Source of the DNA: Naegleria gruberi
Taxonomy: Eukaryota
Strand: one strand, 5' to 3'
Assembly: GCA_000004985.1 (NCBI GenBank)
Contig: GG738863.1
Length of the DNA stretch: 64,000 nt
Shown here: positions 1 to 64,000 of the stretch, piece by piece
Layout: every line of letters starts with the position of its first letter
Position numbering within the stretch: the stretch's first letter is position 1
The notes under the pieces: model-generated
The model's database searches: none
The model's input: only the letters and a program-made list of their open reading frames with translations
What the model was told of the DNA's origin: nothing
Translations under genes and position numbers: made by a program

Positions 1-1
1 C

Positions 2-985
2 AACTCTGGAGAAATTCAAACTGGAGAAAGAAGAGACTTGTTGAGTTGTCTCATTGAGGCCAACTATGTTCAAAAGGGAGTTTTGACTGAGGATGAAGTT
101 AAATCAGATGCATTCATCTTTTCGCTTGCTGGGTTTGTATTCAAATTTTAAAACTATTTTTCCTAATTTTATTGAAATAGACATGAGGTGAGTTTTTGCA
201 AATTTACAATTTTTTGTAATGATGAATTTTTTATTTGAAATTTTAGACAACTTGTAAGTTTCGATTAATATTTGATTTTTGTTAACATGAGTGATAGCTA
301 CTACATTACAGGTAAGTTTTCAATGAAAATTCAAGAAAATTCGAATAATATTAAGTGGACTTGTTACGAACTTGGTAAAAGACCTGAAATACTCAAGAAA
401 GCTCAAGAAGAAGTTGATCGCATACTTGAGAATGGATCAAGAATTGCAACCTATGATGATTTCCCTAAAATGAACTATCTCAACATGATCATTATGGAAA
501 GTCTCAGAGTTCATCCTCCTGTCAGTGCTGCCTATAGAGTTGCCAAAAAGGCAACCACCATTGGAAAGTATCACATTCCAAAAGATACAATTATTCAAAT
601 GGAATTTGCTAACACTCATTGGAATGAAAAATTCTGGGAACAAGCCAATGAATATAATCCAGAACGATTCCCAACTGATTTTGAGGATAGACAAAAGATT
701 CACAGCGATTTCACATGGGTTCCATTCTCAATGGGAAATAGAAAATGTGTAAGTATGACAGTTTTAGTTTATAATAATGATTTGCCTTAATAGATTGGCT
801 ATAAATTTGCTCAATATGAAGCCTTTGCCATCATGTCACGACTTTTACAATTATACGATATTAAATTGGTCAATGATGAGAGACTTCCTGAAGATCAAGT
901 GACTGAAGAAAAGGGTCCAACTGTCGGCCCAGGAAATTTACATTTGATTTTCAAGAGAAGATCATCTGTGAATGCATCTCAATAA
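2..985 (+). CDS. cytochrome P450, 3' portion of a multi-exon gene (5' end lies outside the window)
   Basis: Frame-2 translation from nt 2 gives ...DEVKSDAFIFSLAG. Later exons give WTCYELGKRPEILKKAQEEV, ESLRVHPP, PERF and the heme-binding signature FSMGNRKC|IGYKFAQYEAF, which is split by a 45-nt GTAAGT..AG intron (749-793) that preserves frame. Stop TAA at 983-985. The small exon junctions between about 134 and 350 are not resolved. Confidence 0.7.
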
Positions 986-1048
986 TTTGAAAATAAACAA
1001 CTTTTCATTGTTCATTGTTCGTTGTAATAATTTAACAAAGAAAAAAAA

Positions 1049-2295
1049 ATGGAACAACACAAAACCAGTTCCATCACCAGTAATAATAATAATTTTTCAA
1101 ATGCTGATCACGAGCACGAACATTCGGAAGTAACAAAAGAAAATCAATTATCAATTTTCGACCAAGTATTGAATGATGATATTTTCCGAATTGTTCTTTC
1201 GTTTTTAAATGTTTCAGAATTGATGATTCTGGCAATTGTTTCTAAAAAATTGAGAATTGGTCAGCTCTCATCAGAAGACTATTTATGGAAGGAATATTAT
1301 GTGAATAGAGTGAAGGTACTCAATGATAATTTCAAAAATCAGTACAGATATCAATTATTGAGGAAAGTCGATAACACCAATTTATTTGAAAAGTATTTAC
1401 GTTTTGATTGTGATTTTAAGAAACATTTAATTGAACTGGGAGCTGAAATGGCATTGAAATCTGAGCAAGATTATAAAAAGAGAACAGAATATATTGAAAA
1501 ATTAAAACAGCTTGAGTATGGGAGAGTGGGCTTTCATACACGAGAGGAAATTCTTGCATGTGATTTGAAAATCAAATATTTACAACCTCAGTACAAAATC
1601 ATTCAAATTGGTAAGTTTTGTTTTTGAAATATTCAACTCAATTTGGATTTAAAGGTGATCAAGCTGTGGGAAAGACCAGTATTTACATGCGAATGCAGAA
1701 TTATGAGATGCCAACAGAGTATACACCAACTGTTTTTGACAATTTTAGTGACACCTATAAATACATAGATAGAAACACAATTAATCTGCACTATTGGGAT
1801 ACTGCTATTCATGAAGGTAAGTTTTCTAATTCAATACATATATTAGAAGTAATTGCAAGATGTGGATCAGTAAGTTGTTTTCTTTGTAACAATATTGACA
1901 CCAATCAAAAAAGATTCAGGATTTTTAGAATTTTCCCTGGTGTAGAGTTATTTCTTTTGAGTTTCAGTTGTGGATCTGATTCTAGTATGGAAAGTTTGAT
2001 ATCAAAGTGGTTTCCTGAATGTATTAAATATTGCCCAAATATTATTCTGGTTTGCACCAAAACTGATTTGAGAAATGAAAAAACCTTTTGTAAGAGATTA
2101 ACTGAGAAATTTCAAAGAAAGCCAATTGGATTCGAACAAGGAGAGCTACTTGCAAGAAAAATGGGATGTATTACCTATTTGGAAACCAGCTCTTTTAACA
2201 ATGAAGGTATCAAAGATTTGACTGAAATTATTGCCAAATCTATTGTGATAGCTTCAAATTCAACTCTGAAACAAAAGAAATGCATGCTGCAATAG
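1049..2295 (+). CDS. F-box domain fused to an atypical Rho-family GTPase domain
   Basis: ATG at 1049. N-terminal F-box-like segment LNDDIFRIVLSFLNVSELMILAIVSKKL...LWKEYY. A phase-1 GTAAGT..AG intron (1611-1654) joins ...KIIQIG to DQAVGKT, which is the P-loop GDxAVGKT. Rho motifs follow: switch I EYTPTVFDNF, TKTDL (NKxD-type) and ETSSF. Switch II reads WDTAIHE instead of WDTAGQE and is followed by an insertion. Possible further short introns at 1817-1947 could not be phased. The frame is open to TAG at 2293-2295. Confidence 0.55.
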
Positions 2296-2330
2296 TTCAC
2301 TTTCAATAATAACTCATGGAAGTGAAAAAT

Positions 2331-2933
2331 TTACTTTATTTTAGAGACCAACCATTCAATACTCTCAGTAATATTAAACTCATTAATTATACTGGTCATG
2401 AAAACTTCGAGAGGACGTTGAGGATTCGACTCGTTAACACCCTTAGTAGGACCAGTTCTCAAATGAGAAACTCCCATTGTACAACAGAGTTCAAATTCAG
2501 ACATGGCTTGAGGATTATCAACCTTATTACCCAGAATTACTACTGGAACATTGGCCAAGTCTGGATCATTTAAAATCTTGGCCAATTCCTTAGCAGCAAC
2601 CTGAGATCTCTTTCTATCCATTGAATCGACAATGAAAACAATACCATTCACATCAATGCAATATTGTTTCCAAAGCTGACGTGCCAGATCATGTCCTCCC
2701 ATATCTATGGCTTCCACAGAACATGTCGATGAAATTTCAATGGATTCCTTATTGGGAGTAGTTGTACTTTGATAGGCACCAATAAGATTACTCTTCAATT
2801 TGTGCAATAGTGTTGTCTTTCCAGCATTGTCTAATCCTAGAAATATAATCTTTCCCTTCACTGATGACATTAATCCCAATAATTTCAGCAAGTCAGAGCA
2901 ATAATTTAAAATCCAACTGAAAAATGAAGACAT
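2331..2933 (-). CDS. sar1: Sar1 small GTPase (COPII)
   Basis: Single 200-aa ORF with GLDNAGKTTLLHKLK (the Sar1 P-loop), DMGGH (switch II), LGNKVD and a C-terminus ...EVFMTSIINE....SKIK matching Sar1 end to end. Convergent with the upstream gene, with 35 bp between stop codons. Confidence 0.9.
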   Translation of the reverse strand: MSSFFSWILNYCSDLLKLLGLMSSVKGKIIFLGLDNAGKTTLLHKLKSNLIGAYQSTTTPNKESIEISSTCSVEAIDMGGHDLARQLWKQYCIDVNGIVFIVDSMDRKRSQVAAKELAKILNDPDLANVPVVILGNKVDNPQAMSEFELCCTMGVSHLRTGPTKGVNESNPQRPLEVFMTSIINEFNITESIEWLVSKIK

Positions 2934-3597
2934 TTTTGATTACAATATTTTACAATATGAGTGAAAGAAGTAGGTAGAAGTTTGTTTAATTGAGAACTGA
3001 GCAGTTACCAATTATTGTTGTTTTTTTTGATTATGAAAATTTCATTATTATCAACTCATTAGAGTTTTTAAATAGATTCGTATCAAACACCTCACCACAC
3101 GTGTCGGTTGGACAAATTTGGAAATCAATGACGTATACTCCAACGTCATCCCTCAACAAACAAATTGTGTTATTCTGAAACTTTTGTTTATTAGTCCTCA
3201 GAAAACATGTTCATCCAATAAAGTGGAAATATGTTATTGATTAATATTTAATAAATTTTGTTCTTTATAAAAATGATTGAGATGGTCATTCTCTACTTTA
3301 ACTTGGCATTTGCTTTGATTCCAACAAGAGTTTCTCAAAAGAATATAGTACTGCTTCTCATCAATCTTCCAAAGGTACATTTGAAGGAATGAACGAAAAG
3401 ATATGAACAAGCATTTTCCGAATGTTCCAGTACCTTCTCTGCTAAGGCATTGGAAAAATGTGGATTCTCCACTCAACATGCATTCATTATGCTGATTATG
3501 AGATTACCAAAGATCAAAAGGTTCTCAAACCATTCGTTCATGTTCCACTTCCACAAATCTATGAATTTAGTTTAGAATTATCATTTGTAAATAACAA

Positions 3598-5359
3598 TCA
3601 TTGTAATAGGCATTTGACATTTTTCAATAAAACTAATTCCTTGTAAGGAAATGTTTTCCATTGTGGGTCTTTCTTAATTTCTTTCAAATGTGAAGCAAAG
3701 GAATATAAAACCACTTTTTGTAATTGTAGAGCTTGGTAGGTTTCTGAAATTTCAAAAATGGTAAACAAGTCAATAGAGCAGTCTTTGAGAGGAGTTTCCA
3801 ATTCTTCATTTACTATTGAAGCAATGTATAATTCGCATATAGAACTCAATGAACTGATCATATACTTATTCGATAGGGTTAGAAGACTTATTGCATTCTC
3901 TTCGGTCATTTCTACCTTTCCAGTACTAATATATTCCACAATTGATTTGAAATGATAATAAAACTTTTCGTCTCCTTCTGAATCATTTGTCAAGTCCACA
4001 ATACAAGATTCACTCTCTGTAAAATTGCCTTCAAACATAATTTGAAAATATTCACAAGCACACGACAGAAAGTTTCTATTCGATTTCAAAATATTGTTCC
4101 CAATCATAAACGAAACATCCAACCAATGAGAATTTTCCAATGTAGATTGCCTAATATTATTGAAATAGGCATTATTAATACTGTTCTTGATATGTTCACG
4201 ATCTAATAAATTCTTATTTAAGTGTGTTATTGCCTCATAGTCTGAGAAAGAAAATGGATTTTGAAAATTAATTCCCTCACTCCAATCTCCAGAGTAAACT
4301 AGTTTCAAAATATCAAGAAGGTCTTTTTTCGAAATATTTTCGAAAGCAATACGAACTACTGATATGTTACTATCCAATTCAATACTAAGGTCAATCTGAA
4401 ACTCTTGCTGAATGGAAATAATTTCGCGTTGATCCAAAGATTGACCATTCGAATTAATGATCACTTCTGAAATTCTTTTCAGTAAAGGACAGGGACAACA
4501 ATATAAAATCCAAGAATGTCCAAATAATTTCCCCTCCACGCCACATTCAAAAATCAAATCGCTCTTCCACTCATTATTCAATAACTTGGAGAACTTGTCC
4601 ACTAGAAAATAATCCTCCACTTCAAATTCAGTCAAATTACTTGGCTCAATTGGTCCTCTGTTGAGAAGGTATTCAAAAAAGTTGTTAACACTCAATTCAG
4701 ACTTGGAGGAACAACTAAAAAATCGATCAATTCTTGGATGTCTTCTCATGAAATTTCTAATTTTCTCTTCGCTCACTCCCTGAAATTTCTCATCAGAAAT
4801 TAAATCATTTTTCATTCCAACCAAAACTACAAAATCTATCTGTGTAGATTTTATAATTTTCATCCATTTAGATTCCAAACTTTCAAAGGTCGTTTCATCA
4901 ACCATTGAAAAACTAAATCCAGTCAATAATAATTTCACACAATCACAAACTCACCAAAGAACCAACACATTCATTGAATTAATAAAAGCTCTTTCAACTT
5001 TAATTATGACATCACATTAAATTCCAATTTCCACTAAAACTCACCACTAATAATTCAAATTGTTTGTTTGAATTTAATTTCCTCACTAAATTACTTACTG
5101 AATTTCATCTCCGATCACATCAAATAATGACAAACAAACAGTTGACGAATTTTTCAACTTGATATTAGCAGACTTTTAAAATTGCAAAATAATATTAGTG
5201 GTGATCGGAATTAAAGAAACTCACATAACTATCCAATCGTCTGGGAACGTATTCTCCTTCGAATAGGGTTTCATCATCAACACCTGTATATTTTAATAGG
5301 AATGTGGTTTTCCCACAACCAATGTCGCCAAGCAATAGCACGGCCAGTGGTGGATCCAT
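3598..5359 (-). CDS. RhoBTB-like protein (atypical Rho GTPase domain followed by a BTB/POZ-like region), multi-exon
   Basis: Exon 1 (ATG at 5359) encodes MDPPLAVLLLGDIGCGKTTFLLKY...EYVPRRLDSY and ends at a GTGAGT donor. An internal exon contains VCLSLFDVIGDE (switch II with the Gln replaced). The ORF 3598-4938 encodes the second half of the Rho domain (FSMVDETTFESLESKW, VLVGMKNDL, CSSKSELSV). It is followed by LIFECGVEGKLFGHSWILYCCPCPLLKRI, which is BTB-like. Exact junctions in 4939-5253 are not resolved. Confidence 0.7.
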
Positions 5360-5764
5360 TTTTTTTTTACAAATCCAGTCTTGCAAACTTTACAATATTT
5401 CATATTTTCATATTTCAATGAACATTCACAATGCTCAATAAATTTTCGGTCTACACTTGATTTTACTAACAAAACTGAAACTTTTAATTTTACTATCACA
5501 GCGTAAAACGAACATCTCATGATATCTGTAGATGTTATTTTTAGAAACCAACTTTAAAAAAATTCTCGTCATTCTTCTTTATAAAATTCTTCTTATCTGA
5601 TAATTGGACACAACAACGACCAAACGGGATTGTTAATTCATAATTTCGTACCAATATAGAAAAGCAAGTAGCTCCCGATCAAAACTACTCTACTGTATTG
5701 AAAAACTTGGACAAAATAACAAAATAATATCATCATCATTAAATATTAGTTTAATTTAAAGTTT

Positions 5765-7111
5765 TTGTGTTTGCTGTACAGTATGATAACAACACCAATT
5801 TCTCCTGCACACATTTTGAAGGGTTCTCCCTCACCAACATCATCAACATCAGGAACGGGTGGAAAGAAAACCTCTCGACCTCCTAAAGGATCAAAACAAT
5901 TATCATCTCCTATTTCCAATCAATCTTCCTCCACCACTTCATCAATACCACCAATGACGCCCAATGATCAACTCCCACAGCAACACGTACCTTCTTTTAA
6001 AGGTCCTGTGATACCTCCTCCAACACATTTTCCTTACTTTCCAATGAATCCAATGGCTATGCCTAATGTTCCCATGATGTATGCTCCAATTAATACGATG
6101 CACATGATTCCTACCACCACACCAATGTTTGGCATGTTTCCACAGCCTGTAATGCCAAATATTCCTCCTCCAACAACTCCCCATAATACTTCTTTTCATA
6201 AGGTTCCGACTCCAATTCAACCAAAGCCTAGTACAAGCCCTCCATCATCAACCCAATCCACCATCACCACCACACAGTCTTCTAAAACAAAACCAAAGAA
6301 GAAAAAGAGACCACCAACAAGTAATAGGAATGTGAACACTGCTGATAATAGTAATAATACATCACCAGTAGTTATTTCTAGTAATATATCGAAAACGGCC
6401 GAAACAACAAGCAATCAAAAAAGAAAAGAACCTCCAACAACTAGTCGTTCAGTTCATCAGCATATAATTTCATATTTGTGGGAATTGGGACTCAGGGATA
6501 GTGCTAAAATTTTGGAAAATGACCTCAATAATCCTCTTTTGTTGAATGCTTCAGAAGATCGTGTAAGCTCTTTTGTGAATAATTTGAGTAATGAAGTTGA
6601 GCGTCACTCACACACAATACCCCCTTCCAATAAGAAAATTTCCACCAACGAAAAATCTTCCAGTAGTAATTTTACAACAACCGATGAAACATCAATAATT
6701 AATTCAAACGAAAATGATAGTTTTATGAGTGAATCAAATAATTCAACAATGGACAAGTACAACTCTGAAAATTATCTCAACATTCTCAAACAAACCACCA
6801 AATCTGAGAGCTACAACAAACCAACTGCTGAGTATGTCAATGAAAGATTGGAAAACTTGGAACAAACACTAGGCGTAAAGGAACAAAAAGTGCAAGTATT
6901 TGCCAGAATGAAAGAAGTGGAAGAAAGAATGCTCAAATTGGATGTTAACAATAATGAGATAGCACAACAGCAACCGTTACTTGGCAGTTCTGGTACTGCT
7001 GCTAATGATAATGTGCATGATGACAACTTCTTTGATAGCTTTTTTGAAGATGACACAGATAACCACCAAATGTCTGAATCACATTTTCAATTAGATAATA
7101 CAGACTGTTAA
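5765..7111 (+). CDS. low-complexity Pro/Ser/Thr/Asn-rich protein with a LisH-like motif
   Basis: 448-aa ORF. The compositionally biased N half (PPTTP, poly-S/T) matches the codon usage of neighbouring genes. HQHIISYLWELGLRDSAKILENDLN resembles a LisH dimerisation motif. The annotated start is probably the second ATG (MITTPISP). Confidence 0.5.
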   Translation: MCLLYSMITTPISPAHILKGSPSPTSSTSGTGGKKTSRPPKGSKQLSSPISNQSSSTTSSIPPMTPNDQLPQQHVPSFKGPVIPPPTHFPYFPMNPMAMPNVPMMYAPINTMHMIPTTTPMFGMFPQPVMPNIPPPTTPHNTSFHKVPTPIQPKPSTSPPSSTQSTITTTQSSKTKPKKKKRPPTSNRNVNTADNSNNTSPVVISSNISKTAETTSNQKRKEPPTTSRSVHQHIISYLWELGLRDSAKILENDLNNPLLLNASEDRVSSFVNNLSNEVERHSHTIPPSNKKISTNEKSSSSNFTTTDETSIINSNENDSFMSESNNSTMDKYNSENYLNILKQTTKSESYNKPTAEYVNERLENLEQTLGVKEQKVQVFARMKEVEERMLKLDVNNNEIAQQQPLLGSSGTAANDNVHDDNFFDSFFEDDTDNHQMSESHFQLDNTDC

Positions 7112-7227
7112 TTTACCTTTCAAATTATTAAATTAATTCTTTAACTGTCTTGTAATCTAGCATGATAACATAACTTAATATGTTTTGTTTAATTTTACAA
7201 CTAGTTGGTGTTTAGTATATATATAAA

Positions 7228-8277
7228 TTATTCTTCCTTAGTTTCTGCTGATTCTGATTCCTCCTTTCCGTTAGCAGCTGTTTCAGTTTCGGATTCGCCC
7301 GACTTTTTGGTTTGCTTCTTTTTCTTATTTTTAGCTGAAGAAGCAGCCTTACGTTTTCTCTTCTTGGTTGGGTATCCTTTGTTTTGTGGATCTTCATTGA
7401 AATCCAAGATTCTCTTGATGAGTTCCTTCTTAGTACCTGTTGAGTTGACACCATTTGTTTTACAGAATTCTTTAAGTTCCTCAGTCCAATAATTTTGGAA
7501 TATTTCTTCATAGTCCTTGCAATCTTTCAACTCTGATCTGTTGGCTTTAATTTGTTCATTATGTTCTTCACGTCTAGCCTTTGAATCCTTTCTACCATCA
7601 ACTGTCTTTTTCTTCTTCTCCTTCTTTTCCTTCTTTTCCTTCTTTTCTTTTGGTTTCTTTTCCTTCTTATTGTTCTTCTTTGGTTCCTCCTCTTCATCTT
7701 CATCAGGGAGAATACCACTGAATACTTGACCTAGAATCAAGTCTGTATAGTTTGCCTTGGTAAATTTAGCCTTGGTTTTAAGTTTGAGATTTTCACAGGT
7801 TTGTTTCAATTGTTCCTCTGATAAATGACCAATAATTATAATTGTTCCATCCAATAAAAACTGATCAGCAATATCTTCGGCAAATTGTTTTTCATCGGAT
7901 GCATCTGTCTCAAAATTAAGTATTTGAGCAAACTTTTTAAGTGTGGACATTTTCATCTTGCTCAAAAAACCTTCTGGGCCATTAGGATCCAGTTCAACAC
8001 TATCAAGGAATTTTTCTCCAAGAGTTGATAATGCTGTTACATCATCAGCAAGTTCAACACTAGCTTCCTTCATCGATGATTTTAATGTTTTAGCATCAAG
8101 CTTTTCTACAAATTTTCTGATACCTTGCTCGTATGCCCAATCGATCAGGTCGTCACTCATTTCATTAACATTATTTTTATAATCCATTTTGGTTGCCTCC
8201 ACCATGGTTTTTAAAACATCTTCATTAAACTTTTTAAGTAACTTTGACAAATCTTCTACCGTAGTTTTAGATGACAT
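7228..8277 (-). CDS. SAP-domain nuclear protein with a Lys/Glu-rich repeat region
   Basis: 349-aa ORF. The C-terminal WTEELKEFCKTNGVNSTGTKKELIKRIL fits the SAP (SAF-A/B, Acinus, PIAS) helix-loop-helix motif. A (KEKKEKK)n tract is encoded by the 7595-7680 microsatellite, and the basic tail resembles a nuclear localisation signal. DEK-like is possible but not established. Confidence 0.55.
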   Translation of the reverse strand: MSSKTTVEDLSKLLKKFNEDVLKTMVEATKMDYKNNVNEMSDDLIDWAYEQGIRKFVEKLDAKTLKSSMKEASVELADDVTALSTLGEKFLDSVELDPNGPEGFLSKMKMSTLKKFAQILNFETDASDEKQFAEDIADQFLLDGTIIIIGHLSEEQLKQTCENLKLKTKAKFTKANYTDLILGQVFSGILPDEDEEEEPKKNNKKEKKPKEKKEKKEKKEKKKKTVDGRKDSKARREEHNEQIKANRSELKDCKDYEEIFQNYWTEELKEFCKTNGVNSTGTKKELIKRILDFNEDPQNKGYPTKKRKRKAASSAKNKKKKQTKKSGESETETAANGKEESESAETKEE

Positions 8278-8621
8278 TTTGATGATCTAGAGTGTCAATA
8301 TAATAAATTAATTTCCTACTATTATTTCTTATCCGTTTTAAACAATCACAAAATTTTTCCAACAAAGCCTCTGTTGTTGTATGATTAAAAATGTGGCCGG
8401 GTGTTGCAAAAAGAGAGTGTGGTTATTTTTTTTGAAAAATAAAAAATTAATTTTTTCTTACAACTGCCAGAATCCTTTTTAGCGGGTGAAAAATTATCTT
8501 GAAATAAGTTCCGCAAAAGAAAGGATTCTGCTTGGTGTTGTTTTTTTGGTTGACAATTTTTGTAAACTAAAAGTTTTTATTGTTTTCACACGCAAAAAAC
8601 TTTTATTGAACAACATCAACA

Positions 8622-10442
8622 TTACACTTCAAATTGACTTGCCCAATCAATGACGTTTTCTAATAATTCAATAATAGTCTTTTCTTCGTCTGACATTTCT
8701 TCTTCTTGAATATAGTCGTGGACAAGGTCTAATGTACTTGGAATGTTCTTTGTATTACTGAGTTGCATAATGTATAAAAGTAAGCCGTAGAGAGTTGTAT
8801 CACTCAGTGAACTGTAATCAGTAACTTGATTACAAATTTCAACAATCTTTTTGTGGAAGTTTACGAGAGTATCAAGAGTGGCATAGGGTGTCTTTCCAAT
8901 ATTTAAATTATCTAAAATAATAATGGCAGGTTCAAACAAGTCGGCTGATCTCAGTATTCCCTCATCATCCACTCCTAAATCATCAAATGTCACTGGACCA
9001 ATATCTTCCAACTTTCCTTCAATTTCCTTGTTTTGATTTTGAGTTTCATAGACTTCGACAAGAGTTCTATATACACGTTTCATGACACCCTCAGCAAATG
9101 CTTTGGTAATGTAATGTCTCAATTCCATACTTTGAAGTGAGCTCCAATATTGTTCAAGCGAGTTGACTATTGCTGTTGCAAGGTCAGCAATTTGTTTGTT
9201 TGCCTCTCCTACATTAAGCCAGGCTGTATCCTCTTGTTTTTGGAATTCAGCATTGAATTTCTGAGTAAAATGAATTAATAGATTATTAATTGGATGTTGG
9301 GAGACTTGATCTGCAATTTCAGAAATGTGTGAACGAATCATGGCCCATTGATCTTCAGGGGATTCTGTCAATGATAATTCTCTATCAAAGAGCTCATCCC
9401 TAGTCTTGAAAGTTCTCTCCTTTGTATAGATTGAAACGAATTTGGATGATACAAGCTTATTCCAAGGATTACCATCCGATCCATCAAAAGTTGTAGATTC
9501 TCCATCCCAGGCCTCTCCCAATTTGATACTCTTTCTCTTCTCCGAAGGATCAACACCAAATGTTGAAACATCAGAAAGTGAAACAGAAGCACGGTTTCTT
9601 GCCGAATCGAGAGGAGAATTAATTCTTGGAGTGATTGCTCCTGGAGGAGGTTGGAACTCAATAACAGGTCCAGAAAGTTGAACAGAAGATCTATTAGACA
9701 TTGTTCCTAAAGGTGGTTGAATTGCCGATTGTAAAGAGTCTCTTCCATAAGAGCTTGTTGATTGTCTAAGTGTTGATTGAATGATTGGTGAGTTTGAAAG
9801 TTGTGGCGAGATTGTTGGTGATGAATTATTGGAAATATTTGGTTGCAAGTTTGTTGATGGAAGCGAAGGTGCTGATGGATTAGTACTGCCATTACTGAAT
9901 GGCATGTTGTTACTGATTGGAGGAGGTGTATTGAAAGTCATAGATGATCTCAATGAATTGACATCACTAGGTGTGTTGCTTGTTGTTGAAGTAATGGAAG
10001 ATCTATTGGAGAAATGGAAGGATGAATTCATAGAGGTTGGTATTTGTTGTAAAGATGATGAAGATGAAGAATTGAAACCACTACTTGGTATATTAATCAT
10101 TGAAGTTGATAGATTTGAATTTCCGGTAACTCCAATACCAAATGAATTATTAGGAGTCAAAGTATTGCCACCTGAAGAAGAATTTGGTATTTCCTTGTCC
10201 ACAATATCGGAAACTCTTTCAAAGCACATTTTACAAATCTTTAAAGCTTGAGAAACTTGTTTAAATGTTTGTGCATTTGATTTCAATTCCTCTGCCAAGT
10301 TATCTTCCTTCAATAATTGTCCAAGTGAAAGCATACAAGCACCATATTGCTTCAGTGCTTCACTAAAATTACGTTGTTCATCTCTTTTAATTGCTTCACT
10401 ACTTTTCAATTTGATAGAGTGAATATTAAATTGATTCACCAT
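8622..10442 (-). CDS. hypothetical protein: N-terminal MIT-like helical domain, long Ser/Asn-rich linker, C-terminal VPS9-like (Rab GEF) region (tentative)
   Basis: 606-aa ORF. The N-terminus EAIKRDEQRNFSEALKQYGACMLSLGQLLKE...ALKICKMCFERV resembles a MIT three-helix bundle. The C-terminus ...LSDTTLYGLLLYIMQLSNTKNIPSTLDLVHDYI loosely matches the VPS9 core (GADDFLPVLIYVVL..NPP.L.SNLQYI). The domain calls are low confidence. Confidence 0.55.
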   Translation of the reverse strand: MVNQFNIHSIKLKSSEAIKRDEQRNFSEALKQYGACMLSLGQLLKEDNLAEELKSNAQTFKQVSQALKICKMCFERVSDIVDKEIPNSSSGGNTLTPNNSFGIGVTGNSNLSTSMINIPSSGFNSSSSSSLQQIPTSMNSSFHFSNRSSITSTTSNTPSDVNSLRSSMTFNTPPPISNNMPFSNGSTNPSAPSLPSTNLQPNISNNSSPTISPQLSNSPIIQSTLRQSTSSYGRDSLQSAIQPPLGTMSNRSSVQLSGPVIEFQPPPGAITPRINSPLDSARNRASVSLSDVSTFGVDPSEKRKSIKLGEAWDGESTTFDGSDGNPWNKLVSSKFVSIYTKERTFKTRDELFDRELSLTESPEDQWAMIRSHISEIADQVSQHPINNLLIHFTQKFNAEFQKQEDTAWLNVGEANKQIADLATAIVNSLEQYWSSLQSMELRHYITKAFAEGVMKRVYRTLVEVYETQNQNKEIEGKLEDIGPVTFDDLGVDDEGILRSADLFEPAIIILDNLNIGKTPYATLDTLVNFHKKIVEICNQVTDYSSLSDTTLYGLLLYIMQLSNTKNIPSTLDLVHDYIQEEEMSDEEKTIIELLENVIDWASQFEV

Positions 10443-10924
10443 TATTATGATCTGATTATATTAAAATAATTTGAAGTTTTCACAAGAGAGAGTAGCAGTA
10501 TTTCTTCGGAAGAATAAAATATATCACTGTTAATAATATTGAAGATGATGGTGATGTTGTCAATGTTCCAATCGCCGATTAAAAATATCTTTGTGTTGAG
10601 GGGGCAACAACAGTATCTTGATGTTCAGTTATTTTTTTTTTAATATGAAAGAACATCCGAGTTCCACTTGTCTTCCAATTAGCTATCCTCTTTTTTCGCT
10701 GTGATCTGATAATACAATTGTTTGAAAGGAAGTTAGAAACTTGTATCGAATCTTATTTAAATTTGTTAAATTAGATATGCAGTGAAAATCAAAGATGTTG
10801 TAACGTGGTCTTATCTTTTCCGAAAATTTCTAGAAAAAAAAACTCCCAAGTTCGTTCCACTTCAAGCATCACAATGTAACGTCCTACAACAACAAAATAA
10901 TACAGAAAAAACTAGAAGAAAAAA
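10443..10924. promoter_or_regulatory. divergent (bidirectional) promoter region between the minus-strand gene ending at 10442 and the plus-strand gene starting at 10925
   Basis: 482-bp AT-rich intergenic spacer flanked by two start codons pointing away from each other. No motif was verified. Confidence 0.3.
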
Positions 10925-13475
10925 ATGATCAACAATAACAATGCGGAGTCTCATCATCAACAGGGGAGCGGTATGATGGCCAATCAGACAAACCGAAGAG
11001 TTGTGGCTTCTTCTTCGAAACAATCGGCCATTGTGAGAGGACAATGTTTATTTTTATTGGGAAGTCCGTATCTTGGAAAGAGTGGTTATTTTGAACAAGA
11101 ATACGAAATTAAAGGATTTGAGAGGATTAGCTTTGAAAAGGATAGAAGGAAAACGTTTGAAAGGATTTTTAATTTGCTCTCACAAAATAGGAATATAGTA
11201 ATTGATGATGAACAAATCATGTCTCTTACTGAAGCTANNNNNNNNNNNNNNNNNNNNNNNNNNNNNNNNNNNNNNNNNNNNNNNNNNTAAGTTTTGATTT
11301 GATTGAACAAATCAAATTGAATGAAAAATTTATCATGGATATTCAAGCTTCACTAGGAGAAAATAATGGAAATTCATCTCTAATTTACCCAACCAGTGAG
11401 GAAAAATTTGACAAGTCCACTAAGAAGGAAATGTCACTCTATGTGAATAGAAGTGAATCAGAATTTTCCTACCACACACTCATACTAGATGCCTGTTCCT
11501 CTAATTTATTTACCTATGATACAAAGAAGAGAAAAATTCATTTCAAAGATGCACAAAAAATTAAGGAATTGATTTTGAAATGGACTGAAAGGAGTAAGGA
11601 TACACGAGTAGTTGTCATTTTCAGTGATAAAGACTCTTTCAGAGTTTCTCTCAATATACCTGCTAATCATGTCAATTCTTTAAATGTAATGCATTTGTTG
11701 AGAAATGCCATAATGGAATTGTCATTACCATCACCTGTTTATTATTGTACAGATAATGAAAATAAGGATATTTTTCTACTTATTTGCCAGGTAAGTTTAT
11801 ATTTTATTATTTACCGATTTAATCTATCCTATAATAATTATTCCAGATATTTTACGTTTATTCTATTAAAACGAGTGAATCATTATTAATTTCAGATAAC
11901 AAGATTGATTTACCAAAGACTATATTCAAATTATTCCCAAAACTTTCCTTAATAGATTATTCGAGCTTCTTCTCATTGGAAGATTTAAAATCACATTCAT
12001 TAGAACATAACAATACACCAATATCTAACAATGAAATTATTCCATTAGATTTCAATTCAAATGCAAGAAATATTGAAGCACCAAAACAAAGAAGATATCC
12101 ATTACTGAATCTTTTAAGCGAATCTGAGAATATGACGGATGAGTCTTACGTAGAGTACACTAAAAAGGGAATGTATCACGGTATGATTCTACAGAGACAA
12201 TACATTTCATATTTCGAATATAAGGAAGACTTTTTCGAATGCTCTGAACCAATTTTACTGAATGAAGAAAGTCAATCGAGAGTTATTCTATTTGATGACT
12301 TGGATAGAATGGAAGATGATGACAATCAGGAAGAGGAGCAGGAAGAGAATCCACTAGAAAGACTGAAAAGATTAAAAGAAATGTACAATAGGACAAAACA
12401 TTTAGATTCACAAGGAAGAGCCAATAGTAACGAAGCATATACGAGTGTTACTGTCGCGGGGTCATCTTCTACTGGAGTGTTTGCCATCAAAGATCCCTTT
12501 GGAAGAACAAATTCAACAAATATACCATCCCAAAATGATGGTATGGAACTTTCAACAGCTTCTCAAATGGAAAATGCTGCTCACAATCAGACATCATCAA
12601 CTGGTGTGATGGCCAATAGCGTTTTAGCTGACAGTAAAGTACTTTCAGCTCTCGTTGTGAACATGTCCATTCACCAAGTTATGAATCATTTTGGAATGAC
12701 ATTCTTTCAAAGAGGAAGAGACTATAAGAATGAATACAGAATTGATAATTTCAAAACTAAAATTATCAATAATGTTGCTTTCAAGCTCTATAGTACCTGT
12801 GTTGGTACGAGACCTGAACCATACAAGCAAGAAAGTATCATTAAGGAAGGAAAACTTTTGAAGGCTATTTGTAATTGTCCTATTGGAGCAGAAGGCACAT
12901 GCAAACATATTTGTGCTCAAATTCTAGCATTTAGAGAAAAGGACAAGTATATGAGAGAAAAGTTTGAATCTTTGAACAGTTCCAAGTCTGATAGGTTACT
13001 TCCTCCACCAATACCATTCTCTCAATTAGATCCAGTTCTAGATGATTGGTGTATCAAGGTAAAGGTTATCAAGAAACACAATGAGAAATCATGGGCCAAC
13101 GAGAGAGGTTCTGGACGTGTAGCTGCCATCACCATTGCTGATGAGCTTTCAGGAGATATGTCCCTCTCCTCAAAACAAAACAAGGTTAAATTGATCATGT
13201 TTAATGATTGTATCAATGAATTTTATGATCAAATGGAAGAAGGCGAAAGTTATTATGTCAATAAGGGACATTTAATCAAAAAGCCACACGAAGATTTCTT
13301 TGAAATTCAATTATGTACCAATACTGTAGTAAGAAATATTCATCAGCTCAATGTTAAATTTAAGGATCAACATAATACAAGCGCAGACTATTCAAGAATA
13401 TTCCAAGAGAAACTTCAAACTAAAAATATAGGAATTGAATTTGAGGAATATCCACTCAATTCAAGTACCACATAA
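10925..13475 (+). CDS. multidomain protein: P-loop kinase-like N-terminus, SWIM zinc finger, RPA70-like OB fold (one gene spanning an assembly gap and one intron)
   Basis: ATG at 10925. LFLLGSPYLGKSGY is a Walker A motif of the PNK/AAA_33-kinase type, and ...NIVIDDEQ is Walker B-like. The gene runs across the N-run 11237-11287. The exon ...LLICQ ends at a GTAAGT donor (11791), and a 56-nt intron (11791-11846) rejoins in frame to IFYVYS..., which is continuous with ORF 11976-13475. C-terminal half: CNCPIGAEGTCKHICAQILAF (SWIM CxCxnCxH), then WCIKVKVIKKHNEKSWANERGSGRVAAITIADELSGDMSL...GESYYVNKGHLIKKP, which closely matches the RPA70 DBD-A OB-fold consensus. Confidence 0.6.
11237..11287. other. 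assembly gap (51 N)
   Basis: Run of n inside the coding region of the 10925-13475 gene. Confidence 0.99.
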
Positions 13476-13484
13476 TAATTCCAT

Positions 13485-14673
13485 GATTGAACCATCTCCT
13501 GAAAAGAAGAGAAAGATTGAGCAAGTCATTTCTCAAAATAATGCAGAGAATGAAAATATTGAGGATCAAGAAGAGGAGGACCAACCAGAAAGAAGAATAG
13601 TGAATAATGAATACGAATCACCAAATAAGAAGGCAAAACTACCATCCATTGATACTAGGTTTGATGATATTATGAATGCTCAAACAATGGAAAGCCAACA
13701 CTCAATCATTGCATCTCAACCAATGACCTCAACATCCAACGAATCCTGCAAGTCACAAATTATCAATACTCCAAGTACAGGTAAAAAGTCTCAGGTCATT
13801 GAAGAGGAAGTATTCAATGTTGATGAAGATGAGGAAATTCATCAAGTAATTGTTCAAGATGTAGATGAGGAGGAGGATGGGCCAATATTTACTAGTGACA
13901 ATTATCAGAAACCGGCCACTGAGTCTATCCTCGCTAAATCACAACCTTTGAGTTCATCAGAACTAGCAACAAAACCAAACACATCCTCTTCCACTGTACC
14001 ATCCAATAACAACTCACAAAAGAGTAACCATTCCAGTAACAGCTCGAGCACACCCACTCCAAAACCTCATTATTACTTTGATGAAAATGAACAGAGTCAA
14101 ACATTTGAAGATATTTTCTTTACTCCATTCAAAACTCCACAAACTTGCTCCACAAACAAAACAACACCTTCATCCACCTTCTCCCTCAATGCCAAACTAG
14201 AGAATATTCTTATTGACGATGAATCTTCCCCATTCTATCAAAGTGAATCAAAAACTAAGGACTTGATTCCTGATGATGATGTTCAAGAAATTGTAAATAG
14301 TCAAGAATTTGAAAGAAAACCAATGAGCCCTAAATCCCTAAGTCAACACAACAAGCCACAAGTTTTGGATTATGTTGTTTTGAGTGACAATGAAGAAGTG
14401 GAAATTTTGGACTTTGTCACTCCAAGAAAACCAATTCGTAAAAAGACCAAACCTCAATCCCCAATATTTCAACCTCCACCTCCTACCGATATTATTGTAA
14501 GGAAACCTTCTGCTTCAATAATTGTTGAAGAAAAACCAAACCAGCAACCAGAATCTTCCAATAATTCCACCTCAGCTTTAGATAATTCCACAACAACCCC
14601 TTCTTCCACCAAAACTCCTAAAAAAGTCAGTCTCAAATTCCTTCTCGATAACAATGACATGTCTGACTGGTAA
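13485..14673 (+). CDS. acidic Ser/Thr/Asn-rich low-complexity ORF: either a frame-shifted C-terminal tail of the preceding gene or a separate gene
   Basis: The long open frame (tool ORF 13435-14673) overlaps the last 41 nt of the preceding gene in the +1 frame. Its first ATG (MIEPSPEKKRK) lies only 10 bp after that gene's stop, too close for an independent promoter. No convincing intron links the two frames. Confidence 0.35.
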
Positions 14674-15099
14674 ATCAATAATTTTCCTCAATAATAGTGT
14701 TCTTTTACTTTAATTCCATGCCTTTACCAATTTTACCTATCTATTAATAAGTTTTGTTTGTTGGTGGAATTTGCAATTTGCAGAAAGCACATTCTCTTAA
14801 AAAGAGCTCTGACAAAATCGTTGTTTTCAATTAAAATTAATTTAAATCTGAATTGAAAAAATATTCATCACAAGAGGTATGTACCCATCGTTCCGCTTTT
14901 ATGAACCGTGTTTTTGTTTGCTTTCCTTTTTTTTAACAATGATCATCATCAACAACATTAAACAACAATTCTGACAATAATATTTAACAATAATATATTT
15001 GCGGCAATTTGTGGATAATGAAAATGTGTGATGATATTCTTCTTGATAAATAATTTATTTCTTTGATGATGGACAAATTAATAATATTGTTAACAGAAA

Positions 15100-16524
15100 A
15101 TGCTCGATATCAACTTGTTAAGAGAATACAAGAACGGAAACCCTGAAATTGTCAGAGAATCCCAACGTAGAAGACACAAGGATGTTGCTCTCGTCGATAA
15201 AGTCATTGAATTGGATGCAGAATGGAGAAAGCTTACTGGTGAAGTTAATGGTATCAAGAACTTGGGCAACATTGTCAGCAAGGAAGTTGGTCAAAGAATG
15301 AAGGCTAAACAACCACTCGGTGATGATATTGAAATCCCACAAGAAATTTTGGCTACTGTCGATAAGAATTTTACAAAGGAAACTCTTGAAAGTGTTTTCC
15401 CTCAACTCAACACAAATCAATTGAAGAAACTTTCTAATCATATTACCGAAGTTCACGTCAAGCAAGCTGATACTGATGCTTCTAATAAGGAAAAGGAAAG
15501 AGATGAAGTTTTGCTTCAACTTGGTAACCTTGTTCACGAAACTGTTGTTGTTAGTGATAATGAAGATAACAATGGTATTGTTCGTTTGGTTGGTAATCCA
15601 AGACCAAAGGTTGATGACAGTGGATTCAAATGTCTTAAACATATTGATATCATGAGAAAGCTCGGATGTTTGGCTACTGAAGAAGGTACTCAAGTTGGTG
15701 GTGGTAGAGGTTATTTCTTGATGGGAGATTTGGTTAGATTGAACTTGGCTCTCCAAAATTATGCTATTCAATTTTTGACTGAAAAGGGATTCTGTCCAAT
15801 GTACACACCATTCTTCATGACAAAGGATCAAATGAAGAGAGTTGCTCAATTATCTCAATTTGATGAAGAATTATATACTGTTTCTGGTGAAGGTGAAGAC
15901 AAGTATTTGATTGCCACTTCTGAACAACCAATTGCTGCTTTCCACTTGGATAAGAGATTTGACGAAAGTGAACTTCCATTGAAGTATTGTGGTATGTCCA
16001 CTTGTTTCAGAAAGGAAGTTGGTGCTCACGGTAAGGATACTTTGGGTATTTTCCGTGTCCATCAATTTGAAAAGATTGAACAATTCGTTGTCACTTCTCC
16101 AAAGGACAATAAGAGTTGGGAAATGTTCGAAGATATGATTGGTAACTCTGAAGCTTTCTATCAATCTCTTGGTCTCTCCTACAGAGTTGTTAATATTGTC
16201 AGTGGTGCTTTGAACAATGCTGCTGCTAAGAAGTTAGATTTGGAAGCTTGGTTCCCAGGTGCTGAAGAAGGTAACGAATATCGTGAATTGGTTTCTTGCT
16301 CTAATTGTACTGACTATCAAGCCAGAAGATTGAACGTCAGATATGGTAAGGCTGCTACTAAGGGTGATGCTGAATTCTGTCACATGTTGAACTCTACATT
16401 GAGTGCTACTTCTAGAACTATTTGTTGTATTGTTGAAAATTACCAAACTCCAGAAGGTGTTAATATTCCAGAAGTTTTACAACCATACATGGGTGGTACC
16501 AAATTCATTCCATACAAGAAGTAA
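15100..16524 (+). CDS. serS: seryl-tRNA synthetase (cytosolic class II aaRS)
   Basis: Single 474-aa ORF. It has an N-terminal coiled-coil arm (MLDINLLREYKNGNPEIVRESQRRR). Class II motifs: RFDESELPLKYCGMSTCFRKE (motif 2), GAHGKDTLGIFRVHQFEKIEQF, and the motif 3 region SCSNCTDYQARRLNVRY. Collinear with SerRS throughout. Confidence 0.95.
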   Translation: MLDINLLREYKNGNPEIVRESQRRRHKDVALVDKVIELDAEWRKLTGEVNGIKNLGNIVSKEVGQRMKAKQPLGDDIEIPQEILATVDKNFTKETLESVFPQLNTNQLKKLSNHITEVHVKQADTDASNKEKERDEVLLQLGNLVHETVVVSDNEDNNGIVRLVGNPRPKVDDSGFKCLKHIDIMRKLGCLATEEGTQVGGGRGYFLMGDLVRLNLALQNYAIQFLTEKGFCPMYTPFFMTKDQMKRVAQLSQFDEELYTVSGEGEDKYLIATSEQPIAAFHLDKRFDESELPLKYCGMSTCFRKEVGAHGKDTLGIFRVHQFEKIEQFVVTSPKDNKSWEMFEDMIGNSEAFYQSLGLSYRVVNIVSGALNNAAAKKLDLEAWFPGAEEGNEYRELVSCSNCTDYQARRLNVRYGKAATKGDAEFCHMLNSTLSATSRTICCIVENYQTPEGVNIPEVLQPYMGGTKFIPYKK

Positions 16525-16727
16525 ATTTATTAATCTTTTGTTTTTAAATTTTACTTTCTTATGTGAGAAGGAACATAAGGAATCTAAATTTGAAAAATTC
16601 AAGTTAAGTTGGACTTGTTTCTATCCTGTGGTATCCTGCGGTGATCTATTCAGCTCAGAATTTCGAAACAATTCACGCCAAAGGAATCAAGTGAATTCAT
16701 TTATATTTCAGATTTTATGATAGTGGA

Positions 16728-16819
16728 TGGCTACGGCGTCCGATTTGAGAAGTTAAGCATCGTCGAGCCACATCAGTACTGAGGTTGGAGACAACTTGGG
16801 AACCTGTGGTGCTGTAGTC
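16728..16819 (+). rRNA. 5S rRNA gene copy with a 27-nt internal deletion (probable pseudogene or variant)
   Basis: GGCTACGGC|GTCCGATTTGAGAAGTTAAGCATCGTCGAGCCACATCAGTACTGAGGTTGGAGACAACTTGGGAACCTGTGGTGCTGTAGTC followed by TTTT. It is identical over 86 nt to the reverse complement of 21603-21688. It lacks CATATCACGATGAATGCACCTCATCCC, which is present in the other copy after ACGGC. Confidence 0.55.
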
Positions 16820-16875
16820 TTTTATTTTGAAAACCTTTTGGCTATTTTCATCTTCAAAAAAAATGCAAGAAGAAA

Positions 16876-19389
16876 ATGCCACCCTCAATAACTGCAAGTA
16901 ACGAGAAACTAAAATCAAAGAAAACGACAAAGAGGAAAAATGAAGAGGAATATATTCCTTTTGATAATGATGAATTTATTGAGGCAGAGGATGAAACTAC
17001 GAAAGCAAAAAAACCAACAAAAACAAATATTAAGGTTACTACTCACAACAATCCTGTGCCAAGCACACCCAAAAAGAGAAAAACAGGATCTACTGTTGAC
17101 TTTGTTCCTGTAACCACCCCATCCACATATACAAATTCAAACCATAATCCTGTTAAAGTGGATTTTTGCCAGTCAGACCTGGCTAACGATGATAGCCTGT
17201 TTAAAATACCATTTATTAACAGAGAATATGTTTCTCAACAATTAGCAGAATCTCTATTACTCCAAAAATCCACACAAAAAGGAATCCTGCCAATTTTGAG
17301 CCAACATTTTGGAAGTGGAAAGACAGCCCTTGTTGAAAACTTTAGACAAGTTTTAACAAGAAACAATATTTCTCTTGTTGGCACAGAAGAAAATGTCAAG
17401 AGTTTGATGCAGGCTGCCTTGGTTTATTTGGACGTATCAATTGAGGCTCCTTCTGATAAGTTTGAGGATTTAGATTTAAAAGGTATTTTTTTTGAAAATT
17501 GCTTGGAAAGAACATGTGATGCTTTAAAACAGGTTGATGCAACATTCTTGGACGAATCAGAAAAGGAAAAATTGAAAATGAGTTTGTCTGTGATTCAGAA
17601 TATGGTTTGTAATGAAGAACCACTCTACTTGCATCAGAAAGTTGTTGCCTCATTCAAGGATTGTGGTAACATTTTCAACTTTTTTCAAAGATGGTCAAAA
17701 AACCAACTTTTTCCCTTACTTTTATTTTTTGATGAATTTTCCCACTTGGGAGAGAGTGTAATTCTCAAATTTTGGCAAAGGTTGAAACTGCTCTTTGGAT
17801 GTACAAACCCTGGAAAAACTATTAGATATCCAGGTATATATATTGTGGTTGCTGGTAAATCGGCTGCCCTCGCCAAATTAGGAAGAGGTTTCATTGTTTC
17901 TCCAACGCCATCTATTCACATTGTATTGGACATGCTGAAAGTTGAGCATATAGCTGAACTGATAACTGAGTTAGAAATTTCACCAAACAAAAGTATTACA
18001 ATGAAACAATTTTTGGAACAGGAATTCAAAATTGGGAAACATTTTGAGTTTTTTTGTAAAGTTCTTCATGAATATTCTGGAGGAATACCTAGACTAATTA
18101 TCAAAACAGCATTCTCTTTTGTGGACTATTGGCGTAGAACAGGAAAAGCAGTGGAATTGTCTTCACGAGAAAAAATTGAGCTAGTATTTAAAAGTTTCAA
18201 AACAAGTGAAATATTGAGCCATGTAAGAAACCTTTCTGAAATAATTCCATTAACATTTGAGGCTGACCATCCTTCATATTCAACCTTGAAAAGATTTTTC
18301 TATTTTGCAACTGTCGGAATTCCAGTAGAACCAAAAGCAAATATGATTGATCTAATATATGATTTGAATATTGGAGTGGAAACCATGTTGGTAGCAGAGG
18401 AAGATGTTTCACACCAATATTTTCGACCAATTGTTCCAAAATTTATTTCACTTTCAGAAATAGAAATACCTGAAAAAATTCAAATGTTGCAACAAATATT
18501 CTCTCATGGATTTAAAGAGTCTCAATATGTTGACAAAGGAGCATTGCTAGAAATACTTGTACGAGATACCATCATTAGCAAAATTGTTTTTCTTATCACA
18601 GAAAACAAGTTGAAAGGAGGCAAATGGAAAACAATACATCCATGTTTTGCAAAATCAAATCTCTTGAGAGATAAAATTGTCAAGATGGATACACAGTATG
18701 TGAGATACATGCCAAAAATTATTACCAGCAATAAGGCCAAGTGTCATAAAGATTCAGAATACTTTGAAATGGATATTCCTTGGGACCATACAGCATCTGA
18801 TCAAAACTGGAAAAAAGTGAAACAAGTCTTTTTTATTGGTGATTGCCTTGTTCATCCAGCTCCTAAATCAAGGTCAAGTGATTTTTACATCAACCTCCCT
18901 CCTGATTGTGCACTTGCTTTTGCAGTTAAGAATTATCCAAAAACTGTATTTTCAATTCAAATGCTACAACAAGAGATTGATACGTGTTTTTTATCTACAC
19001 AGAAAGGCACTTTTTCAAAGATTACATTATTCGTATTTTGTAGTGGTATTGAACATTCTGATCTTAATAACTATTGCGATCGTGATGGATGTTTGGTTCT
19101 TGAATCTGGAGTTTATGAGTTTGAGGAGAATAATACTATCAAAACAACTCAATCAAGTTTTAAACCAGTTTTTAAAAAACTTAGAAATACACCAAATAAT
19201 ATATCAGAGTACTCACCGCCACACCACGATCTCAAAATTTATATCCCTGACGACATGGAAGTTATCGTTTTAGGCAAGCAAAGTTTTGACTCTTTTTTCA
19301 ATGAAAATGATAGGTCATTATTGCAACGCTTATCAACAGACTTGCCAACTGTTCAACACCTAGAAAGCATTTTACCAAATATTTATTAA
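16876..19389 (+). CDS. hypothetical P-loop NTPase (Walker A FGSGKTAL, Walker B LLLFFDEF), 837 aa
   Basis: Single long ORF with a basic N-terminal tail, then ...GILPILSQHFGSGKTALVENF and hhhhDE further downstream. The rest is large and probably helical. No family could be assigned by eye. Confidence 0.55.
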   Translation: MPPSITASNEKLKSKKTTKRKNEEEYIPFDNDEFIEAEDETTKAKKPTKTNIKVTTHNNPVPSTPKKRKTGSTVDFVPVTTPSTYTNSNHNPVKVDFCQSDLANDDSLFKIPFINREYVSQQLAESLLLQKSTQKGILPILSQHFGSGKTALVENFRQVLTRNNISLVGTEENVKSLMQAALVYLDVSIEAPSDKFEDLDLKGIFFENCLERTCDALKQVDATFLDESEKEKLKMSLSVIQNMVCNEEPLYLHQKVVASFKDCGNIFNFFQRWSKNQLFPLLLFFDEFSHLGESVILKFWQRLKLLFGCTNPGKTIRYPGIYIVVAGKSAALAKLGRGFIVSPTPSIHIVLDMLKVEHIAELITELEISPNKSITMKQFLEQEFKIGKHFEFFCKVLHEYSGGIPRLIIKTAFSFVDYWRRTGKAVELSSREKIELVFKSFKTSEILSHVRNLSEIIPLTFEADHPSYSTLKRFFYFATVGIPVEPKANMIDLIYDLNIGVETMLVAEEDVSHQYFRPIVPKFISLSEIEIPEKIQMLQQIFSHGFKESQYVDKGALLEILVRDTIISKIVFLITENKLKGGKWKTIHPCFAKSNLLRDKIVKMDTQYVRYMPKIITSNKAKCHKDSEYFEMDIPWDHTASDQNWKKVKQVFFIGDCLVHPAPKSRSSDFYINLPPDCALAFAVKNYPKTVFSIQMLQQEIDTCFLSTQKGTFSKITLFVFCSGIEHSDLNNYCDRDGCLVLESGVYEFEENNTIKTTQSSFKPVFKKLRNTPNNISEYSPPHHDLKIYIPDDMEVIVLGKQSFDSFFNENDRSLLQRLSTDLPTVQHLESILPNIY

Positions 19390-19725
19390 GTATTGGAATA
19401 GCTTACAAGGTTGAAATTACTTCATTGCAATTAAATGACAGATGACATTAATAAACTTTCACGTTTTTCTATGCTAATATTAAGTGATGTTATGTTTCAT
19501 TTCACTTATATTTGACTCATTCATCAATTAGATTGCCAAGTTTTATCAAGCGATGTTAATTGTTTCATTTCACTAATGTAACCTTCTTGTTTTACCATGA
19601 TGATGACAATGATGCTGTAATTACAGAAGAGTTTTTTACATTTATCCTAAATCCACAAGCACTTGGAACTTATTGGTCAACTTGCTTTTCGAAATGGTAT
19701 TCATGGAAACACAACATTGAAAAAA

Positions 19726-21588
19726 ATGAATACAAATAACCTTCCCACAGATTGCTTGTTGTACTTGTGTGATTTTATGATCCTTCAATTGAATGATTAT
19801 TGCAATATTTTCCTAGTTAACAAACATTGGAGGAATTCATTGGAATTGAATAATCATTTCTGGTTGAGGCAAGTGTGTGGTATTGTTAAAATGGCTTCCG
19901 ATGATCATCATCATTCCTTTGATCAATTGTGTAGCATGGTAATTTATGGAAATTGGACTGAATTCAAATTAAAGTATAAAGGAAATGTGTATTTACATAA
20001 ATTTTGGAAGAGAATTGAAAAGTTAAAGGAAATGAGTAGTGATATTGAACTCTTAAAATCAGCAGCTTTTCAAGTGATTGTGCAATTTCATAGAAATGCA
20101 TCGAGTCAATTTCAAAAAGAACGGTTAAAATTGGAGAACACTCACTATTTGGAAAGGTTTGAAAAGTATCACTTCTTTTATCAAGATGAATATCAGTCGA
20201 ATGTCAATATGATTTTAACAATAGATAGCATGTTCATGACTCATTTCTCTCAGTATTGGGTTTATTTGATAGGCTTTGATACTAAATATCCAAATACACC
20301 AACCAGATTAACAACCATGTTTTTACAGAAATGTATCGAGTCGAAACAGAATTATTGTGGTAAAATGGCAAGTCTATTGTCATTTACTTTGAATAGTGAG
20401 ACACTCATTGGTATAGATGTTGAGAATTTTCTATCAACCTTGATCAATTCATTGCTAAAGTATTTCACAAACCCTAGTATTAGCAAGAATCACAAGCAAA
20501 AGCTCGATCTTTATCAAAAATTGATTGATGAAATGTTTTTGAATTTGAATGAGTATCATAGTGGTGAAATATTTGTTTCAATAATGAAACGACTTCAGTC
20601 TGATATTTTCCCACTTGTTTCCAAAGAAAAGCAACAATGTGAGATTGTCACAATACCAAAATTGTCAAAACAATTATTGAATATTATTTGCCAAGATGGA
20701 AATATGAGAGAAAATATTATCCCTTTCGTATTTTCTAATTTTCGAGTGGAGAGTAACATGTTACAAACCTTATTGAAAAGTTCAAGAGATTCATTTATAG
20801 TGAAATGGTACTATACTACTTTACGAGATGAATTCACATGTGTGATCTATCCTCAAATCGAATATGTGATGGGAGAAGAGTTGATTTCATTTCAAGAATT
20901 GATCCAAACATTGGCTAATCATTACATGAAACGAGGGAAGACATTTAAGAAACTGTTGCAAGATATTCAAAAAACTAGCTGTCCATTCAAAATGGTACTT
21001 AGAAAGGGCGTGGGATTATTAGAAACCATTGAGCATTTGGAATATTACTACCAACTCTACTCGACCAATATGAAGAAGGATGTTGTAAAAGAGTATTTGG
21101 CTGAAGCACTTGGAGAAATGTTTCCAAGTATGATAGAAAGTAGTGGCGTTCCTTTCGCCAAGAGTATTGTCGATCATTACAAGACCAATTTCCATATTCC
21201 TCTTCACAAATGCTCAAAAAAGAATCATGACGCAAACATGTGCTTTGATATTTGTGAGATTTTGACTGCCAATCAAAATTGTCCAAAGAATTGGAAAGAT
21301 AATCAAGCTTACTTTACGATTCATCCAATAGCTTTATATTTAATTGGAAATAGGTATTGTTATGGTGGAAATCTTGATCTTTCGAGCTTTCTTCCTGAAT
21401 ATGGAGAAACTATAATTACAGTTCCAATTTTGATAGATTTTGTGAGAACCTATACTGGTAATGATAGTTCACCAATTTATAGTTTTCCCTATTCGAAAGT
21501 TCCACCAACATCTATTCGATTCATTTTGAAGAAGGTCACATTGAAAACCTTACTTGAAAATCCAATGCTTATTCTGGATCACCTGTAG
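19726..21588 (+). CDS. F-box domain protein (F-box at the N-terminus, large C-terminal region of unknown function)
   Basis: The tool ORF starts at a TTG. The first ATG at 19726 gives MNTNNLPTDCLLYLCDFMILQLNDYCNIFLVNKHWRNSLELNNHFW, an F-box consensus (LPxEiLxxIfxxL...W). The ORF is open to TAG at 21586-21588. Confidence 0.55.
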   Translation: MNTNNLPTDCLLYLCDFMILQLNDYCNIFLVNKHWRNSLELNNHFWLRQVCGIVKMASDDHHHSFDQLCSMVIYGNWTEFKLKYKGNVYLHKFWKRIEKLKEMSSDIELLKSAAFQVIVQFHRNASSQFQKERLKLENTHYLERFEKYHFFYQDEYQSNVNMILTIDSMFMTHFSQYWVYLIGFDTKYPNTPTRLTTMFLQKCIESKQNYCGKMASLLSFTLNSETLIGIDVENFLSTLINSLLKYFTNPSISKNHKQKLDLYQKLIDEMFLNLNEYHSGEIFVSIMKRLQSDIFPLVSKEKQQCEIVTIPKLSKQLLNIICQDGNMRENIIPFVFSNFRVESNMLQTLLKSSRDSFIVKWYYTTLRDEFTCVIYPQIEYVMGEELISFQELIQTLANHYMKRGKTFKKLLQDIQKTSCPFKMVLRKGVGLLETIEHLEYYYQLYSTNMKKDVVKEYLAEALGEMFPSMIESSGVPFAKSIVDHYKTNFHIPLHKCSKKNHDANMCFDICEILTANQNCPKNWKDNQAYFTIHPIALYLIGNRYCYGGNLDLSSFLPEYGETIITVPILIDFVRTYTGNDSSPIYSFPYSKVPPTSIRFILKKVTLKTLLENPMLILDHL

Positions 21589-21606
21589 ATTTTTCTAAGA
21601 CAAAAA

Positions 21607-21724
21607 GACTACAGCACCACAGGTTCCCAAGTTGTCTCCAACCTCAGTACTGATGTGGCTCGACGATGCTTAACTTCTCAAATCGGACGGGATGAGGTGC
21701 ATTCATCGTGATATGGCCGTAGCC
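21607..21724 (-). rRNA. 5S rRNA gene (apparently full-length, about 118 nt)
   Basis: The reverse complement reads GGCTACGGCCATATCACGATGAATGCACCTCATCCCGTCCGATTTGAGAAGTTAAGCATCGTCGAGCCACATCAGTACTGAGGTTGGAGACAACTTGGGAACCTGTGGTGCTGTAGTC followed by TTTTT, which is a pol III terminator. The 5' GGCUAC pairs with the 3' GUAGUC to form helix I. The conserved ACGGCCATA, CCCGTCCGAT, AGTACT and GGGAAC...GGTGCTGTAG elements are in the expected order. Confidence 0.7.
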
Positions 21725-21976
21725 ATCATTGTTATTAAAATATGAAATTTCAATCAAAAGAGATTCGGGACCTAGTAGCAAAAGGACCGTTTTTATCTCC
21801 ACCGAACAAATGATATTCAAGTAAATGAAATTAATATTTTAATAAATTGTTTTAGGTATTATTTGATCTGGGACGAAAGTGAACGAATTACATTATTTTT
21901 GTAATTTGAAATTTAAATACTATTCACAATTTAATAATAGTGAATGAACTTTCTCATTTCATTATAATTTGAATAT

Positions 21977-22689
21977 CTAGAATAATTGATTATCATTGGT
22001 TCTAGTCGCCATTTGTGAGAAATGTAATACACAATCAGAATTTGGTTTACCAAAAGGAATTCTTGATTCAATGTTTGTATCAATTACACCAGTTTCGTCC
22101 ACTTTCACTTGAATATCAAAGAAGAATCTTCTATTAGAAAGTGTCAAAATTAATGGAATAATTACAAATTCACCTTTCTTCAATTCCAAAAGCAAATCTC
22201 CTGCAATAGGATTGTGAAAAATCAATTCAAATCTTGTCAATTGATACAAAACTGGATGAGATTCATTAATTTCCAAATTATAGAAATTTGGAGTTGTAAA
22301 TTCAAATTTGTGAGTTTTTAATTCCAATTCCAAAATTGTTCCACTAATTCTTTGACATAATGTCACATGCTGTTGAAATCTAGTTTCGTCATACAATTGA
22401 TAGGATTGGAATTTTGATCGCAACAATAAATTTCTGCATTGTAATTTGATTTTTCCATTGGTGATGAAGAAAGGATGTACAGTTGGAAGAGTACTTGCAT
22501 TCGAAACAAGATCAGTTTCGGCTACCACATTCATGTTGGTAGATGCCACATGTTGAGATGTATTTTGAGCAATATTTTGTACATCTGCTGCAACAGTTTT
22601 GCTCACGCTTTCAGATTCATGTGGATTGGTTGAATTATTTGCACTTTGTTGTTGCTCTTGCTCATTATTCGAATGTTGTTGTTGTAACA
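21977..22689 (-). CDS. hypothetical Gln/Asn-rich protein
   Basis: The tool ORF starts at a TTG. The first ATG (MLQQQHSNNEQEQQQ) is at 22689. The ordered C-terminal half is ...FFITNGKIKLQCRNLLLRSKF...LILTLSNRRFFFDIQVKVDETGVID. No recognisable domain. Confidence 0.4.
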
Positions 22690-23174
22690 TGTTGCTTGAG
22701 GATGTGAATTCTTCGATTTGTGTTTGTTTTGGGATTAGTTGTTGTTGGCGTGGCAGATGATGAACCAGTCCCAACTAAAGAATACGAAACTATTAGCAAT
22801 GAAAGGGAGTCTTGAATTGATTGTTTTTTTGTGCTCAAATTTGGAAAGTGCAAGATGATGGCTAGACAGCTTTGCTTCTGTTAGCAGCAACGTAACCTTT
22901 CGAATAGTATTTTCAAGTAGGAATTTCCAAGCATGTAAGCTGTTGAAACATGTTGTATTCAATCGTTTTTTTATGTGGTTAGAAAAAGAAAGCAGTTCAA
23001 ACGTGACAATAACTCGTTTCTTTCATCACGTTTTCAATTCGAAACTAAATTCACAAATCTCTCATTGTAATCATTAAACACTATTAAATAATAGTTAAAT
23101 ACTCCAAATTTGGAAACACTCCAAAAATTGCAAATTCGAAAAACCCTTTTATGAAACTTTGAAAACAAAAAAAA

Positions 23175-25385
23175 ATGCTAGACTCCATCTACTCTCTCTT
23201 TACCTACGGAAAATCCCTTTTGATTCCCACCCCATCGGAACCAGGATCCACCAATAAGAATGAAAACAATCAACTAGAACAACAATATCCAATTGATAGA
23301 ATGTCCACCACAAGAAACTTTTCCGACTATCGTTTTGAATATTACTACAATTTAGATGATGATTCGCTCTTTTATAAACGCTCGGGATGGGCTGAATATT
23401 GTAATAACAAATTGGGACTTGTTTTTAGATATCCAACAGTGAATAATTTGTGTATTGAAGTGTTGCCTTTGGGTGATGGTGTAATTTCTGTACAACTCAG
23501 AGAGAAGGAATCAGAAACAACAACTAATGGGTGCTCCTCCTCCTCCTCCTGATGTCATGAGTGGAATGGTTGGTAAGTTGTTTATTATTATTTGAATTAA
23601 TTGGGGAGAATTAATGATGTGATTTGTGATTCATATGAAATAGCCACCATGTTTAATATTGAAGATGTTTCTAGTATTGTCCTTCAACAGAATAGTAATA
23701 CTTCATCTAATGATAATAATAATTCATCCTCTCGTTCCAATATTCTCAATCAGCATCATCAGAAAGAAGAAGAAGAAGAACAAGTGGTGGACATGACAAC
23801 ATTTGGACCAAAGGAGCACTTACTCAATTCATTGAAAAAGTTTGAAGAAAATAATTTTCCTTACAAGGTTTTACAACAACGAGCTGTTAAAATTAATTCA
23901 AGAAAGGCATATGAATGTAAATTGGAATTGGAAATGAAAAAGTCTATTCTCAGTAAGCATTTCAAACAATTTGAAAAGAGTGAAAGTGGTGATTCTGTTA
24001 AGGTTTTACTTTATTTGGTAGCTTTGAAATCTGATGAAACAAACAAATTCTTCACTCTTCAACACATGACTCCTAATCTTGATTTGGAAAACTTTGAAAA
24101 TGAAATTGAAAATAACATTTCACACATGGTGAGAAGTATTAAACTTGTGCAGACACAACAAGTTGGTGGATTCACTTTGGAAAGGAAAGATTTGGGAATC
24201 TCCATGAAGTTATTGGATGAAGCTTGGCAATGTTGGAAAGTTTCTGAATTAGAACATGATTTTACAGCTCCAACTAGGAAGAGTAAGGCAACAGATAGCT
24301 CAACCAAACTCAAAATGGAATCCTTAATTGAACTTCCAAACCATTTGAGGAATGAGAATGTATTGCTCTATCTAGTTTCACAACACTCAAAAGATCAGAT
24401 TGGAAAGGAGTTTGCTCTCATTGAATGTACCACAGCAGAACAACAAGAAACATTTGAACAAATTCTAGAACATAGAAAGGTTTCCTTGAAGAAATTCGAT
24501 AACTTTATTGAAATTTCAGAAAGAATCAACTTTGGCGATGAATTGGCATCGGAAGGAATTTTATTTGCCTATATTACTGAATTCGAGTCATCACCAGTTC
24601 ACTCCTCCAAGCTTCTCCCAACTGATCTTACTCAGTCATTCGAAAGATACAATGCCATAGAGTGCTACTTTACCAGAGACTCCAAGATTTACAAAATATT
24701 TTCCAGATCTCACTTTTCACAATCACTTTCTTCCTTCAGAGAAAGTATCATTTCACAATTCAAATGCCTCACATTCAAGCAACCTGAAACAACTACAGAT
24801 TTATTGGATAATACATTCATGACATTTAAGAGTGAAGAGCACAAGTTTGAGATTCAAGTCCCACTTTTGTATCAAGTTTCTGCTAAGGAATCTCTCGGAA
24901 ATACTCCAGTTTGCCAATTCTTCTCCAGATACTCCATGCTCAATGTCCTTCACATGTTTGAAACTCAAATCTACTTTGAATTAATTGGACACATTTCCAA
25001 GAATGAACACATACTCACAGATGCCACTCAAAGATTGGAAACTCTAAAACAATCTCTCCACTCTCAAATGGTTAGAAATCTTGGAAAGCCAATTCCTTTA
25101 CGATCAGAGAGCACCTTAGTTTTTAATGATATTGAGGCAAGGCATGTTGTCTTTTCCACACCAATTGGTTCTCCAATTCATCAAAAGAATTTAATTCATG
25201 CGCATACCAACTTTTTGTGGGTTTGCCCTTCACCTCAAGCAATACTCAGTCAGTCTAAATCACCTCAATCTGATACTGTATATGTTGTAACTATCAAGTC
25301 GAATGTAATGGAGTCATTCTTTACGGAATCTATTGAAAAACTGCTTCAACAGATTCATTCTACTTTCAAACTTGTCAAAGAATAG
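23175..25385 (+). CDS. hypothetical protein; either one gene with a 72-nt intron (23572-23643) or two adjacent genes (23175-23552 and 23649-25385)
   Basis: Read directly from the displayed sequence, the frame from ATG 23175 stays open through ...MGAPPPPPDVMSGMVG to a canonical GTAAGT donor at 23572. An acceptor ...AATAG at 23643 rejoins exactly in the frame of ORF 23601-25385 (ATMFNIEDVSS...). The supplied ORF track instead ends the first ORF at 23552. That 1-nt discrepancy near 23520 is unresolved. No known domain. Confidence 0.45.
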
Positions 25386-25645
25386 CTTTGAGATTTAACT
25401 CTCAAAGAGATGTGGATTAGTAAAAAGGCTCACTTTTACATTCTACAGTTTTTAACATGTCTCATTAGCTCCTAACCAAATTTACCAAAATAGAAAGTAA
25501 GGATCTTTCAGCATGTCCTGAACGCGTTCAAATGAGCCAAAATAGAATGTTTACAATGCCTCTTTGTTACCTTCAAAAAAACTATTTGATCTCATCGAGA
25601 GTGAGAGAATCATTCACACTAAAAAAAATCAACTCAACTCTTAAA

Positions 25646-26026
25646 ATGGCCTCTCAAGCAGATCTCGAAATTGTTGCCCAAGGTAACAAGAAATGGATGG
25701 AAGTCTTTGCCTCTGAAAAGATTTCACAAGGATTAGGTGATTGTTATCATCATGATGCTCAATTGACTCACTTTGGAACTTTTGGAGCTTTCCATGGCCC
25801 ACAACCAATTGCTGACTTTTTCCAAAACTTTTTACATGGTCAAGTTGGTGCTAGAAATCCAGTGTTGACTTCACACGTAGTTCAGAGAATTGATGAGAAT
25901 ACAATTTATGAATTGGGTAAAGTAAAGGCAAGTTTGGCTGCTGGTGGTGAAATTGAAGCTCCATACACTGTTGTTTGGACTAAAGGAAGCAATAATGAAT
26001 ATAAGATTAAATATGACACTTTCTAA
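25646..26026 (+). CDS. NTF2-like / SnoaL-like small protein
   Basis: The ATG at 25646 is in frame with tool ORF 25532-26026. The roughly 125-aa product MASQADLEIVAQGNKKWMEVFAS...CYHHDAQLTHFGTFGAFHGPQPIADFFQNFL...VVQRIDENTIYELGKV...YTVVWTKGSNNEYKIKYDTF has the cone-shaped alpha+beta NTF2/SnoaL pattern. Confidence 0.5.
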   Translation: MASQADLEIVAQGNKKWMEVFASEKISQGLGDCYHHDAQLTHFGTFGAFHGPQPIADFFQNFLHGQVGARNPVLTSHVVQRIDENTIYELGKVKASLAAGGEIEAPYTVVWTKGSNNEYKIKYDTF

Positions 26027-26325
26027 ATAAACAAGAATTATGAAATCTAACATGAGTGAAACCCTGTTCGGTTCTGTAACCAGTGACACTTTGTCGGTTC
26101 AGAAAATGGGTCAGCTGATACTTTTTATTTTTTGCATCATTATCGAGCTATTTGATTTGATCCTAAAAAGGAATTGCTTAGACAATACAAGAAACTTAGC
26201 TTTATTCGAAACAGTCTTGCTGAGTTCATAGAACACAAAGGGAGATCACGTTTAAGATCACGTTTCGAGGTTAGATTGATTAATTGGTAAACGTGATCCT
26301 ATACTTATTTTTATTAGAAATTAAA

Positions 26326-27621
26326 ATGAAAAAATTCCAAACTCAACTAATCTTACTTGTTGCAATACTGTGCCTAGTATCATCATGTCACTCTATTCAA
26401 CAAGAATTAGAAAGGAAAATATCAGCAGTTTCCTTTGAATATTCAACTCAAGATGGTTTCATCTTTAAACAACCAATTCAAACAAAACTCTATCAATCAG
26501 TTGACCCGTCCAATAATCCAATAGTTAGTGAAATTGATGGAGTATGCGACCCTCCAAACACATCCACTAATTCTCTTCTCCAACTCTTTACCTCACCATT
26601 CGCCTACTACTTTCGAATGAAAGATTATTCAACTTTCTTTGGGCCTGTTTTGTCTCATAAGGAAGTTTGTACTGTAAGGGTTAAAATGGGAATTTCTCAA
26701 TTACCTGCGAATATTGATAATGCAGAGTACGATTCCTCTTTCTTGGAAGGTTTGAGAGTAATTTCAGATTCGAATAGTGTTTCTAATTTTCAAAGTATTT
26801 TCGGTCCGTTTATTGCAACTAACATTCAATACGGAAATAGTGAATTGACCTCCTTTTACAAAAGTCTTCCTGTAGGAATTTACCAAACTCCAATACTGTC
26901 CAGTGAATCTCTAATCCCATTCAAACAAGTGAAAAATTCAAATGTTTGGTTTTCAAATGGAAATATTGTAAACTTTACAATTTCAACATTATCAAACTTT
27001 GTCAAAGTGAACAATTTAGCTCCCTCCAACGTTATCGCTTCCATTCAAAAGCTAGAAACCGATTCGTTCATTGATCCTTTACAAATTCAATCATTGTATC
27101 AATCATCCTATTCCACTAACTTTCCAATTTGTGAAAATTCAAGAATTTTCAATTTAATTGAAGCCAATTTGGATTCTGGATTCATGACCTATGTGATTAC
27201 TTATGCTTACCAGATGTATGGTGTCACTATTGGTCAAATAAGAAATGGTTTTGAATCTAAGGGAATATTTTCAAATGTCAAATTGACTTCAATTGCTGGA
27301 TTGTCACTTGACAGAAATCATATTACTGGCATTCCAATATTCAAAGTGAATAGAGCAGCAAGTTCTTCAATTAGAGAATCTTATTTGACCATGGATGAAA
27401 GTGAGGCTAAATCCATTTCATCTGATTACTCAATTCTTGGATATTGCTCATCTGTCAGTACTCATCCAGATATGATTCCACTATACAGATTCAATTTTGA
27501 TAGACATTATTACAGAACTAGCGAGAAGGGAGAGTCAGGTTGGATTATAGAAGGTTTAATGTGTTATGTGTATTCACATATAGTTTCAATTCCATCAGCT
27601 CAAATTTGTATTGTAAATTAA
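26326..27621 (+). CDS. secreted hypothetical protein (N-terminal signal peptide)
   Basis: The ATG at 26326 gives MKKFQTQLILLVAILCLVSSCHS, a hydrophobic signal sequence, followed by an Ser/Asn-rich 430-aa ORF. No family recognised. Confidence 0.5.
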   Translation: MKKFQTQLILLVAILCLVSSCHSIQQELERKISAVSFEYSTQDGFIFKQPIQTKLYQSVDPSNNPIVSEIDGVCDPPNTSTNSLLQLFTSPFAYYFRMKDYSTFFGPVLSHKEVCTVRVKMGISQLPANIDNAEYDSSFLEGLRVISDSNSVSNFQSIFGPFIATNIQYGNSELTSFYKSLPVGIYQTPILSSESLIPFKQVKNSNVWFSNGNIVNFTISTLSNFVKVNNLAPSNVIASIQKLETDSFIDPLQIQSLYQSSYSTNFPICENSRIFNLIEANLDSGFMTYVITYAYQMYGVTIGQIRNGFESKGIFSNVKLTSIAGLSLDRNHITGIPIFKVNRAASSSIRESYLTMDESEAKSISSDYSILGYCSSVSTHPDMIPLYRFNFDRHYYRTSEKGESGWIIEGLMCYVYSHIVSIPSAQICIVN

Positions 27622-27720
27622 AATCTTACTTCAGTAATTATCTCTGTAATTCAACAATTTCAACATTTCACAGATTTACAAAATGTTTTATGACATTGTT
27701 CACCATATGTTCCATTAAGA

Positions 27721-29244
27721 TCAATATCGTTTTTGCATCAATTTCAATGGTTCAAATATTTGAGCTGCCTCATTTTGATCAATATTATTCCCGTGAATAT
27801 CCAAATAATCTAATTCTTCCAAATGTACCAATGATTTGACTCCCTCAATACTAATCTTATTTTCGGACAGGTCAAGCTTTTTTAAAGGTTTCAATTTGTT
27901 GACAATAATCTCAACACCATCATTGGAAATTGCATTACATCCTATATAGAGATATGTAAGCTTTTTGAGATGTTGAATATCATTCAATCCATTATCGGAT
28001 ATTCTGTTGCTTGAAACGTTCAAAATGGTCAGTTGCCTCATGAAATTCGAAATTAGTTTTAATCCAGTGTCCTCGATATTGTTTAGTTCAATTTCTAGTA
28101 ATGTTAAACAGCTTAACGTACATAACTTATCTACGCCAATGCATCCAATAATATTGTTGGATAAACTCAGACTGGTCAATCCAGTTAGTTCAGAAAGTCC
28201 TTCTGTTTCATTCTGAATAAAGTTGACGTCCATGGAAAGGGATTTCAACTGCTGCATTTTACGGAGAATACCAACACTACCAGAATATCCCATGCCTCTT
28301 AGACCCAGCTCTGTCAAATTAGGCAAAGAACACAGACCAATAAGAGACTGCTGTGGAATAAGATGCCAATAATTACTTAAATCCAGGCTTGTTAATTGCT
28401 TCATGGTAGAAATAAGGAGAGGTGTGTTTTCCTCAAAGTCATCATTTTTTTGAAGACTGAGTGCTGTCAAGGATTCCATTGAAGTAATAAATTCAACACC
28501 ATCATTAGAAATTCCAATTCCATCCGCAATTAATTCATTCAAATTTTTCAAATTGCTAATAAATTTAGCTCCTGTGTCCGCTATGATATTTTGTGAAATA
28601 TTCAAAGTTATTAAATTTTGTAAAGAACTAATCGATTCAGCTCCAATAGATGTAACTCTATTACAAGGTATTGACAATTTCACAAGTTGATGCATTGAAC
28701 CAAGTAATACAGCTCCCTTATCACCAACACTTGCACCTGATAGATGTAAATTTTCCAAACTTGTCATTGTACTAATCACTTTTGCTCCATCCTCTCCCAG
28801 AAATGAATTATAAATCTTTAAAGTTTTCAATCGTTTCATCTCCTTACTGATAATGTGCAAATAATCACGTGAAAACAAACAATGAGCAAAATCCAACTCT
28901 ATCATGTTTTTCAAGTAAGAGAGTGGATAGTCAGGATCGAAAAAGTAATCAATATTCGAAACTCTTGAAACATAAAACAAATACATTTCCCTTCCAACAT
29001 TATTCCACTGTTTGCTAATGAGAAAACAATTTTGAACCACTGGTTGAAAAGTTAAATATTCCATGATTAAAAAACAAATATCATCAGCAAATACATTCAA
29101 TCTTCTTTCATTGCTTTTAAGAGTTTTCATTTTCTTCTCCTTTTTTTCCATACTACTTTCATCAAAAGGTTGCTTTGAATTTTCTTCTTCCGAAGCTTCA
29201 CCATCACTCGATTGCTTTCTTTTCATTTTTTTCTGGTTGATCAA
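27721..29244 (-). CDS. F-box / leucine-rich-repeat protein (RNI-type LRRs)
   Basis: 507-aa ORF. An acidic/basic N-terminus is followed by NVFADDICFLIMEYLTFQPVVQNCFLISKQWNNVG, which is F-box-like. More than 12 tandem repeats of about 24-28 aa with the pattern LxxLxLxxNxIxxxG fill the rest. Confidence 0.7.
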   Translation of the reverse strand: MINQKKMKRKQSSDGEASEEENSKQPFDESSMEKKEKKMKTLKSNERRLNVFADDICFLIMEYLTFQPVVQNCFLISKQWNNVGREMYLFYVSRVSNIDYFFDPDYPLSYLKNMIELDFAHCLFSRDYLHIISKEMKRLKTLKIYNSFLGEDGAKVISTMTSLENLHLSGASVGDKGAVLLGSMHQLVKLSIPCNRVTSIGAESISSLQNLITLNISQNIIADTGAKFISNLKNLNELIADGIGISNDGVEFITSMESLTALSLQKNDDFEENTPLLISTMKQLTSLDLSNYWHLIPQQSLIGLCSLPNLTELGLRGMGYSGSVGILRKMQQLKSLSMDVNFIQNETEGLSELTGLTSLSLSNNIIGCIGVDKLCTLSCLTLLEIELNNIEDTGLKLISNFMRQLTILNVSSNRISDNGLNDIQHLKKLTYLYIGCNAISNDGVEIIVNKLKPLKKLDLSENKISIEGVKSLVHLEELDYLDIHGNNIDQNEAAQIFEPLKLMQKRY

Positions 29245-29681
29245 AGCCTTAAAATTTGGCGGGAAAATAGTTCTTTCATTTTTGAGTGAATAAACAATTG
29301 ATTCAAAATCAGATTTTCATTACAAACTCTCTTGATGGTGTCATTATTTTGCCAAGAGACCATTTTGATGTACATCAATATTCGATTGACAGTCAAAACA
29401 TGAATTTATTGATGTTGAATTCACTTCAAAAATTGGCGCCTAACAAAATTTTTCAACTCAAAAAAAAAACTTAACAACACTCTCTGCATACATAGTTTCG
29501 CTTCAGAGTTTCATCCTTTTCCTCTGTATAAACAGTACTCTCAGATTCTGTTGATACCAATAATACGTGTATACTTCTCCGGTTGTGAGACTACAAATAG
29601 TAGAAGAGCAAGAGAAGAATTTTTACAAACTCTATTTAAATATATTAATATATATAATAACATAGCCACAACAGACCACAT
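29245..29681. promoter_or_regulatory. divergent promoter region between 27721-29244 (minus) and 29682-31156 (plus)
   Basis: Spacer between two start codons oriented away from each other. AT-rich with an A9 run at 29459-29469. Inference only. Confidence 0.25.
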
Positions 29682-31156
29682 ATGATAAATTTAACTCCTA
29701 GAAAGGCATCAAGAAACTCTGTTTCTTCCTTTCCATCTCCCGATAGTTTGCCACAACAACAAGAACAAATAGAAGCCATGGCAACACCACAAAGTATTAT
29801 TAATCCTCCTTCTTCAATTCATCAACAATCATCAGCCTTTGTTACACCTACTTCATCCTCCTTTAATAATGATATCAACAGAGAAGGCACAATGTATAGC
29901 CAATTTATGAACACGAATAACGCATCCAATTCACACCATCATCAATATTCCTTCAAACCATCAACAACCTCCTCCTATTTAAAGCCTTTCATGTCTTACT
30001 TTTTTGCTCATCGAAAGAATATTCACGATAATCCTTCCAACAAGAAGGGAGAATCCATATGGCCAGAGAGGATTGTTTACATCATTGGTTCCATCATCTT
30101 TTTCACACTCTCTTCAGTGATTCTTATTAATGTCCTCAACTTTATGTTTAGACAAAAGACTCTTCCAAAATCATCATCAGCAAAGGATGTGATATATTTT
30201 CTAATTGGAGAAGTTTGCACAACACTCCTTTTGGTAGTTATTCGTTTATTCTTTAACCTGGAGAATTCTGATTATGACCCTTCCATTACAAAACACCGAC
30301 ACAAGATTTCACAACATGGAGCTGAAGTAGGAGTTTTATTCGAATATTTCACTTTGGAAGAAAGAGAAATATTGTTCTACTTGTCCAATGTTTCAATCTA
30401 TCTTATTGGATATGCTACTAATTCATTGTGCTATGCAATTTTATTTGAATTAATTATTGTTCAAGCTGGCTCAAAATATGGATTTTTCAAAAAGGATTTG
30501 TTAGGCTTGTGTGTAGTATTGGCCAACATATTTTGCGTATTTTTGGGATGGTTTAATGTGAGAATGAATGATTCTTTGGAAGTTTTTCTCATTTCTTGTT
30601 CTGCTGATTCAGTACTTCCAGAGGAAAGTGTCTTTATCCTTCCAAAATTTTCCGTCTTGCACACATTATTCTCATTCATTTGAGGGCTGATGCAAAGAAA
30701 GATTCGTACATTGAAATGTTTCTTGTAATGTTTATTGGTATCCTTGGATCAATCATTGTATTCAGAACCTACAATGCCTATATCAGTGCTATGAGGAGAC
30801 CACCAAAATATATTAATCTTGGAAGACCAATCAGAAGATATCCACAATACCAACAATACCCTCAACAATCAAAAGGACAATTTTTCAATCCATCTCTTTC
30901 ACCTCAACAACAACAACAACAACAACCAGGATATTACCCTCAACAAGCTCAACCTTTTGGCACACCACAACAAAATCCTTACAACCCATATCAATCACAA
31001 TATTCACAAATGCAAACTCAACCAGCCTTTAATCCACAACAACAACAACAATTCATCTTTTCCACACCACAATCCGAACAGAAATTATTCTATCCTCCAC
31101 CACCATCAAACACTAGAATCAATTTTACTCCTCAAAGCATTCCACAAAGATATTGA
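29682..31156 (+). CDS. multi-pass membrane protein with a Gln/Pro/Tyr-rich C-terminal tail (two ORFs in different frames, probably one gene)
   Basis: ORF 29682-30683 has a low-complexity N-terminus and four hydrophobic helices (IVYIIGSIIFFTLSSVILINVL, IYFLIGEVCTTLLLVVIRLFF, ...). ORF 30680-31156 (its first ATG gives MFLVMFIGILGSIIVFRTY) adds one more helix and a QQQQQ/PYNPYQ tail. A weak 44-nt GTCTTG..AG intron (30645-30688) would join the two frames. A frameshift is the alternative. Confidence 0.45.
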
Positions 31157-31481
31157 AAATTTTATTGAATAAAGATTTCACACACAGACATACACACCAT
31201 TGTAAACATCATCTCTCAGATTCTTTTCGAGAAGGTTATTTCTCCCTCTTCGTAATCTTCACAAAACAGACAAAAACTTGTCCAAAGGAAATTAGAGGAG
31301 AATTGAACAGAAAAAAAAAAGCCATCACCCACTTTCCCGCCAAGATTTTTGAAACTCTTGTGCGTACATTAATTGCTGCTTTATATTCATCACATCATCA
31401 AATTGTTCATCTCTCACGAGTACATTTTAGTATCATCACTCTACATAAAACACAATCATCTTATCAATTTTAATAGAGAGA

Positions 31482-32591
31482 ATGAATTCGGAAGATTTTC
31501 TGATGGATTTCTTCTCCGATCAAACTTCATCAACACCCTCTGCTTCTATGCAATTTGACAATACAATGGAGATGATGAATAATGGAGAGGAGAACAACAA
31601 CAGCAGTTGTAGTACAAGGCTTGCAGAGGACTCTGATGATGATATTACCATGATGATGATTTCCACAAATTTGGATTCAGTTGAGCAATCCTGTAATGCA
31701 GGTGCTGCAGGTGAAGGGGCAATTGAAATGAATTCATGCTCTGCTGCACAATGTAACATGATGGAAAAAGTGGGCAGTTTAGCAGAGCAAGTAAATTCAC
31801 AGCTGTCACATTCGAATACAGCAGCAAAGGTAGTTCATGAAATTAGTCCTGTGCTATTGGAACAGTCGACAAGTGAAGGATTGAAAAGTGCTTATCGTGG
31901 ATATAGAAATGCAATTGTAACTGGTGTGAAAATTAGAATTCCATATATTTTACAATCAGTTATTTATGCTCTGATATTTCAAACACCTTCTGAGATTAAG
32001 AAAGTTAGATTTGTGATTAAGCAAATGTTTCATCACTCGAAGAATTTGGCCTCATTTGTTGCCATTTACAAATTGATAACATATATTTGCAGAAATTATT
32101 TGAATGTGCGGAATGGATTGGATGCTCTGCTGGCAGGTTTTGTTGGTGGAAGTATTGCATTTGGTGAGAGTAAGGGAATTTCTGGAGCTGTCAATAACCA
32201 GATAGTTCTATATTTATTTGCGAGAGGAATAGATGGTGGATTAAAAGCACTGGCCACCAAAGGATATATTCCTGAAATTATGGATATATCAACACCGAAT
32301 GGTTTTCGATTATTTGCAGGATTTTCTCTTGCTTTGGTACTGTATTTGACCGATCATCAACCTAGAGCTCTGAAATCTGGATTCATGTCCACTATGAAAT
32401 ATCTTTATCATGAAAGTAATGATGGAACAATGTCAGTTCCAATCAATTTTGCTCCTTTTGTGACGTTTATTACCATTTGTTTACTACTTGGATATTGGTT
32501 CCCTCAATTCAGATTGGAAAATGTGTTACAACGAGTGGATGATGCAATGACTTGGGAGAATATTAAGGAATTCATGAGCTCGTTTTTCTAA
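31482..32591 (+). CDS. Tim17/Tim22/PMP24 (PXMP4)-family membrane protein (tentative)
   Basis: 369-aa ORF. An acidic N-terminus is followed by GxxxG-rich amphipathic/hydrophobic helices (LAGFVGGSIAFGESKGISGA, ARGIDGGLKALATKG, FAGFSLALVLYL) as in the Tim17/OEP16/PMP24 superfamily. Confidence 0.5.
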   Translation: MNSEDFLMDFFSDQTSSTPSASMQFDNTMEMMNNGEENNNSSCSTRLAEDSDDDITMMMISTNLDSVEQSCNAGAAGEGAIEMNSCSAAQCNMMEKVGSLAEQVNSQLSHSNTAAKVVHEISPVLLEQSTSEGLKSAYRGYRNAIVTGVKIRIPYILQSVIYALIFQTPSEIKKVRFVIKQMFHHSKNLASFVAIYKLITYICRNYLNVRNGLDALLAGFVGGSIAFGESKGISGAVNNQIVLYLFARGIDGGLKALATKGYIPEIMDISTPNGFRLFAGFSLALVLYLTDHQPRALKSGFMSTMKYLYHESNDGTMSVPINFAPFVTFITICLLLGYWFPQFRLENVLQRVDDAMTWENIKEFMSSFF

Positions 32592-32696
32592 TGCCCCAAA
32601 ATCAGTAATAGCATCAATATTTTTCATCCTCTAAAACAGTATAATTTGTAAATAATATTTTGTAATTTATAAACAGTTAGATAATTTATTAGAGAA

Positions 32697-34909
32697 CTAT
32701 TTGAGATTGATTAATTTTTTGAGAAGTCTTGGTGATTTAACCTTTGTGGATGATTGATTCAATTCCTCGTCAAAATCAAAGGTTGTTTCCTTTGTAGGTG
32801 AAAGCATATCTTGGCCATCAATGATGGTATCAAAAACACATTCCAACAAATCTCGAGCAGCTGAGCCATTTGTAGCACTGGTCACTCTGACATCCCTCCA
32901 CAATTGTGCTCGTCTGTCCTCATCTTTGGCCAAATCAATAAATTGTTTCTGAACAAATTTCATCGAATCTCTATATACATATCCACCAATTTCGTAGAAA
33001 AATCTCCATTTTCTCTTTCGAAATTCCCTCTCTTCTGATGAACAAAAAGAGTATGTACTCTGGAGGAAGGACTGATTGGTTGGATCATCATCGCTACTGC
33101 TATCACTGAAAATTGCAGAAGTATTGAGTGGATCGCCAATAGTTATCGAAATTGGTTTCTCTCTTGTTGATATTGTAGAGCTGCCAGTATTGAAAATATT
33201 ACTACCAATTGAAATGGCCTTACTTGACATTGGTGATCTTTCTGTAGATGTGGTGGTAATTGATGAGATGGATGTACAACTATTGAGTGAAGGTAGGAGA
33301 GATTTGGAAGAAGAAAGTGGACTCGTATCTTCACTCTTACCTGTTATCCCTGGCTCAAATAAATGATATCGTTCCTTATATAAGAGATCAACTTGTTCTT
33401 CATCTATGTCTTTCATCAAACTGTAACACAAAGATCTCCAAACAGTGTCACACGTTGCCACAATATACATTTCATAATTTACAGTACTCAGAACACATAA
33501 ATCATGTGCATCCAAGTAAAAGCAAATGTAAATTAAAATATCACTCGGTAACTTTTGCCAATTTTCCTGTCTAATCTTGAATTCCTCTTCCTCTGTGAGC
33601 ATGTGATGATTTTCAACAACAAATCTCGAAGGTGACATTTTAGGAATAAATGATCCAACATTTAACCCATTTTTCTTTTGTTTTTGAATACTGGCACTCC
33701 TTGCTCTTTGAAATCGTTCCATAGTTTTTGAATTTTGTGCACTTTCGAATGTACCAGGTATTCTCTTTCTCTTTTGTTGAATGGTATGTCTCCTCTTGGC
33801 ATCTCCTGCCATTTTGTGAAAGTTTTTAATTGGTTTGTGAAGACGAATGTGTTTTGGTAAATCATCAAATGCTTCACTAATGTCAAAATATTGAATTTTG
33901 TGAAGAAAAACATCCTTCTTGTTGAACACTAGAAATATTGGTACATTCTCAAAACATGATGCATTGACAATTTCCTCAAATAAGAGCAAACTTTCCTTCA
34001 TTCTATTCGATCGATCATCTTCGTAACAAACTTGATTATATTCTGAAAGTGAGACGATGAAAATTATTCCACTTGTTGCTCCAAATAAGTGAACCCACTT
34101 TTTACGTTCATTCCTCTGGCCACCTATTATGATAAATAAATATTTAATATTAGTTCAAAGCTTATTTCAATACATATATTCTTTAAAAAAACCTACCTGT
34201 ATCAAAAACTCTAATTCTATTATTTCTATAAATGCACTCTGTTTCAACAATACCAGTTGTTTTCACATATGATGACATGACATGCTTTGTTTTTGGCATT
34301 GAATATATATGATCCATCTGTTTCACCAAGTCAGGTAAACAATTTTTGCATTCTCGTTATGAAATGTTCATCAACAATCCTCAGAATATGAATAAAATCC
34401 TCACAATCCAATCTAAGAACACTATTTGCAAATTCCTCATTCTCAATCTTGTTTAATTTCTCATCTGGAAACATACTCGAAAGTGCTCTCAGTACAAACT
34501 GTACCATTTGCACGATATTCGAAAGGATTACTTCACGATAAGATAAATATTCATCATTATCAAATCCTCCATTGAATAGTAATTTAACATTCTTGAAAAG
34601 CGTACTCTTCCTATAAGTTCCAATAAAAACAATTTCCAATATCATTATTCGAATTATATTGATCACCATTCATAAATCAAACATAGTACATCTTGTTAGA
34701 AACATGCCTAAATTTCAACAAACTACTCACCCAACACCTCCTGTCCCCAACATGATCACTCGTTGTTGTGGTAAATTTAAAACATTTGATCCGCCATTCG
34801 AATCTCCCAATCCTTTCAATAATTTAGAAGATGAAGACTTTTTAGAAAGCATGGAACGTGATGATGATTTTCTCAGCGAAGATGATGACGAAGATGTACT
34901 CTGACCCAT
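32697..34909 (-). CDS. G-protein alpha subunit-like protein fused to a C-terminal F-box domain (multi-exon)
   Basis: Exon 1 (34909-34721) encodes MGQSTSSS...QQRVIMLGTGGV and ends at a GTGAGT donor. A 110-nt intron (34720-34611) rejoins to give the P-loop GTGGVG|KSTLFKNVKLLF, which is the canonical GxGxxGKST. Helical-domain exon(s) follow, then ...PKTKHVMSSYVKTTGIVE...RVFDT|GGQRNERKKWVHLFGATSGIIFIVSLSEY (switch II DxGGQRxERKKW) and ...FLVFNKKDVF (NKxD). The ORF then continues for about 300 aa without the TCATDT/alpha5 C-terminus. It contains LPSDILIYICFYLDAHDLCVLSTVNYEMYIVATCDTVWRSL (F-box) and a Ser/Thr-rich tail. The junction around 34310-34335 may hide a tiny intron or a frame error. Confidence 0.65.
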
Positions 34910-35421
34910 TTTCTATTTCCTATCTTTCTCTTTTTACAGTAATTATTATTATTAGTAGCAATATATCGAATATCTATATCACTTATATGATATGATTCTG
35001 ATGAGGTTGATGATGATTATTAATAATAGAATTTGATGATGATAAGAGTTTCGATTTTTTGTTTTATGAGAAGGCGGTCAAGTATTCTCCGCGCTTCTTT
35101 TTTTTCTGAATTTTTTGCTTTGGTGCTTTTTCAGTGAGGAGTTTTTCAAAGGGAAGAAAAAGATAAACTAGTGCACTACTTGAATAATATATTATTGAAA
35201 TATTGTATGCTTGGTTCTTGTAAGTGATGTTGCTAGTGGTTGTGAGTAGTGCCTGATGTTGTTTTTTATTGGAAAAGGAAATGGCAATACCTTGTTGTTA
35301 TAATTGATGCCAAAAAGGATCCACTCAGTGATAATAATAATATTTATCTAAACAAGCAACTGCTGAACACTCTCAACTTGTGAATATGGTGTTGTAGATG
35401 ATGATGATAATGAAGATGTAG

Positions 35422-35649
35422 TTAAAGAGAGAGAAATAGTTTTTTTTTCAAAGTGTCATCTCTCATACCAGAAACATCAAGAATCTCCTCCAAGAGTTTT
35501 TGTGTTAGAAAACCAAAAGTGAAACCTTGCATTTCAGCTTGGTTACTGGCAGCTAAATGGTTCATATTTGGATGCTTACCACATGTGTAATCACTTGACA
35601 AATTTAAACATCCTCCTTTGAAATGGTGATAGCAGTAGTATCTCATCAA
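35422..35649 (-). CDS. small Cys-containing ORF (75 aa), unassigned
   Basis: MMRYYCYHHFKGGCLNLSSDYTCGKHPNMNHLAAS.... It sits 70 bp downstream of the DEAH helicase stop and shows the codon bias of real genes. It may be a small mitochondrial/IMS-type protein. Low confidence. Confidence 0.25.
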   Translation of the reverse strand: MMRYYCYHHFKGGCLNLSSDYTCGKHPNMNHLAASNQAEMQGFTFGFLTQKLLEEILDVSGMRDDTLKKKLFLSL

Positions 35650-35719
35650 TAATGTTATCTTAGCAGTTTTGGTAATAACTGGTTTCGTAATAATAATATC
35701 TAGTAGCTATTCATCATAA

Positions 35720-37999
35720 CTATTCCTCTTCTGAATTTCTTAACAGTAGTAAACGATCTTGGATTTCACGTTCCTTCTTGTCAATACTTCTCTCGAATAA
35801 TTGTGGACAAACTTCAACCAACCAATCTGATTCAATAGTTGTTACATCTCTCATGAATACTTTGGTTGTAAATAAAAGTTCTGTAAATATTACAAACTCT
35901 GGCGGATATTTAAAAAGGACGCTATTAGGATGGATGTAATAAATATCATTGCCTCGTACGGATTTATAGGAACCATCTGATTGTCTTTGTGCTGCATTGG
36001 AAAAGTAACCAGATATTAAACATTTTCTAATAGTATCAATAGGTGGGTCAATATTGCCGTAGCCCACATTTGAATCCATAATTGATTTGATAGGAATGGA
36101 GAATCGTTTGAGTAGTTTTTCAAATTGATGGATAAATTGTTCAACTCTTTGCATGGATTTGTAAGTAATACAATTGTCATAGCACCATTTGCTAGATTTG
36201 TTGTTTTTGAGATAGGACATGTAAATGTTAAGGTATGTCAAATGGTCACCTTCCATAACAGAGAATTTCCTTTTTACATACTCAACCCTATCTTGGAGTT
36301 GTCTGGAGGTTACAAAAACATTTCTCACACTGGTCATGGCACAAATAATGAGCATCTCTTGAGAGCAATTCATATTACCAGAGTGTAGCAGAATTTTAGA
36401 AACGAATGGGTCAGTCGGGAATTCAGCCATTTGTAAACCCAGAGGATTTGTCAATTGACATGAATCATCAAGAGCACCGAGTGCATAAAGAGTTTCCAAT
36501 GATTGGGCCATATGACTAGATGGTGGAGAAGAAAGAAAATCAAAGAATACCAAATTATCAATTCCTAATGCCTTCATCTGGAGAATGATATCTGAGAGAT
36601 TGGATTTTTGAATTTCTGGAATGGTATTTTCCTTAAGCTTTTCATAATCTTGTTCAGTATAGAGACGAAAGCATTTACCATTCATCACTCGTCCTGCTCT
36701 TCCAGCACGTTGTCGTGCTGATGATTTGCTAATTTCTGTCACTACTAGACAATCCCTGTTGGAACGATAATCATAAATTCTCTCCTTTACAAATCCACAA
36801 TCAACTACAAATCTCAGAGAAGGAATAGTAATCGATGTCTCTGCAATATTAGTTGAAATAATGACCTTTCTCTTATCCTTTACAGTATCAAATATTTTCA
36901 TTTGCTCTTCCAAGGATAATCCTGCGTAGAGAGGTAATACGAGCATGTTATCTTTTTTTGCTTCGAATAGAGAATCTTCAATAAGGGATACCAGCTCTTC
37001 AATTTCTTGTTGGCCTGTCAGAAAGACCAACACATCTCCAGATTCTATTGGTTCACTATTATGAATGTTCAAGACGCATTGTAAGCTGGAACGAACATAA
37101 TCTGAGATTGGTTTCTGAATGTAGTAAATATCGACTGGATAGGTTCTCCCTTCAATACTCATAATGTAACAACTCAGATTCAATTGGGGAACATTGAAAA
37201 ATTTGTAAAAATCCTCAGCATCGAGAGTGGCACTCGAAATTATGAGTCTTAGTTCAGGGCGCTTCTGTAGGACCTTCTTTAAAAGTCCTAACAAGATATC
37301 TGTCTTGGTACTCCTTTCATGGACTTCATCAACTATTATGACAGAATAATCGGTCAATAGAGGGTCCACCAACATTTCTCTCAATAACATTCCATCAGTC
37401 ATGTATTTAATCCTTGTAAATTCTGAATATTTTGCATCGAATTGAACACAATATCCGACCAACCCTCCAAGTTCACCATGTGCATTTTCACTTGTTAATA
37501 TTCCACTCCTAGTTGAAATTCCAAAACTATTACTTGCAGCAGAGGAAGAAGAGGAATTAGGAAATGATTCCCTCTTCTCCTCAAACACTCTCTTAGCAGC
37601 ACTAATTGCTGAAATCCTTCTCGGTTGTGTACAACAAATAGATTGTCCATTAGAGCACCATCCACTCTCATACAAATATTGAGGAATTTGTGTCGTTTTT
37701 CCACTGGCAGTCTCTGCACTCACAATCAACACATTGTAATTTTCCAACAAGTACAACATGGAATTCCTAAATTTATGAATAGGTAATTGTCTTCTCTGTT
37801 CATCCAATGATAACTTCCGATGAGGATTATAAACAAATTCCATAACCTCCTGATTTTCATTCCGATCAATAATTGAATCTCGAAACTCTTCATGTGTAGA
37901 ATTTCGGATGGCTTCTGGCGCTTGTTGTCCAGGTTTCCAAAATCCACCACTTTTACTAGGCACCGACCGAGAGGATGATGCTTCCGCTGGTTTAAGCAT
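35720..37999 (-). CDS. dhx35: DEAH-box ATP-dependent RNA helicase, DHX35-like
   Basis: Single 759-aa ORF. FWKPGQQ...LPIHKFRNSMLYLLENYNVLIVSAETASGKTTQIPQYL (motif I), TQPRRISAISAAKRV (Ia), VIIVDEVHERS (DEVH), ISSATLD (SAT), TNIAETSITIPS and QRAGRAGR (VI) are all present. OB/HA2 C-terminal elements follow. Collinear with DHX35. Confidence 0.9.
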   Translation of the reverse strand: MLKPAEASSSRSVPSKSGGFWKPGQQAPEAIRNSTHEEFRDSIIDRNENQEVMEFVYNPHRKLSLDEQRRQLPIHKFRNSMLYLLENYNVLIVSAETASGKTTQIPQYLYESGWCSNGQSICCTQPRRISAISAAKRVFEEKRESFPNSSSSSAASNSFGISTRSGILTSENAHGELGGLVGYCVQFDAKYSEFTRIKYMTDGMLLREMLVDPLLTDYSVIIVDEVHERSTKTDILLGLLKKVLQKRPELRLIISSATLDAEDFYKFFNVPQLNLSCYIMSIEGRTYPVDIYYIQKPISDYVRSSLQCVLNIHNSEPIESGDVLVFLTGQQEIEELVSLIEDSLFEAKKDNMLVLPLYAGLSLEEQMKIFDTVKDKRKVIISTNIAETSITIPSLRFVVDCGFVKERIYDYRSNRDCLVVTEISKSSARQRAGRAGRVMNGKCFRLYTEQDYEKLKENTIPEIQKSNLSDIILQMKALGIDNLVFFDFLSSPPSSHMAQSLETLYALGALDDSCQLTNPLGLQMAEFPTDPFVSKILLHSGNMNCSQEMLIICAMTSVRNVFVTSRQLQDRVEYVKRKFSVMEGDHLTYLNIYMSYLKNNKSSKWCYDNCITYKSMQRVEQFIHQFEKLLKRFSIPIKSIMDSNVGYGNIDPPIDTIRKCLISGYFSNAAQRQSDGSYKSVRGNDIYYIHPNSVLFKYPPEFVIFTELLFTTKVFMRDVTTIESDWLVEVCPQLFERSIDKKEREIQDRLLLLRNSEEE

Positions 38000-38086
38000 T
38001 TTTTTTAATAAAATTTAAAATTTTAAATATTTAATGTATTTAATTGTTAACGGTAATAATAATTTATTGAACATGTAGAAAATCGA

Positions 38087-38767
38087 TTACTTTTTCTTTT
38101 TCACATTTTCATTCTTTGAACTACAGCTGGAATTACCTCTCTTTTTGGTTGTTGAGGAATTTTTCTTTTCATTAATTGATGAGGATTCGCTTGGATAATT
38201 GACAGTTCTAAAGGTGAGTGAAATTCTTCGATCTCCCTCCAATAGGTTAGGTTCAATTCCATGTTTAAATGATTTTCTGGAAGATCCAGTCATCAGATAT
38301 AAGGAACGAGCTGGTAATTTAACTTGATGTTTTATATCCTTTTTTGTAAAGGTAAATGTTGAATCACATTCAAGTGAAAGTCCAAAAATGATTTCCTTGT
38401 AAGTTTTACGGTGGTCAAAGTGTTGGTCCAGAGAATCATCTGGCTTGTATTCGTTCACAAATATTTCAGTAAACTTGTCATCTCCTAAATAAGATTCATA
38501 TTGAGATAGATCAATTTTTGGAACATGTGTGGCAGTTCTTTCGAGAATTGTGGTACATAAATCTTTCAAAAATTGAGGAAGTGGTGTAATTTCATCAGGA
38601 ATGATATTGTACTTCTTGTCATGTTTTGGTCCATAAATTTGAATTCTTCTCTTTTTCGATCTGTTAAGAAACCAGAGCTGTTTCTCCAAGTTTTCGACAA
38701 GACTTGAAGCTTCTTCTGGGGTGAGAATGTCCTTGATAAGATAGAGTCCTTTAACTGTTGTTTCCAT
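38087..38767 (-). CDS. AlkB-like 2OG-Fe(II) dioxygenase (ALKBH family)
   Basis: 226-aa ORF. GLYLIKDILTPEEASSL... opens the protein, DQHFDHRKTYKEIIFGLSL carries the HxD metal ligands, and LPARSLYLMTGSSRKSFKHGI...RISLTFR carries the distal H and the RxS 2OG-binding motif. A Lys-rich C-terminus follows. Confidence 0.65.
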   Translation of the reverse strand: METTVKGLYLIKDILTPEEASSLVENLEKQLWFLNRSKKRRIQIYGPKHDKKYNIIPDEITPLPQFLKDLCTTILERTATHVPKIDLSQYESYLGDDKFTEIFVNEYKPDDSLDQHFDHRKTYKEIIFGLSLECDSTFTFTKKDIKHQVKLPARSLYLMTGSSRKSFKHGIEPNLLEGDRRISLTFRTVNYPSESSSINEKKNSSTTKKRGNSSCSSKNENVKKKK

Positions 38768-38931
38768 TTTTTGTTTGTGTTTTTCAATTCAAAAGGCGAC
38801 TAGAATTTAAGTATTTTTAGTAGAAAAGTTCATCATCACAAACAAAACACTTTGAAGTTCTAGCAAACATTAGAACTCATAGTTATTAATTTCAAAAGAA
38901 ACTTAAATGGATGAAGTTTGTTATAAACTAT

Positions 38932-41900
38932 TTATTCATAAACTTCTGCAAATTCAGTTGCACTTCTACCAAATATTTCAGGGCTATACATTTCCTCAGC
39001 TTTTACACCTGGAATAACAAATGAGCCAATAGATGTAGCTCTGGCAAGGTAGGTAAACTCATGAGTACCTTCCCATAATAATGAACTGAATGCTTCCACT
39101 CTTTCATCTCTAATATTATGATGCTCGTACCAGATTGGATTCCACCAACACCACCAACGTCTTGTTCCTCTATTATTATTGGATCCAGTTCCACTAACAC
39201 TAGCAATAGCTGGGGTTCCTTTCAATTCTGGATTGATTGGTTCGAGACCAGCTGGTAAAAAGTCAACTAGAGCAACATGATATCTACGACTAGTATTTGT
39301 CATTCTCAACTTGATACGAACCAATTCTCCTGCCTTAAATCTCCAACTATTCTTTTCCTTATCAAATGTAACATGAGAAGGATTAGTGACGTGCTCATAA
39401 CTTCTTTGAACTTCGAAACCGTAATCCAAAGCGTCAACAAGTAAATTCTTTGGAGCATAATCCATACCAATTCTATAGTATAATCTTCCTTCCCTTGNAA
39501 TGTTTGTTCTCCACAATAATCTTCTCCAAGCCATGCGTTAACAACAAAATCTGGGGTAACTCCTTCAAAGACATTAAAGTAGGTATTGAGAGCAAGGAGA
39601 ATGAAAACGTTTTCCTGAGTATTACCCCATCTTCCCTTCTTCTTGTGAGCCAACAATCCCTTAACAATTTTTGGAATGAGGTGTGATTTTGGAGAGATAT
39701 TGATGAATGCTTCCAAACAAATACCGTCGGTTCTTCTATCACTGTGCAACATGATATGCTTGGTGGCCATTACATCTCCATAACTGGTGATAAAGTTTGC
39801 TGTTTGAGCAGTTTCATTAGCATTCTTATCCAAGTGTGTCATAATTTCTGAAACTGTGCTTGTTTCTTTCTTACCACTTGCAAGATAAATAGCAGTAGCT
39901 ATCCATGCAAGATATTCCATATTTCCTTGGAGTTTCTTTTCCTTATAGAGAGTTTCAGCTAATGACTTGGCATCAGATTCACCCAACAAGGCCAAAACAT
40001 AGTAAGCATAAGCTTTGATGGATCTCAAAGATTCTGGAGAATAATCAGTACAGTATCTTTCAATAGTTTTGAGGACTGGAATGAGTTTGGACATCATTGG
40101 TGCATTCAATGTGTAACCAGCAATTTTACAACGAGCCATGGCGTGACCAACATGGCAAGTAACGTAAGGAGACACCTCATAATAGCTAGAGTAGGACCAA
40201 TAGCCAAAACCACCATTAGGGAATTGTCTTGAAGCCAATGTAGAGAAATATCCATTGATTTTAGTGTCAATAGCATCTTTGGTTGGTATCTCTGGAACTT
40301 GGAAGGCATACAAAATATCCTTGAGGGCAACAATTGACAATATTCTACTAGAAATTTGTTCACAACATTCAAATGGATAGTTATACAAATAGAGGAAAGT
40401 GTCAGTGAGTGATGACAAGGCAGTAGAAGAAGTTGTAATCTTGAGACCACCAAATTGTGGGAAAACATTTTGAGGAGCCTTTACAGGTTGGAAAACTGAA
40501 GAATCTCCATCCATTTCACCATAAGTTGCAAATGCCTCAGTAGTAGCTGGTGTGAAAACTCTAATCTCCTTTTCTACAGCATCGGCAAAATTAATGCCAG
40601 GTGTAGCAATGGAAACACCAACTTGGAATCTGGCAATACCAACACGATCTGTTGACATTGGGAATCTCAATTCGGCTCTTCCCATAGCAGGTACTTTGAC
40701 CCTCAAACCCTTCTTTGAAGAATCCAAAAGAGCCAAGTTTGTGAAGTTAATAGCAGCATTGACAACAACATCAATTGGGACTTGACTTTGTAAAACACAT
40801 GTAAATTCAGCTCTGTCACCAAAGTTAAGGAATCTTGGAAGGGATGGTCTGATTGCCAATGGAAGTTGAGCCACCATAGATGATTCATGAATTCCAAAAC
40901 ATGAATCTCCTTTGATTGCAACAGCTGTAATTCTATACTTGGTCAAATTGTCAGGAAGTTTGAATGAAACAGTTGCTTTACCATGGACATCAGTTACGCT
41001 CTTTGGACTGAAAACTGCAAGAGGATTAAAGTTAGATCTGACAGAAATTGCTGAATCTTCTGGTTGGTCTTCCTCGCCCTGGGAAGATGCATCTTTACAT
41101 TTACCACCTCTAGCACAGCATTTACGACAGCACTTACAACATTCCCTGTCACAACAGCCAGAACAAGAAGCACTAGCACAACAAAGCAGTTCTGGTTGAT
41201 CTCCTTCGAATACAACTGAATCATAACTCTTTACAAAAAGGTAGCTTCTCAATGAGTATGGATTAAGAACTGGATAATTTCTACGAGTAAATGTATTAAG
41301 AGGATTAGAAATAGAATATCCTGTCAAGGAGAGAACAGCTTCATCAACTGCCACAATGCAGACTTCAGAATTTTGAATTGGTTCACCAGTGATTGGATCC
41401 TTAACAAGTACATCAATGAAACTTTCTGCTCCTGGAGTTAAATATTCCTTCTCAGGTTTGGTCTCAACAGTTAAGGTTCTAGTGATGTTGGAAACAGAAA
41501 TTTCACATTGACCAGAAGCATATGCAGGCTGTTTTGGCAAATTAGTAAGAACGGTACCCACTGCATCAACTCTTGATTGACTTCCTGCAACTTCAACACT
41601 AACATAAATATTAGGAATGCAATTTTTGGTAATGTCAATCTCAATTTCAGTACAACCGTCTTCTGGATCAATAGTTATTGGAATATGTTTGATCACATCG
41701 TCAAGTGATACAAGTGCAACACCTTCACATTTTCCATCAAGGTTAGATTGAATAAGAAGTTTAGCCTTATCACCAACTTGATATTCAGTCTTGTCTTTAA
41801 TGATGAGAAGGGTGTCCTTAGAAATTCTCTTGCCAACCTTTTCATCTCTTGTGGAACCACCTGTAATATACAAGTTAGTTCTTGATGAATTTGTAAGCCC

Positions 41901-44900
41901 AGTTTCAGGATCAACAATTTCGACTTTGAATGAATAACTGCCACCTTTTTCAAATTTAACAGGTACTTCAACTGGTCCGTCTTTAGATGAGGTCAAAATT
42001 TGTTCAAAAACTTGCACGGTTTCATCTACAAACCTGAATCCCTTCTTTACACTAACAGATGTGGTAGCTGTCAATTTCATTTGAATACCAGAGACTAAAT
42101 TACCATCGACATCAGATGTAACAAGGGATGCAGTTACAGGAATATTAGGTTTAACAAATTGTTTGCTAAATTTGATACCACAATAATACTTGCAAGGATG
42201 GACAAGGAATGAAGTACTCGAAGAGATTGTTTGTCTGTTAATATCTTGAACAGTAGATTCTATTGAGATAGTTACTGGTACCTTGTTAGGTCTTGCAGAC
42301 TCTGTAAAAGAAATAGCAATTTGATGTTCTCCGTTACCGTCTGTGGTACCTTCAAATGTGGTACTTCCTAAAACAGAGCCAGTACTACTACCGAATCTTC
42401 TCATTCTATAAAATCCCATGTATGGATCATTACCTTCTCCAAAAGTATAGGCGTGTTGGTTAGGAGGAGTATATGATGCAGACGTTTGCTTGATGGTATA
42501 ATTGCATTTTCCACCACAAATACCTCCACCAGAGTAGTATTCAGCCTTGGTAGTGCATACAGCAGAATTTCCATTCACAATATAATTACCAGCAGGAACG
42601 GAAGATGATGATTTGAATTCTGGAGTTCTGAATTCTTGTACCTTGAAGGAATGTGAGGTTGAGAAAGCAGTGAATGTAATGATATGATCTCCCAAGTTAG
42701 CATTATCAGGAACCTTAAAAGTAAAATCAAAGGTTCCAAGTTTTGAAATTTCAATATCTCCCTCACAATATTTTTGACCTCTGGCATCATGGACTGTATA
42801 GTGTGTTGTTTGTTCAGAAGGAAGAACGACAATAGGTCCAGAGTCTTGCAATTTGAACTTTCTGACGATACCCTTGATGGAAACAGTTTCATTAGGCTTG
42901 TACAATCCTCTATCGTTGTAAATATGAGCAACGGTATCTGTACTAAATTTTGAAGTGTATAGTCCAACATCTGGAATGAAACAAGAATCATTACCATGCT
43001 TGGCAATCAATTTGGAAGTACCTGCATGAACCTTATATTTTCCAATACCAGTCTCAGCGTCAGGAGTAACATGTGCATTTACCTTGATGAATTCCACATC
43101 TTTCTTAATAATACTACCATCGCTCAATGAGTTAATCCAGAAATATAAATGAGATGAATGAGAATCATATGAACAATCAAGGGCGATCTTTGTAGATTGT
43201 ATCCATGCACAGTATGTTGGACGATAGTCCCAATTTCCTTTCCAACTAGTTTTAGTTGGCTCAACAAAAACCATCAAGTGACCCAGATTTTCATTAGGGA
43301 ATTGAAGATATTGTGAGAGGTCTACCTGTGTTTCACATGGTTCATCTTTCTCTCCACTGATTGTCAAGGTAGTGTCTAAAACCATTTTTCCTGGGAATTT
43401 GTAACTATTGTTATAGGCACTATAGTTAAGAGTTTCACCAGAATAGATTTGAGGTTCTACTTGACAAACTTTAAATTGTACAGAGTCCATATTTACAGTA
43501 ACAAAAGAATAGGTTGGTTTGGTGTTCAAGGTTGGATCGAGTACCATTACACCAGTACCAAAAGCTTGTAAACTTTGACGAGCACTTCCAACTTGAAATT
43601 CAACAACTGTATCAGGAAGAGTTTGTCCCCAAACATCTACAATACCCTTAAGGAAAAACTTATAGGTTGTTCTACCCTTTGATTTGCCTCTGATTGTCAA
43701 ATAAGTTCCACTTGGATTCAATTCCATGTTTTCCAATAATGGTGAAACAGTAACCATAGACTCTAAAAGCTTATCAACATCAATAGAATTGGAGAAGATA
43801 ATAGTGAAAGGCTCCATTGGAGTTGAACCACCAGATGAACGATCTTTTCTAAATTCAGGATAAGTGTATACATGAATTACTGAATCTTTCAATGATGGAA
43901 GAGGGCCTTCTGTACCAACAACTCCCTTATTAATTGTAATATCAAAAGAAGCTCCAATAGAAACTGGATTATTTTGGAAATCAAAAGTAAACCACAAATG
44001 TCTAGATTCAGGAGCTGAAGAAAGTTTGGAAAGATAAGAGTTATACATGGATGAATGTTTCTTTTTCAAATTATAATCTTCCATCATTTTCTTAACTTGA
44101 TCTTGAAGGAGTGAATTTGAGGATTTTCCATCGAAAATCAAACTAGCCTTACGACCTGGAGTGGAAATAAATGGTAATACAGCACTTGGGTCAATCTCTT
44201 GATCAAACTCGGCATAAAATACAGGGAATTCATTAACTGGCATTGAGTGGCTATTTGGCAAATACTCTTTAACATAAAGTCTTGGTGTTTCGAATGTAAA
44301 AGAAAAATCTGATTTCAATGTGCCCCCATTTTGTGAGCTAGTTCCTTTCTTGACAGTAACTGTATACTTTGTAGACATGTCAAATCTATAGTTGGCTTCA
44401 TAGACTAATGTTTTGGAACCCAACCACTTGAATTTACCTCCCTTTTTTGGGAGTGGTGAAACAATAACAGGAACTGTCTCACTTTCAACACTATCAATGC
44501 TGGATACAGCAACCATTGGTTGAGAGAAGGTAATTGTAATGGATGGAACAGATCTATCTAATTCTCCTTCTGGTGAATATCTCAAAATGGTCAAATCAGA
44601 ACCTGAAAGCTGGGCTTCTTCTTCCTTCAATTCTTGTGGTTTCTCCAATTTAACTTGAGGTGGAAATTCAACTTGAATAGAGTCAGCTGTCACTGGTGCC
44701 TTTAAAGATTTTTCTCTACATTTACAAATATCATTTCAATCACAAAATCCATCAATTGTAAAACTACTTACCTCATGAAGAAATCTTTTTGATCAGTGTC
44801 ATCACTCTTAATTGCTGGTAATCTATTCAATAATCTGTTAGTTTCCTCCTCTGATAACTCCTCAATGGAGCATAATTTTGCTCCCGATTCTTCTTCTGAT

Positions 44901-45049
44901 GATGATGCTGATAAATTTTCCAACAAAAGGGCTGCTCTACTATCCTCCAAAGTTGGTTCTCTCACCTGCAAATTGATTTGATCATAGGTATTAACTGATG
45001 GTACCAAGCCAGTTGGCAATGTAACTGGGCGTCTTGATAGAAGTCTCAT
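38932..45049 (-). CDS. alpha-2-macroglobulin / thioester-containing protein (TEP) family, about 2000 aa, two or more exons with a frame break at an ambiguous base
   Basis: Exon 1 (45049-44772: MRLLSRRPVT...DFFM) ends at a GTAAGT donor. A 56-nt intron (44716-44771) rejoins in frame to ...REKSLKAPVTADSIQVEFPPQ, which is ORF 39306-44693. Long MG-domain beta-rich repeats follow. YNYPFECCEQISSRILSIVALKDIL aligns to the thioester site [22 protein letters not shown]. An alpha/alpha TED-like region follows. After the single n at 39498 the protein continues in another frame (ORF 38932-39534: ...YHVALVDFLPAGLEPINPEL..., the typical A2M C-terminal region). No N-terminal signal peptide is evident. Confidence 0.8.
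39498..39498. other. single ambiguous base (n) coinciding with a reading-frame switch in the A2M/TEP gene
   Basis: The frame of ORF 39306-44693 and the frame of ORF 38932-39534 can only be joined within about 12 codons of this base. Confidence 0.8.
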
Positions 45050-45320
45050 GTTATTTGATGATGATCAGATTAAAGTTTTTTTAAAATAAATTGCTGGTGT
45101 TGTTTTTTCTATTTTTTTTTGATGATAACTTTTCGATTTTTGTGGCCATTTAAATGTTGTAACTGGCAGCTCATGAACTTTATTCCTTGGAACTCCTTTT
45201 GTGTTATCTTGTGTAATATTGAGTTTTTGTAATTAAATATTTTATACAGTGTAACCATTAAGAAAGGTTACCAAGGAAGAGACTACTAGGGCAAAAGGGA
45301 AGGGCAAAGGATGCAGACCT

Positions 45321-47543
45321 TTAAGATTTGGACAGGAAAGTGTTCACCAGTTGACCATTTAATTGTGAACTGGAGAGGTTTGGTTCGAATAATTGTCTTG
45401 TTGAGGGATGGAGCATCTTGAAGGTTTCTTCACTAATATGCAATTGATTCATTCTACCATTTGCCTCAATAGAATTACACAGAGAAACTCCCTCACCAAA
45501 CAAATCAAAACTTTGCTTGAACTTTCCAACAACTGCTGCTGTAATATTGGTAGAGGTGTGAATTCCAATTCGGACACCAATCTTGTTAGGATAGTTCCCT
45601 CCACCCAGAAATGCTCTCTTTTCATTGAATTTCTCAATGGATTTAATCATTTCAAAGCCACACTTAACACATTGCTCTGCATGTTTCGGTTCGTCATAGG
45701 ATGAGCTATGATAAAGACCACCAGCTAGGAAATAGCAATCTCCAATGGTTTTAATCTTTTCCAGCTTGTTGGAGGAGCATAAATCATCAAAGTTTTCGAA
45801 TATATCATGGAGCATCTTGATAACACTTGTTGGATTCATGTCACTAGTCAATTTGGTAAATCCAACAATGTCACAATAGAGCAATGTACAACATACAATA
45901 GAGTCAATAACTTTCAGACCCATTGAAAGTCTTTGTGCAATGTTTTTAGGGAAAATTCGATCCGTTATTCTGGTCAATTGTTCCTCTTTCGTTGCAACCA
46001 TTCCAGTATCTCTAATGAATCCAATAAAGTGAGATTTTTGACTTTTTGGATCAATTACTTCTGAAATTCTGGTTTCTATTGAGAGAATTCGTCCACATTT
46101 CCCTTCTGCTTTGAGGAACCTTACACTGTCAATTACTTTTTTCTGACCAGTTCTCATGTATCTCTCTAAATAGTAATCGTGCTTTCTTCTATCTGAAGAG
46201 TTGCAAAGCATTTTAATGTTTTTACCGAGAACTTCATATTTCTGATAGCCAAAAACATTCACAGCCGAATGATTAAAAACCTGAATGATTCCTTCCTGGG
46301 TAATAGCAATGATTGGAATGACTGAAAGTTCAGTAATTGAATCACAAATAGTCTTGTTTTTCATAAGTTTCTCATCTTCTTCACTTGTTTTACATTGTTG
46401 AATGTAGAGACAGTAATGAATCGTGCCAGTTTTTTTAACGGTGACAACTTTACCGTGACAAGGGAATGATTTCTTGAGTACGTTTGAATAGCATGTGAGT
46501 TTTAAATCTCTTACCAAAAGCTTTCGTCTTCTTCTCGATCGTTCCTCTTTCCTTGCAATTGAATATGGCAATCCATGAGAGGCACAATGAGTTTCTGTTA
46601 TATCCCAAGAATTCAATGAACCAGTAAATCTTTCAATTTCCATCTGAATGTCCATAATTGACTGCTCATCCACATACTTTGAAAGATTTTCGCCTAGAGC
46701 CACAAATGAATGAATTCCAAATAATTTCTCAGATTCTGGATTTAAATACTCGATTTCAAACTTCTCATTGAATATAATGATAGGAAATCCACACAACATC
46801 ATTTGATCTATGGCAGAATTCAACTCCTCAGATTCTTCCTGCATGAGTGGTGCGTCATTTTCAGTATATCCATTCATTACACTTCCATACACTTGCAAAT
46901 CACTCACCAAATCGAATGCATCATGTGTATAATCAATTGCTTGTTCAGACTCTGCTTCTGTCTCACCTTCACAATATTCTGATTCGATTGTTTGTCCAAA
47001 ATTAGCAAGACCGTTCAGTAAATTATTAGAGCTTTGCAATCCTTTGAGAAGCCTGGACGAAAGTCCCTTCTTGAATCCTGCAGCCCTTTTCAGTGTTTGC
47101 ATTCCTTGCTCTCTACTCTGAACAGAGAGAAAACTTGCTCCACTTCTAGCAGAAGATTGGGCACTTTCACAACCCATATCTGTAGAGTTTAAATCAAGAA
47201 AGAGTGAGTTTTTCAATTCACCTGGTTTAAGGCAAATGGAGGCACTTGCAACAGCCATAGTTGAGTATTGTCTTCCGAGTTGAGTAGGTGGTTTTAGGAC
47301 TTTTCTTTTAGGAAAAAGAAGTGGTTCCTCTACTCCATACGTACTTGTAGCATCTCCATTATATTCTGAAGTTTCGCATGAAGATACAGAAATTGCAGAA
47401 TCATCGTCATCATCATTAAGAGAAATTGAAAAGCCAGAAGGTTTCGTAATAATGGTTGGACGACTGTAGGAGAAAGTCTGATACTCCAAGTCACCAGAAA
47501 TTGATTCTTGCTCCTCAACAAGCATTCGTTTCTTCATGATCAA
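45321..47543 (-). CDS. PAS-PAS-class III nucleotidyl cyclase (adenylate/guanylate cyclase catalytic domain at the C-terminus)
   Basis: Single 740-aa ORF. An acidic Ser-rich N-terminus is followed by two PAS-like segments (CGFPIIIFNEKFEIEYLNPESEKLFG...; ICDSITELSVIPIIAITQEGIIQVFNHSAVNVFGYQKYEVLGKNIKML). The cyclase domain then reads CCTLLYCDIVGFTKL (metal Asp), KIKTIGDCYF, RIGIHTS...AAVVG, FDLFGEGVSLCNSIEANG. Confidence 0.85.
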   Translation of the reverse strand: MIMKKRMLVEEQESISGDLEYQTFSYSRPTIITKPSGFSISLNDDDDDSAISVSSCETSEYNGDATSTYGVEEPLLFPKRKVLKPPTQLGRQYSTMAVASASICLKPGELKNSLFLDLNSTDMGCESAQSSARSGASFLSVQSREQGMQTLKRAAGFKKGLSSRLLKGLQSSNNLLNGLANFGQTIESEYCEGETEAESEQAIDYTHDAFDLVSDLQVYGSVMNGYTENDAPLMQEESEELNSAIDQMMLCGFPIIIFNEKFEIEYLNPESEKLFGIHSFVALGENLSKYVDEQSIMDIQMEIERFTGSLNSWDITETHCASHGLPYSIARKEERSRRRRKLLVRDLKLTCYSNVLKKSFPCHGKVVTVKKTGTIHYCLYIQQCKTSEEDEKLMKNKTICDSITELSVIPIIAITQEGIIQVFNHSAVNVFGYQKYEVLGKNIKMLCNSSDRRKHDYYLERYMRTGQKKVIDSVRFLKAEGKCGRILSIETRISEVIDPKSQKSHFIGFIRDTGMVATKEEQLTRITDRIFPKNIAQRLSMGLKVIDSIVCCTLLYCDIVGFTKLTSDMNPTSVIKMLHDIFENFDDLCSSNKLEKIKTIGDCYFLAGGLYHSSSYDEPKHAEQCVKCGFEMIKSIEKFNEKRAFLGGGNYPNKIGVRIGIHTSTNITAAVVGKFKQSFDLFGEGVSLCNSIEANGRMNQLHISEETFKMLHPSTRQLFEPNLSSSQLNGQLVNTFLSKS

Positions 47544-48031
47544 TTATTGATGTTTTGAGGTTTTTTTAATAATACCGAATGACATTATCTGAAGTTTTTA
47601 AAAGTGGTGGCATGCAGATCTTCCTCAGATAGATATTTTTGCAGAAAGAGATAAGCAGGAAATTTTAATTACCCTTTTATATTAAAGTGAGGTTTCTTTT
47701 TGACTTTTTGTATTCTTAATCATGCCAGATCGTGAGATGAAAATTTTAAGGATTTGGCAATTATTGAAAAAAGACTTGATGTTATTTGACAAGATTTCAA
47801 AGTTGGCTCAATGGTTCAGCTAATTATCAAAGATTGTTGTTTGATTTCTTGTGTTGTTTCAAAATAAAGCACTTTAAAACACAAAAAAGTTGTTTTGCCA
47901 AATTGCTTAAAATCATGTGCGAAGCCAATCTCCAGACGTGGCATAGAATAAACCTTACTACTTGTTTGAATATTGGACTTGTCTTGGTAGAATCATATTA
48001 AAACGAAAGAAGTATTTGATTATGATTAAAT

Positions 48032-49267
48032 TTATTGCATTTTGGATGAAAGTAAAATGAATTGTTGGATAGTTTGGCTAACATCACCACCATTTTGTTC
48101 AAGAATATCAACAAGGGCTCTTTCATTAGTCATGCCCATATTGCTCAAAACGTCAAGTTGGAATTGATATTTTTCTTTAAGGGCATTGAATCTTTCATCT
48201 TCAAAGTCTTCTTCATCACTATCCTCATCATCACTATCGAATTCCCTAATATCATCAATCTTGAGATCTCTAACTTGTTGAATAGTTTGATCGACAGATT
48301 GTTGTTGTTGTTGTGGAGCTTCAGCAACTGGCAATGGATGAACAACTAAATCTAACCAGAAAGTATGTCCAAATTGAATATCACCAGAACACAATTTGAA
48401 ATATCCCTTAAGTGGGCCAAGTTTTCTTGGAATAAAAGTAACAGATACGTCCACTGATTGATTTGGACTAGCAACTGGAACATTAGAAGAAACAATTTGG
48501 AAAGGAAGAGCCTTGGAATCTCTACAATGTAATTGAACATTGGATGGCCAATTGGTTGAGCCAGGGTTGACAATCTTCCAAGTTTTGGTAATTTCTTGAT
48601 TAATATAAACTGATGATCCATCAGGCAAGTTGACATCAGAGGAAAATCTGGCAACAAAAGGAGTAGGTTGTTGAGAGGTATTAAGAGCTACAAAACCCAT
48701 AGAGTCTTCCATTACTGTAGCTGTGGTTGGATGAGTAGGTTGTTGTTGGGTTGTAACAGAAGAAGGTTGAATTAGAACAGGTTGAGGAGAACTTGATTTT
48801 GGTTGAATTGGTTGAGTTGGTTGGATTGGTGATTCAGGTTGTTTCTGTGGTGAGGATGGTTTTTGTGGAGTTATTGGTTGTGGTTGAATGGTTGCTGTTG
48901 GAGGTGTGGTAATTGGGATTTCCTTCTTTACTGGTTGTGTTGGTTGTTCCTTCTTCTTTGGAATAACCTTCTCCTTCAAAGTAACTTGCATACATGGTGT
49001 AGAGAAGGACTTTTTAGCATAGTTCCATTCATCTTCACTTGTTGTAACGATCAAATCATCTTCATTGTCTTTGTATTGAACAAGGTGAGTGGTAATATCG
49101 ATATTTAATTGGAATGCTTTGGAAACTTGTTGATAAAATTCAATCAATGTACAAGATGATGGCACGGAAAATCTTCTAATTGTATCATTGAGTTTGACTT
49201 TAACGGACAGTTGTTGAAAGACTCCATAGTTATTGTACATGATTTGTTGTGGATGAAACATTTTCAA
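48032..49267 (-). CDS. NBR1-like selective autophagy receptor (PB1 - FW/NBR1 domain - UBA)
   Basis: 411-aa ORF. The N-terminal PB1 is VKVKLNDTIRRFSVPSSCTLIEFYQQVSKAFQLN...LVQYKDNEDDLIVTTSEDEW. A Pro/Gln-rich linker follows. The FW/NBR1-type beta domain is FVARFSSDVNLPDGSSVYINQEITKTWKIVNPGSTNWPSNVQLHC...GHTFWLDLVV. A C-terminal UBA is ALKEKYQFQLDVLSNMGMTNERALVDILEQNGGDVSQTIQQF. Confidence 0.75.
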   Translation of the reverse strand: MKMFHPQQIMYNNYGVFQQLSVKVKLNDTIRRFSVPSSCTLIEFYQQVSKAFQLNIDITTHLVQYKDNEDDLIVTTSEDEWNYAKKSFSTPCMQVTLKEKVIPKKKEQPTQPVKKEIPITTPPTATIQPQPITPQKPSSPQKQPESPIQPTQPIQPKSSSPQPVLIQPSSVTTQQQPTHPTTATVMEDSMGFVALNTSQQPTPFVARFSSDVNLPDGSSVYINQEITKTWKIVNPGSTNWPSNVQLHCRDSKALPFQIVSSNVPVASPNQSVDVSVTFIPRKLGPLKGYFKLCSGDIQFGHTFWLDLVVHPLPVAEAPQQQQQSVDQTIQQVRDLKIDDIREFDSDDEDSDEEDFEDERFNALKEKYQFQLDVLSNMGMTNERALVDILEQNGGDVSQTIQQFILLSSKMQ

Positions 49268-49727
49268 TGATGATCGGTTGTTTTTCTTCGTTTGCTGCTT
49301 TTCACGTTTGTTTGCAATATTTGTCTCTTATCGGTTCAATCAAATAATAATTAAAATTGCTTTGGATCAAAATGAAGAAACGTGATGGCAGTTTTTTTCT
49401 TGTTGTGTTCTATTTTAATCCTCATACGTGATGCTGAGAAGAATTCCTTTCGAGGTTCATTGTGTTATTGGATTTAAATTAGAAGGTTACACATTTCCCT
49501 TCTCAACGTAAATCAATTCCTTCATATTTTGAAGATAAAACATTCAAATTCTCCAATCAAATTGATTTACAAGATGGATCATCAACATTAAATATTGTTT
49601 TACCTCTAGAAAATGCTGGAAATGAAAAAAATTAAAAAATATTTCATCACCAGCTATCGCATCATTCGTTTTCAAACTCTCTAATTTATTTAAAATTAAT
49701 ATTAAATAATTAATTGATTATTAGATA
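49268..49727. promoter_or_regulatory. divergent promoter region between the NBR1-like gene (minus) and the EEP nuclease gene (plus)
   Basis: 460-bp spacer between two outward-facing start codons. Its 3' 130 bp (from 49601) is duplicated at 52706. Inference only. Confidence 0.3.
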
Positions 49728-50999
49728 ATGCCTCCTCGTAAGAAAGTAGAACAACAAACAAGTTCTTTTGCTTGTCTTGAAAATATTTCGGAACATGAAA
49801 TTCAACAAATTGCTGTTAAAAAGAGGAGAGGACGGCCAAAAACAAAGCCTTCTATTTATGCCGATTTTCCAATTGCTGATTGTATGGGAAGAAATTGGAT
49901 TTTGAGTAATGAAAGTGAATTGAGAAGCAAAGTAGATTCATTCCGATTAGTGTGTTATAATATGCTTTGTCAAGACTATGCAAAGAAACCATACTTTCCA
50001 CACTTGTCGGATACCACTGAAATTTTGAGTTGGATTAATAGAAAGCATAGATTATTGGATGAATTTTTAAGCTATCATGCTGATATTATTTGTTTACAAG
50101 AAGTTGATAGATATGGTGATCATTGGAGGGAAAGATTATTAAAGAATGGATATGAATCAACTTATACTCAAAGAACAGGTGGTAAACCTGATGGTTGTGC
50201 CACATTTTGGAAGAGTGAAAAGTTTGAAAGTATTAGAAATATACCAATTTTATTCAATGATGTAGCAAGACAAATTACGAAAAATAGTGAATTGGAAACT
50301 CATGAAAAGTGTGATTTGAATGGAAATGTAGTGACCAGTTCTAATTCAATTTCCAAGTTTCTGACTAATAATGTGGCTAATCTAACACTCCTCAAACATA
50401 GATCAAGTGAAAAGTTGGTTTGCGTTGTGAATTTACACTTGTTTTGGGATCCTTCATTCCCTGAAGTTAAATTATGCCAAATATTTTACACTATGAAACA
50501 GACAAAGGATTATCTCACTTCCCTATCACTTGAGGATATTCAAATATTCTTTTGTGGTGATTACAACTCAATGCCAGATAGTGAAGTTTATGAATTTTTA
50601 ACAAAAGGTCAGACCTTTATTCCAGGACACTTGATTCCATTTTATGCAGACTCTGACTTTAAAGATAGTATTTCTCTAGTTGAGTGTGAGAATGATGATG
50701 GTGAAAAAACTTTCAAACACCAAATTACCAATCCATTTGGGACTGCAACGAGTTTATACAAAGCTGTATGTGGAGATGAACCAACATTCACCAATTATAC
50801 CAAAAATTTTAAGGGATGTTTGGATTATGTGATGGCTTGTAATTATCCTACCAGTGGTGAAGAAAAGGGTATTCTTGTCAGTCGAGCATTACAAATACTC
50901 ACAGAAGAGCAAGCATCTGAGTTTGAAGCTCTTCCTTCGATCAAGAATGCCTCAGATCACATTTCCCATGCATTCGATTTTGACATTATGAAACTATAA
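49728..50999 (+). CDS. CCR4/nocturnin/angel-type endonuclease-exonuclease-phosphatase (EEP) family deadenylase-like protein
   Basis: 423-aa ORF. ...DIICLQEVDRYGDHW (the catalytic E of the LQEVD motif), ...GCATFWKSEKF, ...NLHLFWDP, FFCGDYNSMPDS and ...GCLDYVMA (the terminal D/H block) are in canonical EEP order. Confidence 0.8.
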   Translation: MPPRKKVEQQTSSFACLENISEHEIQQIAVKKRRGRPKTKPSIYADFPIADCMGRNWILSNESELRSKVDSFRLVCYNMLCQDYAKKPYFPHLSDTTEILSWINRKHRLLDEFLSYHADIICLQEVDRYGDHWRERLLKNGYESTYTQRTGGKPDGCATFWKSEKFESIRNIPILFNDVARQITKNSELETHEKCDLNGNVVTSSNSISKFLTNNVANLTLLKHRSSEKLVCVVNLHLFWDPSFPEVKLCQIFYTMKQTKDYLTSLSLEDIQIFFCGDYNSMPDSEVYEFLTKGQTFIPGHLIPFYADSDFKDSISLVECENDDGEKTFKHQITNPFGTATSLYKAVCGDEPTFTNYTKNFKGCLDYVMACNYPTSGEEKGILVSRALQILTEEQASEFEALPSIKNASDHISHAFDFDIMKL

Positions 51000-51005
51000 A
51001 TCAAC

Positions 51006-52349
51006 TCATACCAAGACCCTCTCTTCACTAATTTGTACAGAATTCATTGAATGAACATCTGTTGCTGTATCAATATTGAGATAAATATTGGTATTAGTGT
51101 CAGAGGCACGAATGGTTCCATTATTTTCAACTCTTGAAATTTCAAATTGTGGAGGTGGTTCATTCATTGAAATTAAATGAAGTTTTTGAGTCTTTCCACC
51201 TTCAATTTCACAAGTTCCTAGAAATCGTATCGTACAAACTTCGTCCAATATTGAAGCTGTTGTTCCATCACAAATTATTCCACTCTCTAAATGATCGATA
51301 GCATAATAACAATGAGCAATAGATGAATTGATTAATTCCCCATACAATCCAAAATGTCTTCTAAAATCCGATCCAACACTAGCTCTGTAACCATAACCAC
51401 TTGCAAATCCAACACCATCGACCTCTAAATTCTCCCTATGAATTAGTTCTTTCAAACAGTGAATTACTAATGAAGGATTGGACTCTGCCATATGTCGTTC
51501 AAAGCTCAATATAAATTTTAGACTCTTTCTATCAAAGAACATATCAAGAACACAACAGTTATATTGCTCTGAAACAACTTGAATAGAATTGACAATATTA
51601 TTCTTTGTTGCNNNNNNNNNNNNNNNNNNNNNNNNNNNNNNNNNNNNNNNNNNNNNNNNNNAATTAATTATATTCATTAATTTAGCTGTAGACAGAGGAG
51701 TGTTTGTTCCGAAAGTTTGAAGAGGAGCCATTAATTGTTTCCTCTTTCTAATAGTTGCATTTACCTGCTTAATAATCCTTTTCTTTTGAATTTTTGAATT
51801 AGATTTGAACCATTTTGCATCCTTTACAGTGTCTTGCAGATCTTTCTTTTTAGCCATTAATTCCATAGTATCACTAGGAGAAGCATTTACTATTAATGAA
51901 TTTAATGGAATACATTTTGCTCCCAAAATTTTCAATTGATTCTTTTTGGAAGTAACCTTGTCAGCTTTACGTTTTAGAACTAGAACACTTCTTTGATTAT
52001 CATCATGAGCAATAATGGAATAGGTTTGATTTTTTCTACTTGCAATCAGTGTTTCGAATGGAACAGTTTCAATATGTTGTAATTCTTCCTTTCTGATTTT
52101 ATAATTTTTAACCTTTTTAATTTTGTCAATGCATAGGGCAACATATTTTCTCTTCAACCATTGAAATACTCTATTACAACAAAATCCTTGATGAATGTGT
52201 TTCTTTAATTCTTTGGATGCAAGATTTCTTCCTGTTTTATTCAATAAAAAAGCTCTGTACCAACGTTTCTTGTTGTGAGTTGTTTGACAGCAAACACAAA
52301 CAGTTCCTTTATCAATTAGTTGTGTTGATCGTGATGACAACTTACACAT
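51006..52349 (-). CDS. hypothetical protein (Cys-rich basic N-terminus; interrupted by an assembly gap)
   Basis: 447-aa ORF reading across the N-run 51612-51661. MCKLSSRSTQLIDKGTVCVCCQTTHNKKRWYRAF..., with ...GYGYRASVGSDFRRHFGLYGELINSSIAHCYYAIDHLESG at the C-terminus. Convergent with the EEP gene, with 6 bp between stops. No family assigned. Confidence 0.45.
   Translation of the reverse strand: MCKLSSRSTQLIDKGTVCVCCQTTHNKKRWYRAFLLNKTGRNLASKELKKHIHQGFCCNRVFQWLKRKYVALCIDKIKKVKNYKIRKEELQHIETVPFETLIASRKNQTYSIIAHDDNQRSVLVLKRKADKVTSKKNQLKILGAKCIPLNSLIVNASPSDTMELMAKKKDLQDTVKDAKWFKSNSKIQKKRIIKQVNATIRKRKQLMAPLQTFGTNTPLSTAKLMNIINXXXXXXXXXXXXXXXXXATKNNIVNSIQVVSEQYNCCVLDMFFDRKSLKFILSFERHMAESNPSLVIHCLKELIHRENLEVDGVGFASGYGYRASVGSDFRRHFGLYGELINSSIAHCYYAIDHLESGIICDGTTASILDEVCTIRFLGTCEIEGGKTQKLHLISMNEPPPQFEISRVENNGTIRASDTNTNIYLNIDTATDVHSMNSVQISEERVLV
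51612..51661. other. assembly gap (50 N)
   Basis: n run inside ORF 51006-52349. Confidence 0.99.
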
Positions 52350-52705
52350 TTTTTTCCCAAGTTTTTCTTTCTGACAGTTCTAGAGAAAATTAGAATAATT
52401 TGTGCAAATTTTATTTTTAGCAACCAGCTAAAAAAACTGAGCTGAAAATTCCTCATTGCTTTCTTTACCTTTTTTCTCAATAACCAGAGAGAGAACTGCG
52501 GAGAACTGCAAGATTTGGATTGTTTACATCAAATAATAGTGATAATGGTAAGATCAGTTTCTAACTCGTGTTTCTGTACGTTTCCAACAGAGTTAAAGTT
52601 AAGGTAAATTACGCTCAGAAACAGCTGGTAAATTTCCACTTTTTTCCATTATTTTTTAAAAAAAACACAAGTTTATGCTGTAGCAAAGGACATCCGATAC
52701 ACGAG

Positions 52706-53161
52706 TACCTCTAGAAAATGCTGGAAATGAAAAAATTAAAAAATATTTCATCACCAGCTATCGCATCATTTGTTTTAAACTCTCTAATTTATTTAAAATT
52801 AATATTAAATAATTAATTGATTATTAGATAATAGATAATGCCTCCTCGTAAGAAAGTAGAACAACAAACAAGTTCTTTTGCTTGTCTTGAAAATATTTCG
52901 GAACATGAAATTCAACAAATTGCTGTTAAAAAGAGGAGAGGACGACCAAAAACAAAGCCTTCTATTTATGCCGATTTTCCAATTGCTGATTGTATGGGAA
53001 GAAATTGGATTTTGAGTAATGAAAGTGAATTGAGAAGCAAAGTAGATTCATTCCGATTAGTGTGTTATAATATGCTTTGTCAAGACTATGCAAAGAAACC
53101 ATACTTTCCACACTTGTCGGATACCACTGAAATTTTGAGTTGGATTAATAGAAAGCATAGA
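52706..53161. repeat. near-identical duplicate (about 99%) of 49601-50051, covering the promoter and first 108 codons of the EEP nuclease gene and ending at an assembly gap
   Basis: Direct comparison shows identity except for a few indels/substitutions in the upstream part (A7 vs A6; cattcgttttcaaactct vs catttgttttaaactctc; an extra tagataa) and one coding substitution (ggacggcc vs ggacgacc). Confidence 0.85.
52838..53161 (+). pseudogene. truncated duplicate copy of the 5' end of the EEP nuclease gene (108 codons, then gap); probably an assembly artefact rather than a functional gene
   Basis: MPPRKKVEQQTSSF...WINRKHR is identical to residues 1-108 of ORF 49728-50999. It is cut by the N-run 53162-53211. 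Confidence 0.6.
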
Positions 53162-53211
53162 NNNNNNNNNNNNNNNNNNNNNNNNNNNNNNNNNNNNNNN
53201 NNNNNNNNNNN
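53162..53211. other. assembly gap (50 N)
   Basis: n run separating the duplicated EEP fragment from the sAC-like paralogue. Confidence 0.99.
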
Positions 53212-54630
53212 GTTTTGCTTTCAATACCATACAGTACATTTCTGTTCATGAACAGGTAGAGAGCATTTGCAAAAGTGTAATGGAAGGAAACAGAGTCAAG
53301 TGGATGAGAAGAAATATCCCTCGAAAGTGATGTAACTTGAAATAAATTAGGTGATTCCTCATTAGCCCTCAAAAATTGCCTACACTTTTCAAATATATCA
53401 CCACTAATATAAACATTACCTTGTTTACACTCTTTCAACAATTCCCTAACCCTTAGTAAAACTTCCCCTCCGAAAATTCTCAACCATTGAGATCCAAAAC
53501 CTCCCAAATGATAGGAAGTACACTCACCCACATTAATAACACATTTCACCTCCAATGGTGTGTCATTTGATTTGTAAGTTTTCAAATTGGTCATGGTTTG
53601 AATTTTAATTCCACATTTTACAGCTGCAAGAATTGAATCTGTGAAAGTTCTATCCATCCTAGGTGAGTAGAATTGACAAATAATCAAATCTCCTTGAAAT
53701 TTTTCAATATCTCCACCCATTTCATATATTACAGCAATTAAACTAGTGTACACATAGTAGATATATCTTGATATTTCAGAAACGTTGCAAGTATCCTTTT
53801 CATGATAGAAGGAGTCCACAATTTTTGAAAATCCTTTCATTTCAATAAGTAATATACATGTTTCATAGGAAAATTCACTCACAGGTGAGAGTAACTTCAT
53901 CTTTTCCTCTTCCACTGGTTTGATAGATGAAGTAGAACCATTTTGCTTGTATTTCTTCCACAAATTAATTCCAGGACTTGATGATTTCTTCTTATTATTT
54001 ACCAAAGCTCCTCTTACTAGGTGATGAAGATCTACTATTAGAATCACTATTATTTACAACATTATTATTAGGGATTGGTGATGTTGGACCAGGTGGTAGT
54101 GAAGGAGAATGTGGACGGTCAGATCCCTTATTAGAAGCAGATCCAGTACTAACAGAGAGAAAACTAGAGAATTTACTCTCTGTATCGAGACCTTCATTGG
54201 AATTTGTTTTCTGAAGGTGATGTCCTAGCTTTACCTTATATTGTTTACCCTCGCCTCCATAATATATATATCGGAGGCAATATAGTAAATGTTGAGGAAG
54301 GAAGGAGGTTGACAATTCGAGATTTAATTCCTCCTGTGATTTGGCCTTGGAAGGTGATACAGATTGATAATTATTCAAGCCAATAAAGCTCACTCTAGCA
54401 TTGGGTATTCGGAAGGAGCTTGCCTTCTTCATCTCTGCTGAGGCTCTCACTTGAATATTCTCAAATTCCTCACTGGTGATGGAGGTTCTTGATAGCTTGT
54501 CCCTTCCAAATTGAAACTTGGGCGAGAATGTATTAAGGGAGTGATGGCCACCTTGTGTTGTTGTGATGGATTTGCTGAGAGAAATGTGATCACCGCCCTG
54601 CTTATGAGAAGAGCTACAGATAGCTCCCAT
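53212..54630 (-). CDS. sAC/ADCY10-like cyclase paralogue (N-terminal region plus first cyclase-homology domain only; frame break; truncated by the gap). Possible pseudogene or incompletely assembled gene
   Basis: ORF 53995-54630 starts MGAICSSSHK... and is paralogous to the N-terminus of the downstream gene (shared ...FLPQHLLY(C/N)L..YY). ORF 53145-54047, in another frame, encodes SEFSYETCILLIEMKGFSKIV...LIAVIYEMGGDIEKFQGDLIICQF..., the cyclase C1 homology. The two frames overlap at 53995-54047 with no plausible intron, and sequence is lost in the gap. Confidence 0.45.
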
Positions 54631-54981
54631 TTTAATAAAAATTTGTTGGTAGTGATAAAAACGTTATTTCTTATGCCCATCCAATGAACAAATTAGTGCA
54701 TTATTTGTTAGACCGTTGTGATGAACTTAAAGGAAAAGGAAACAGTAAATAGTAGTACCAAGGATAGTCTTACTCAATACTCCTTCTCACAGAATTATAA
54801 ATTGTTTTCTGGTATTGGAACTGCAAAGAACAGCTCCAAGAGTGAAATACTCATGAGTTGGTACTCTTTCCCATTTCCTTCTTGCTTTCGACACTACTTG
54901 AGATGGGTAAGTGAAACAGGGTTTTAACTTAATATTATTTTCCAAATCGGTATGCATGATGAATTAATAAAGATAGTCCAA

Positions 54982-57900
54982 CTACTGCTTAATTATCTTA
55001 TATCTTTCATTCAAAGATTGGATTGATTCGTGTTGTTCAATGTAATTTTCCATAAGATAATCCATATCTGAAATAATATCTGGAAGTTTGTCTTCTACAT
55101 ATTTCAGTCCTTTCGATATTAAATAATGATAGCAGTCGTACATGTCCAGAAGAATTCTCAACTTGACACCATGCGCTGATTGAGAAGAAACAAATTGCAG
55201 TGCATCAGAGTAGGATTTTTCAACATTAGGATAGCATTCTTCGAAAGATGCCTCAAGCAATGAGCACTTGATTAGAAGAAATCTGGATTGCAATCTCAGT
55301 ATTTCTCCTAATAAATTTTCTTGATGTGATGCTAGTGCATTCTTGAAGAGTGTCTCTGTATGTTCAAGATACGGAACATCAGTACCAATTTGGATACTAT
55401 CTAGGAATTCCAAATACTTGACCCGAGACTCTAAAATTGCATAATCGAATATTAAGCTTGGAGGTGCATAAATGTGAAGAGAGTTAAAGAGAGATTCCAT
55501 GTGATCAGCTTGTTCCCTTAACCGTTGCTCTTTCTCTACAATATTAATTCCAGACGTTAACTCTCTGCAAAATTGGACATAGGCAAGATAAAACTTGGCG
55601 CTTAATACTTGGGTTGGACTTGCCACAGTTGTTGAAAATATTGAAATGATGCTCATTCCTTGATTAGCTGATCTCTCTAGCTCATCCAATTGACCACTAA
55701 TTAATAAATAGTAGCAAGCAAATGAGTAAAAGAACATGTAAGAAGGGAGGTGAAGTCTGACCCTGCTCTGTTCAGATCCCAAAGTGTAGTATTTTGATGC
55801 ACTCTCATATTTACCAACAGACCACAAAGCCCGCATCGAGTAGGTACAAGATACAAGCAAAGCATCCCTTTTTCTGAACCTATTAATGGACTGTTGATGA
55901 TACTTGTCGGGATCGCTCAAATACTGATTGATAACATCTTCAGAGAAGAGAATTACCTTATTAAAATTACCCCTGGTGTTGTGAGTCATCATGCAAGATA
56001 CAGAACCAAACATTTGCTGTGTAGTATCTCCTATTTCTGTTGATAAATTAATGAGGTTTGAACTCAATACTATTGCTTCATCTGTCTTGTTCAAGTAAAA
56101 AGCCATGAACCATCTCTCAGATTCAATAGAAAAGATCAACTCTTTCTCTGATTCTGGGCAATACAGTTTTGCTTTGGTTAATGCTTCCTCACCAGTCGGC
56201 ATCAAATTTGCGTCAAACAAATTCTCAATAAATATTCCAAATTTGAGTAGACTCTTTGCAAGTAAGATTTTAACACTCAAAAAACTGAGACCCAAAATGG
56301 AAAAAGTTGAAGAAATTCGTGTTATCCCTTCAAATCTCTTTCTGGTAATATCAATCAGGGAGAGAACTGACTCGAAAACGTTCAGCTTTGTAACATCTAA
56401 TAGGTCGGTGTACTTGACTTCTTCATTTCCTTCCTTTTCTCCTTTCCACAATGTTACAATTTTCTCCAATATCGTATTAAATGAAACACAAAGATGCTTG
56501 AAAACAGAAGCTTCCTGCTCTTGGCTCAATAGAGTGATAGCTTTTGGAATTATAACACACGCCAATGCTAAATGAAGCATTTCCTCCTTTTCTACTGATC
56601 CTAGCGAGAGGGTTTCCTCTAAAGCAATCTTATCAAAATAGTGGCCTAAATGAACGGCGATTTCCTTAATATACCACGAGGATCGTTCTCTACTTTTGTG
56701 TCTTCTACATTGTTGCTCAATTGTCTTGATAAAGTGTTTGGCAAGAGACATGTGAAATTCTCTCTTTTGCTCTTTGGGAGTAGTGGAATACACAATCTGT
56801 AGCATCATGGAAGATTTGAATTTGAACGTTCTGTCCTTACTTGATGAACAAGCAAGAAAATGTTTACCCTTTGTCTCCTCAACCACTTCTAAAAACTGAT
56901 GACTGCCAACAAGATTCTTCAAAATATCTGATAATTTTCTGTCCTTTTTCACATTTGATTCCTTTGGGAATATTGCTTCAAGAGTCTCAAAATCGAATTG
57001 GATTCCAATCGAAGATGCAACTTTCAGAACAAGTTGAGAGTCAACATCCAATCTGTCAATCTTTTGTTGAAAGAACGAAGACATTGTGGCAGGCAATTCA
57101 ATCGTATCCATAGTCGTAAATTTAAACTTGAGGCAGCCATCTTCTACATAAGTTCTTCCATTTTCTTGTAAAAAGTGAAGGGCCATTGTTAAAAACTGTT
57201 GATTTCCCTCTGTTTTTTCGACGAAAATGTCTAAAACCTTTGGATCGACTTTTGAAGCATTAAAATAAAGCTTTAAGTATTCTTCACATTCAGACTTGGT
57301 GAACTCTTTAAGGTCGATTACTAAGTCAGCCTTAGCCTTCCACTCATCAAGCTCTTTTCTCTTCTCCGCCATTTGTGGTCCATCTGGAAGCTCGTTACAG
57401 GAAAGCAACAATACACAGTTGGTAATTCCTGGCTCAAGGTCCAAAATTTTTTTCGTAACAATCCTTGAATAGGGGTCAAACTGCATTGTAAAATGGAAAT
57501 CGTCATATAGTAGAAACCAAGGTTGTGCTGAATACCCCATATACATCCAAGAAATAGAAAGCAATCTAGCGAAAAGATCAGCAGCGATGGTAATTCTCTC
57601 CTCCTGATCCAGTTTAACACTATCTTTCGACTCTTTAAACTCGGTACCTACAACTGGGTTCAATAAGTATAAATTGTCACGATCTTTTTCTTCTTTGAAA
57701 GTTTCCAACATTATTTCTTCTCTTTGTTCTCTACTAATATTGTTGTAAAGATTTTCAACATCATTATAATCTAAATCCAATCCGTTCTTCTTATAAAAAC
57801 GTTCAGTAATGCTAATCTTCAGGTTTCCTAGATAGAGATAAAATGGAGTTTCGAACTCAATAGCTGAATTATAAACACAGGCAAGTTTTGATTTCAATTC

Positions 57901-59935
57901 GCTCACTAATCTTCTCAAAAGGTCAGATTTTCCAACACCATTTTCTCCTTTCACAAAAATTATCTTGGTCTTTGTTTTCTTACCCTGTTCTATTTCTTGC
58001 TGTTTTTCATTAACATATCCACAAATACTATCAAATATTTCCTCTCTTCCAATAGGATATTTGAGAGAATTCAAATGCTCAGAGCCACTGTAACTTTTCT
58101 TACCAGATGATTCAGAATGGTCTTCTGTCATAATTTGTGAAGGAGATTTCTTAATGTTATAATACATTTGAGTTGAAGAGATTGATGAGTCTTTGACCTT
58201 CCAAATTTTTATCAAATCTGATTTTCCCTTCACCTTGATTGGCTCTAGTGGTTCTATTGGAATACCCTTCAACATTTGAGCTGTCTCCTCTTCACATAAC
58301 ACAACTCCATCATTTTTTTCTGATTCCTTCATTAAACGGGCAGCCAAATTTACCTTATCACCATAAATAGTAAACTCCTTTCTATATTCTGACCCACTGA
58401 TACAGATTATTAAGGTTAAATAAATATAAACATACACATTTCCAATAAAACACTTTCCACTGGCAATTCCCAATCCAAACTTCATTCCTAGTTGAGATAA
58501 ATTGCCTGACAGTTCAATACCTGCCTTCACTGCTCTAATGGAATCACTGATATGACTAACAGGATAACCAAAAGAAAATACAAGAATAGTACCCTTTTCA
58601 TCCGACAACATGTTTGCAATAAAACCCTCATAAGTTTCCAATACGCCTTGAACGTTTGTTAAATATGTTTGATACACTTGCATTTCATCATCTTTTGTTT
58701 CGTACTTGTTTGTATCAATAATGGACAAGAACCCCACTGTGAGAGGTTTGACTTCATTGATCCATTCACTTTGTCCTGCATCTATCTTGTTTCTAACAGG
58801 TGGGCTAATAAATTTACGAAGTATTGGAATAAAGGTTGAGTTCACTGTTAGAATGGGTAATGATAGTCCAGTAATGGGCTCCCTTTTTGATGCCAGAGCT
58901 ACATACACATCTGCCTCTTTGATTTCTAACTTTCTACAAGTGATATAATTGGAACATTTTTCAAATGCTGGCCTGGTTATCACAACTTGTCCTACCAGAC
59001 TATTACCCAAAGCGGAGGACATTTCGAGAAGAGCTTGGCCAGAAGTGATTCGAAGCCAGTAATCATTCACTCCCAAATGGTGCGTCGTTACATATCCCAA
59101 AGACACACCACAATGTATCTGAAGTGATATGTTATCATTCACCTTGAAAGATTTCAAATATTCAGTCTGCTGAATTCGCAAGGCACATTGAACAGCCGCA
59201 ATTACACACTCAGCCAAAGTTCTATCCTTACGTGGGTAATGGAATTGACAAATAATAGCCTATAGATTTCATTCAATAAAAAAGTTCTTAAGCAACTTAC
59301 ATCTCCTGCAAATCGTTCGATATCTCCTCCAAACTTTGCATGTTAATACTTTGCGCAATTATCCTACTTACATCATAAATAAAGGCAATTAATGTCGTAA
59401 AATATTGATTAATATATTTAGTAAGAAGCTCAGCTCCATTAGGTTCTTTTGAAAGGCTCTCTGTTAAATTAGTAAATCCAGAAATGTCAATCATTAAAAT
59501 ACAGGTTTCATATGTTATATTACTAAGTGGAGACATTGTTGTTGACATTTCTTCCTCCAATGCCTTTGATTTCCTATCATTTACATTACTATTATTATTG
59601 CTCTTGTAATAGAGAGACTTGAGATTATACAACAAATGTTGAGGTAAATAAGAACAAATTATTTCCGCATTAACCTCCTCCGTTGTTTTTTTTCCATTTC
59701 CAAAAGGTATTGTTTTAAATCCCATCAAATTCACTCGGGGAGGAGGAAGTTTGAAAGAGTGTGCCTTACGAACCTCCACCACTTTCGTTTCTGACTCCGA
59801 GGAAGCATAAGAATCTTTTGATACTCTCCTTTCCGAATATCTAATTGATTTATGTTGATTAAAATCTTTTGGTGATTCTTGTTGATTAGGACTAACAACA
59901 TTCTCACTGCTGTTCAAGCTGCAAGCAGATCCCAT
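54982..59935 (-). CDS. soluble adenylyl cyclase (sAC/ADCY10)-like protein: two cyclase homology domains, P-loop NTPase region and C-terminal helical/TPR-like repeats (about 1620 aa, 4 or more exons)
   Basis: Exon 1 (59935-59372) encodes MGSACSLNSS...TYETCILMIDISGFTNL...LIAFIYD. A 38-nt intron (59334-59371) is followed by a 33-nt exon (59301-59333), FGGDIERFAGD. A 41-nt intron (59260-59300) leads into exon 3, AIICQFHYPRKDRTLAECVIAAVQCALRIQ.... Joined, IAFIYDFGGDIERFAGDAIICQF matches sAC KVLIFGGDILKFAGDALLALW. A second domain carries ...IGNV|GSEYRKEFTIYGDKVNLAARLM across an in-frame 39-nt intron (58397-58435). Further elements are FVKGENGVGKSDLLRRL (Walker A), hhhhDD (Walker B) and long helical repeats. 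Stop at 54982. Confidence 0.8.
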
Positions 59936-60585
59936 CTTGATGAAAAAAAGATGGCAAGTGGTCGGTTGTTTGTTTGGATAATTTTTTAAATTTAACTTTT
60001 CAACCAGTCATGCTGAGGAGGACAATTTTTCTTGTAGTACAAAAGGCGGCAAAATTTTTACTCGTTTCAACTATGATAATGACCCTCAGAGATTTTTGAC
60101 CAACAAAAATTCGAAGGGGAACTTTAAAACCACTCTTCTTCTAACACATTATGAAGTGATGACAGCTCTTGTGGTGATGTATTTCTCTGATCCAATCATT
60201 GAAATTGTGCGAATACAATCATTTTAATTAATAACATATTCTCCATTGCATTGAGAAGGTGTATATGTATAATATTTAATATAAAAAAATAATTCATATA
60301 TTCAATACATTAATAATTAAGAATAGTTTCCATTAGGAGCTGAATCGGCCGATAAATTTGTAATGACTTTTACGCTCAGGTAATGCAGCAGTAGTTAAAG
60401 CCTTAAAACAATGTCTCAAAACGTACACAGCCTCTAATTGTGTTCTTCCTAGCATTGATAGATCCTTCACAGTTACACCATCTCCCGAAAATGATTTAGG
60501 CCTTGCTCAAGAAAAAGAACAAAAGAAACGAAAAGAAAAGCTTCTTGCAAATGTTGTTAATTGTTCTCACTGTACAACCGCTATC

Positions 60586-61671
60586 ATGGTGGGGATAGGA
60601 ACCTTATTGGCCGCACTTGCAATGTATATTGGCTGTTCTTTCCAAAGTAACACTACGATTCAACAGAATAGATTTTCGGATGATAAGATTGTGAGACTTA
60701 ACAACACTTTTTATGAAGAGAAGAGGTTCTTCTTTACTCCCAAAATTAAGGAGACTAAATTTCTTCATGCCTACAAAGAAGCAATCGGAGAAATGAAACA
60801 ATGTCAAATTGATACAAAATTGTTGAGGTACTTTTATGGAGAGAGTGGTATTGGTAAAACAACAATGTTACATGAAGTGTTGAAAGATTCGAAACCTTTT
60901 CCATATACTCTTTTGAGGTTGGAAAGTGGAAACTCTTGGAAAGAAGTTGGAGTGAAACTAAACATTACATCCATAAATGAGCATGCTACAGAAGAACTTG
61001 TGTTTAGAACCTTAACAGAATACTTTAACTATTTGAATAGTGATGATTGTCCTTTAATTATTATTGATGGTGCTAATAGAAACCCAAAGATTACTAATAC
61101 CTTCATTGCTTTCTGGAGAGATATTAGTCATGTTAGACCTTTTGCATTGTTAATGATCTCCTCTGATGGCTTCTACCCCTCAATTTCAAGAGGTGGTGGT
61201 AGAGTGATCGGAACAGAACTCTCTCCATCCGAAACCTTTGTCAGAGAATATTTGGAAGCTAAAGGAATTGTTGATCCTTCTCTTGTTTCAGAAATTATGG
61301 AAATAACAGGTAACAAGATAGTTTACTTGAGTTCAATAAGATCACCAAGAGAACTTAATATCTTGGAACAAACTGTATATGAAAACTTTGAAGAGAACTT
61401 GATGGAATTGAAAAGATTCGATATGGCTTTCCAGTACTTTAAAAATTTAGTGAAAGTTTTGCTAGAAAATCCCCAACAAAGCATGGCCGCATTAGATGTA
61501 GTTCCTGACAAGGAAGCAGCCAAGATATTTAAATCCAACTTGTTGAGAAGGTATGGGCAGGATTACAGATTCCAAAACAAGGCGGTTGAAAGATTCTTTA
61601 AAAGAAAGTGGAAAATTAATAGTGAAGGACTATTGAAATTGAATATAACGGGAAGGACTGTGTCTGAGTAG
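60586..61671 (+). CDS. hypothetical membrane-anchored P-loop NTPase (Walker A YGESGIGKTTML, Walker B LIIIDGA)
   Basis: 361-aa ORF. The frame is open upstream to 60364 but has no ATG there. It encodes MVGIGTLLAALAMYIGCSF, a hydrophobic N-terminus, then an NTPase core. No family assigned. Confidence 0.5.
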   Translation: MVGIGTLLAALAMYIGCSFQSNTTIQQNRFSDDKIVRLNNTFYEEKRFFFTPKIKETKFLHAYKEAIGEMKQCQIDTKLLRYFYGESGIGKTTMLHEVLKDSKPFPYTLLRLESGNSWKEVGVKLNITSINEHATEELVFRTLTEYFNYLNSDDCPLIIIDGANRNPKITNTFIAFWRDISHVRPFALLMISSDGFYPSISRGGGRVIGTELSPSETFVREYLEAKGIVDPSLVSEIMEITGNKIVYLSSIRSPRELNILEQTVYENFEENLMELKRFDMAFQYFKNLVKVLLENPQQSMAALDVVPDKEAAKIFKSNLLRRYGQDYRFQNKAVERFFKRKWKINSEGLLKLNITGRTVSE

Positions 61672-62000
61672 TGATTCAATTCGTGAGTTGCATAATACAA
61701 TGAAAACAATTAATCAAAATTCTTAGAGTTCGTGATAGCTTGTGGCGATTTCTGCTTTGAAAATGCGCGGATATAATCATACATTAATTAAAAACGAATT
61801 CATATATTCTTGTATTAAGAAGGTGAAAAATGTATAAACGTTCACTTGATATTCTATATAATAATAATAATTAATAAACAATAATTGTCCTCCTTAATGA
61901 AAATTGGCATTACCCGCCAAATGAACATCTGAAATAGAAAGGGAACTCATCACATCTCAATAATAAAAGTATTTGAAATGAACTTGAAAAATTAGAAAAA

Positions 62001-64000
62001 ATGAATCAACACTATCCAATAAGGAGAGGAAAACCATCATTTCTGTTCCTCATCTTAATATGTCTCAGCATTTTAGTTTCCATGAAGAGAGACTCGGTTG
62101 AATCGGCCGACGCTACTTGTTATGATACTGTCTCGATAAATAGCTTTGATAGCAATAGCGTTTCAGACCTTAGATGCTCTCCTTCTACGTACGCATTATC
62201 GAATAGAAGAGGTGGTTACATTCAAGGTAGCTTTAACTATGTTCCTAAAGGGAAAGTAATTCTAGGAAGCAAATTTACCATCAACCTCAAGTACATGTTC
62301 TCTTCATGTGATACTAAAATTAAGCACAACTCATCTCTCATTATTAACGATCAATATGTAATGGACATACCATTTGATGGTTCCCAATGTAATTGTTTAC
62401 AAAAAGAGTTTTCCTTGAGCCCAACGATATCCTCCTATTTGATGTTGAATCCGACCAATACTCTCAAAATTACATCAAGTATTTCAACAAGCACCGAAAT
62501 TTATATCAGTGATGTTAAAATCAAGTTTTGCTACATATCCCAGTCGACAACAATTGCCAATCTCAAACTTGAGAATTCTTTGCAAACTATTTCAATCTTG
62601 ACTCCAGAATCATACAAACAAATCAAGACAGAACCTTTTAAAGATATTCTCAGTTCTAAAACATCAAACCTTACTAGTGTTCCATATGTTATTACAAATA
62701 GTGCTGTTGATATTGTGGAAAATATAACATTGACTGTCTCACTCACTGGAAGTTTTGCCATTTCCAATTATTTAATTGTTGATGTGCAATTACAGAAAAT
62801 TGGACCAAATGGGGGAAATATTATCATCTCACCATCCATTTCCAAATCATCTTCTCTTTATTCTAAAAATCTAATTTTGAGTAGAGTTAATTTACAAAAT
62901 TCTGAAAAATTGATAGCTTCACTTGTTATAGAATCTATTAAAGAAGATTCAATTACGAGTGGAGTGAACCTTGAATTGGCTGTAAGTGCTACTAACCCAG
63001 ACACAGTGGAATTATCAGACAATACTAAAATCGGTTTACCTTTCCAATTGTTTTTGTCAAAAGCCTACCTTTCTGAAAATGAAAAATCAGCTGGTCCAAT
63101 CTACAATGCAGGACCTATTTCAGACTTGGCCTATATGGATTTCCAACCTCTTGTCACTAGTCCTTTCAATCCTGCTTGTTGGCTTCAGTTGAATATGATT
63201 ATCAATGGAAATATACCAGCATTTATAGGCAACATTCATATTTGGTCCTCCAAAAGCAAAACACAATTTACAAAGTTCTTCCAATACTCTCACTTTATTG
63301 GGTCAACTTTATTTATGGCTATTCCTTCCGATCAGTTGGATTGCAATCCAGCAACATCAACAAAATTATATATGAGAGTAGAAACAAATTTACCTTTCAG
63401 TTATAGAATGTATATTTCGAGAAAGGTTTACTCCTCAGTTAGTTCACTATCAAAATCTGTTTCAAACATTTTCACACCAAAGCTAGAAAAGGGAGAAGGT
63501 TTTGCTGTTTCAGTTGACAATCTGTATGATCCAACCCAAGATGGATTTGAGAAGGTACCACTTAATTTCCAATTACCACCTTTAAATATTGGTTCATCTA
63601 GAAGATTTAATGCTTTCCTTACTAAAAGAAGTTCAAACCCAACAATTTTTCGTAGTGTAGATGCCATTGCTGTTCCCATCAATCCATTCCCGAATGCCAT
63701 CCTAGACACTCAAAATTTACTTTACTATTTTGAAAATGATTGCATTGATTGTACTCTGAATTTGTATGTCCAATTACCTGATTCCATTAAGAATCCACCA
63801 TCATTATTGCCGAACTCAAACATTGATGAAACTCAACTTAGAAATGATTATGGTATTTATTGGAAATATGTTGATGTTTCATCTGTTTCAACTGCTTCAA
63901 AGTATGCAGTGGCAACCATCACTGTTAACAACGTCGCCTACCAATCAAAGAAAAACATCAAGCTGCTTGCAACCCAAAATAGAATTGATAGCACCTATTC
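62001..64000 (+). CDS. secreted hypothetical protein, 5' portion (ORF open to the end of the window)
   Basis: The ATG at 62001 gives MNQHYPIRRGKPSFLFLILICLSILVSMKRD, a signal peptide. Frame 0 stays open for more than 660 codons to nt 64000 with the codon usage of real genes (Ser/Asn/Ile-rich). It is absent from the ORF track only because no stop is reached. The minus-strand ORFs 62531-62767 and 63428-63709 are antisense noise. Confidence 0.5.
   Translation, partial: MNQHYPIRRGKPSFLFLILICLSILVSMKRDSVESADATCYDTVSINSFDSNSVSDLRCSPSTYALSNRRGGYIQGSFNYVPKGKVILGSKFTINLKYMFSSCDTKIKHNSSLIINDQYVMDIPFDGSQCNCLQKEFSLSPTISSYLMLNPTNTLKITSSISTSTEIYISDVKIKFCYISQSTTIANLKLENSLQTISILTPESYKQIKTEPFKDILSSKTSNLTSVPYVITNSAVDIVENITLTVSLTGSFAISNYLIVDVQLQKIGPNGGNIIISPSISKSSSLYSKNLILSRVNLQNSEKLIASLVIESIKEDSITSGVNLELAVSATNPDTVELSDNTKIGLPFQLFLSKAYLSENEKSAGPIYNAGPISDLAYMDFQPLVTSPFNPACWLQLNMIINGNIPAFIGNIHIWSSKSKTQFTKFFQYSHFIGSTLFMAIPSDQLDCNPATSTKLYMRVETNLPFSYRMYISRKVYSSVSSLSKSVSNIFTPKLEKGEGFAVSVDNLYDPTQDGFEKVPLNFQLPPLNIGSSRRFNAFLTKRSSNPTIFRSVDAIAVPINPFPNAILDTQNLLYYFENDCIDCTLNLYVQLPDSIKNPPSLLPNSNIDETQLRNDYGIYWKYVDVSSVSTASKYAVATITVNNVAYQSKKNIKLLATQNRIDSTY

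What the first reader, a model, noticed from the sequence alone, without database searches (positions are those of the whole stretch)
45321..47543. PAS-PAS-cyclase with substitutions at transition-state residues
This is a 740-aa single-exon protein with two PAS-like sensor segments and a C-terminal class III cyclase domain. The metal-binding aspartates are present (CDIVGFT, KTIGDCYF). In the distal motif the usual G-D-T-V-N-x-A-S-R-M-E reads G-E-G-V-S-L-C-N-S-I-E. The Asn and Arg that stabilise the transition state therefore appear to be replaced. That would make it either a regulatory pseudo-cyclase partner for the neighbouring sAC-like enzymes or a cyclase with unusual chemistry. It has no counterpart I recognise among the well-described Dictyostelium cyclases (ACA/ACG/ACB, GCA, SGC).
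Basis: partly seen in the sequence, partly recalled or inferred. Interest (0 to 1): 0.5.

Follow-up and report, generated by a model that had tools for sequence, protein, structure and literature searches.

The report
Heme-PAS cyclase subunit lacking Asn/Arg
This Naegleria gruberi gene (not Dictyostelium) encodes a probable heme-based gas sensor fused to a "half" adenylate/guanylate cyclase domain that keeps the metal-binding residues but lacks the two transition-state residues, so it most likely makes cyclic nucleotide only when paired with a second cyclase chain that has not been identified.

Summary
An intact single-exon gene lies on the minus strand (CDS 45321..47537, 738 aa). It is 100% identical to a Naegleria gruberi "predicted protein", so the window is not Dictyostelium.

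Layout: disordered N-terminus, divergent PAS-A, PAS-B, cyclase transducer helix, class III cyclase domain. Numbering follows the 740-aa ORF.
- **Kept:** both metal aspartates (D558, D602) and the adenine-type Lys/Asp (K598, D680).
- **Replaced:** Ser687 and Ser691 align without gaps to the transition-state Asn and Arg.

This is a family trait. All 16 relatives found lack Asn/Arg (5 N. gruberi paralogues, N. fowleri, N. lovaniensis, Willaertia, environmental). Fifteen keep both aspartates. 235 background cyclase domains are canonical.

The domain resembles tmAC C1 and sGC alpha far more than C2 or beta. It has the residue pattern of chytrid NeoR, which is inactive alone and donates its aspartates to a partner.

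Best reading: a heme/gas-regulated C1-type subunit that needs an Asn/Arg-bearing partner. No partner was found. The neighbouring sAC-like gene has its own C1 and C2, so it is an unlikely partner. A pseudo-cyclase remains a serious rival.

The parts
45321..47537 (-). Complete single-exon CDS (738 aa plus TAA stop). Identical to the N. gruberi predicted protein P0001.
46809..47537 (-). N-terminal region of about 243 aa. It is low-complexity, Ser/Asp-rich and poorly conserved.
   Evidence: It is not alignable among relatives and has no Pfam hit.
46386..46799 (-). PAS-A (ORF aa 249-386). A divergent PAS fold with a helical insertion that carries the basic stretch KEERSRRRRKLL. No heme-type His was detected.
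   Evidence: Pfam PAS_4 at aa 253-307, E 6e-5. Partial PAS HMM hits at aa 249-290 and 359-384. The model shows strands plus helices.
45987..46355 (-). PAS-B (ORF aa 397-519). FixL-type heme-PAS.
   Evidence: RmFixL heme domain 1d06 E 5e-16, BjFixL 1dp6 E 2e-13, EcDosP/DOS about 1e-7. 36% identical to RmFixL and 32% to BjFixL. Foldseek hits to FixL 8js5 and DosP.
46179..46181 (-). His455 codon. Aligns with the proximal heme ligand His200 of BjFixL.
   Evidence: alignment. His is present in 16/16 family members.
46161..46163 (-). Arg461 codon. Aligns with BjFixL Arg206 (heme-propionate / FG-loop switch).
46119..46121 (-). Arg475 codon. Aligns with BjFixL Arg220, the residue that contacts bound O2.
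45909..45986 (-). Linker / cyclase-transducer-element helix EEQLTRITDRIFPKNIAQRLSMGLKV.
   Evidence: It matches the conserved LLxNILPxxIAxRLKxG segment that precedes canonical cyclase domains. It is helical in the model.
45396..45899 (-). Class III cyclase homology domain (ORF aa 549-716), C1/alpha-like.
   Evidence: Pfam PF00211 E 2e-39. AC9 C1 scores 87 bits against 43 bits for C2, and sGC alpha 84 bits against 37 bits for beta. Foldseek hit to 1azs_A (AC5 C1) with TM 0.86 and rmsd 2.0.
45870..45872 (-). Asp558 codon (CDIVGFT). First metal-binding aspartate.
45738..45740 (-). Asp602 codon (KTIGDCYF). Second metal-binding aspartate. Lys598 (45750-45752) lies at the adenine-Lys position.
45465..45509 (-). 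Degenerate distal motif FDLFGEGVSLCNSIE. Asp680 is at the adenine-Asp position, Ser687 (45483-45485) at the Asn position and Ser691 (45471-45473) at the Arg position.
   Evidence: Gap-free register against AC9 C1 and C2. Family-wide loss of the motif.

Best explanation
The gene encodes a soluble sensor-cyclase subunit of the amoeboflagellate Naegleria gruberi.

Shown:
- The architecture is disordered N-terminus, PAS-A, FixL-type PAS-B, transducer helix, class III cyclase domain.
- The cyclase domain keeps everything a C1-type (tmAC C1, sGC alpha, chytrid NeoR) half contributes to an active site. This means the two metal-binding Asp and the GFT phosphate loop.
- It lacks the NxxxR transition-state pair that the opposite half must contribute.
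- This pattern is fixed in a family of at least 16 genes in Naegleria, Willaertia and related environmental eukaryotes.

Inferred:
- PAS-B binds heme b through His455. It responds to O2 (or NO/CO) through the FixL-like Arg461/Arg475 switch.
- The signal travels down a dimeric helix (the transducer element) to the catalytic dimer.
- The protein is catalytically poor or dead as a homodimer, or with its own paralogues, because both sites would lack Asn/Arg.
- It makes cAMP (or cGMP) only as a heterodimer with a cyclase chain that still has NxxxR and base-recognition residues. One of Naegleria's many canonical PAS-cyclases could serve.
- Such a heterodimer would have one active site (Asp from this chain, Asn/Arg from the partner) and one degenerate, possibly regulatory, nucleotide site. 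Experiments showed this arrangement for NeoR/RGC1.
For: Identity and organism.

Domains.

Catalytic register.

Family-wide pattern:
- 16/16 members lack Asn and Arg.
- 15/16 keep both Asp, and one has Glu at the first Asp position.
- 235 background domains are canonical DKDDNR.

Purifying selection on the degenerate domain:
- The core orthogroup P0300/P0302/P0181/P0003 is 64-92% identical between N. gruberi, N. fowleri, N. lovaniensis and Willaertia, yet still lacks NxxxR.

C1/alpha-likeness:
- AC9 C1 87 bits against C2 43 bits.
- sGC alpha 84 bits against beta 37 bits.
- The best Foldseek hits are sGC alpha chains and AC5 C1.

Heme-PAS:
- FixL E 5e-16 and DosP about 1e-7, with His200/Arg206/Arg220 equivalents in register.
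- These residues are conserved in the family.

Precedent:
- NeoR lacks NxxxR (T455/K459), keeps the metal Asp and is inactive alone.
- It supplies the Asp to the single active site formed with RGC1/2.
- tmAC and sAC likewise lack the motif in one half (PMC12264004).

A canonical partner type exists in the genus: N. fowleri P0045 is a PAS-cyclase with DKDDNR.
Against: - No partner was identified.
- Every member of the family, including four other N. gruberi paralogues, lacks NxxxR. The complement is therefore not a close paralogue.
- No second canonical cyclase domain is encoded in the window.
- None lies within 10 kb of the relatives in Willaertia, N. lovaniensis or N. fowleri. Chytrid neor/rgc genes, by contrast, are clustered.
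- The full N. gruberi proteome could not be scanned with these tools.
- Heme binding is inferred from sequence only.
- Naegleria is reported to depend on prey for heme (PMC9928731).
- The window copy is the most divergent family member, at most 47% identical to any other. It has also lost 8 residues of the beta7-beta8 hairpin, so it may be under relaxed constraint.
Confidence: 0.5

Rival explanations
1. It is a homodimeric pseudo-cyclase. The dimer still binds metal-ATP, since the Asp pair, Lys598 and Asp680 are all present, but it does not turn the nucleotide over. It would act as a heme/gas-gated nucleotide-binding switch or scaffold. It could also act as a dominant-negative that titrates canonical cyclases.
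For: - All 16 family members lack NxxxR, so no pairing within the family gives a complete site.
- No partner was found and no linkage is conserved.
- The base-recognition Lys and Asp are kept in 15/16 and 16/16 members.
- In NeoR/RGC1 the degenerate site appears to bind nucleotide and regulate allosterically.
Against: - Mammalian C1 domains also keep these Lys/Asp positions, so their conservation is not diagnostic (alignments).
- Strict retention of both catalytic metal Asp and the GFT loop across genera is most simply explained by catalysis.
- No precedent is known to me for a free-standing homodimeric class III pseudo-cyclase with a sensor domain.
Confidence: 0.25
2. It is a homodimeric cyclase that works without the canonical Asn/Arg, either at low basal rate or with other residues taking over. 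Heme ligation would set the rate.
For: - Metal, phosphate-loop and base-recognition residues are all present in one chain.
- From general knowledge, Asn/Arg mutants of mammalian AC keep a few percent of kcat, and some mycobacterial cyclases tolerate non-canonical residues.
Against: - The residues at the two positions are not conserved within the family (E/S/A/T/L/Y/I and L/S/I/M/E). No conserved substitute is apparent there.
- The whole WGDTVNxASRME motif is degenerate, with W to F, D variable and S to Q.
- NeoR, which shows the same loss, is inactive alone. Restoring N and R did not rescue it.
Confidence: 0.15
3. One reading: it is a regulatory partner of the neighbouring sAC-like enzyme.
For: A sAC-like gene (cyclase plus STAND ATPase) lies 7.4 kb away on the same strand.
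Against: - The sAC-like protein has its own C1 with the metal Asp motif MIDISGFT.
- It also has its own C2 with VNLAARLM, so it needs no external half.
- Relatives in three other species have no cyclase neighbour.
- Two unrelated genes (NBR1-like and an Exo_endo_phos phosphatase-family gene) and further uncharacterised ORFs lie between them.
Confidence: 0.03
4. This particular copy is a decaying, functionless duplicate of the conserved family member P0300.
For: - It has the longest branch and is at most 47% identical to any relative.
- No syntenic orthologue was found in N. lovaniensis or N. fowleri.
- It has an extra deletion in beta7-beta8.
Against: - The reading frame is intact over 738 codons in a 35% GC genome.
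- His455, Arg461, Arg475, Asp558, Asp602, the GFT loop and the transducer helix are all retained.
Confidence: 0.05

Closest known systems
C1 catalytic domain of mammalian membrane adenylyl cyclases (AC9, AC5, AC8)
   Same: Best sequence match (87 bits to AC9 C1 against 43 to C2) and a close structural match (1azs_A, TM 0.86). It has both metal Asp. It lacks Asn/Arg at the NxxxR positions, with a hydrophobic or small residue at the Arg position, as in C1 (AC9 C1 reads ...VNLANLME).
   Different: C1 is covalently tied to its C2 partner within one 12-TM polypeptide. Here the half-domain is a separate soluble chain behind PAS sensors, and its partner is unknown.
Soluble guanylate cyclase alpha subunit
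   Same: Top Foldseek hits for the whole model (8hbe_A and others). It is a separate polypeptide with sensor, PAS, helix and cyclase domain that supplies the metal Asp while the beta chain supplies Asn/Arg. The holoenzyme is heme-regulated.
   Different: There is no H-NOX domain. Heme would sit in a FixL-type PAS on the Asp-donating chain, whereas in sGC it sits in the beta H-NOX domain. The base-recognition residues are Lys/Asp (adenine type), not Glu/Cys. It is not an orthologue.
Neorhodopsin (NeoR) of chytrid heterodimeric rhodopsin-guanylyl cyclases
   Same: A microbial-eukaryote sensor-cyclase that lost NxxxR (T455/K459) but keeps the metal Asp. It is inactive alone and donates its Asp to the one active site formed with canonical RGC1/2. 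The second site is regulatory (PMC12264004).
   Different: The sensor is a rhodopsin and the protein is membrane-bound. The partner genes are clustered with neor. Here there is no clustering and no partner is known.
FixL / DosP (EcDOS) heme-PAS oxygen sensors
   Same: PAS-B is 32-36% identical to FixL heme domains. It has the proximal His and the two Arg of the FG-loop switch in register. It follows a tandem PAS-A/PAS-B layout as in FixL (8js5).
   Different: The output is a class III cyclase domain rather than a histidine kinase or c-di-GMP phosphodiesterase. The host is a eukaryote. Heme binding is untested.
Canonical heme-PAS cyclases of other protists and bacteria (Percolomonas P0278, diatom Conticribra cluster P0175, Diphylleia P0249, Phalansterium P0306)
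   Same: They share the FixL-type PAS (His conserved) fused to a class III cyclase domain.
   Different: These keep the full D-K-D-D-N-R set, so they can work as homodimers. The Naegleria/Willaertia family has lost NxxxR.
HemAC-Lm, the globin-coupled O2-sensing adenylate cyclase of Leishmania (from my own knowledge, not checked here)
   Same: A heme-based gas sensor coupled to cAMP synthesis in a protist from Discoba.
   Different: It has a globin sensor rather than PAS. As far as I recall its catalytic domain is canonical.

Membership tests
Class III nucleotidyl cyclase homology domain (PF00211) | Sequence and fold match to the cyclase homology domain | tested here: met
   Pfam E 2e-39 against a cut-off of 21.9 bits. 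PDB hits to AC9, AC5 and sGC. Foldseek TM 0.8-0.86 to isolated cyclase domains.
Class III nucleotidyl cyclase homology domain (PF00211) | Two metal-binding aspartates | tested here: met
   D558 and D602 are in register.
Catalytically self-sufficient (homodimeric) class III cyclase | Transition-state Asn and Arg (NxxxR) in the same chain as the metal Asp | tested here: not met
   Ser687 and Ser691 occupy these positions. The pair is absent in 16/16 family members, while 235 background domains have N and R.
Catalytically self-sufficient (homodimeric) class III cyclase | Base-recognition pair (Lys/Asp for ATP, Glu/Cys for GTP) | tested here: met
   K598 and D680, the adenine type. C1 domains also keep these, so the result is not diagnostic.
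C1 / alpha / NeoR-type half-domain of heterodimeric cyclases | Keeps the metal Asp, lacks NxxxR, and is closer to C1/alpha than to C2/beta | tested here: met
   AC9 C1 87 bits against C2 43 bits. sGC alpha 84 bits against beta 37 bits. Residue pattern.
C1 / alpha / NeoR-type half-domain of heterodimeric cyclases | A complementary partner chain exists that supplies NxxxR, and the heterodimer is active | tested here: inconclusive
   None in the window. None within 10 kb of three relatives. None inside the family. Canonical PAS-cyclases exist in the genus (P0045). The full proteome could not be scanned, and activity cannot be tested with these tools.
FixL-type heme-PAS (PAS cluster with FixL and DosP) | PAS fold with significant similarity to FixL/DosP heme domains | tested here: met
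   1d06 E 5e-16, 1dp6 E 2e-13, DosP about 1e-7. 36% identical to RmFixL.
FixL-type heme-PAS (PAS cluster with FixL and DosP) | [quoted passage not shown] | tested here: met
   His455 aligns with BjFixL His200. It is present in 16/16 family members.
FixL-type heme-PAS (PAS cluster with FixL and DosP) | FG-loop arginines (BjFixL Arg206, Arg220) that couple O2 binding to signalling | tested here: met
   Arg461 and Arg475 are in register. They are conserved in most family members.
FixL-type heme-PAS (PAS cluster with FixL and DosP) | Actual heme b binding and gas-dependent switching | not testable with these tools
   This needs purified protein and spectroscopy.
Soluble guanylate cyclase alpha subunit (orthology) | N-terminal H-NOX domain and Glu/Cys-type partner chemistry | tested here: not met
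   There is no H-NOX/HNOBA Pfam hit. The architecture is PAS-PAS-cyclase. The base-recognition residues are Lys/Asp. It is a functional analogue only.
Partner of the adjacent sAC-like (ADCY10-like) enzyme | The sAC-like protein lacks one catalytic half and so needs an external one | tested here: not met
   The sAC-like gene has C1 (MIDISGFT) and C2 (YGDKVNLAARLM, aligned to human sAC 266-432).

The most novel reading that the evidence does not exclude
The whole Naegleria/Willaertia family has no complementary partner. It would then be a new functional class: heme-PAS-gated homodimeric 'cyclase' domains that bind metal-nucleotide but do not cyclise it by the canonical mechanism. They could act as O2/NO-dependent ATP/GTP-binding switches or dominant-negative regulators of the large Naegleria cyclase repertoire. 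Alternatively, they could catalyse with a non-canonical transition-state arrangement.
Probability: 0.25. Interest if true: 0.65.

Novelty: new variant of a known kind. Interest (0 to 1): 0.45.

Why it matters
**Physiological context.** From general knowledge of the genome paper, Naegleria has roughly a hundred nucleotidyl cyclases and moves between oxic water and anoxic sediment. How it senses oxygen is unknown.

**What the family offers.** A conserved family joins a FixL-type heme-PAS to a cyclase half-site. It includes three genes in the human pathogen N. fowleri. This gives a concrete, testable candidate for an O2/NO-to-cyclic-nucleotide pathway in a deep-branching eukaryote.

**Evolutionary interest.** It would be a soluble counterpart of sGC alpha and NeoR that apparently arose independently. 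The Percolomonas relative P0278 and the diatom, Diphylleia and Phalansterium relatives keep the canonical NxxxR motif. The Naegleria/Willaertia family would thus be another case of a homodimeric sensor-cyclase evolving into an obligate asymmetric enzyme.

**Limits.** No paper found in the held library describes heme-PAS cyclases in Naegleria. The gene itself is already in public databases as an unannotated 'predicted protein'. The cyclase-domain pattern (Asp kept, NxxxR lost) is a well-known one.

Tried and rejected
1. **Word-index search with the cyclase domain alone.** It returned only short, mostly bacterial proteins. It did not even return the query's own protein, so it was useless for finding paralogues. 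A search with aa 240-740 and the exhaustive HMMER search worked.
2. **Exhaustive search saturated by giant proteins.** Its top 150 was filled with giant multi-PAS proteins, which limited how deep I could see into cyclase paralogues.
3. **Partner search by gene neighbourhood.**
   - The window contains no second canonical cyclase domain in any frame.
   - The Willaertia, N. lovaniensis and N. fowleri loci show no cyclase neighbour and no synteny with the window.
   - The N. gruberi paralogues P0300, P0176, P0180 and P0179 are not in the contig index.
   - The ENA contig L001 holds two family members in tandem, both without NxxxR.
4. **sAC-like neighbour as partner.** Rejected, because it has its own C1 and C2.
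5. **Compensating residue at the Asn/Arg positions.** Rejected, because these columns are variable in the family.
6. **Literature.** No paper was found on Naegleria heme-PAS cyclases or on their catalytic residues. PMC2447327 is held without the relevant text.
Full report
**Numbering.** Residues are numbered on the 740-aa ORF listed by the tool. Subtract 2 for the 738-aa NCBI model P0001.

**1. What is at the coordinates**

An uninterrupted ORF runs on the minus strand from 47543 to 45321. The first codons are TTG-ATC-ATG. The real start is the ATG at 47537 and the stop is TAA at 45321-45323.

The 738-aa product is 100% identical over its full length to a 'predicted protein' of Naegleria gruberi on a 468-kb scaffold. 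The window is 31-38% GC. Its other genes are:
- a bacterial-type alpha-2-macroglobulin gene;
- an NBR1-like gene;
- a DEAH helicase gene;
- a seryl-tRNA synthetase gene;
- an LRR gene;
- a sAC-like gene.

**2. Domains**

| Region (aa) | Assignment | Evidence |
|---|---|---|
| 549-716 | Guanylate_cyc, E 2e-39 | |
| 403-512 | PAS, E 6e-18 | |
| 253-307 | weak PAS_4, E 6e-5 | |

An AlphaFold2 model of aa 240-740, built on 33 aligned sequences, has mean pLDDT 81. It shows two PAS-like sheets. The first carries a helical insertion. A helix (aa about 520-545) and an alpha/beta cyclase fold follow.

Foldseek against the PDB ranks sGC alpha chains first. DosP, the FixL PAS-A/PAS-B dimer and tmAC catalytic domains come next, including AC5 C1 (1azs_A) at TM 0.86 and rmsd 2.0 Å.

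The helix EEQLTRITDRIFPKNIAQRLSMG matches the conserved segment (LLxNILPxxIAxRLKxG) that precedes canonical cyclase domains in my alignments. From general knowledge, this is the 'cyclase transducer element' of class IIIa/b enzymes.

**3. Catalytic residues**

HMMER aligns the query to both halves of human AC9. The distal motif aligns without gaps:

| Source | Sequence |
|---|---|
| Query | FDLFGEGVSLCNSIE |
| AC9 C1 | FDVWSNDVNLANLME |
| AC9 C2 | YDIWGDTVNIASRMD |

This gives the following assignments:

| Role | Residue |
|---|---|
| Metal Asp | D558, D602 |
| Adenine Lys | K598 |
| Adenine Asp | D680 |
| Asn position | Ser687 |
| Arg position | Ser691 |

The domain scores 87 bits against AC9 C1 but 43 against C2. 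It scores 84 bits against sGC alpha but 37 against beta. C1 and alpha are the halves that donate the metal Asp and naturally lack NxxxR.

**4. The pattern is a family trait**

The searches were an exhaustive HMMER search of 1.84 billion representatives and a word-index search. Source names came from cluster look-ups. Together they gave a family of 16 proteins:
- five from N. gruberi (window, P0300, P0176, P0180, P0179);
- three from N. fowleri (P0002, P0173, P0302);
- three from N. lovaniensis (P0299, P0181, P0183);
- one from Willaertia magna (P0003);
- four environmental (P0004, P0301, P0232, P0212).

I made one phmmer alignment of every cyclase domain collected. In it, 235 domains read D-K-D-D-N-R at the six positions. 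All 16 family members lack both N and R. Fifteen keep both Asp, and one has Glu at the first position.

The whole WGDTVNxASRME motif is degenerate in the family:

| Canonical residue | In the family |
|---|---|
| W | F |
| D | variable |
| N | E in 9/16, otherwise S/A/T/L/Y/I |
| S | Q |
| R | L in 10/16, otherwise S/I/M/E |

Because the substitutes vary, an alternative conserved catalytic residue at these positions is unlikely.

The core orthogroup (P0300, P0302, P0181, P0003) is 64-92% identical across three Naegleria species and Willaertia. The degenerate domain is therefore under strong constraint and is not decaying.

The window gene is the most divergent member, at most 47% identical to any other. 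It has no syntenic orthologue in N. lovaniensis or N. fowleri. It also lacks 8 residues in the beta7-beta8 hairpin that its relatives keep.

**5. The sensor**

Alone, it hits:
- the Rhizobium meliloti FixL heme domain (E 5e-16);
- Bradyrhizobium FixL (E 2e-13);
- E. coli DosP/DOS (about 1e-7).

It is 36% identical to RmFixL and 32% to BjFixL.

In register with BjFixL ...RSRH(200)DSYISR(206)Y...IGIGR(220)..., the query reads ...RRKH(455)DYYLER(461)Y...IDSVR(475).... The proximal heme ligand and both FG-loop arginines are therefore present. His is found in 16/16 family members and the arginines in most.

PAS-A has no such signature.

Heme binding remains an inference. A pangenome paper notes that Naegleria obtains heme from prey (PMC9928731). 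Heme availability rather than gas could therefore, speculatively, be the signal.

**6. Relatives with a canonical domain**

FixL-type PAS fused to a fully canonical D-K-D-D-N-R cyclase occurs in:
- the heterolobosean Percolomonas (P0278);
- the diatom Conticribra weissflogii, in a cluster of P0175 with seven tandem heme-type PAS;
- Diphylleia;
- Phalansterium;
- metagenomic, probably bacterial, proteins.

The likely history is a canonical homodimeric heme-PAS cyclase that lost NxxxR in the Naegleria/Willaertia lineage. Ordinary Naegleria PAS-cyclases such as N. fowleri P0045 are canonical and have a non-FixL PAS.

**7. Mechanism**

From established knowledge of class III cyclases, each active site is built across the dimer interface. 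One chain gives the two Asp and the other gives the base-recognition pair and NxxxR.

A homodimer of this protein, or any dimer within the family, would have two sites lacking NxxxR.

The best experimental precedent is chytrid NeoR (PMC12264004):
- It lacks NxxxR (T455/K459) and keeps its Asp.
- It is inactive alone.
- With canonical RGC1/2 it forms a heterodimer with one active site, to which NeoR contributes the Asp.
- The second site appears regulatory.
- The same paper notes that tmAC and sAC lack the motif in one half.

I therefore favour a heme/gas-regulated, Asp-donating subunit that needs an NxxxR-bearing partner (confidence about 0.5). The partner need not be C2-like. Any canonical Naegleria cyclase with a compatible helix would do.

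**8. What argues against it**

I found no partner:
- none in the window;
- none next to relatives in three species;
- none within the family.

An environmental contig carries two family members in tandem, both degenerate. The N. gruberi proteome could not be scanned here.

A homodimeric pseudo-cyclase that binds but does not turn over nucleotide (0.25) and a weak non-canonical homodimeric cyclase (0.15) therefore remain open.

**9. The sAC-like neighbour**

The gene at 54982..59935 (minus strand) matches human sAC C2 (residues 266-432), including YGDKVNLAARLM. STAND-ATPase hits follow. Its upstream exon ORF carries the C1 motif MIDISGFT.

It is a self-contained C1-C2 enzyme. It is separated from the PAS-cyclase gene by an NBR1-like gene, a phosphatase-family gene and further uncharacterised ORFs. 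The proposed partnership is unsupported.

**10. Verdict**

- **Observation:** confirmed.
- **Interpretation:** partly supported. A partner-dependent or pseudo-cyclase role is reasonable. The sAC partner, the unusual chemistry and the Dictyostelium framing are not supported.
- **New findings here:** the correct organism, the FixL-type heme-PAS, and the family-wide, selection-maintained loss of NxxxR.
- **Novelty:** a new variant of known kinds (sGC alpha / NeoR-like half-cyclase, FixL-like sensor).
- **Interest:** moderate.

Noticed in passing
window 54982..59935 (-): A sAC-like (ADCY10-like) gene. The exon ORF 59297..59935 carries the C1 motif MIDISGFT. The ORF 54982..59217 carries the rest of C1, a C2 with YGDKVNLAARLM, and weak AAA_16/NACHT (STAND ATPase) hits. 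The stretch 'GNVYVYIYLTLIICISG' has no counterpart in human sAC and looks like a short unspliced in-frame intron.
   Followed up: partly
proteins P0128-P0167 (not in the window): The closest relatives of PAS-B by total score are giant proteins of 1.2-5.5 thousand aa with at least 13 tandem FixL-type PAS domains. Almost every domain keeps the heme-ligating His and the Arg220 equivalent. No output domain was detected in the four scanned (P0128, P0131, P0156, P0168); P0128 also has a TPR_TmcB hit near its N-terminus. Named sources are the kinetoplastid Bodo saltans (CUG33156.1, annotated as 'methyl-accepting chemotaxis protein') and the diplonemid Namystynia karyoxenos. These are possible multi-heme proteins of Euglenozoa.
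   Followed up: partly
proteins P0175 cluster, P0278, P0249, P0306: FixL-type PAS fused to fully canonical class III cyclase domains occurs in a diatom (Conticribra weissflogii, seven tandem heme-type PAS), Percolomonas, Diphylleia and Phalansterium. Heme-PAS cyclases seem widespread in protists, and I found no description of them in the papers searched.
   Followed up: partly
window 38932..44693 (-): A large bacterial-type alpha-2-macroglobulin gene (Big_5, MG2, A2M_BRD, A2M and bacterial MG10 domains) sits immediately downstream of the PAS-cyclase gene. A single N at 39498 splits the reading frame. The bacterial domain set suggests lateral acquisition.
   Followed up: no
L001 (ENA contig ERZ26692762, 8073 bp), genes 536-2710 and 3428-6056: Two family members in tandem, with signatures DKDD-EE and DKDD-IE and 2-3 heme-type PAS each, lie next to RasGEF genes on a contig from an unidentified eukaryote. 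The 307-aa PAS-only call and the 560-aa call are probably one gene.
   Followed up: partly
window 46386..46799 (-), ORF aa about 330-345: The helical insertion in PAS-A carries a strongly basic stretch, KEERSRRRRKLL. Relatives conserve it as EERxKRKxKL. It could be a nuclear-localisation or calmodulin-binding motif.
   Followed up: no
bacterial hits (8 plus 3 sequences): A group of short bacterial cyclase-domain proteins reads D-Y-D-D-L-K (or D-H-D-D-L/V-K, D-Y-D-D-M-K) at the six catalytic positions. Lys is replaced by Tyr/His, Asn by Leu and Arg by Lys. This is another recurrent non-canonical signature.
   Followed up: no
window 32697..34001 (-): One ORF combines a C-terminal fragment of a G-protein alpha subunit (aa 1-92, profile positions 232-320) with an F-box (aa 148-193). 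This is either an exon read-through artefact of the mechanical ORF call or an unusual fusion.
   Followed up: no
window 11238-11287, 51612-51661, 53162-53211: Three 50-base runs of N (assembly gaps). None affects the gene studied.
   Followed up: yes

What the first reader, a model, noticed from the sequence alone, without database searches (positions are those of the whole stretch)
53212..59935. Tandem sAC (ADCY10)-like cyclase paralogues with N-terminal MGxxCS lipidation motifs
Gene 54982-59935 reconstructs, once three tiny introns are removed, the hallmark sAC C1 motif ...FGGDIERFAGDAIICQF and a C2 domain ...IGNVGSEYRKEFTIYGDKVNLAARLM. A P-loop (GENGVGKS) and long helical repeats follow, which is the ADCY10/SgcA-type architecture. 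Immediately upstream lies a second copy (53212-54630) with a parallel N-terminus and C1 domain (ETCILLIEMKGFS..., GGDIEKFQGDLIICQF). Both begin MG(S/A)xCS (MGSACSLNSS / MGAICSSSHK). A Gly2 myristoylation site plus a Cys for palmitoylation predicts that these 'soluble'-type cyclases are membrane-anchored. Together with the PAS-cyclase at 45321-47543, three class III cyclase genes lie within 15 kb.
Basis: partly seen in the sequence, partly recalled or inferred. Interest (0 to 1): 0.6.

Follow-up and report, generated by a model that had tools for sequence, protein, structure and literature searches.

The report
Lipid-anchored sAC-type cyclase pair, Naegleria
Two neighbouring Naegleria gruberi genes encode relatives of "soluble" adenylyl cyclase that both start with a conserved fatty-acid attachment signal; one looks like a working enzyme and is already annotated (with an error), while the other is an unannotated, shortened and probably inactive copy that the genome assembly has broken in two.

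Summary
The sequence observation is confirmed. The window is Naegleria gruberi. Gene A (59935→54982, minus strand) is the annotated NAEGRDRAFT_66608 ('FM146'). With three introns of 38, 41 and 39 nt removed it gives 1611 aa: C1–C2 cyclase core (best solved match human ADCY10), a P-loop NTPase, then a TPR-like solenoid.

Gene B (54630→53212) is a real, divergent paralogue (about 30% identity), not an assembly duplicate. It is not a second full-length sAC. A 97–99% identical metagenome contig shows an intact 710-aa C1–C2-only protein. Its 3' end lies in the window at 51611→51006, behind a 1.5-kb interloper contig. The window copy also carries a 2-nt frameshift. Gene B's fold matches the sAC core, but its catalytic residues are degenerate, so it is probably a pseudo-cyclase.

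The MG(S/A)xCS start is conserved in all six Naegleria copies. MG-plus-Cys starts also occur in Percolomonas and Diplonema homologues but in no bacterial relative, which supports myristoyl/palmitoyl anchoring. Lipidation, product, activity and ADCY10 orthology remain untested. This is a new variant of a known kind, of moderate interest.

The parts
59372..59935 (-). Gene A exon 1. It encodes the MGSACS acylation motif (59918-59935), a roughly 130-aa disordered N-terminal extension, the SYLPQHLLY helix (59627-59653) and the start of C1 with the first metal Asp (MIDISGFT, 59471-59494).
   Evidence: There is no upstream in-frame ATG, and an A sits at -3.
59334..59371 (-). Gene A intron 1 (38 nt, GTAAGT...AAAG).
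   Evidence: Its removal is needed to join FIYD to FGGD. The N. lovaniensis orthologue has an intron within about 10 nt of this position.
59301..59333 (-). Gene A 33-nt microexon encoding FGGDIERFAGD. It carries the second metal-binding Asp (human sAC D99 equivalent) and is absent from the public model NAEGRDRAFT_66608.
59260..59300 (-). Gene A intron 2 (41 nt, GTAAGT...ATAG).
58436..59259 (-). Gene A exon 3: the rest of C1 (to about 58948), the C1-C2 linker and the first part of C2 (from about 58821). It includes FIANMLSDEKG (58591-58623), where Asn replaces sAC Lys334.
58397..58435 (-). Gene A intron 3 (39 nt, in frame, GTATGT...TCAG). It interrupts the GNV|GSEYRKEF motif.
   Evidence: The public model also removes it. 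It is absent in N. lovaniensis.
54982..58396 (-). Gene A exon 4: the end of C2 with Thr/Asn/Arg (KVNLAARLM, 58330-58356), Walker A GENGVGKS (57925-57948), Walker B FLLYDDF (57496-57516), a winged-helix region, a TPR-like alpha-solenoid (about 56790-54985) and the stop codon.
53212..54630 (-). Gene B 5' part: MGAICS motif, a low-complexity linker and a degenerate C1 (LIEMKGFS, GGDIEKFQGD). A 2-nt deletion between 54015 and 54014, relative to L002, shifts the frame.
53162..53211 (.). 50-N scaffold gap.
51662..53161 (.). Interloper contig inside gene B. Its last 458 nt are a 97.6% copy of 49601-50051 (the 5' end of the Exo_endo_phos gene). It is absent from the intact gene B contig L002. It is most likely a mis-scaffolded allelic or paralogous fragment.
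51612..51661 (.). Second 50-N scaffold gap. Together with the first gap it stands for about 94 nt of gene B, as judged from L002 1769-1862.
51006..51611 (-). Gene B 3' part: a degenerate C2 domain (...HFGLYGELINSSIAHC...) and the stop codon (EERVLV*). It is 99.4% identical to L002.
45321..47543 (-). Neighbouring PAS-domain class III cyclase, a different subfamily with a single catalytic domain.

Best explanation
The locus holds an old tandem pair of sAC-type class III cyclase paralogues in Naegleria gruberi.

Gene A (NAEGRDRAFT_66608, 'FM146'; corrected model 1611 aa) is the catalytic member.
- One chain carries C1 and C2, which should fold into an intramolecular pseudo-heterodimer with a single active site.
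- C1 supplies both metal Asp residues. C2 supplies the class IIIb Thr and the transition-state Asn and Arg.
- An AAA+/STAND-type P-loop NTPase and a TPR-like solenoid follow, presumably for regulation or oligomerisation.

Gene B encodes only the lipidation motif, a linker and a C1-C2 core of 710 aa.
- The core keeps the sAC fold but has Glu at the first metal Asp position and has lost the C2 purine contacts and the transition-state Arg.
- It is most likely a non-catalytic pseudo-cyclase acting as a regulator, scaffold or ligand binder.

Both proteins begin MG(S/A)xCS, ahead of a eukaryote-specific disordered extension of about 90-250 aa.
- After Met removal, Gly2 would be N-myristoylated and Cys5 S-palmitoylated.
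- This would tether these 'soluble-type' cyclases to a membrane on a flexible leash. The plasma or flagellar membrane is the inferred site.

What is shown: the gene structures, domain content, residue states, fold, conservation of the motif, conservation of the tandem pair in N. lovaniensis, and the assembly artefact.

What is inferred: lipidation, membrane location, the product (cAMP is slightly favoured over cGMP), the inactivity of B, and any A-B interplay.
For: Identity and organism:
- Gene A is 97% identical over 100% of its length to N. gruberi NAEGRDRAFT_66608/FM146. The differences are gene-model differences only.

Gene A domains:
- Pfam Guanylate_cyc, two stretches, E 1.8e-15.
- Human ADCY10 is the best PDB sequence match for both C1 (aa 143-303) and C2 (aa 346-512), E 3e-29.
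- Walker A and B motifs are present, with a weak AAA_16/NACHT hit. Homologues carry PF13191 plus TPR families.
- The AF2 model of aa 475-1611 has mean pLDDT 80.9. It shows an alpha/beta NTPase followed by a long helical solenoid. Foldseek hits are to ORC/Cdc6 AAA+ proteins and to TPR proteins.

Gene A catalytic residues (human sAC numbering):
- D47, D99, T405, N412 and R416 are present.
- K334 is Asn. That position is K in 158, Q in 50 and N in 15 of the family members scanned.

Microexon:
- The N. lovaniensis orthologue protein contains FGGDVEKFSGD, and its gene has a microexon between two introns at nearly the same place.

Gene B:
- It matches gene A at E 3e-50.
- An intact 710-aa ORF exists on ENA contig L002. 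L002 is 97.4% identical to window 54909-53212 and 99.4% identical to 51611-50253.
- The AF2 core (residues 250-665) has high pLDDT. The top 24 Foldseek PDB hits are all human sAC, with target-normalised TM-score 0.69-0.74 and E down to 2e-23.
- An exhaustive profile search matches C1+C2 as one stretch in two-domain cyclases.
- Residue states: D47E, K334D, T405G, R416A. The paralogue P0122 additionally has N412K.
- Between the two strains there are 8 synonymous and 6 non-synonymous differences, roughly dN/dS 0.24.

Tandem pair:
- N. lovaniensis has the A orthologue followed 0.9 kb downstream by a second copy starting MGSSCS with the same degenerate signature.
- In a neighbour-joining tree the clade B + P0122 + the N. 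lovaniensis second copy has 100/100 bootstrap support. It is sister to the long-form clade, which also has 100/100.

Lipidation motif:
- The N-termini are MGSACS, MGAICS, MGSGCS, MGASCS, MGAGCS and MGSSCS in Naegleria, MGNGCS in Percolomonas, MGCGAS in Diplonema and MGCAAS in P0138.
- Nine of ten eukaryotic relatives in this clade fit G-{EDRKHPFYW}-x(2)-[STAGCN]-{P} and have a nearby Cys. P0004 (MGNCLRG) is the exception.
- None of the bacterial homologues examined does. They start directly at the conserved (A/S)SY(V/L)P helix.

Precedents:
- Gly2-myristoyl plus Cys-palmitoyl is a known flagellar or ciliary membrane signal (PMC6678300).
- The apicomplexan sAC orthologue ACbeta is tethered to a membrane through the dually acylated ARO protein and AIP (PMC5746546).
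Against: - No lipidation, localisation, transcript or enzyme data exist here. All of these are inferred from sequence.
- Gene B has no Pfam hit at all.
- In this assembly gene B is frameshifted and interrupted, so in strain NEG-M it could be a dead gene rather than a pseudoenzyme.
- Glu can sometimes replace a metal-binding Asp, and non-canonical cyclases exist, so inactivity of B is not proven.
- Gene A lacks Lys334 and the bicarbonate-site Arg176. Its substrate and its regulation therefore cannot be read across from mammalian sAC.
- The paralogue P0003 is labelled 'guanylyl cyclase' by its annotators.
- The flagellar link rests on the source name 'FM146' plus my recollection that FM denotes the flagellar-motility gene set of the N. 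gruberi genome paper. That paper could not be read here.
- Outside the two cyclase genes, the N. lovaniensis locus L001 shows no similarity to this window.
Confidence: 0.7

Rival explanations
1. Gene B is simply a decaying pseudogene in the sequenced strain. It was frameshifted by a 2-nt deletion and disrupted by a 1.5-kb insertion, and has no function.
For: - A 2-nt deletion at 54015/54014 gives a stop eight codons later.
- Foreign DNA lies between the two halves of the gene.
- No NCBI model for gene B was returned by the homologue search.
- The catalytic residues are degenerate.
Against: - Apart from the single frameshift, both halves stay open for about 480 codons in a 35% GC genome.
- They are 97-99% identical to an intact 710-aa ORF in a sister strain, with synonymous changes outnumbering non-synonymous ones per site.
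- The degenerate clade is old and retained. It includes N. gruberi P0122 (702 aa, 52% identity, intact) and the N. lovaniensis tandem copy.
- Both junctions of the interloper are N-runs, and one end stops in the middle of a duplicated gene. That is typical of mis-scaffolding.
Confidence: 0.2
2. The MGxxCS start is not a lipidation signal, or only myristoylation occurs, and the proteins are cytosolic like mammalian sAC and Dictyostelium sGC.
For: - A consensus match alone is a weak predictor of modification.
- Dictyostelium sGC reaches the cell cortex through an N-terminal F-actin-binding region rather than lipid (PMC8684759).
- P0004 (MGNCLRG) does not fit the position-6 rule.
Against: - The first six residues are held constant across proteins whose next 100 or more residues are unalignable low-complexity sequence.
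- The pattern recurs in Percolomonas, in Diplonema and in P0138 (source organism not looked up).
- Bacterial relatives lack the whole extension.
Confidence: 0.2
3. Gene A is a guanylyl rather than an adenylyl cyclase, as is the Dictyostelium sAC homologue sGC.
For: - The adenine-contact Lys334 is replaced by Asn in the whole Naegleria/Percolomonas clade.
- The paralogue P0003 is named 'guanylyl cyclase' by its source.
- Dictyostelium sGC shows that the sAC topology can make cGMP (PMC8684759).
Against: - The canonical guanylyl cyclase pair (Glu and Cys) is absent.
- The second specificity position keeps the class IIIb Thr, as in sAC.
- From memory and not checked here: M. tuberculosis Rv1900c has Asn at this position and is mainly an adenylyl cyclase.
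Confidence: 0.3
4. The family is not orthologous to metazoan ADCY10. It descends from a separate bacterial C1-C2-AAA_16-TPR cyclase acquired by an ancestor of Discoba.
For: - Bacterial proteins are the closest non-Discoba hits: 33-38% identity and 210-290 bits over the core, against 24-29% identity and 65+75 bits for human sAC.
- They share the full architecture and the N-terminal SY(V/L)P helix.
Against: - In a crude neighbour-joining tree, human sAC falls next to the Discoba clade rather than inside the bacterial sequences. Support for that placement was not measured.
- Metazoan sAC may simply be fast-evolving.
- The source name FM146 implies that the genome authors placed it in a family shared among eukaryotes (the meaning of FM is from memory).
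Confidence: 0.35

Closest known systems
Mammalian soluble adenylyl cyclase (ADCY10, sAC) and its truncated C1-C2 isoform
   Same: - One chain carries C1 and C2, and human sAC is the best sequence match among solved structures for gene A.
- It is also the best fold match for gene B's predicted C1-C2 core.
- Gene A has the class IIIb Thr at position 405 and conserved D47, D99, N412 and R416.
- A P-loop NTPase and a helical repeat region lie C-terminal to the core.
- Gene B has the same domain content as the C1-C2-only short sAC isoform. The existence of that isoform is recalled from memory.
   Different: - Sequence identity is only 24-29%.
- In gene A Lys334 is Asn, the bicarbonate-site Arg176 is Ser and Lys95 is Arg.
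- An N-terminal extension of about 130 aa carries an MGxxCS acylation motif, and that extension has no counterpart in the human sAC core sequence aligned here.
- Gene B is a separate gene with a degenerate active site, not a splice or proteolytic product of gene A.
Bacterial 'class 3 adenylate cyclase / predicted ATPase / TPR' proteins (Guanylate_cyc + AAA_16 + TPR_12; cyanobacteria, Chloroflexota, Verrucomicrobiota)
   Same: - These are the closest non-Discoba relatives of gene A (E 1e-76 to 1e-60), colinear over C1-C2-NTPase across 55-60% of the query.
- They share the SY(V/L)P N-terminal helix.
   Different: - The bacterial proteins examined have no N-terminal extension and none starts with an MG-plus-Cys motif.
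- Most keep Lys at the 334 position.
- The Naegleria C-terminal solenoid gets no Pfam TPR hit.
Dictyostelium sGC (SgcA), the sAC homologue that makes cGMP
   Same: - It is a protist sAC-topology enzyme with a C-terminal AAA-ATPase region.
- It works at the cell cortex or membrane, and its non-catalytic N-terminus determines its localisation (PMC8684759).
   Different: - sGC localises through F-actin binding, not a predicted lipid anchor.
Apicomplexan ACbeta tethered by ARO and AIP
   Same: A bicarbonate-type sAC orthologue is held on the cytosolic face of a membrane by dual acylation (PMC5746546).
   Different: There the acyl groups sit on a separate adaptor protein (ARO). Here the motif is on the cyclase polypeptide itself, and on its degenerate paralogue.
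Dually acylated flagellar or ciliary proteins (calflagin/FCaBP, RP2, CePPEF)
   Same: Gly2 myristoylation plus palmitoylation of a nearby Cys acts as a membrane or flagellar targeting signal (PMC6678300). The MGxxCS and MGCxxS starts fit that pattern.
   Different: Those are small calcium-binding or regulatory proteins, not cyclases. Targeting of the Naegleria proteins is untested.

Membership tests
Class III nucleotidyl cyclase (Pfam PF00211) | Significant match to the Guanylate_cyc profile | tested here: met
   Gene A scores 57.5 bits against a cut-off of 21.9, E 1.8e-15, in two stretches. Gene B has no Pfam hit on its own. Gene B qualifies only through homology to gene A (E 3e-50), PDB sequence hits for C1 (CyaB 2.7e-6, ADCY10 7e-4) and fold.
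Class III nucleotidyl cyclase (Pfam PF00211) | Two metal-binding Asp residues in the C1-type domain | tested here: met
   Gene A has D in MIDISGFT and D in FAGD. The second is present only if microexon 59301-59333 is included. In gene B the first Asp is Glu (LIEMKGFS) and the second is present.
Class III nucleotidyl cyclase (Pfam PF00211) | Transition-state Asn and Arg in the C2-type domain | tested here: met
   Gene A has KVNLAAR, with both Asn and Arg. Gene B does not meet this: in ELINSSIAH the Asn is kept and the Arg is Ala. P0122 has lost both.
sAC / ADCY10-type cyclase | C1 and C2 in one polypeptide, class IIIb (Thr in place of the purine-contact Asp) | tested here: met
   Both domains of gene A align to human sAC residues 41-200 and 266-432. 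The Thr405 equivalent is present in EFTIYG. In gene B that position is Gly.
sAC / ADCY10-type cyclase | C-terminal P-loop (STAND/AAA+) NTPase followed by TPR-like repeats | tested here: met
   Walker A GENGVGKS and Walker B FLLYDDF are present. AAA_16 scores only 20.8 bits, below its 32.6 cut-off, but homologues carry PF13191 plus TPR families. The AF2 model shows an alpha/beta NTPase plus a solenoid, with Foldseek hits to ORC/Cdc6 and to APC/LGN TPR proteins at E about 1e-4. Gene B does not meet this: the protein ends after C2.
sAC / ADCY10-type cyclase | Bicarbonate-site residues Lys95 and Arg176 | tested here: not met
   Gene A has Arg at position 95 and Ser at 176. Gene B and P0122 have Lys and Arg at these aligned positions. 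The functional meaning is untested.
sAC / ADCY10-type cyclase | Adenine-contact Lys334 | tested here: not met
   Asn in gene A, P0002, P0003, P0004 and Percolomonas; Asp in gene B. The position varies across the wider family: K in 158, Q in 50, N in 15 and R in 12 members.
sAC / ADCY10-type cyclase | Orthology with metazoan ADCY10 | tested here: inconclusive
   In a neighbour-joining tree of 21 cores, human sAC sits beside the Discoba clade, with support not measured. Raw similarity is higher to bacterial proteins.
sAC / ADCY10-type cyclase | cAMP synthesis stimulated by bicarbonate or calcium | not testable with these tools
   Needs an enzyme assay.
Dually acylated (N-myristoyl + S-palmitoyl) proteins | Gly2 after the initiator Met, a permissive residue 3, a small or hydroxyl residue at position 6, no Pro at 7, and a nearby Cys | tested here: met
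   Gene A MGSACSL and gene B MGAICSS both fit. The ATG is the first in-frame ATG and has an A at -3. The pattern itself was recalled from PROSITE PS00008.
Dually acylated (N-myristoyl + S-palmitoyl) proteins | Motif conserved in orthologues and paralogues while the surrounding sequence diverges | tested here: met
   Six of six Naegleria copies have it, as do Percolomonas, Diplonema and P0138. P0004 is the exception. No bacterial homologue examined starts MG-plus-Cys, and all lack the extension.
Dually acylated (N-myristoyl + S-palmitoyl) proteins | Lipid actually attached; membrane localisation depends on Gly2 and Cys5 | not testable with these tools
   Needs metabolic labelling and mutants.
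Pseudoenzyme (pseudo-cyclase), for gene B | Catalytic fold kept, catalytic residues lost, and the gene retained over evolutionary time | tested here: met
   The fold matches sAC (target-normalised TM-score 0.69-0.74). D47E, K334D, T405G and R416A are seen. The clade is shared by N. gruberi (two genes) and N. lovaniensis with 100/100 bootstrap support. Lack of activity itself is not testable here.

The most novel reading that the evidence does not exclude
The tandem pair may be a functional two-component module conserved in Naegleria. One component would be a lipid-anchored active sAC-type cyclase. The other would be a lipid-anchored, catalytically dead C1-C2 paralogue that has kept the residues lining the sAC regulatory (bicarbonate) pocket (Lys95 and Arg176), which the active enzyme has lost. 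The dead copy would act as a membrane-resident small-anion or ligand sensor, or as an allosteric partner controlling cyclic-nucleotide output at the plasma or flagellar membrane during the amoeba-to-flagellate switch.
Probability: 0.1. Interest if true: 0.65.

Novelty: new variant of a known kind. Interest (0 to 1): 0.4.

Why it matters
sAC-type cyclases are usually described as the non-membrane branch of cyclic-nucleotide synthesis. A conserved Gly2/Cys acylation motif on a eukaryote-specific leash, found across Heterolobosea and in a diplonemid, suggests that early-branching eukaryotes place this enzyme class directly on membranes. That gives a simple hypothesis testable with G2A and C5S mutants.

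The work also has practical results:
- It corrects the public model of NAEGRDRAFT_66608, which lacks a 33-nt microexon encoding a catalytic Asp and so looks inactive.
- It recovers an unannotated gene that the reference assembly splits with a misplaced contig.
- It identifies a Naegleria-restricted clade of C1-C2-only pseudo-cyclases kept in tandem with an active paralogue. This is relevant to anyone cataloguing the very large Naegleria cyclase repertoire, which has at least 81 members (PMC9928731), including in the pathogen N. fowleri.

Tried and rejected
- Exact-sequence contig look-ups found nothing on record for P0001, for P0122 and for the 211-aa truncated gene B product. The frameshift could therefore not be checked against an independent assembly.
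- The first word-indexed search with gene B returned only two proteins, probably swamped by low-complexity words. It was replaced by an exhaustive profile search.
- The afdb50 fold library was unavailable. The gene A C-terminus could therefore not be compared directly with the ADCY10 or SgcA AlphaFold models, and the PDB gave only generic AAA+ and TPR matches.
- The primary papers were not held: the Dictyostelium sGC paper (EMBO J 2001) and the N. gruberi genome paper (Cell 2010). No paper was found linking Naegleria to soluble adenylyl cyclase or to the FM gene set.
- The N. lovaniensis locus L001 shows no similarity to the window outside the cyclase pair.
- I considered that gene B might be an assembly duplicate of gene A. 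This is rejected, since the two share only about 30% amino-acid identity.
- I considered that a small intron might absorb gene B's frame change. No short GT..AG pair of plausible size fits the intronless sister-strain ORF. Frame-restoring pairs of 103 or 109 nt that use the deletion-created GTAAGAGG do exist, but this is speculative.
- I considered that the 87-nt inverted repeat might be tRNA genes. None was found. They are 5S rRNA copies.

Full report
ORGANISM AND CODE. The window is 31-38% GC. It reads with the standard genetic code and has four N-runs, three of them exactly 50 N. The spliced gene A protein is 97% identical over its whole length to 'hypothetical protein NAEGRDRAFT_66608 [Naegleria gruberi]', which UniRef names 'Uncharacterized protein FM146'. 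The next best hits are from N. lovaniensis (52%) and an N. gruberi paralogue annotated 'guanylyl cyclase' (41%). The window is therefore N. gruberi nuclear DNA.

CHECK OF THE OBSERVATION. Both genes lie on the minus strand. Gene A starts at the ATG at 59935, which is the first in-frame ATG and has an A at -3. It ends at the TAG at 54984-54982. Three short GT..AG introns are needed: 59371-59334 (38 nt), 59300-59260 (41 nt) and 58435-58397 (39 nt). Their removal gives an uninterrupted 4836-nt CDS of 1611 aa.

The 33-nt microexon (59333-59301, FGGDIERFAGD) is the critical point. The public protein skips it (...FIYD|AIICQF...) and so lacks the second metal-binding Asp. The public model also splices out 34 residues of the C1-C2 linker (YVALASK...RKFIS). 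The N. lovaniensis orthologue protein contains both segments. Its gene has a microexon (GDVEKFSG) flanked by two longer introns within about 10 nt of the N. gruberi positions, and it lacks the C2 intron. The linker segment also aligns to human sAC LQKYVMESILKQID.

WHAT GENE A IS. Pfam finds Guanylate_cyc in two stretches (E 1.8e-15), plus weak AAA_16, NACHT and other P-loop hits centred on aa 609-794. Among all PDB sequences, human ADCY10 is the best match (E 3e-29). C1 (aa 143-303) aligns to sAC 41-200 and C2 (aa 346-512) to sAC 266-432. Single-domain bacterial cyclases follow at E 1e-15 or weaker.

I mapped the residues on human sAC numbering, which I checked by counting along the aligned human sequence.
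- D47, D99, T405, N412 and R416 are conserved.
- K95 is Arg, R176 is Ser and K334 is Asn.
- Asn at the 334 position is shared by the whole Naegleria/Percolomonas group.
- Across 240-odd family members in hand, that position is K in 158, Q in 50, N in 15 and R in 12. The substitution is therefore a family-level variant rather than a sign of decay.

The AF2 model of aa 475-1611 has mean pLDDT 80.9. It shows an alpha/beta P-loop domain, a winged-helix-like segment and a long, confidently predicted helical solenoid. Foldseek against the PDB gives only weak matches (E about 1e-4), to ORC/Cdc6 AAA+ proteins and to TPR superhelices such as APC subunits, LGN and TTC7B. This fits the cyclase-STAND-TPR layout that the bacterial homologues show explicitly through PF13191 and the TPR families.

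In raw similarity, the gene A core is closer to these bacterial proteins (33-38% identity, 210-290 bits) than to human sAC (C1 24%, 65 bits; C2 29%, 75 bits).

WHAT GENE B IS. Gene B's N-terminal part and C1 align to gene A at about 29% identity (E 3e-50), so it is not an assembly duplicate. Frame 0 from the ATG at 54630 stops after 211 codons, and the cyclase part continues in frame 1.

An ENA metagenome contig (L002, 3221 bp) carries a single intact 710-aa ORF (P0121) that is 97% identical to it. Aligning L002 to the window gave two blocks:
- L002 59-1768 matches window 54909-53212 at 97.4%.
- L002 1863-3221 matches window 51611-50253 at 99.4%.

Three conclusions follow.
1. The window copy has a 2-nt deletion (CCTAGTA--AGAGG) between 54015 and 54014, and this causes the frame change.
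2. Only about 94 nt of gene B are truly missing.
3. The rest of gene B, a C2-type domain ending EERVLV*, is in the window at 51611-51006.

The 1500-bp block 51662-53161 between the two 50-N runs is foreign to gene B. Its last 458 nt are a 97.6% copy of 49601-50051, the promoter and 5' end of the Exo_endo_phos gene at 49728-50999. That is the gene which really converges on gene B's 3' end, just as it does in L002. A fragment that stops mid-gene and is bounded by N-runs on both sides is most simply a mis-scaffolded allelic or paralogous contig.

No gene B model from the NCBI N. gruberi proteome was returned. A second N. gruberi gene, P0122 (702 aa, 52% identity), has the same short architecture.

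GENE B LOOKS NON-CATALYTIC. Neither P0121 nor P0122 gets any Pfam hit. However:
- An exhaustive HMMER profile search matches two-domain cyclases across C1+C2 in one stretch. Only three proteins score below 1e-30, all from Naegleria.
- AF2 predicts residues 250-665 with high confidence.
- The top 24 Foldseek PDB matches are all human sAC catalytic core, with target-normalised TM-score 0.69-0.74 over about 450 columns and E down to 2e-23.

The residue states are D47E, D99 kept, K334D, T405G, N412 kept and R416A. In P0122 N412 is also lost. With the transition-state Arg and both purine contacts gone, canonical catalysis is unlikely.

The C1 positions aligned with the sAC regulatory-pocket residues K95 and R176 are Lys and Arg in the short forms but Arg and Ser in gene A. 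I record this without claiming a function for it.

Between the two strains gene B differs at 8 synonymous and 6 non-synonymous sites, roughly dN/dS 0.24 on very small counts.

THE PAIR IS OLD. In N. lovaniensis the gene A orthologue is followed about 0.9 kb downstream by a second copy on the same strand, currently split into two models (P0171 and P0123). It begins MGSSCS. It has Lys at the D47 position, FDPEE in place of FAGD, DFGLFG, and Gln at the R416 position, but it keeps a P-loop (GEKGLGKT).

A neighbour-joining tree of 21 catalytic cores (403 columns, 100 bootstraps) gave:
- gene B + P0122 + the N. lovaniensis second copy as a clade, 100/100;
- gene A + its orthologue + P0003 as the sister clade, 100/100;
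- all Naegleria sequences together, 80/100.

The active/degenerate duplication therefore predates the split of the two species, and the tandem layout has persisted. Other parts of the N. lovaniensis locus show no similarity to this window.

THE LIPIDATION MOTIF. The N-termini are:
- MGSACS (gene A), MGAICS (gene B), MGSGCS (N. lovaniensis A orthologue), MGASCS (P0003), MGAGCS (P0122) and MGSSCS (N. lovaniensis second copy);
- MGNGCS (Percolomonas cosmopolitus, MMETSP0758, taxid 63605);
- MGCGAS (Diplonema papillatum 'Adenylate cyclase 2', KAJ9465188.1);
- MGCAAS (P0138).

All nine fit the N-myristoylation pattern G-{EDRKHPFYW}-x(2)-[STAGCN]-{P}, recalled from PROSITE PS00008, and have a Cys at position 3 or 5. 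P0004 (MGNCLRG) is the only exception. The residues after position 7 are unalignable low-complexity sequence.

The bacterial homologues begin within 10-20 residues of the conserved (A/S)SY(V/L)P helix. In gene A that helix sits at aa 95-103. The motif therefore heads a eukaryote-specific, disordered extension, with pLDDT below 50 in the gene B model.

Gly2-myristoyl plus Cys-palmitoyl is an established membrane, ciliary or flagellar targeting signal, as in calflagin, RP2 and CePPEF (PMC6678300). The apicomplexan sAC orthologue ACbeta is held on the rhoptry membrane through the dually acylated ARO protein and AIP (PMC5746546). Dictyostelium sGC uses its N-terminus to reach the cortex (PMC8684759). 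I found no paper describing a directly acylated sAC-type cyclase, or sAC in Naegleria, in the searchable library. That is absence of evidence within this library only.

MECHANISM PROPOSED. Shown: the structures, residues, folds, conservation and the assembly artefact. Inferred: after Met removal both proteins are myristoylated on Gly2 and palmitoylated on Cys5, and hang from a membrane on a flexible linker of 90-250 aa. Gene A makes a cyclic nucleotide at a single C1/C2 active site under the control of its NTPase/TPR module. Gene B is a non-catalytic relative at the same membrane.

A flagellar role is suggested only by the source name FM146, by my recollection that FM denotes the flagellar-motility phylogenetic-profile set of the genome paper (not readable here), and by the flagellar precedent for dual acylation.

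The product is undecided. The class IIIb Thr and the absence of the Glu/Cys guanylyl cyclase pair lean towards cAMP. The loss of Lys334 and the Dictyostelium precedent keep cGMP open.

CONTEXT. The third cyclase, at 45321-47543, is a PAS-domain single-domain class III enzyme of a different subfamily. N. gruberi and its relatives encode at least 81 cyclases (PMC9928731). One more member is unremarkable in itself. The tandem active/degenerate pair and the shared acyl motif are the distinctive features.

VERDICT.
- Gene A is an already annotated (but mis-modelled) sAC-architecture cyclase.
- Gene B is an unannotated C1-C2-only probable pseudo-cyclase, fragmented by the assembly and frameshifted in this sequence.
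- The conserved MGxxCS start is good comparative evidence for lipid anchoring, but it is untested.

I rate novelty as a new variant of a known kind, and interest at 0.4.

Noticed in passing
window 51662-53161: A 1.5-kb contig between two 50-N runs sits inside gene B. Its last 458 nt are a 97.6% copy of 49601-50051 (the 5' end of the Exo_endo_phos gene). Its first 1044 nt match nothing else in the window. It is probably a mis-scaffolded allelic or paralogous fragment.
   Followed up: yes
window 59301-59333 and about 58830-58930: The public model NAEGRDRAFT_66608 omits the 33-nt microexon that encodes a catalytic Asp. It also removes 34 aa of the C1-C2 linker as a false intron. The paralogue P0003 model shows a similar hole after GDIEKFAGD.
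   Followed up: yes
window 59744-59770 (gene A RKAHSFKLP); gene B KKASSFRIP at about 54390-54420: A conserved basic-basic-x-x-S-F-[KR]-[IL]-P motif lies inside the otherwise disordered N-terminal extension of five of the six Naegleria copies aligned (not P0003). It resembles a basophilic (PKA/PKG-type) kinase site and could provide feedback control.
   Followed up: no
window 54008-54017: The 2-nt deletion in gene B creates GTAAGAGG, which resembles the GTAAGT donors of the gene A introns. GT..AG pairs of 103 or 109 nt (54017 to 53915 or 53909) would restore the reading frame. This is purely formal and untested.
   Followed up: partly
window 21606-21724 (-) and 16729-16820 (+): There is one full 5S rRNA gene (105 bits) and one weaker or partial copy (42 bits) in inverted orientation. 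They share an 87-nt perfect repeat. No tRNA genes occur in the window.
   Followed up: partly
window 39306-44693 (-): A very large ORF (about 1,790 aa, with one N inside) encodes an alpha-2-macroglobulin-like protein (A2M_BRD, A2M, MG2 and Big_5 domains). It has a CCEQ sequence where a thioester motif would be expected.
   Followed up: partly
window 48032-49267 (-): A protein with PB1 and N_BRCA1_IG domains, i.e. an NBR1-like autophagy receptor candidate.
   Followed up: no
L001 16323-20181 (N. lovaniensis): The second tandem cyclase copy is split into two public models (P0171, 188 aa, and P0123, 1032 aa). They appear to be one gene encoding a protein that starts MGSSCS with a degenerate C1-C2 and a P-loop.
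   Followed up: partly
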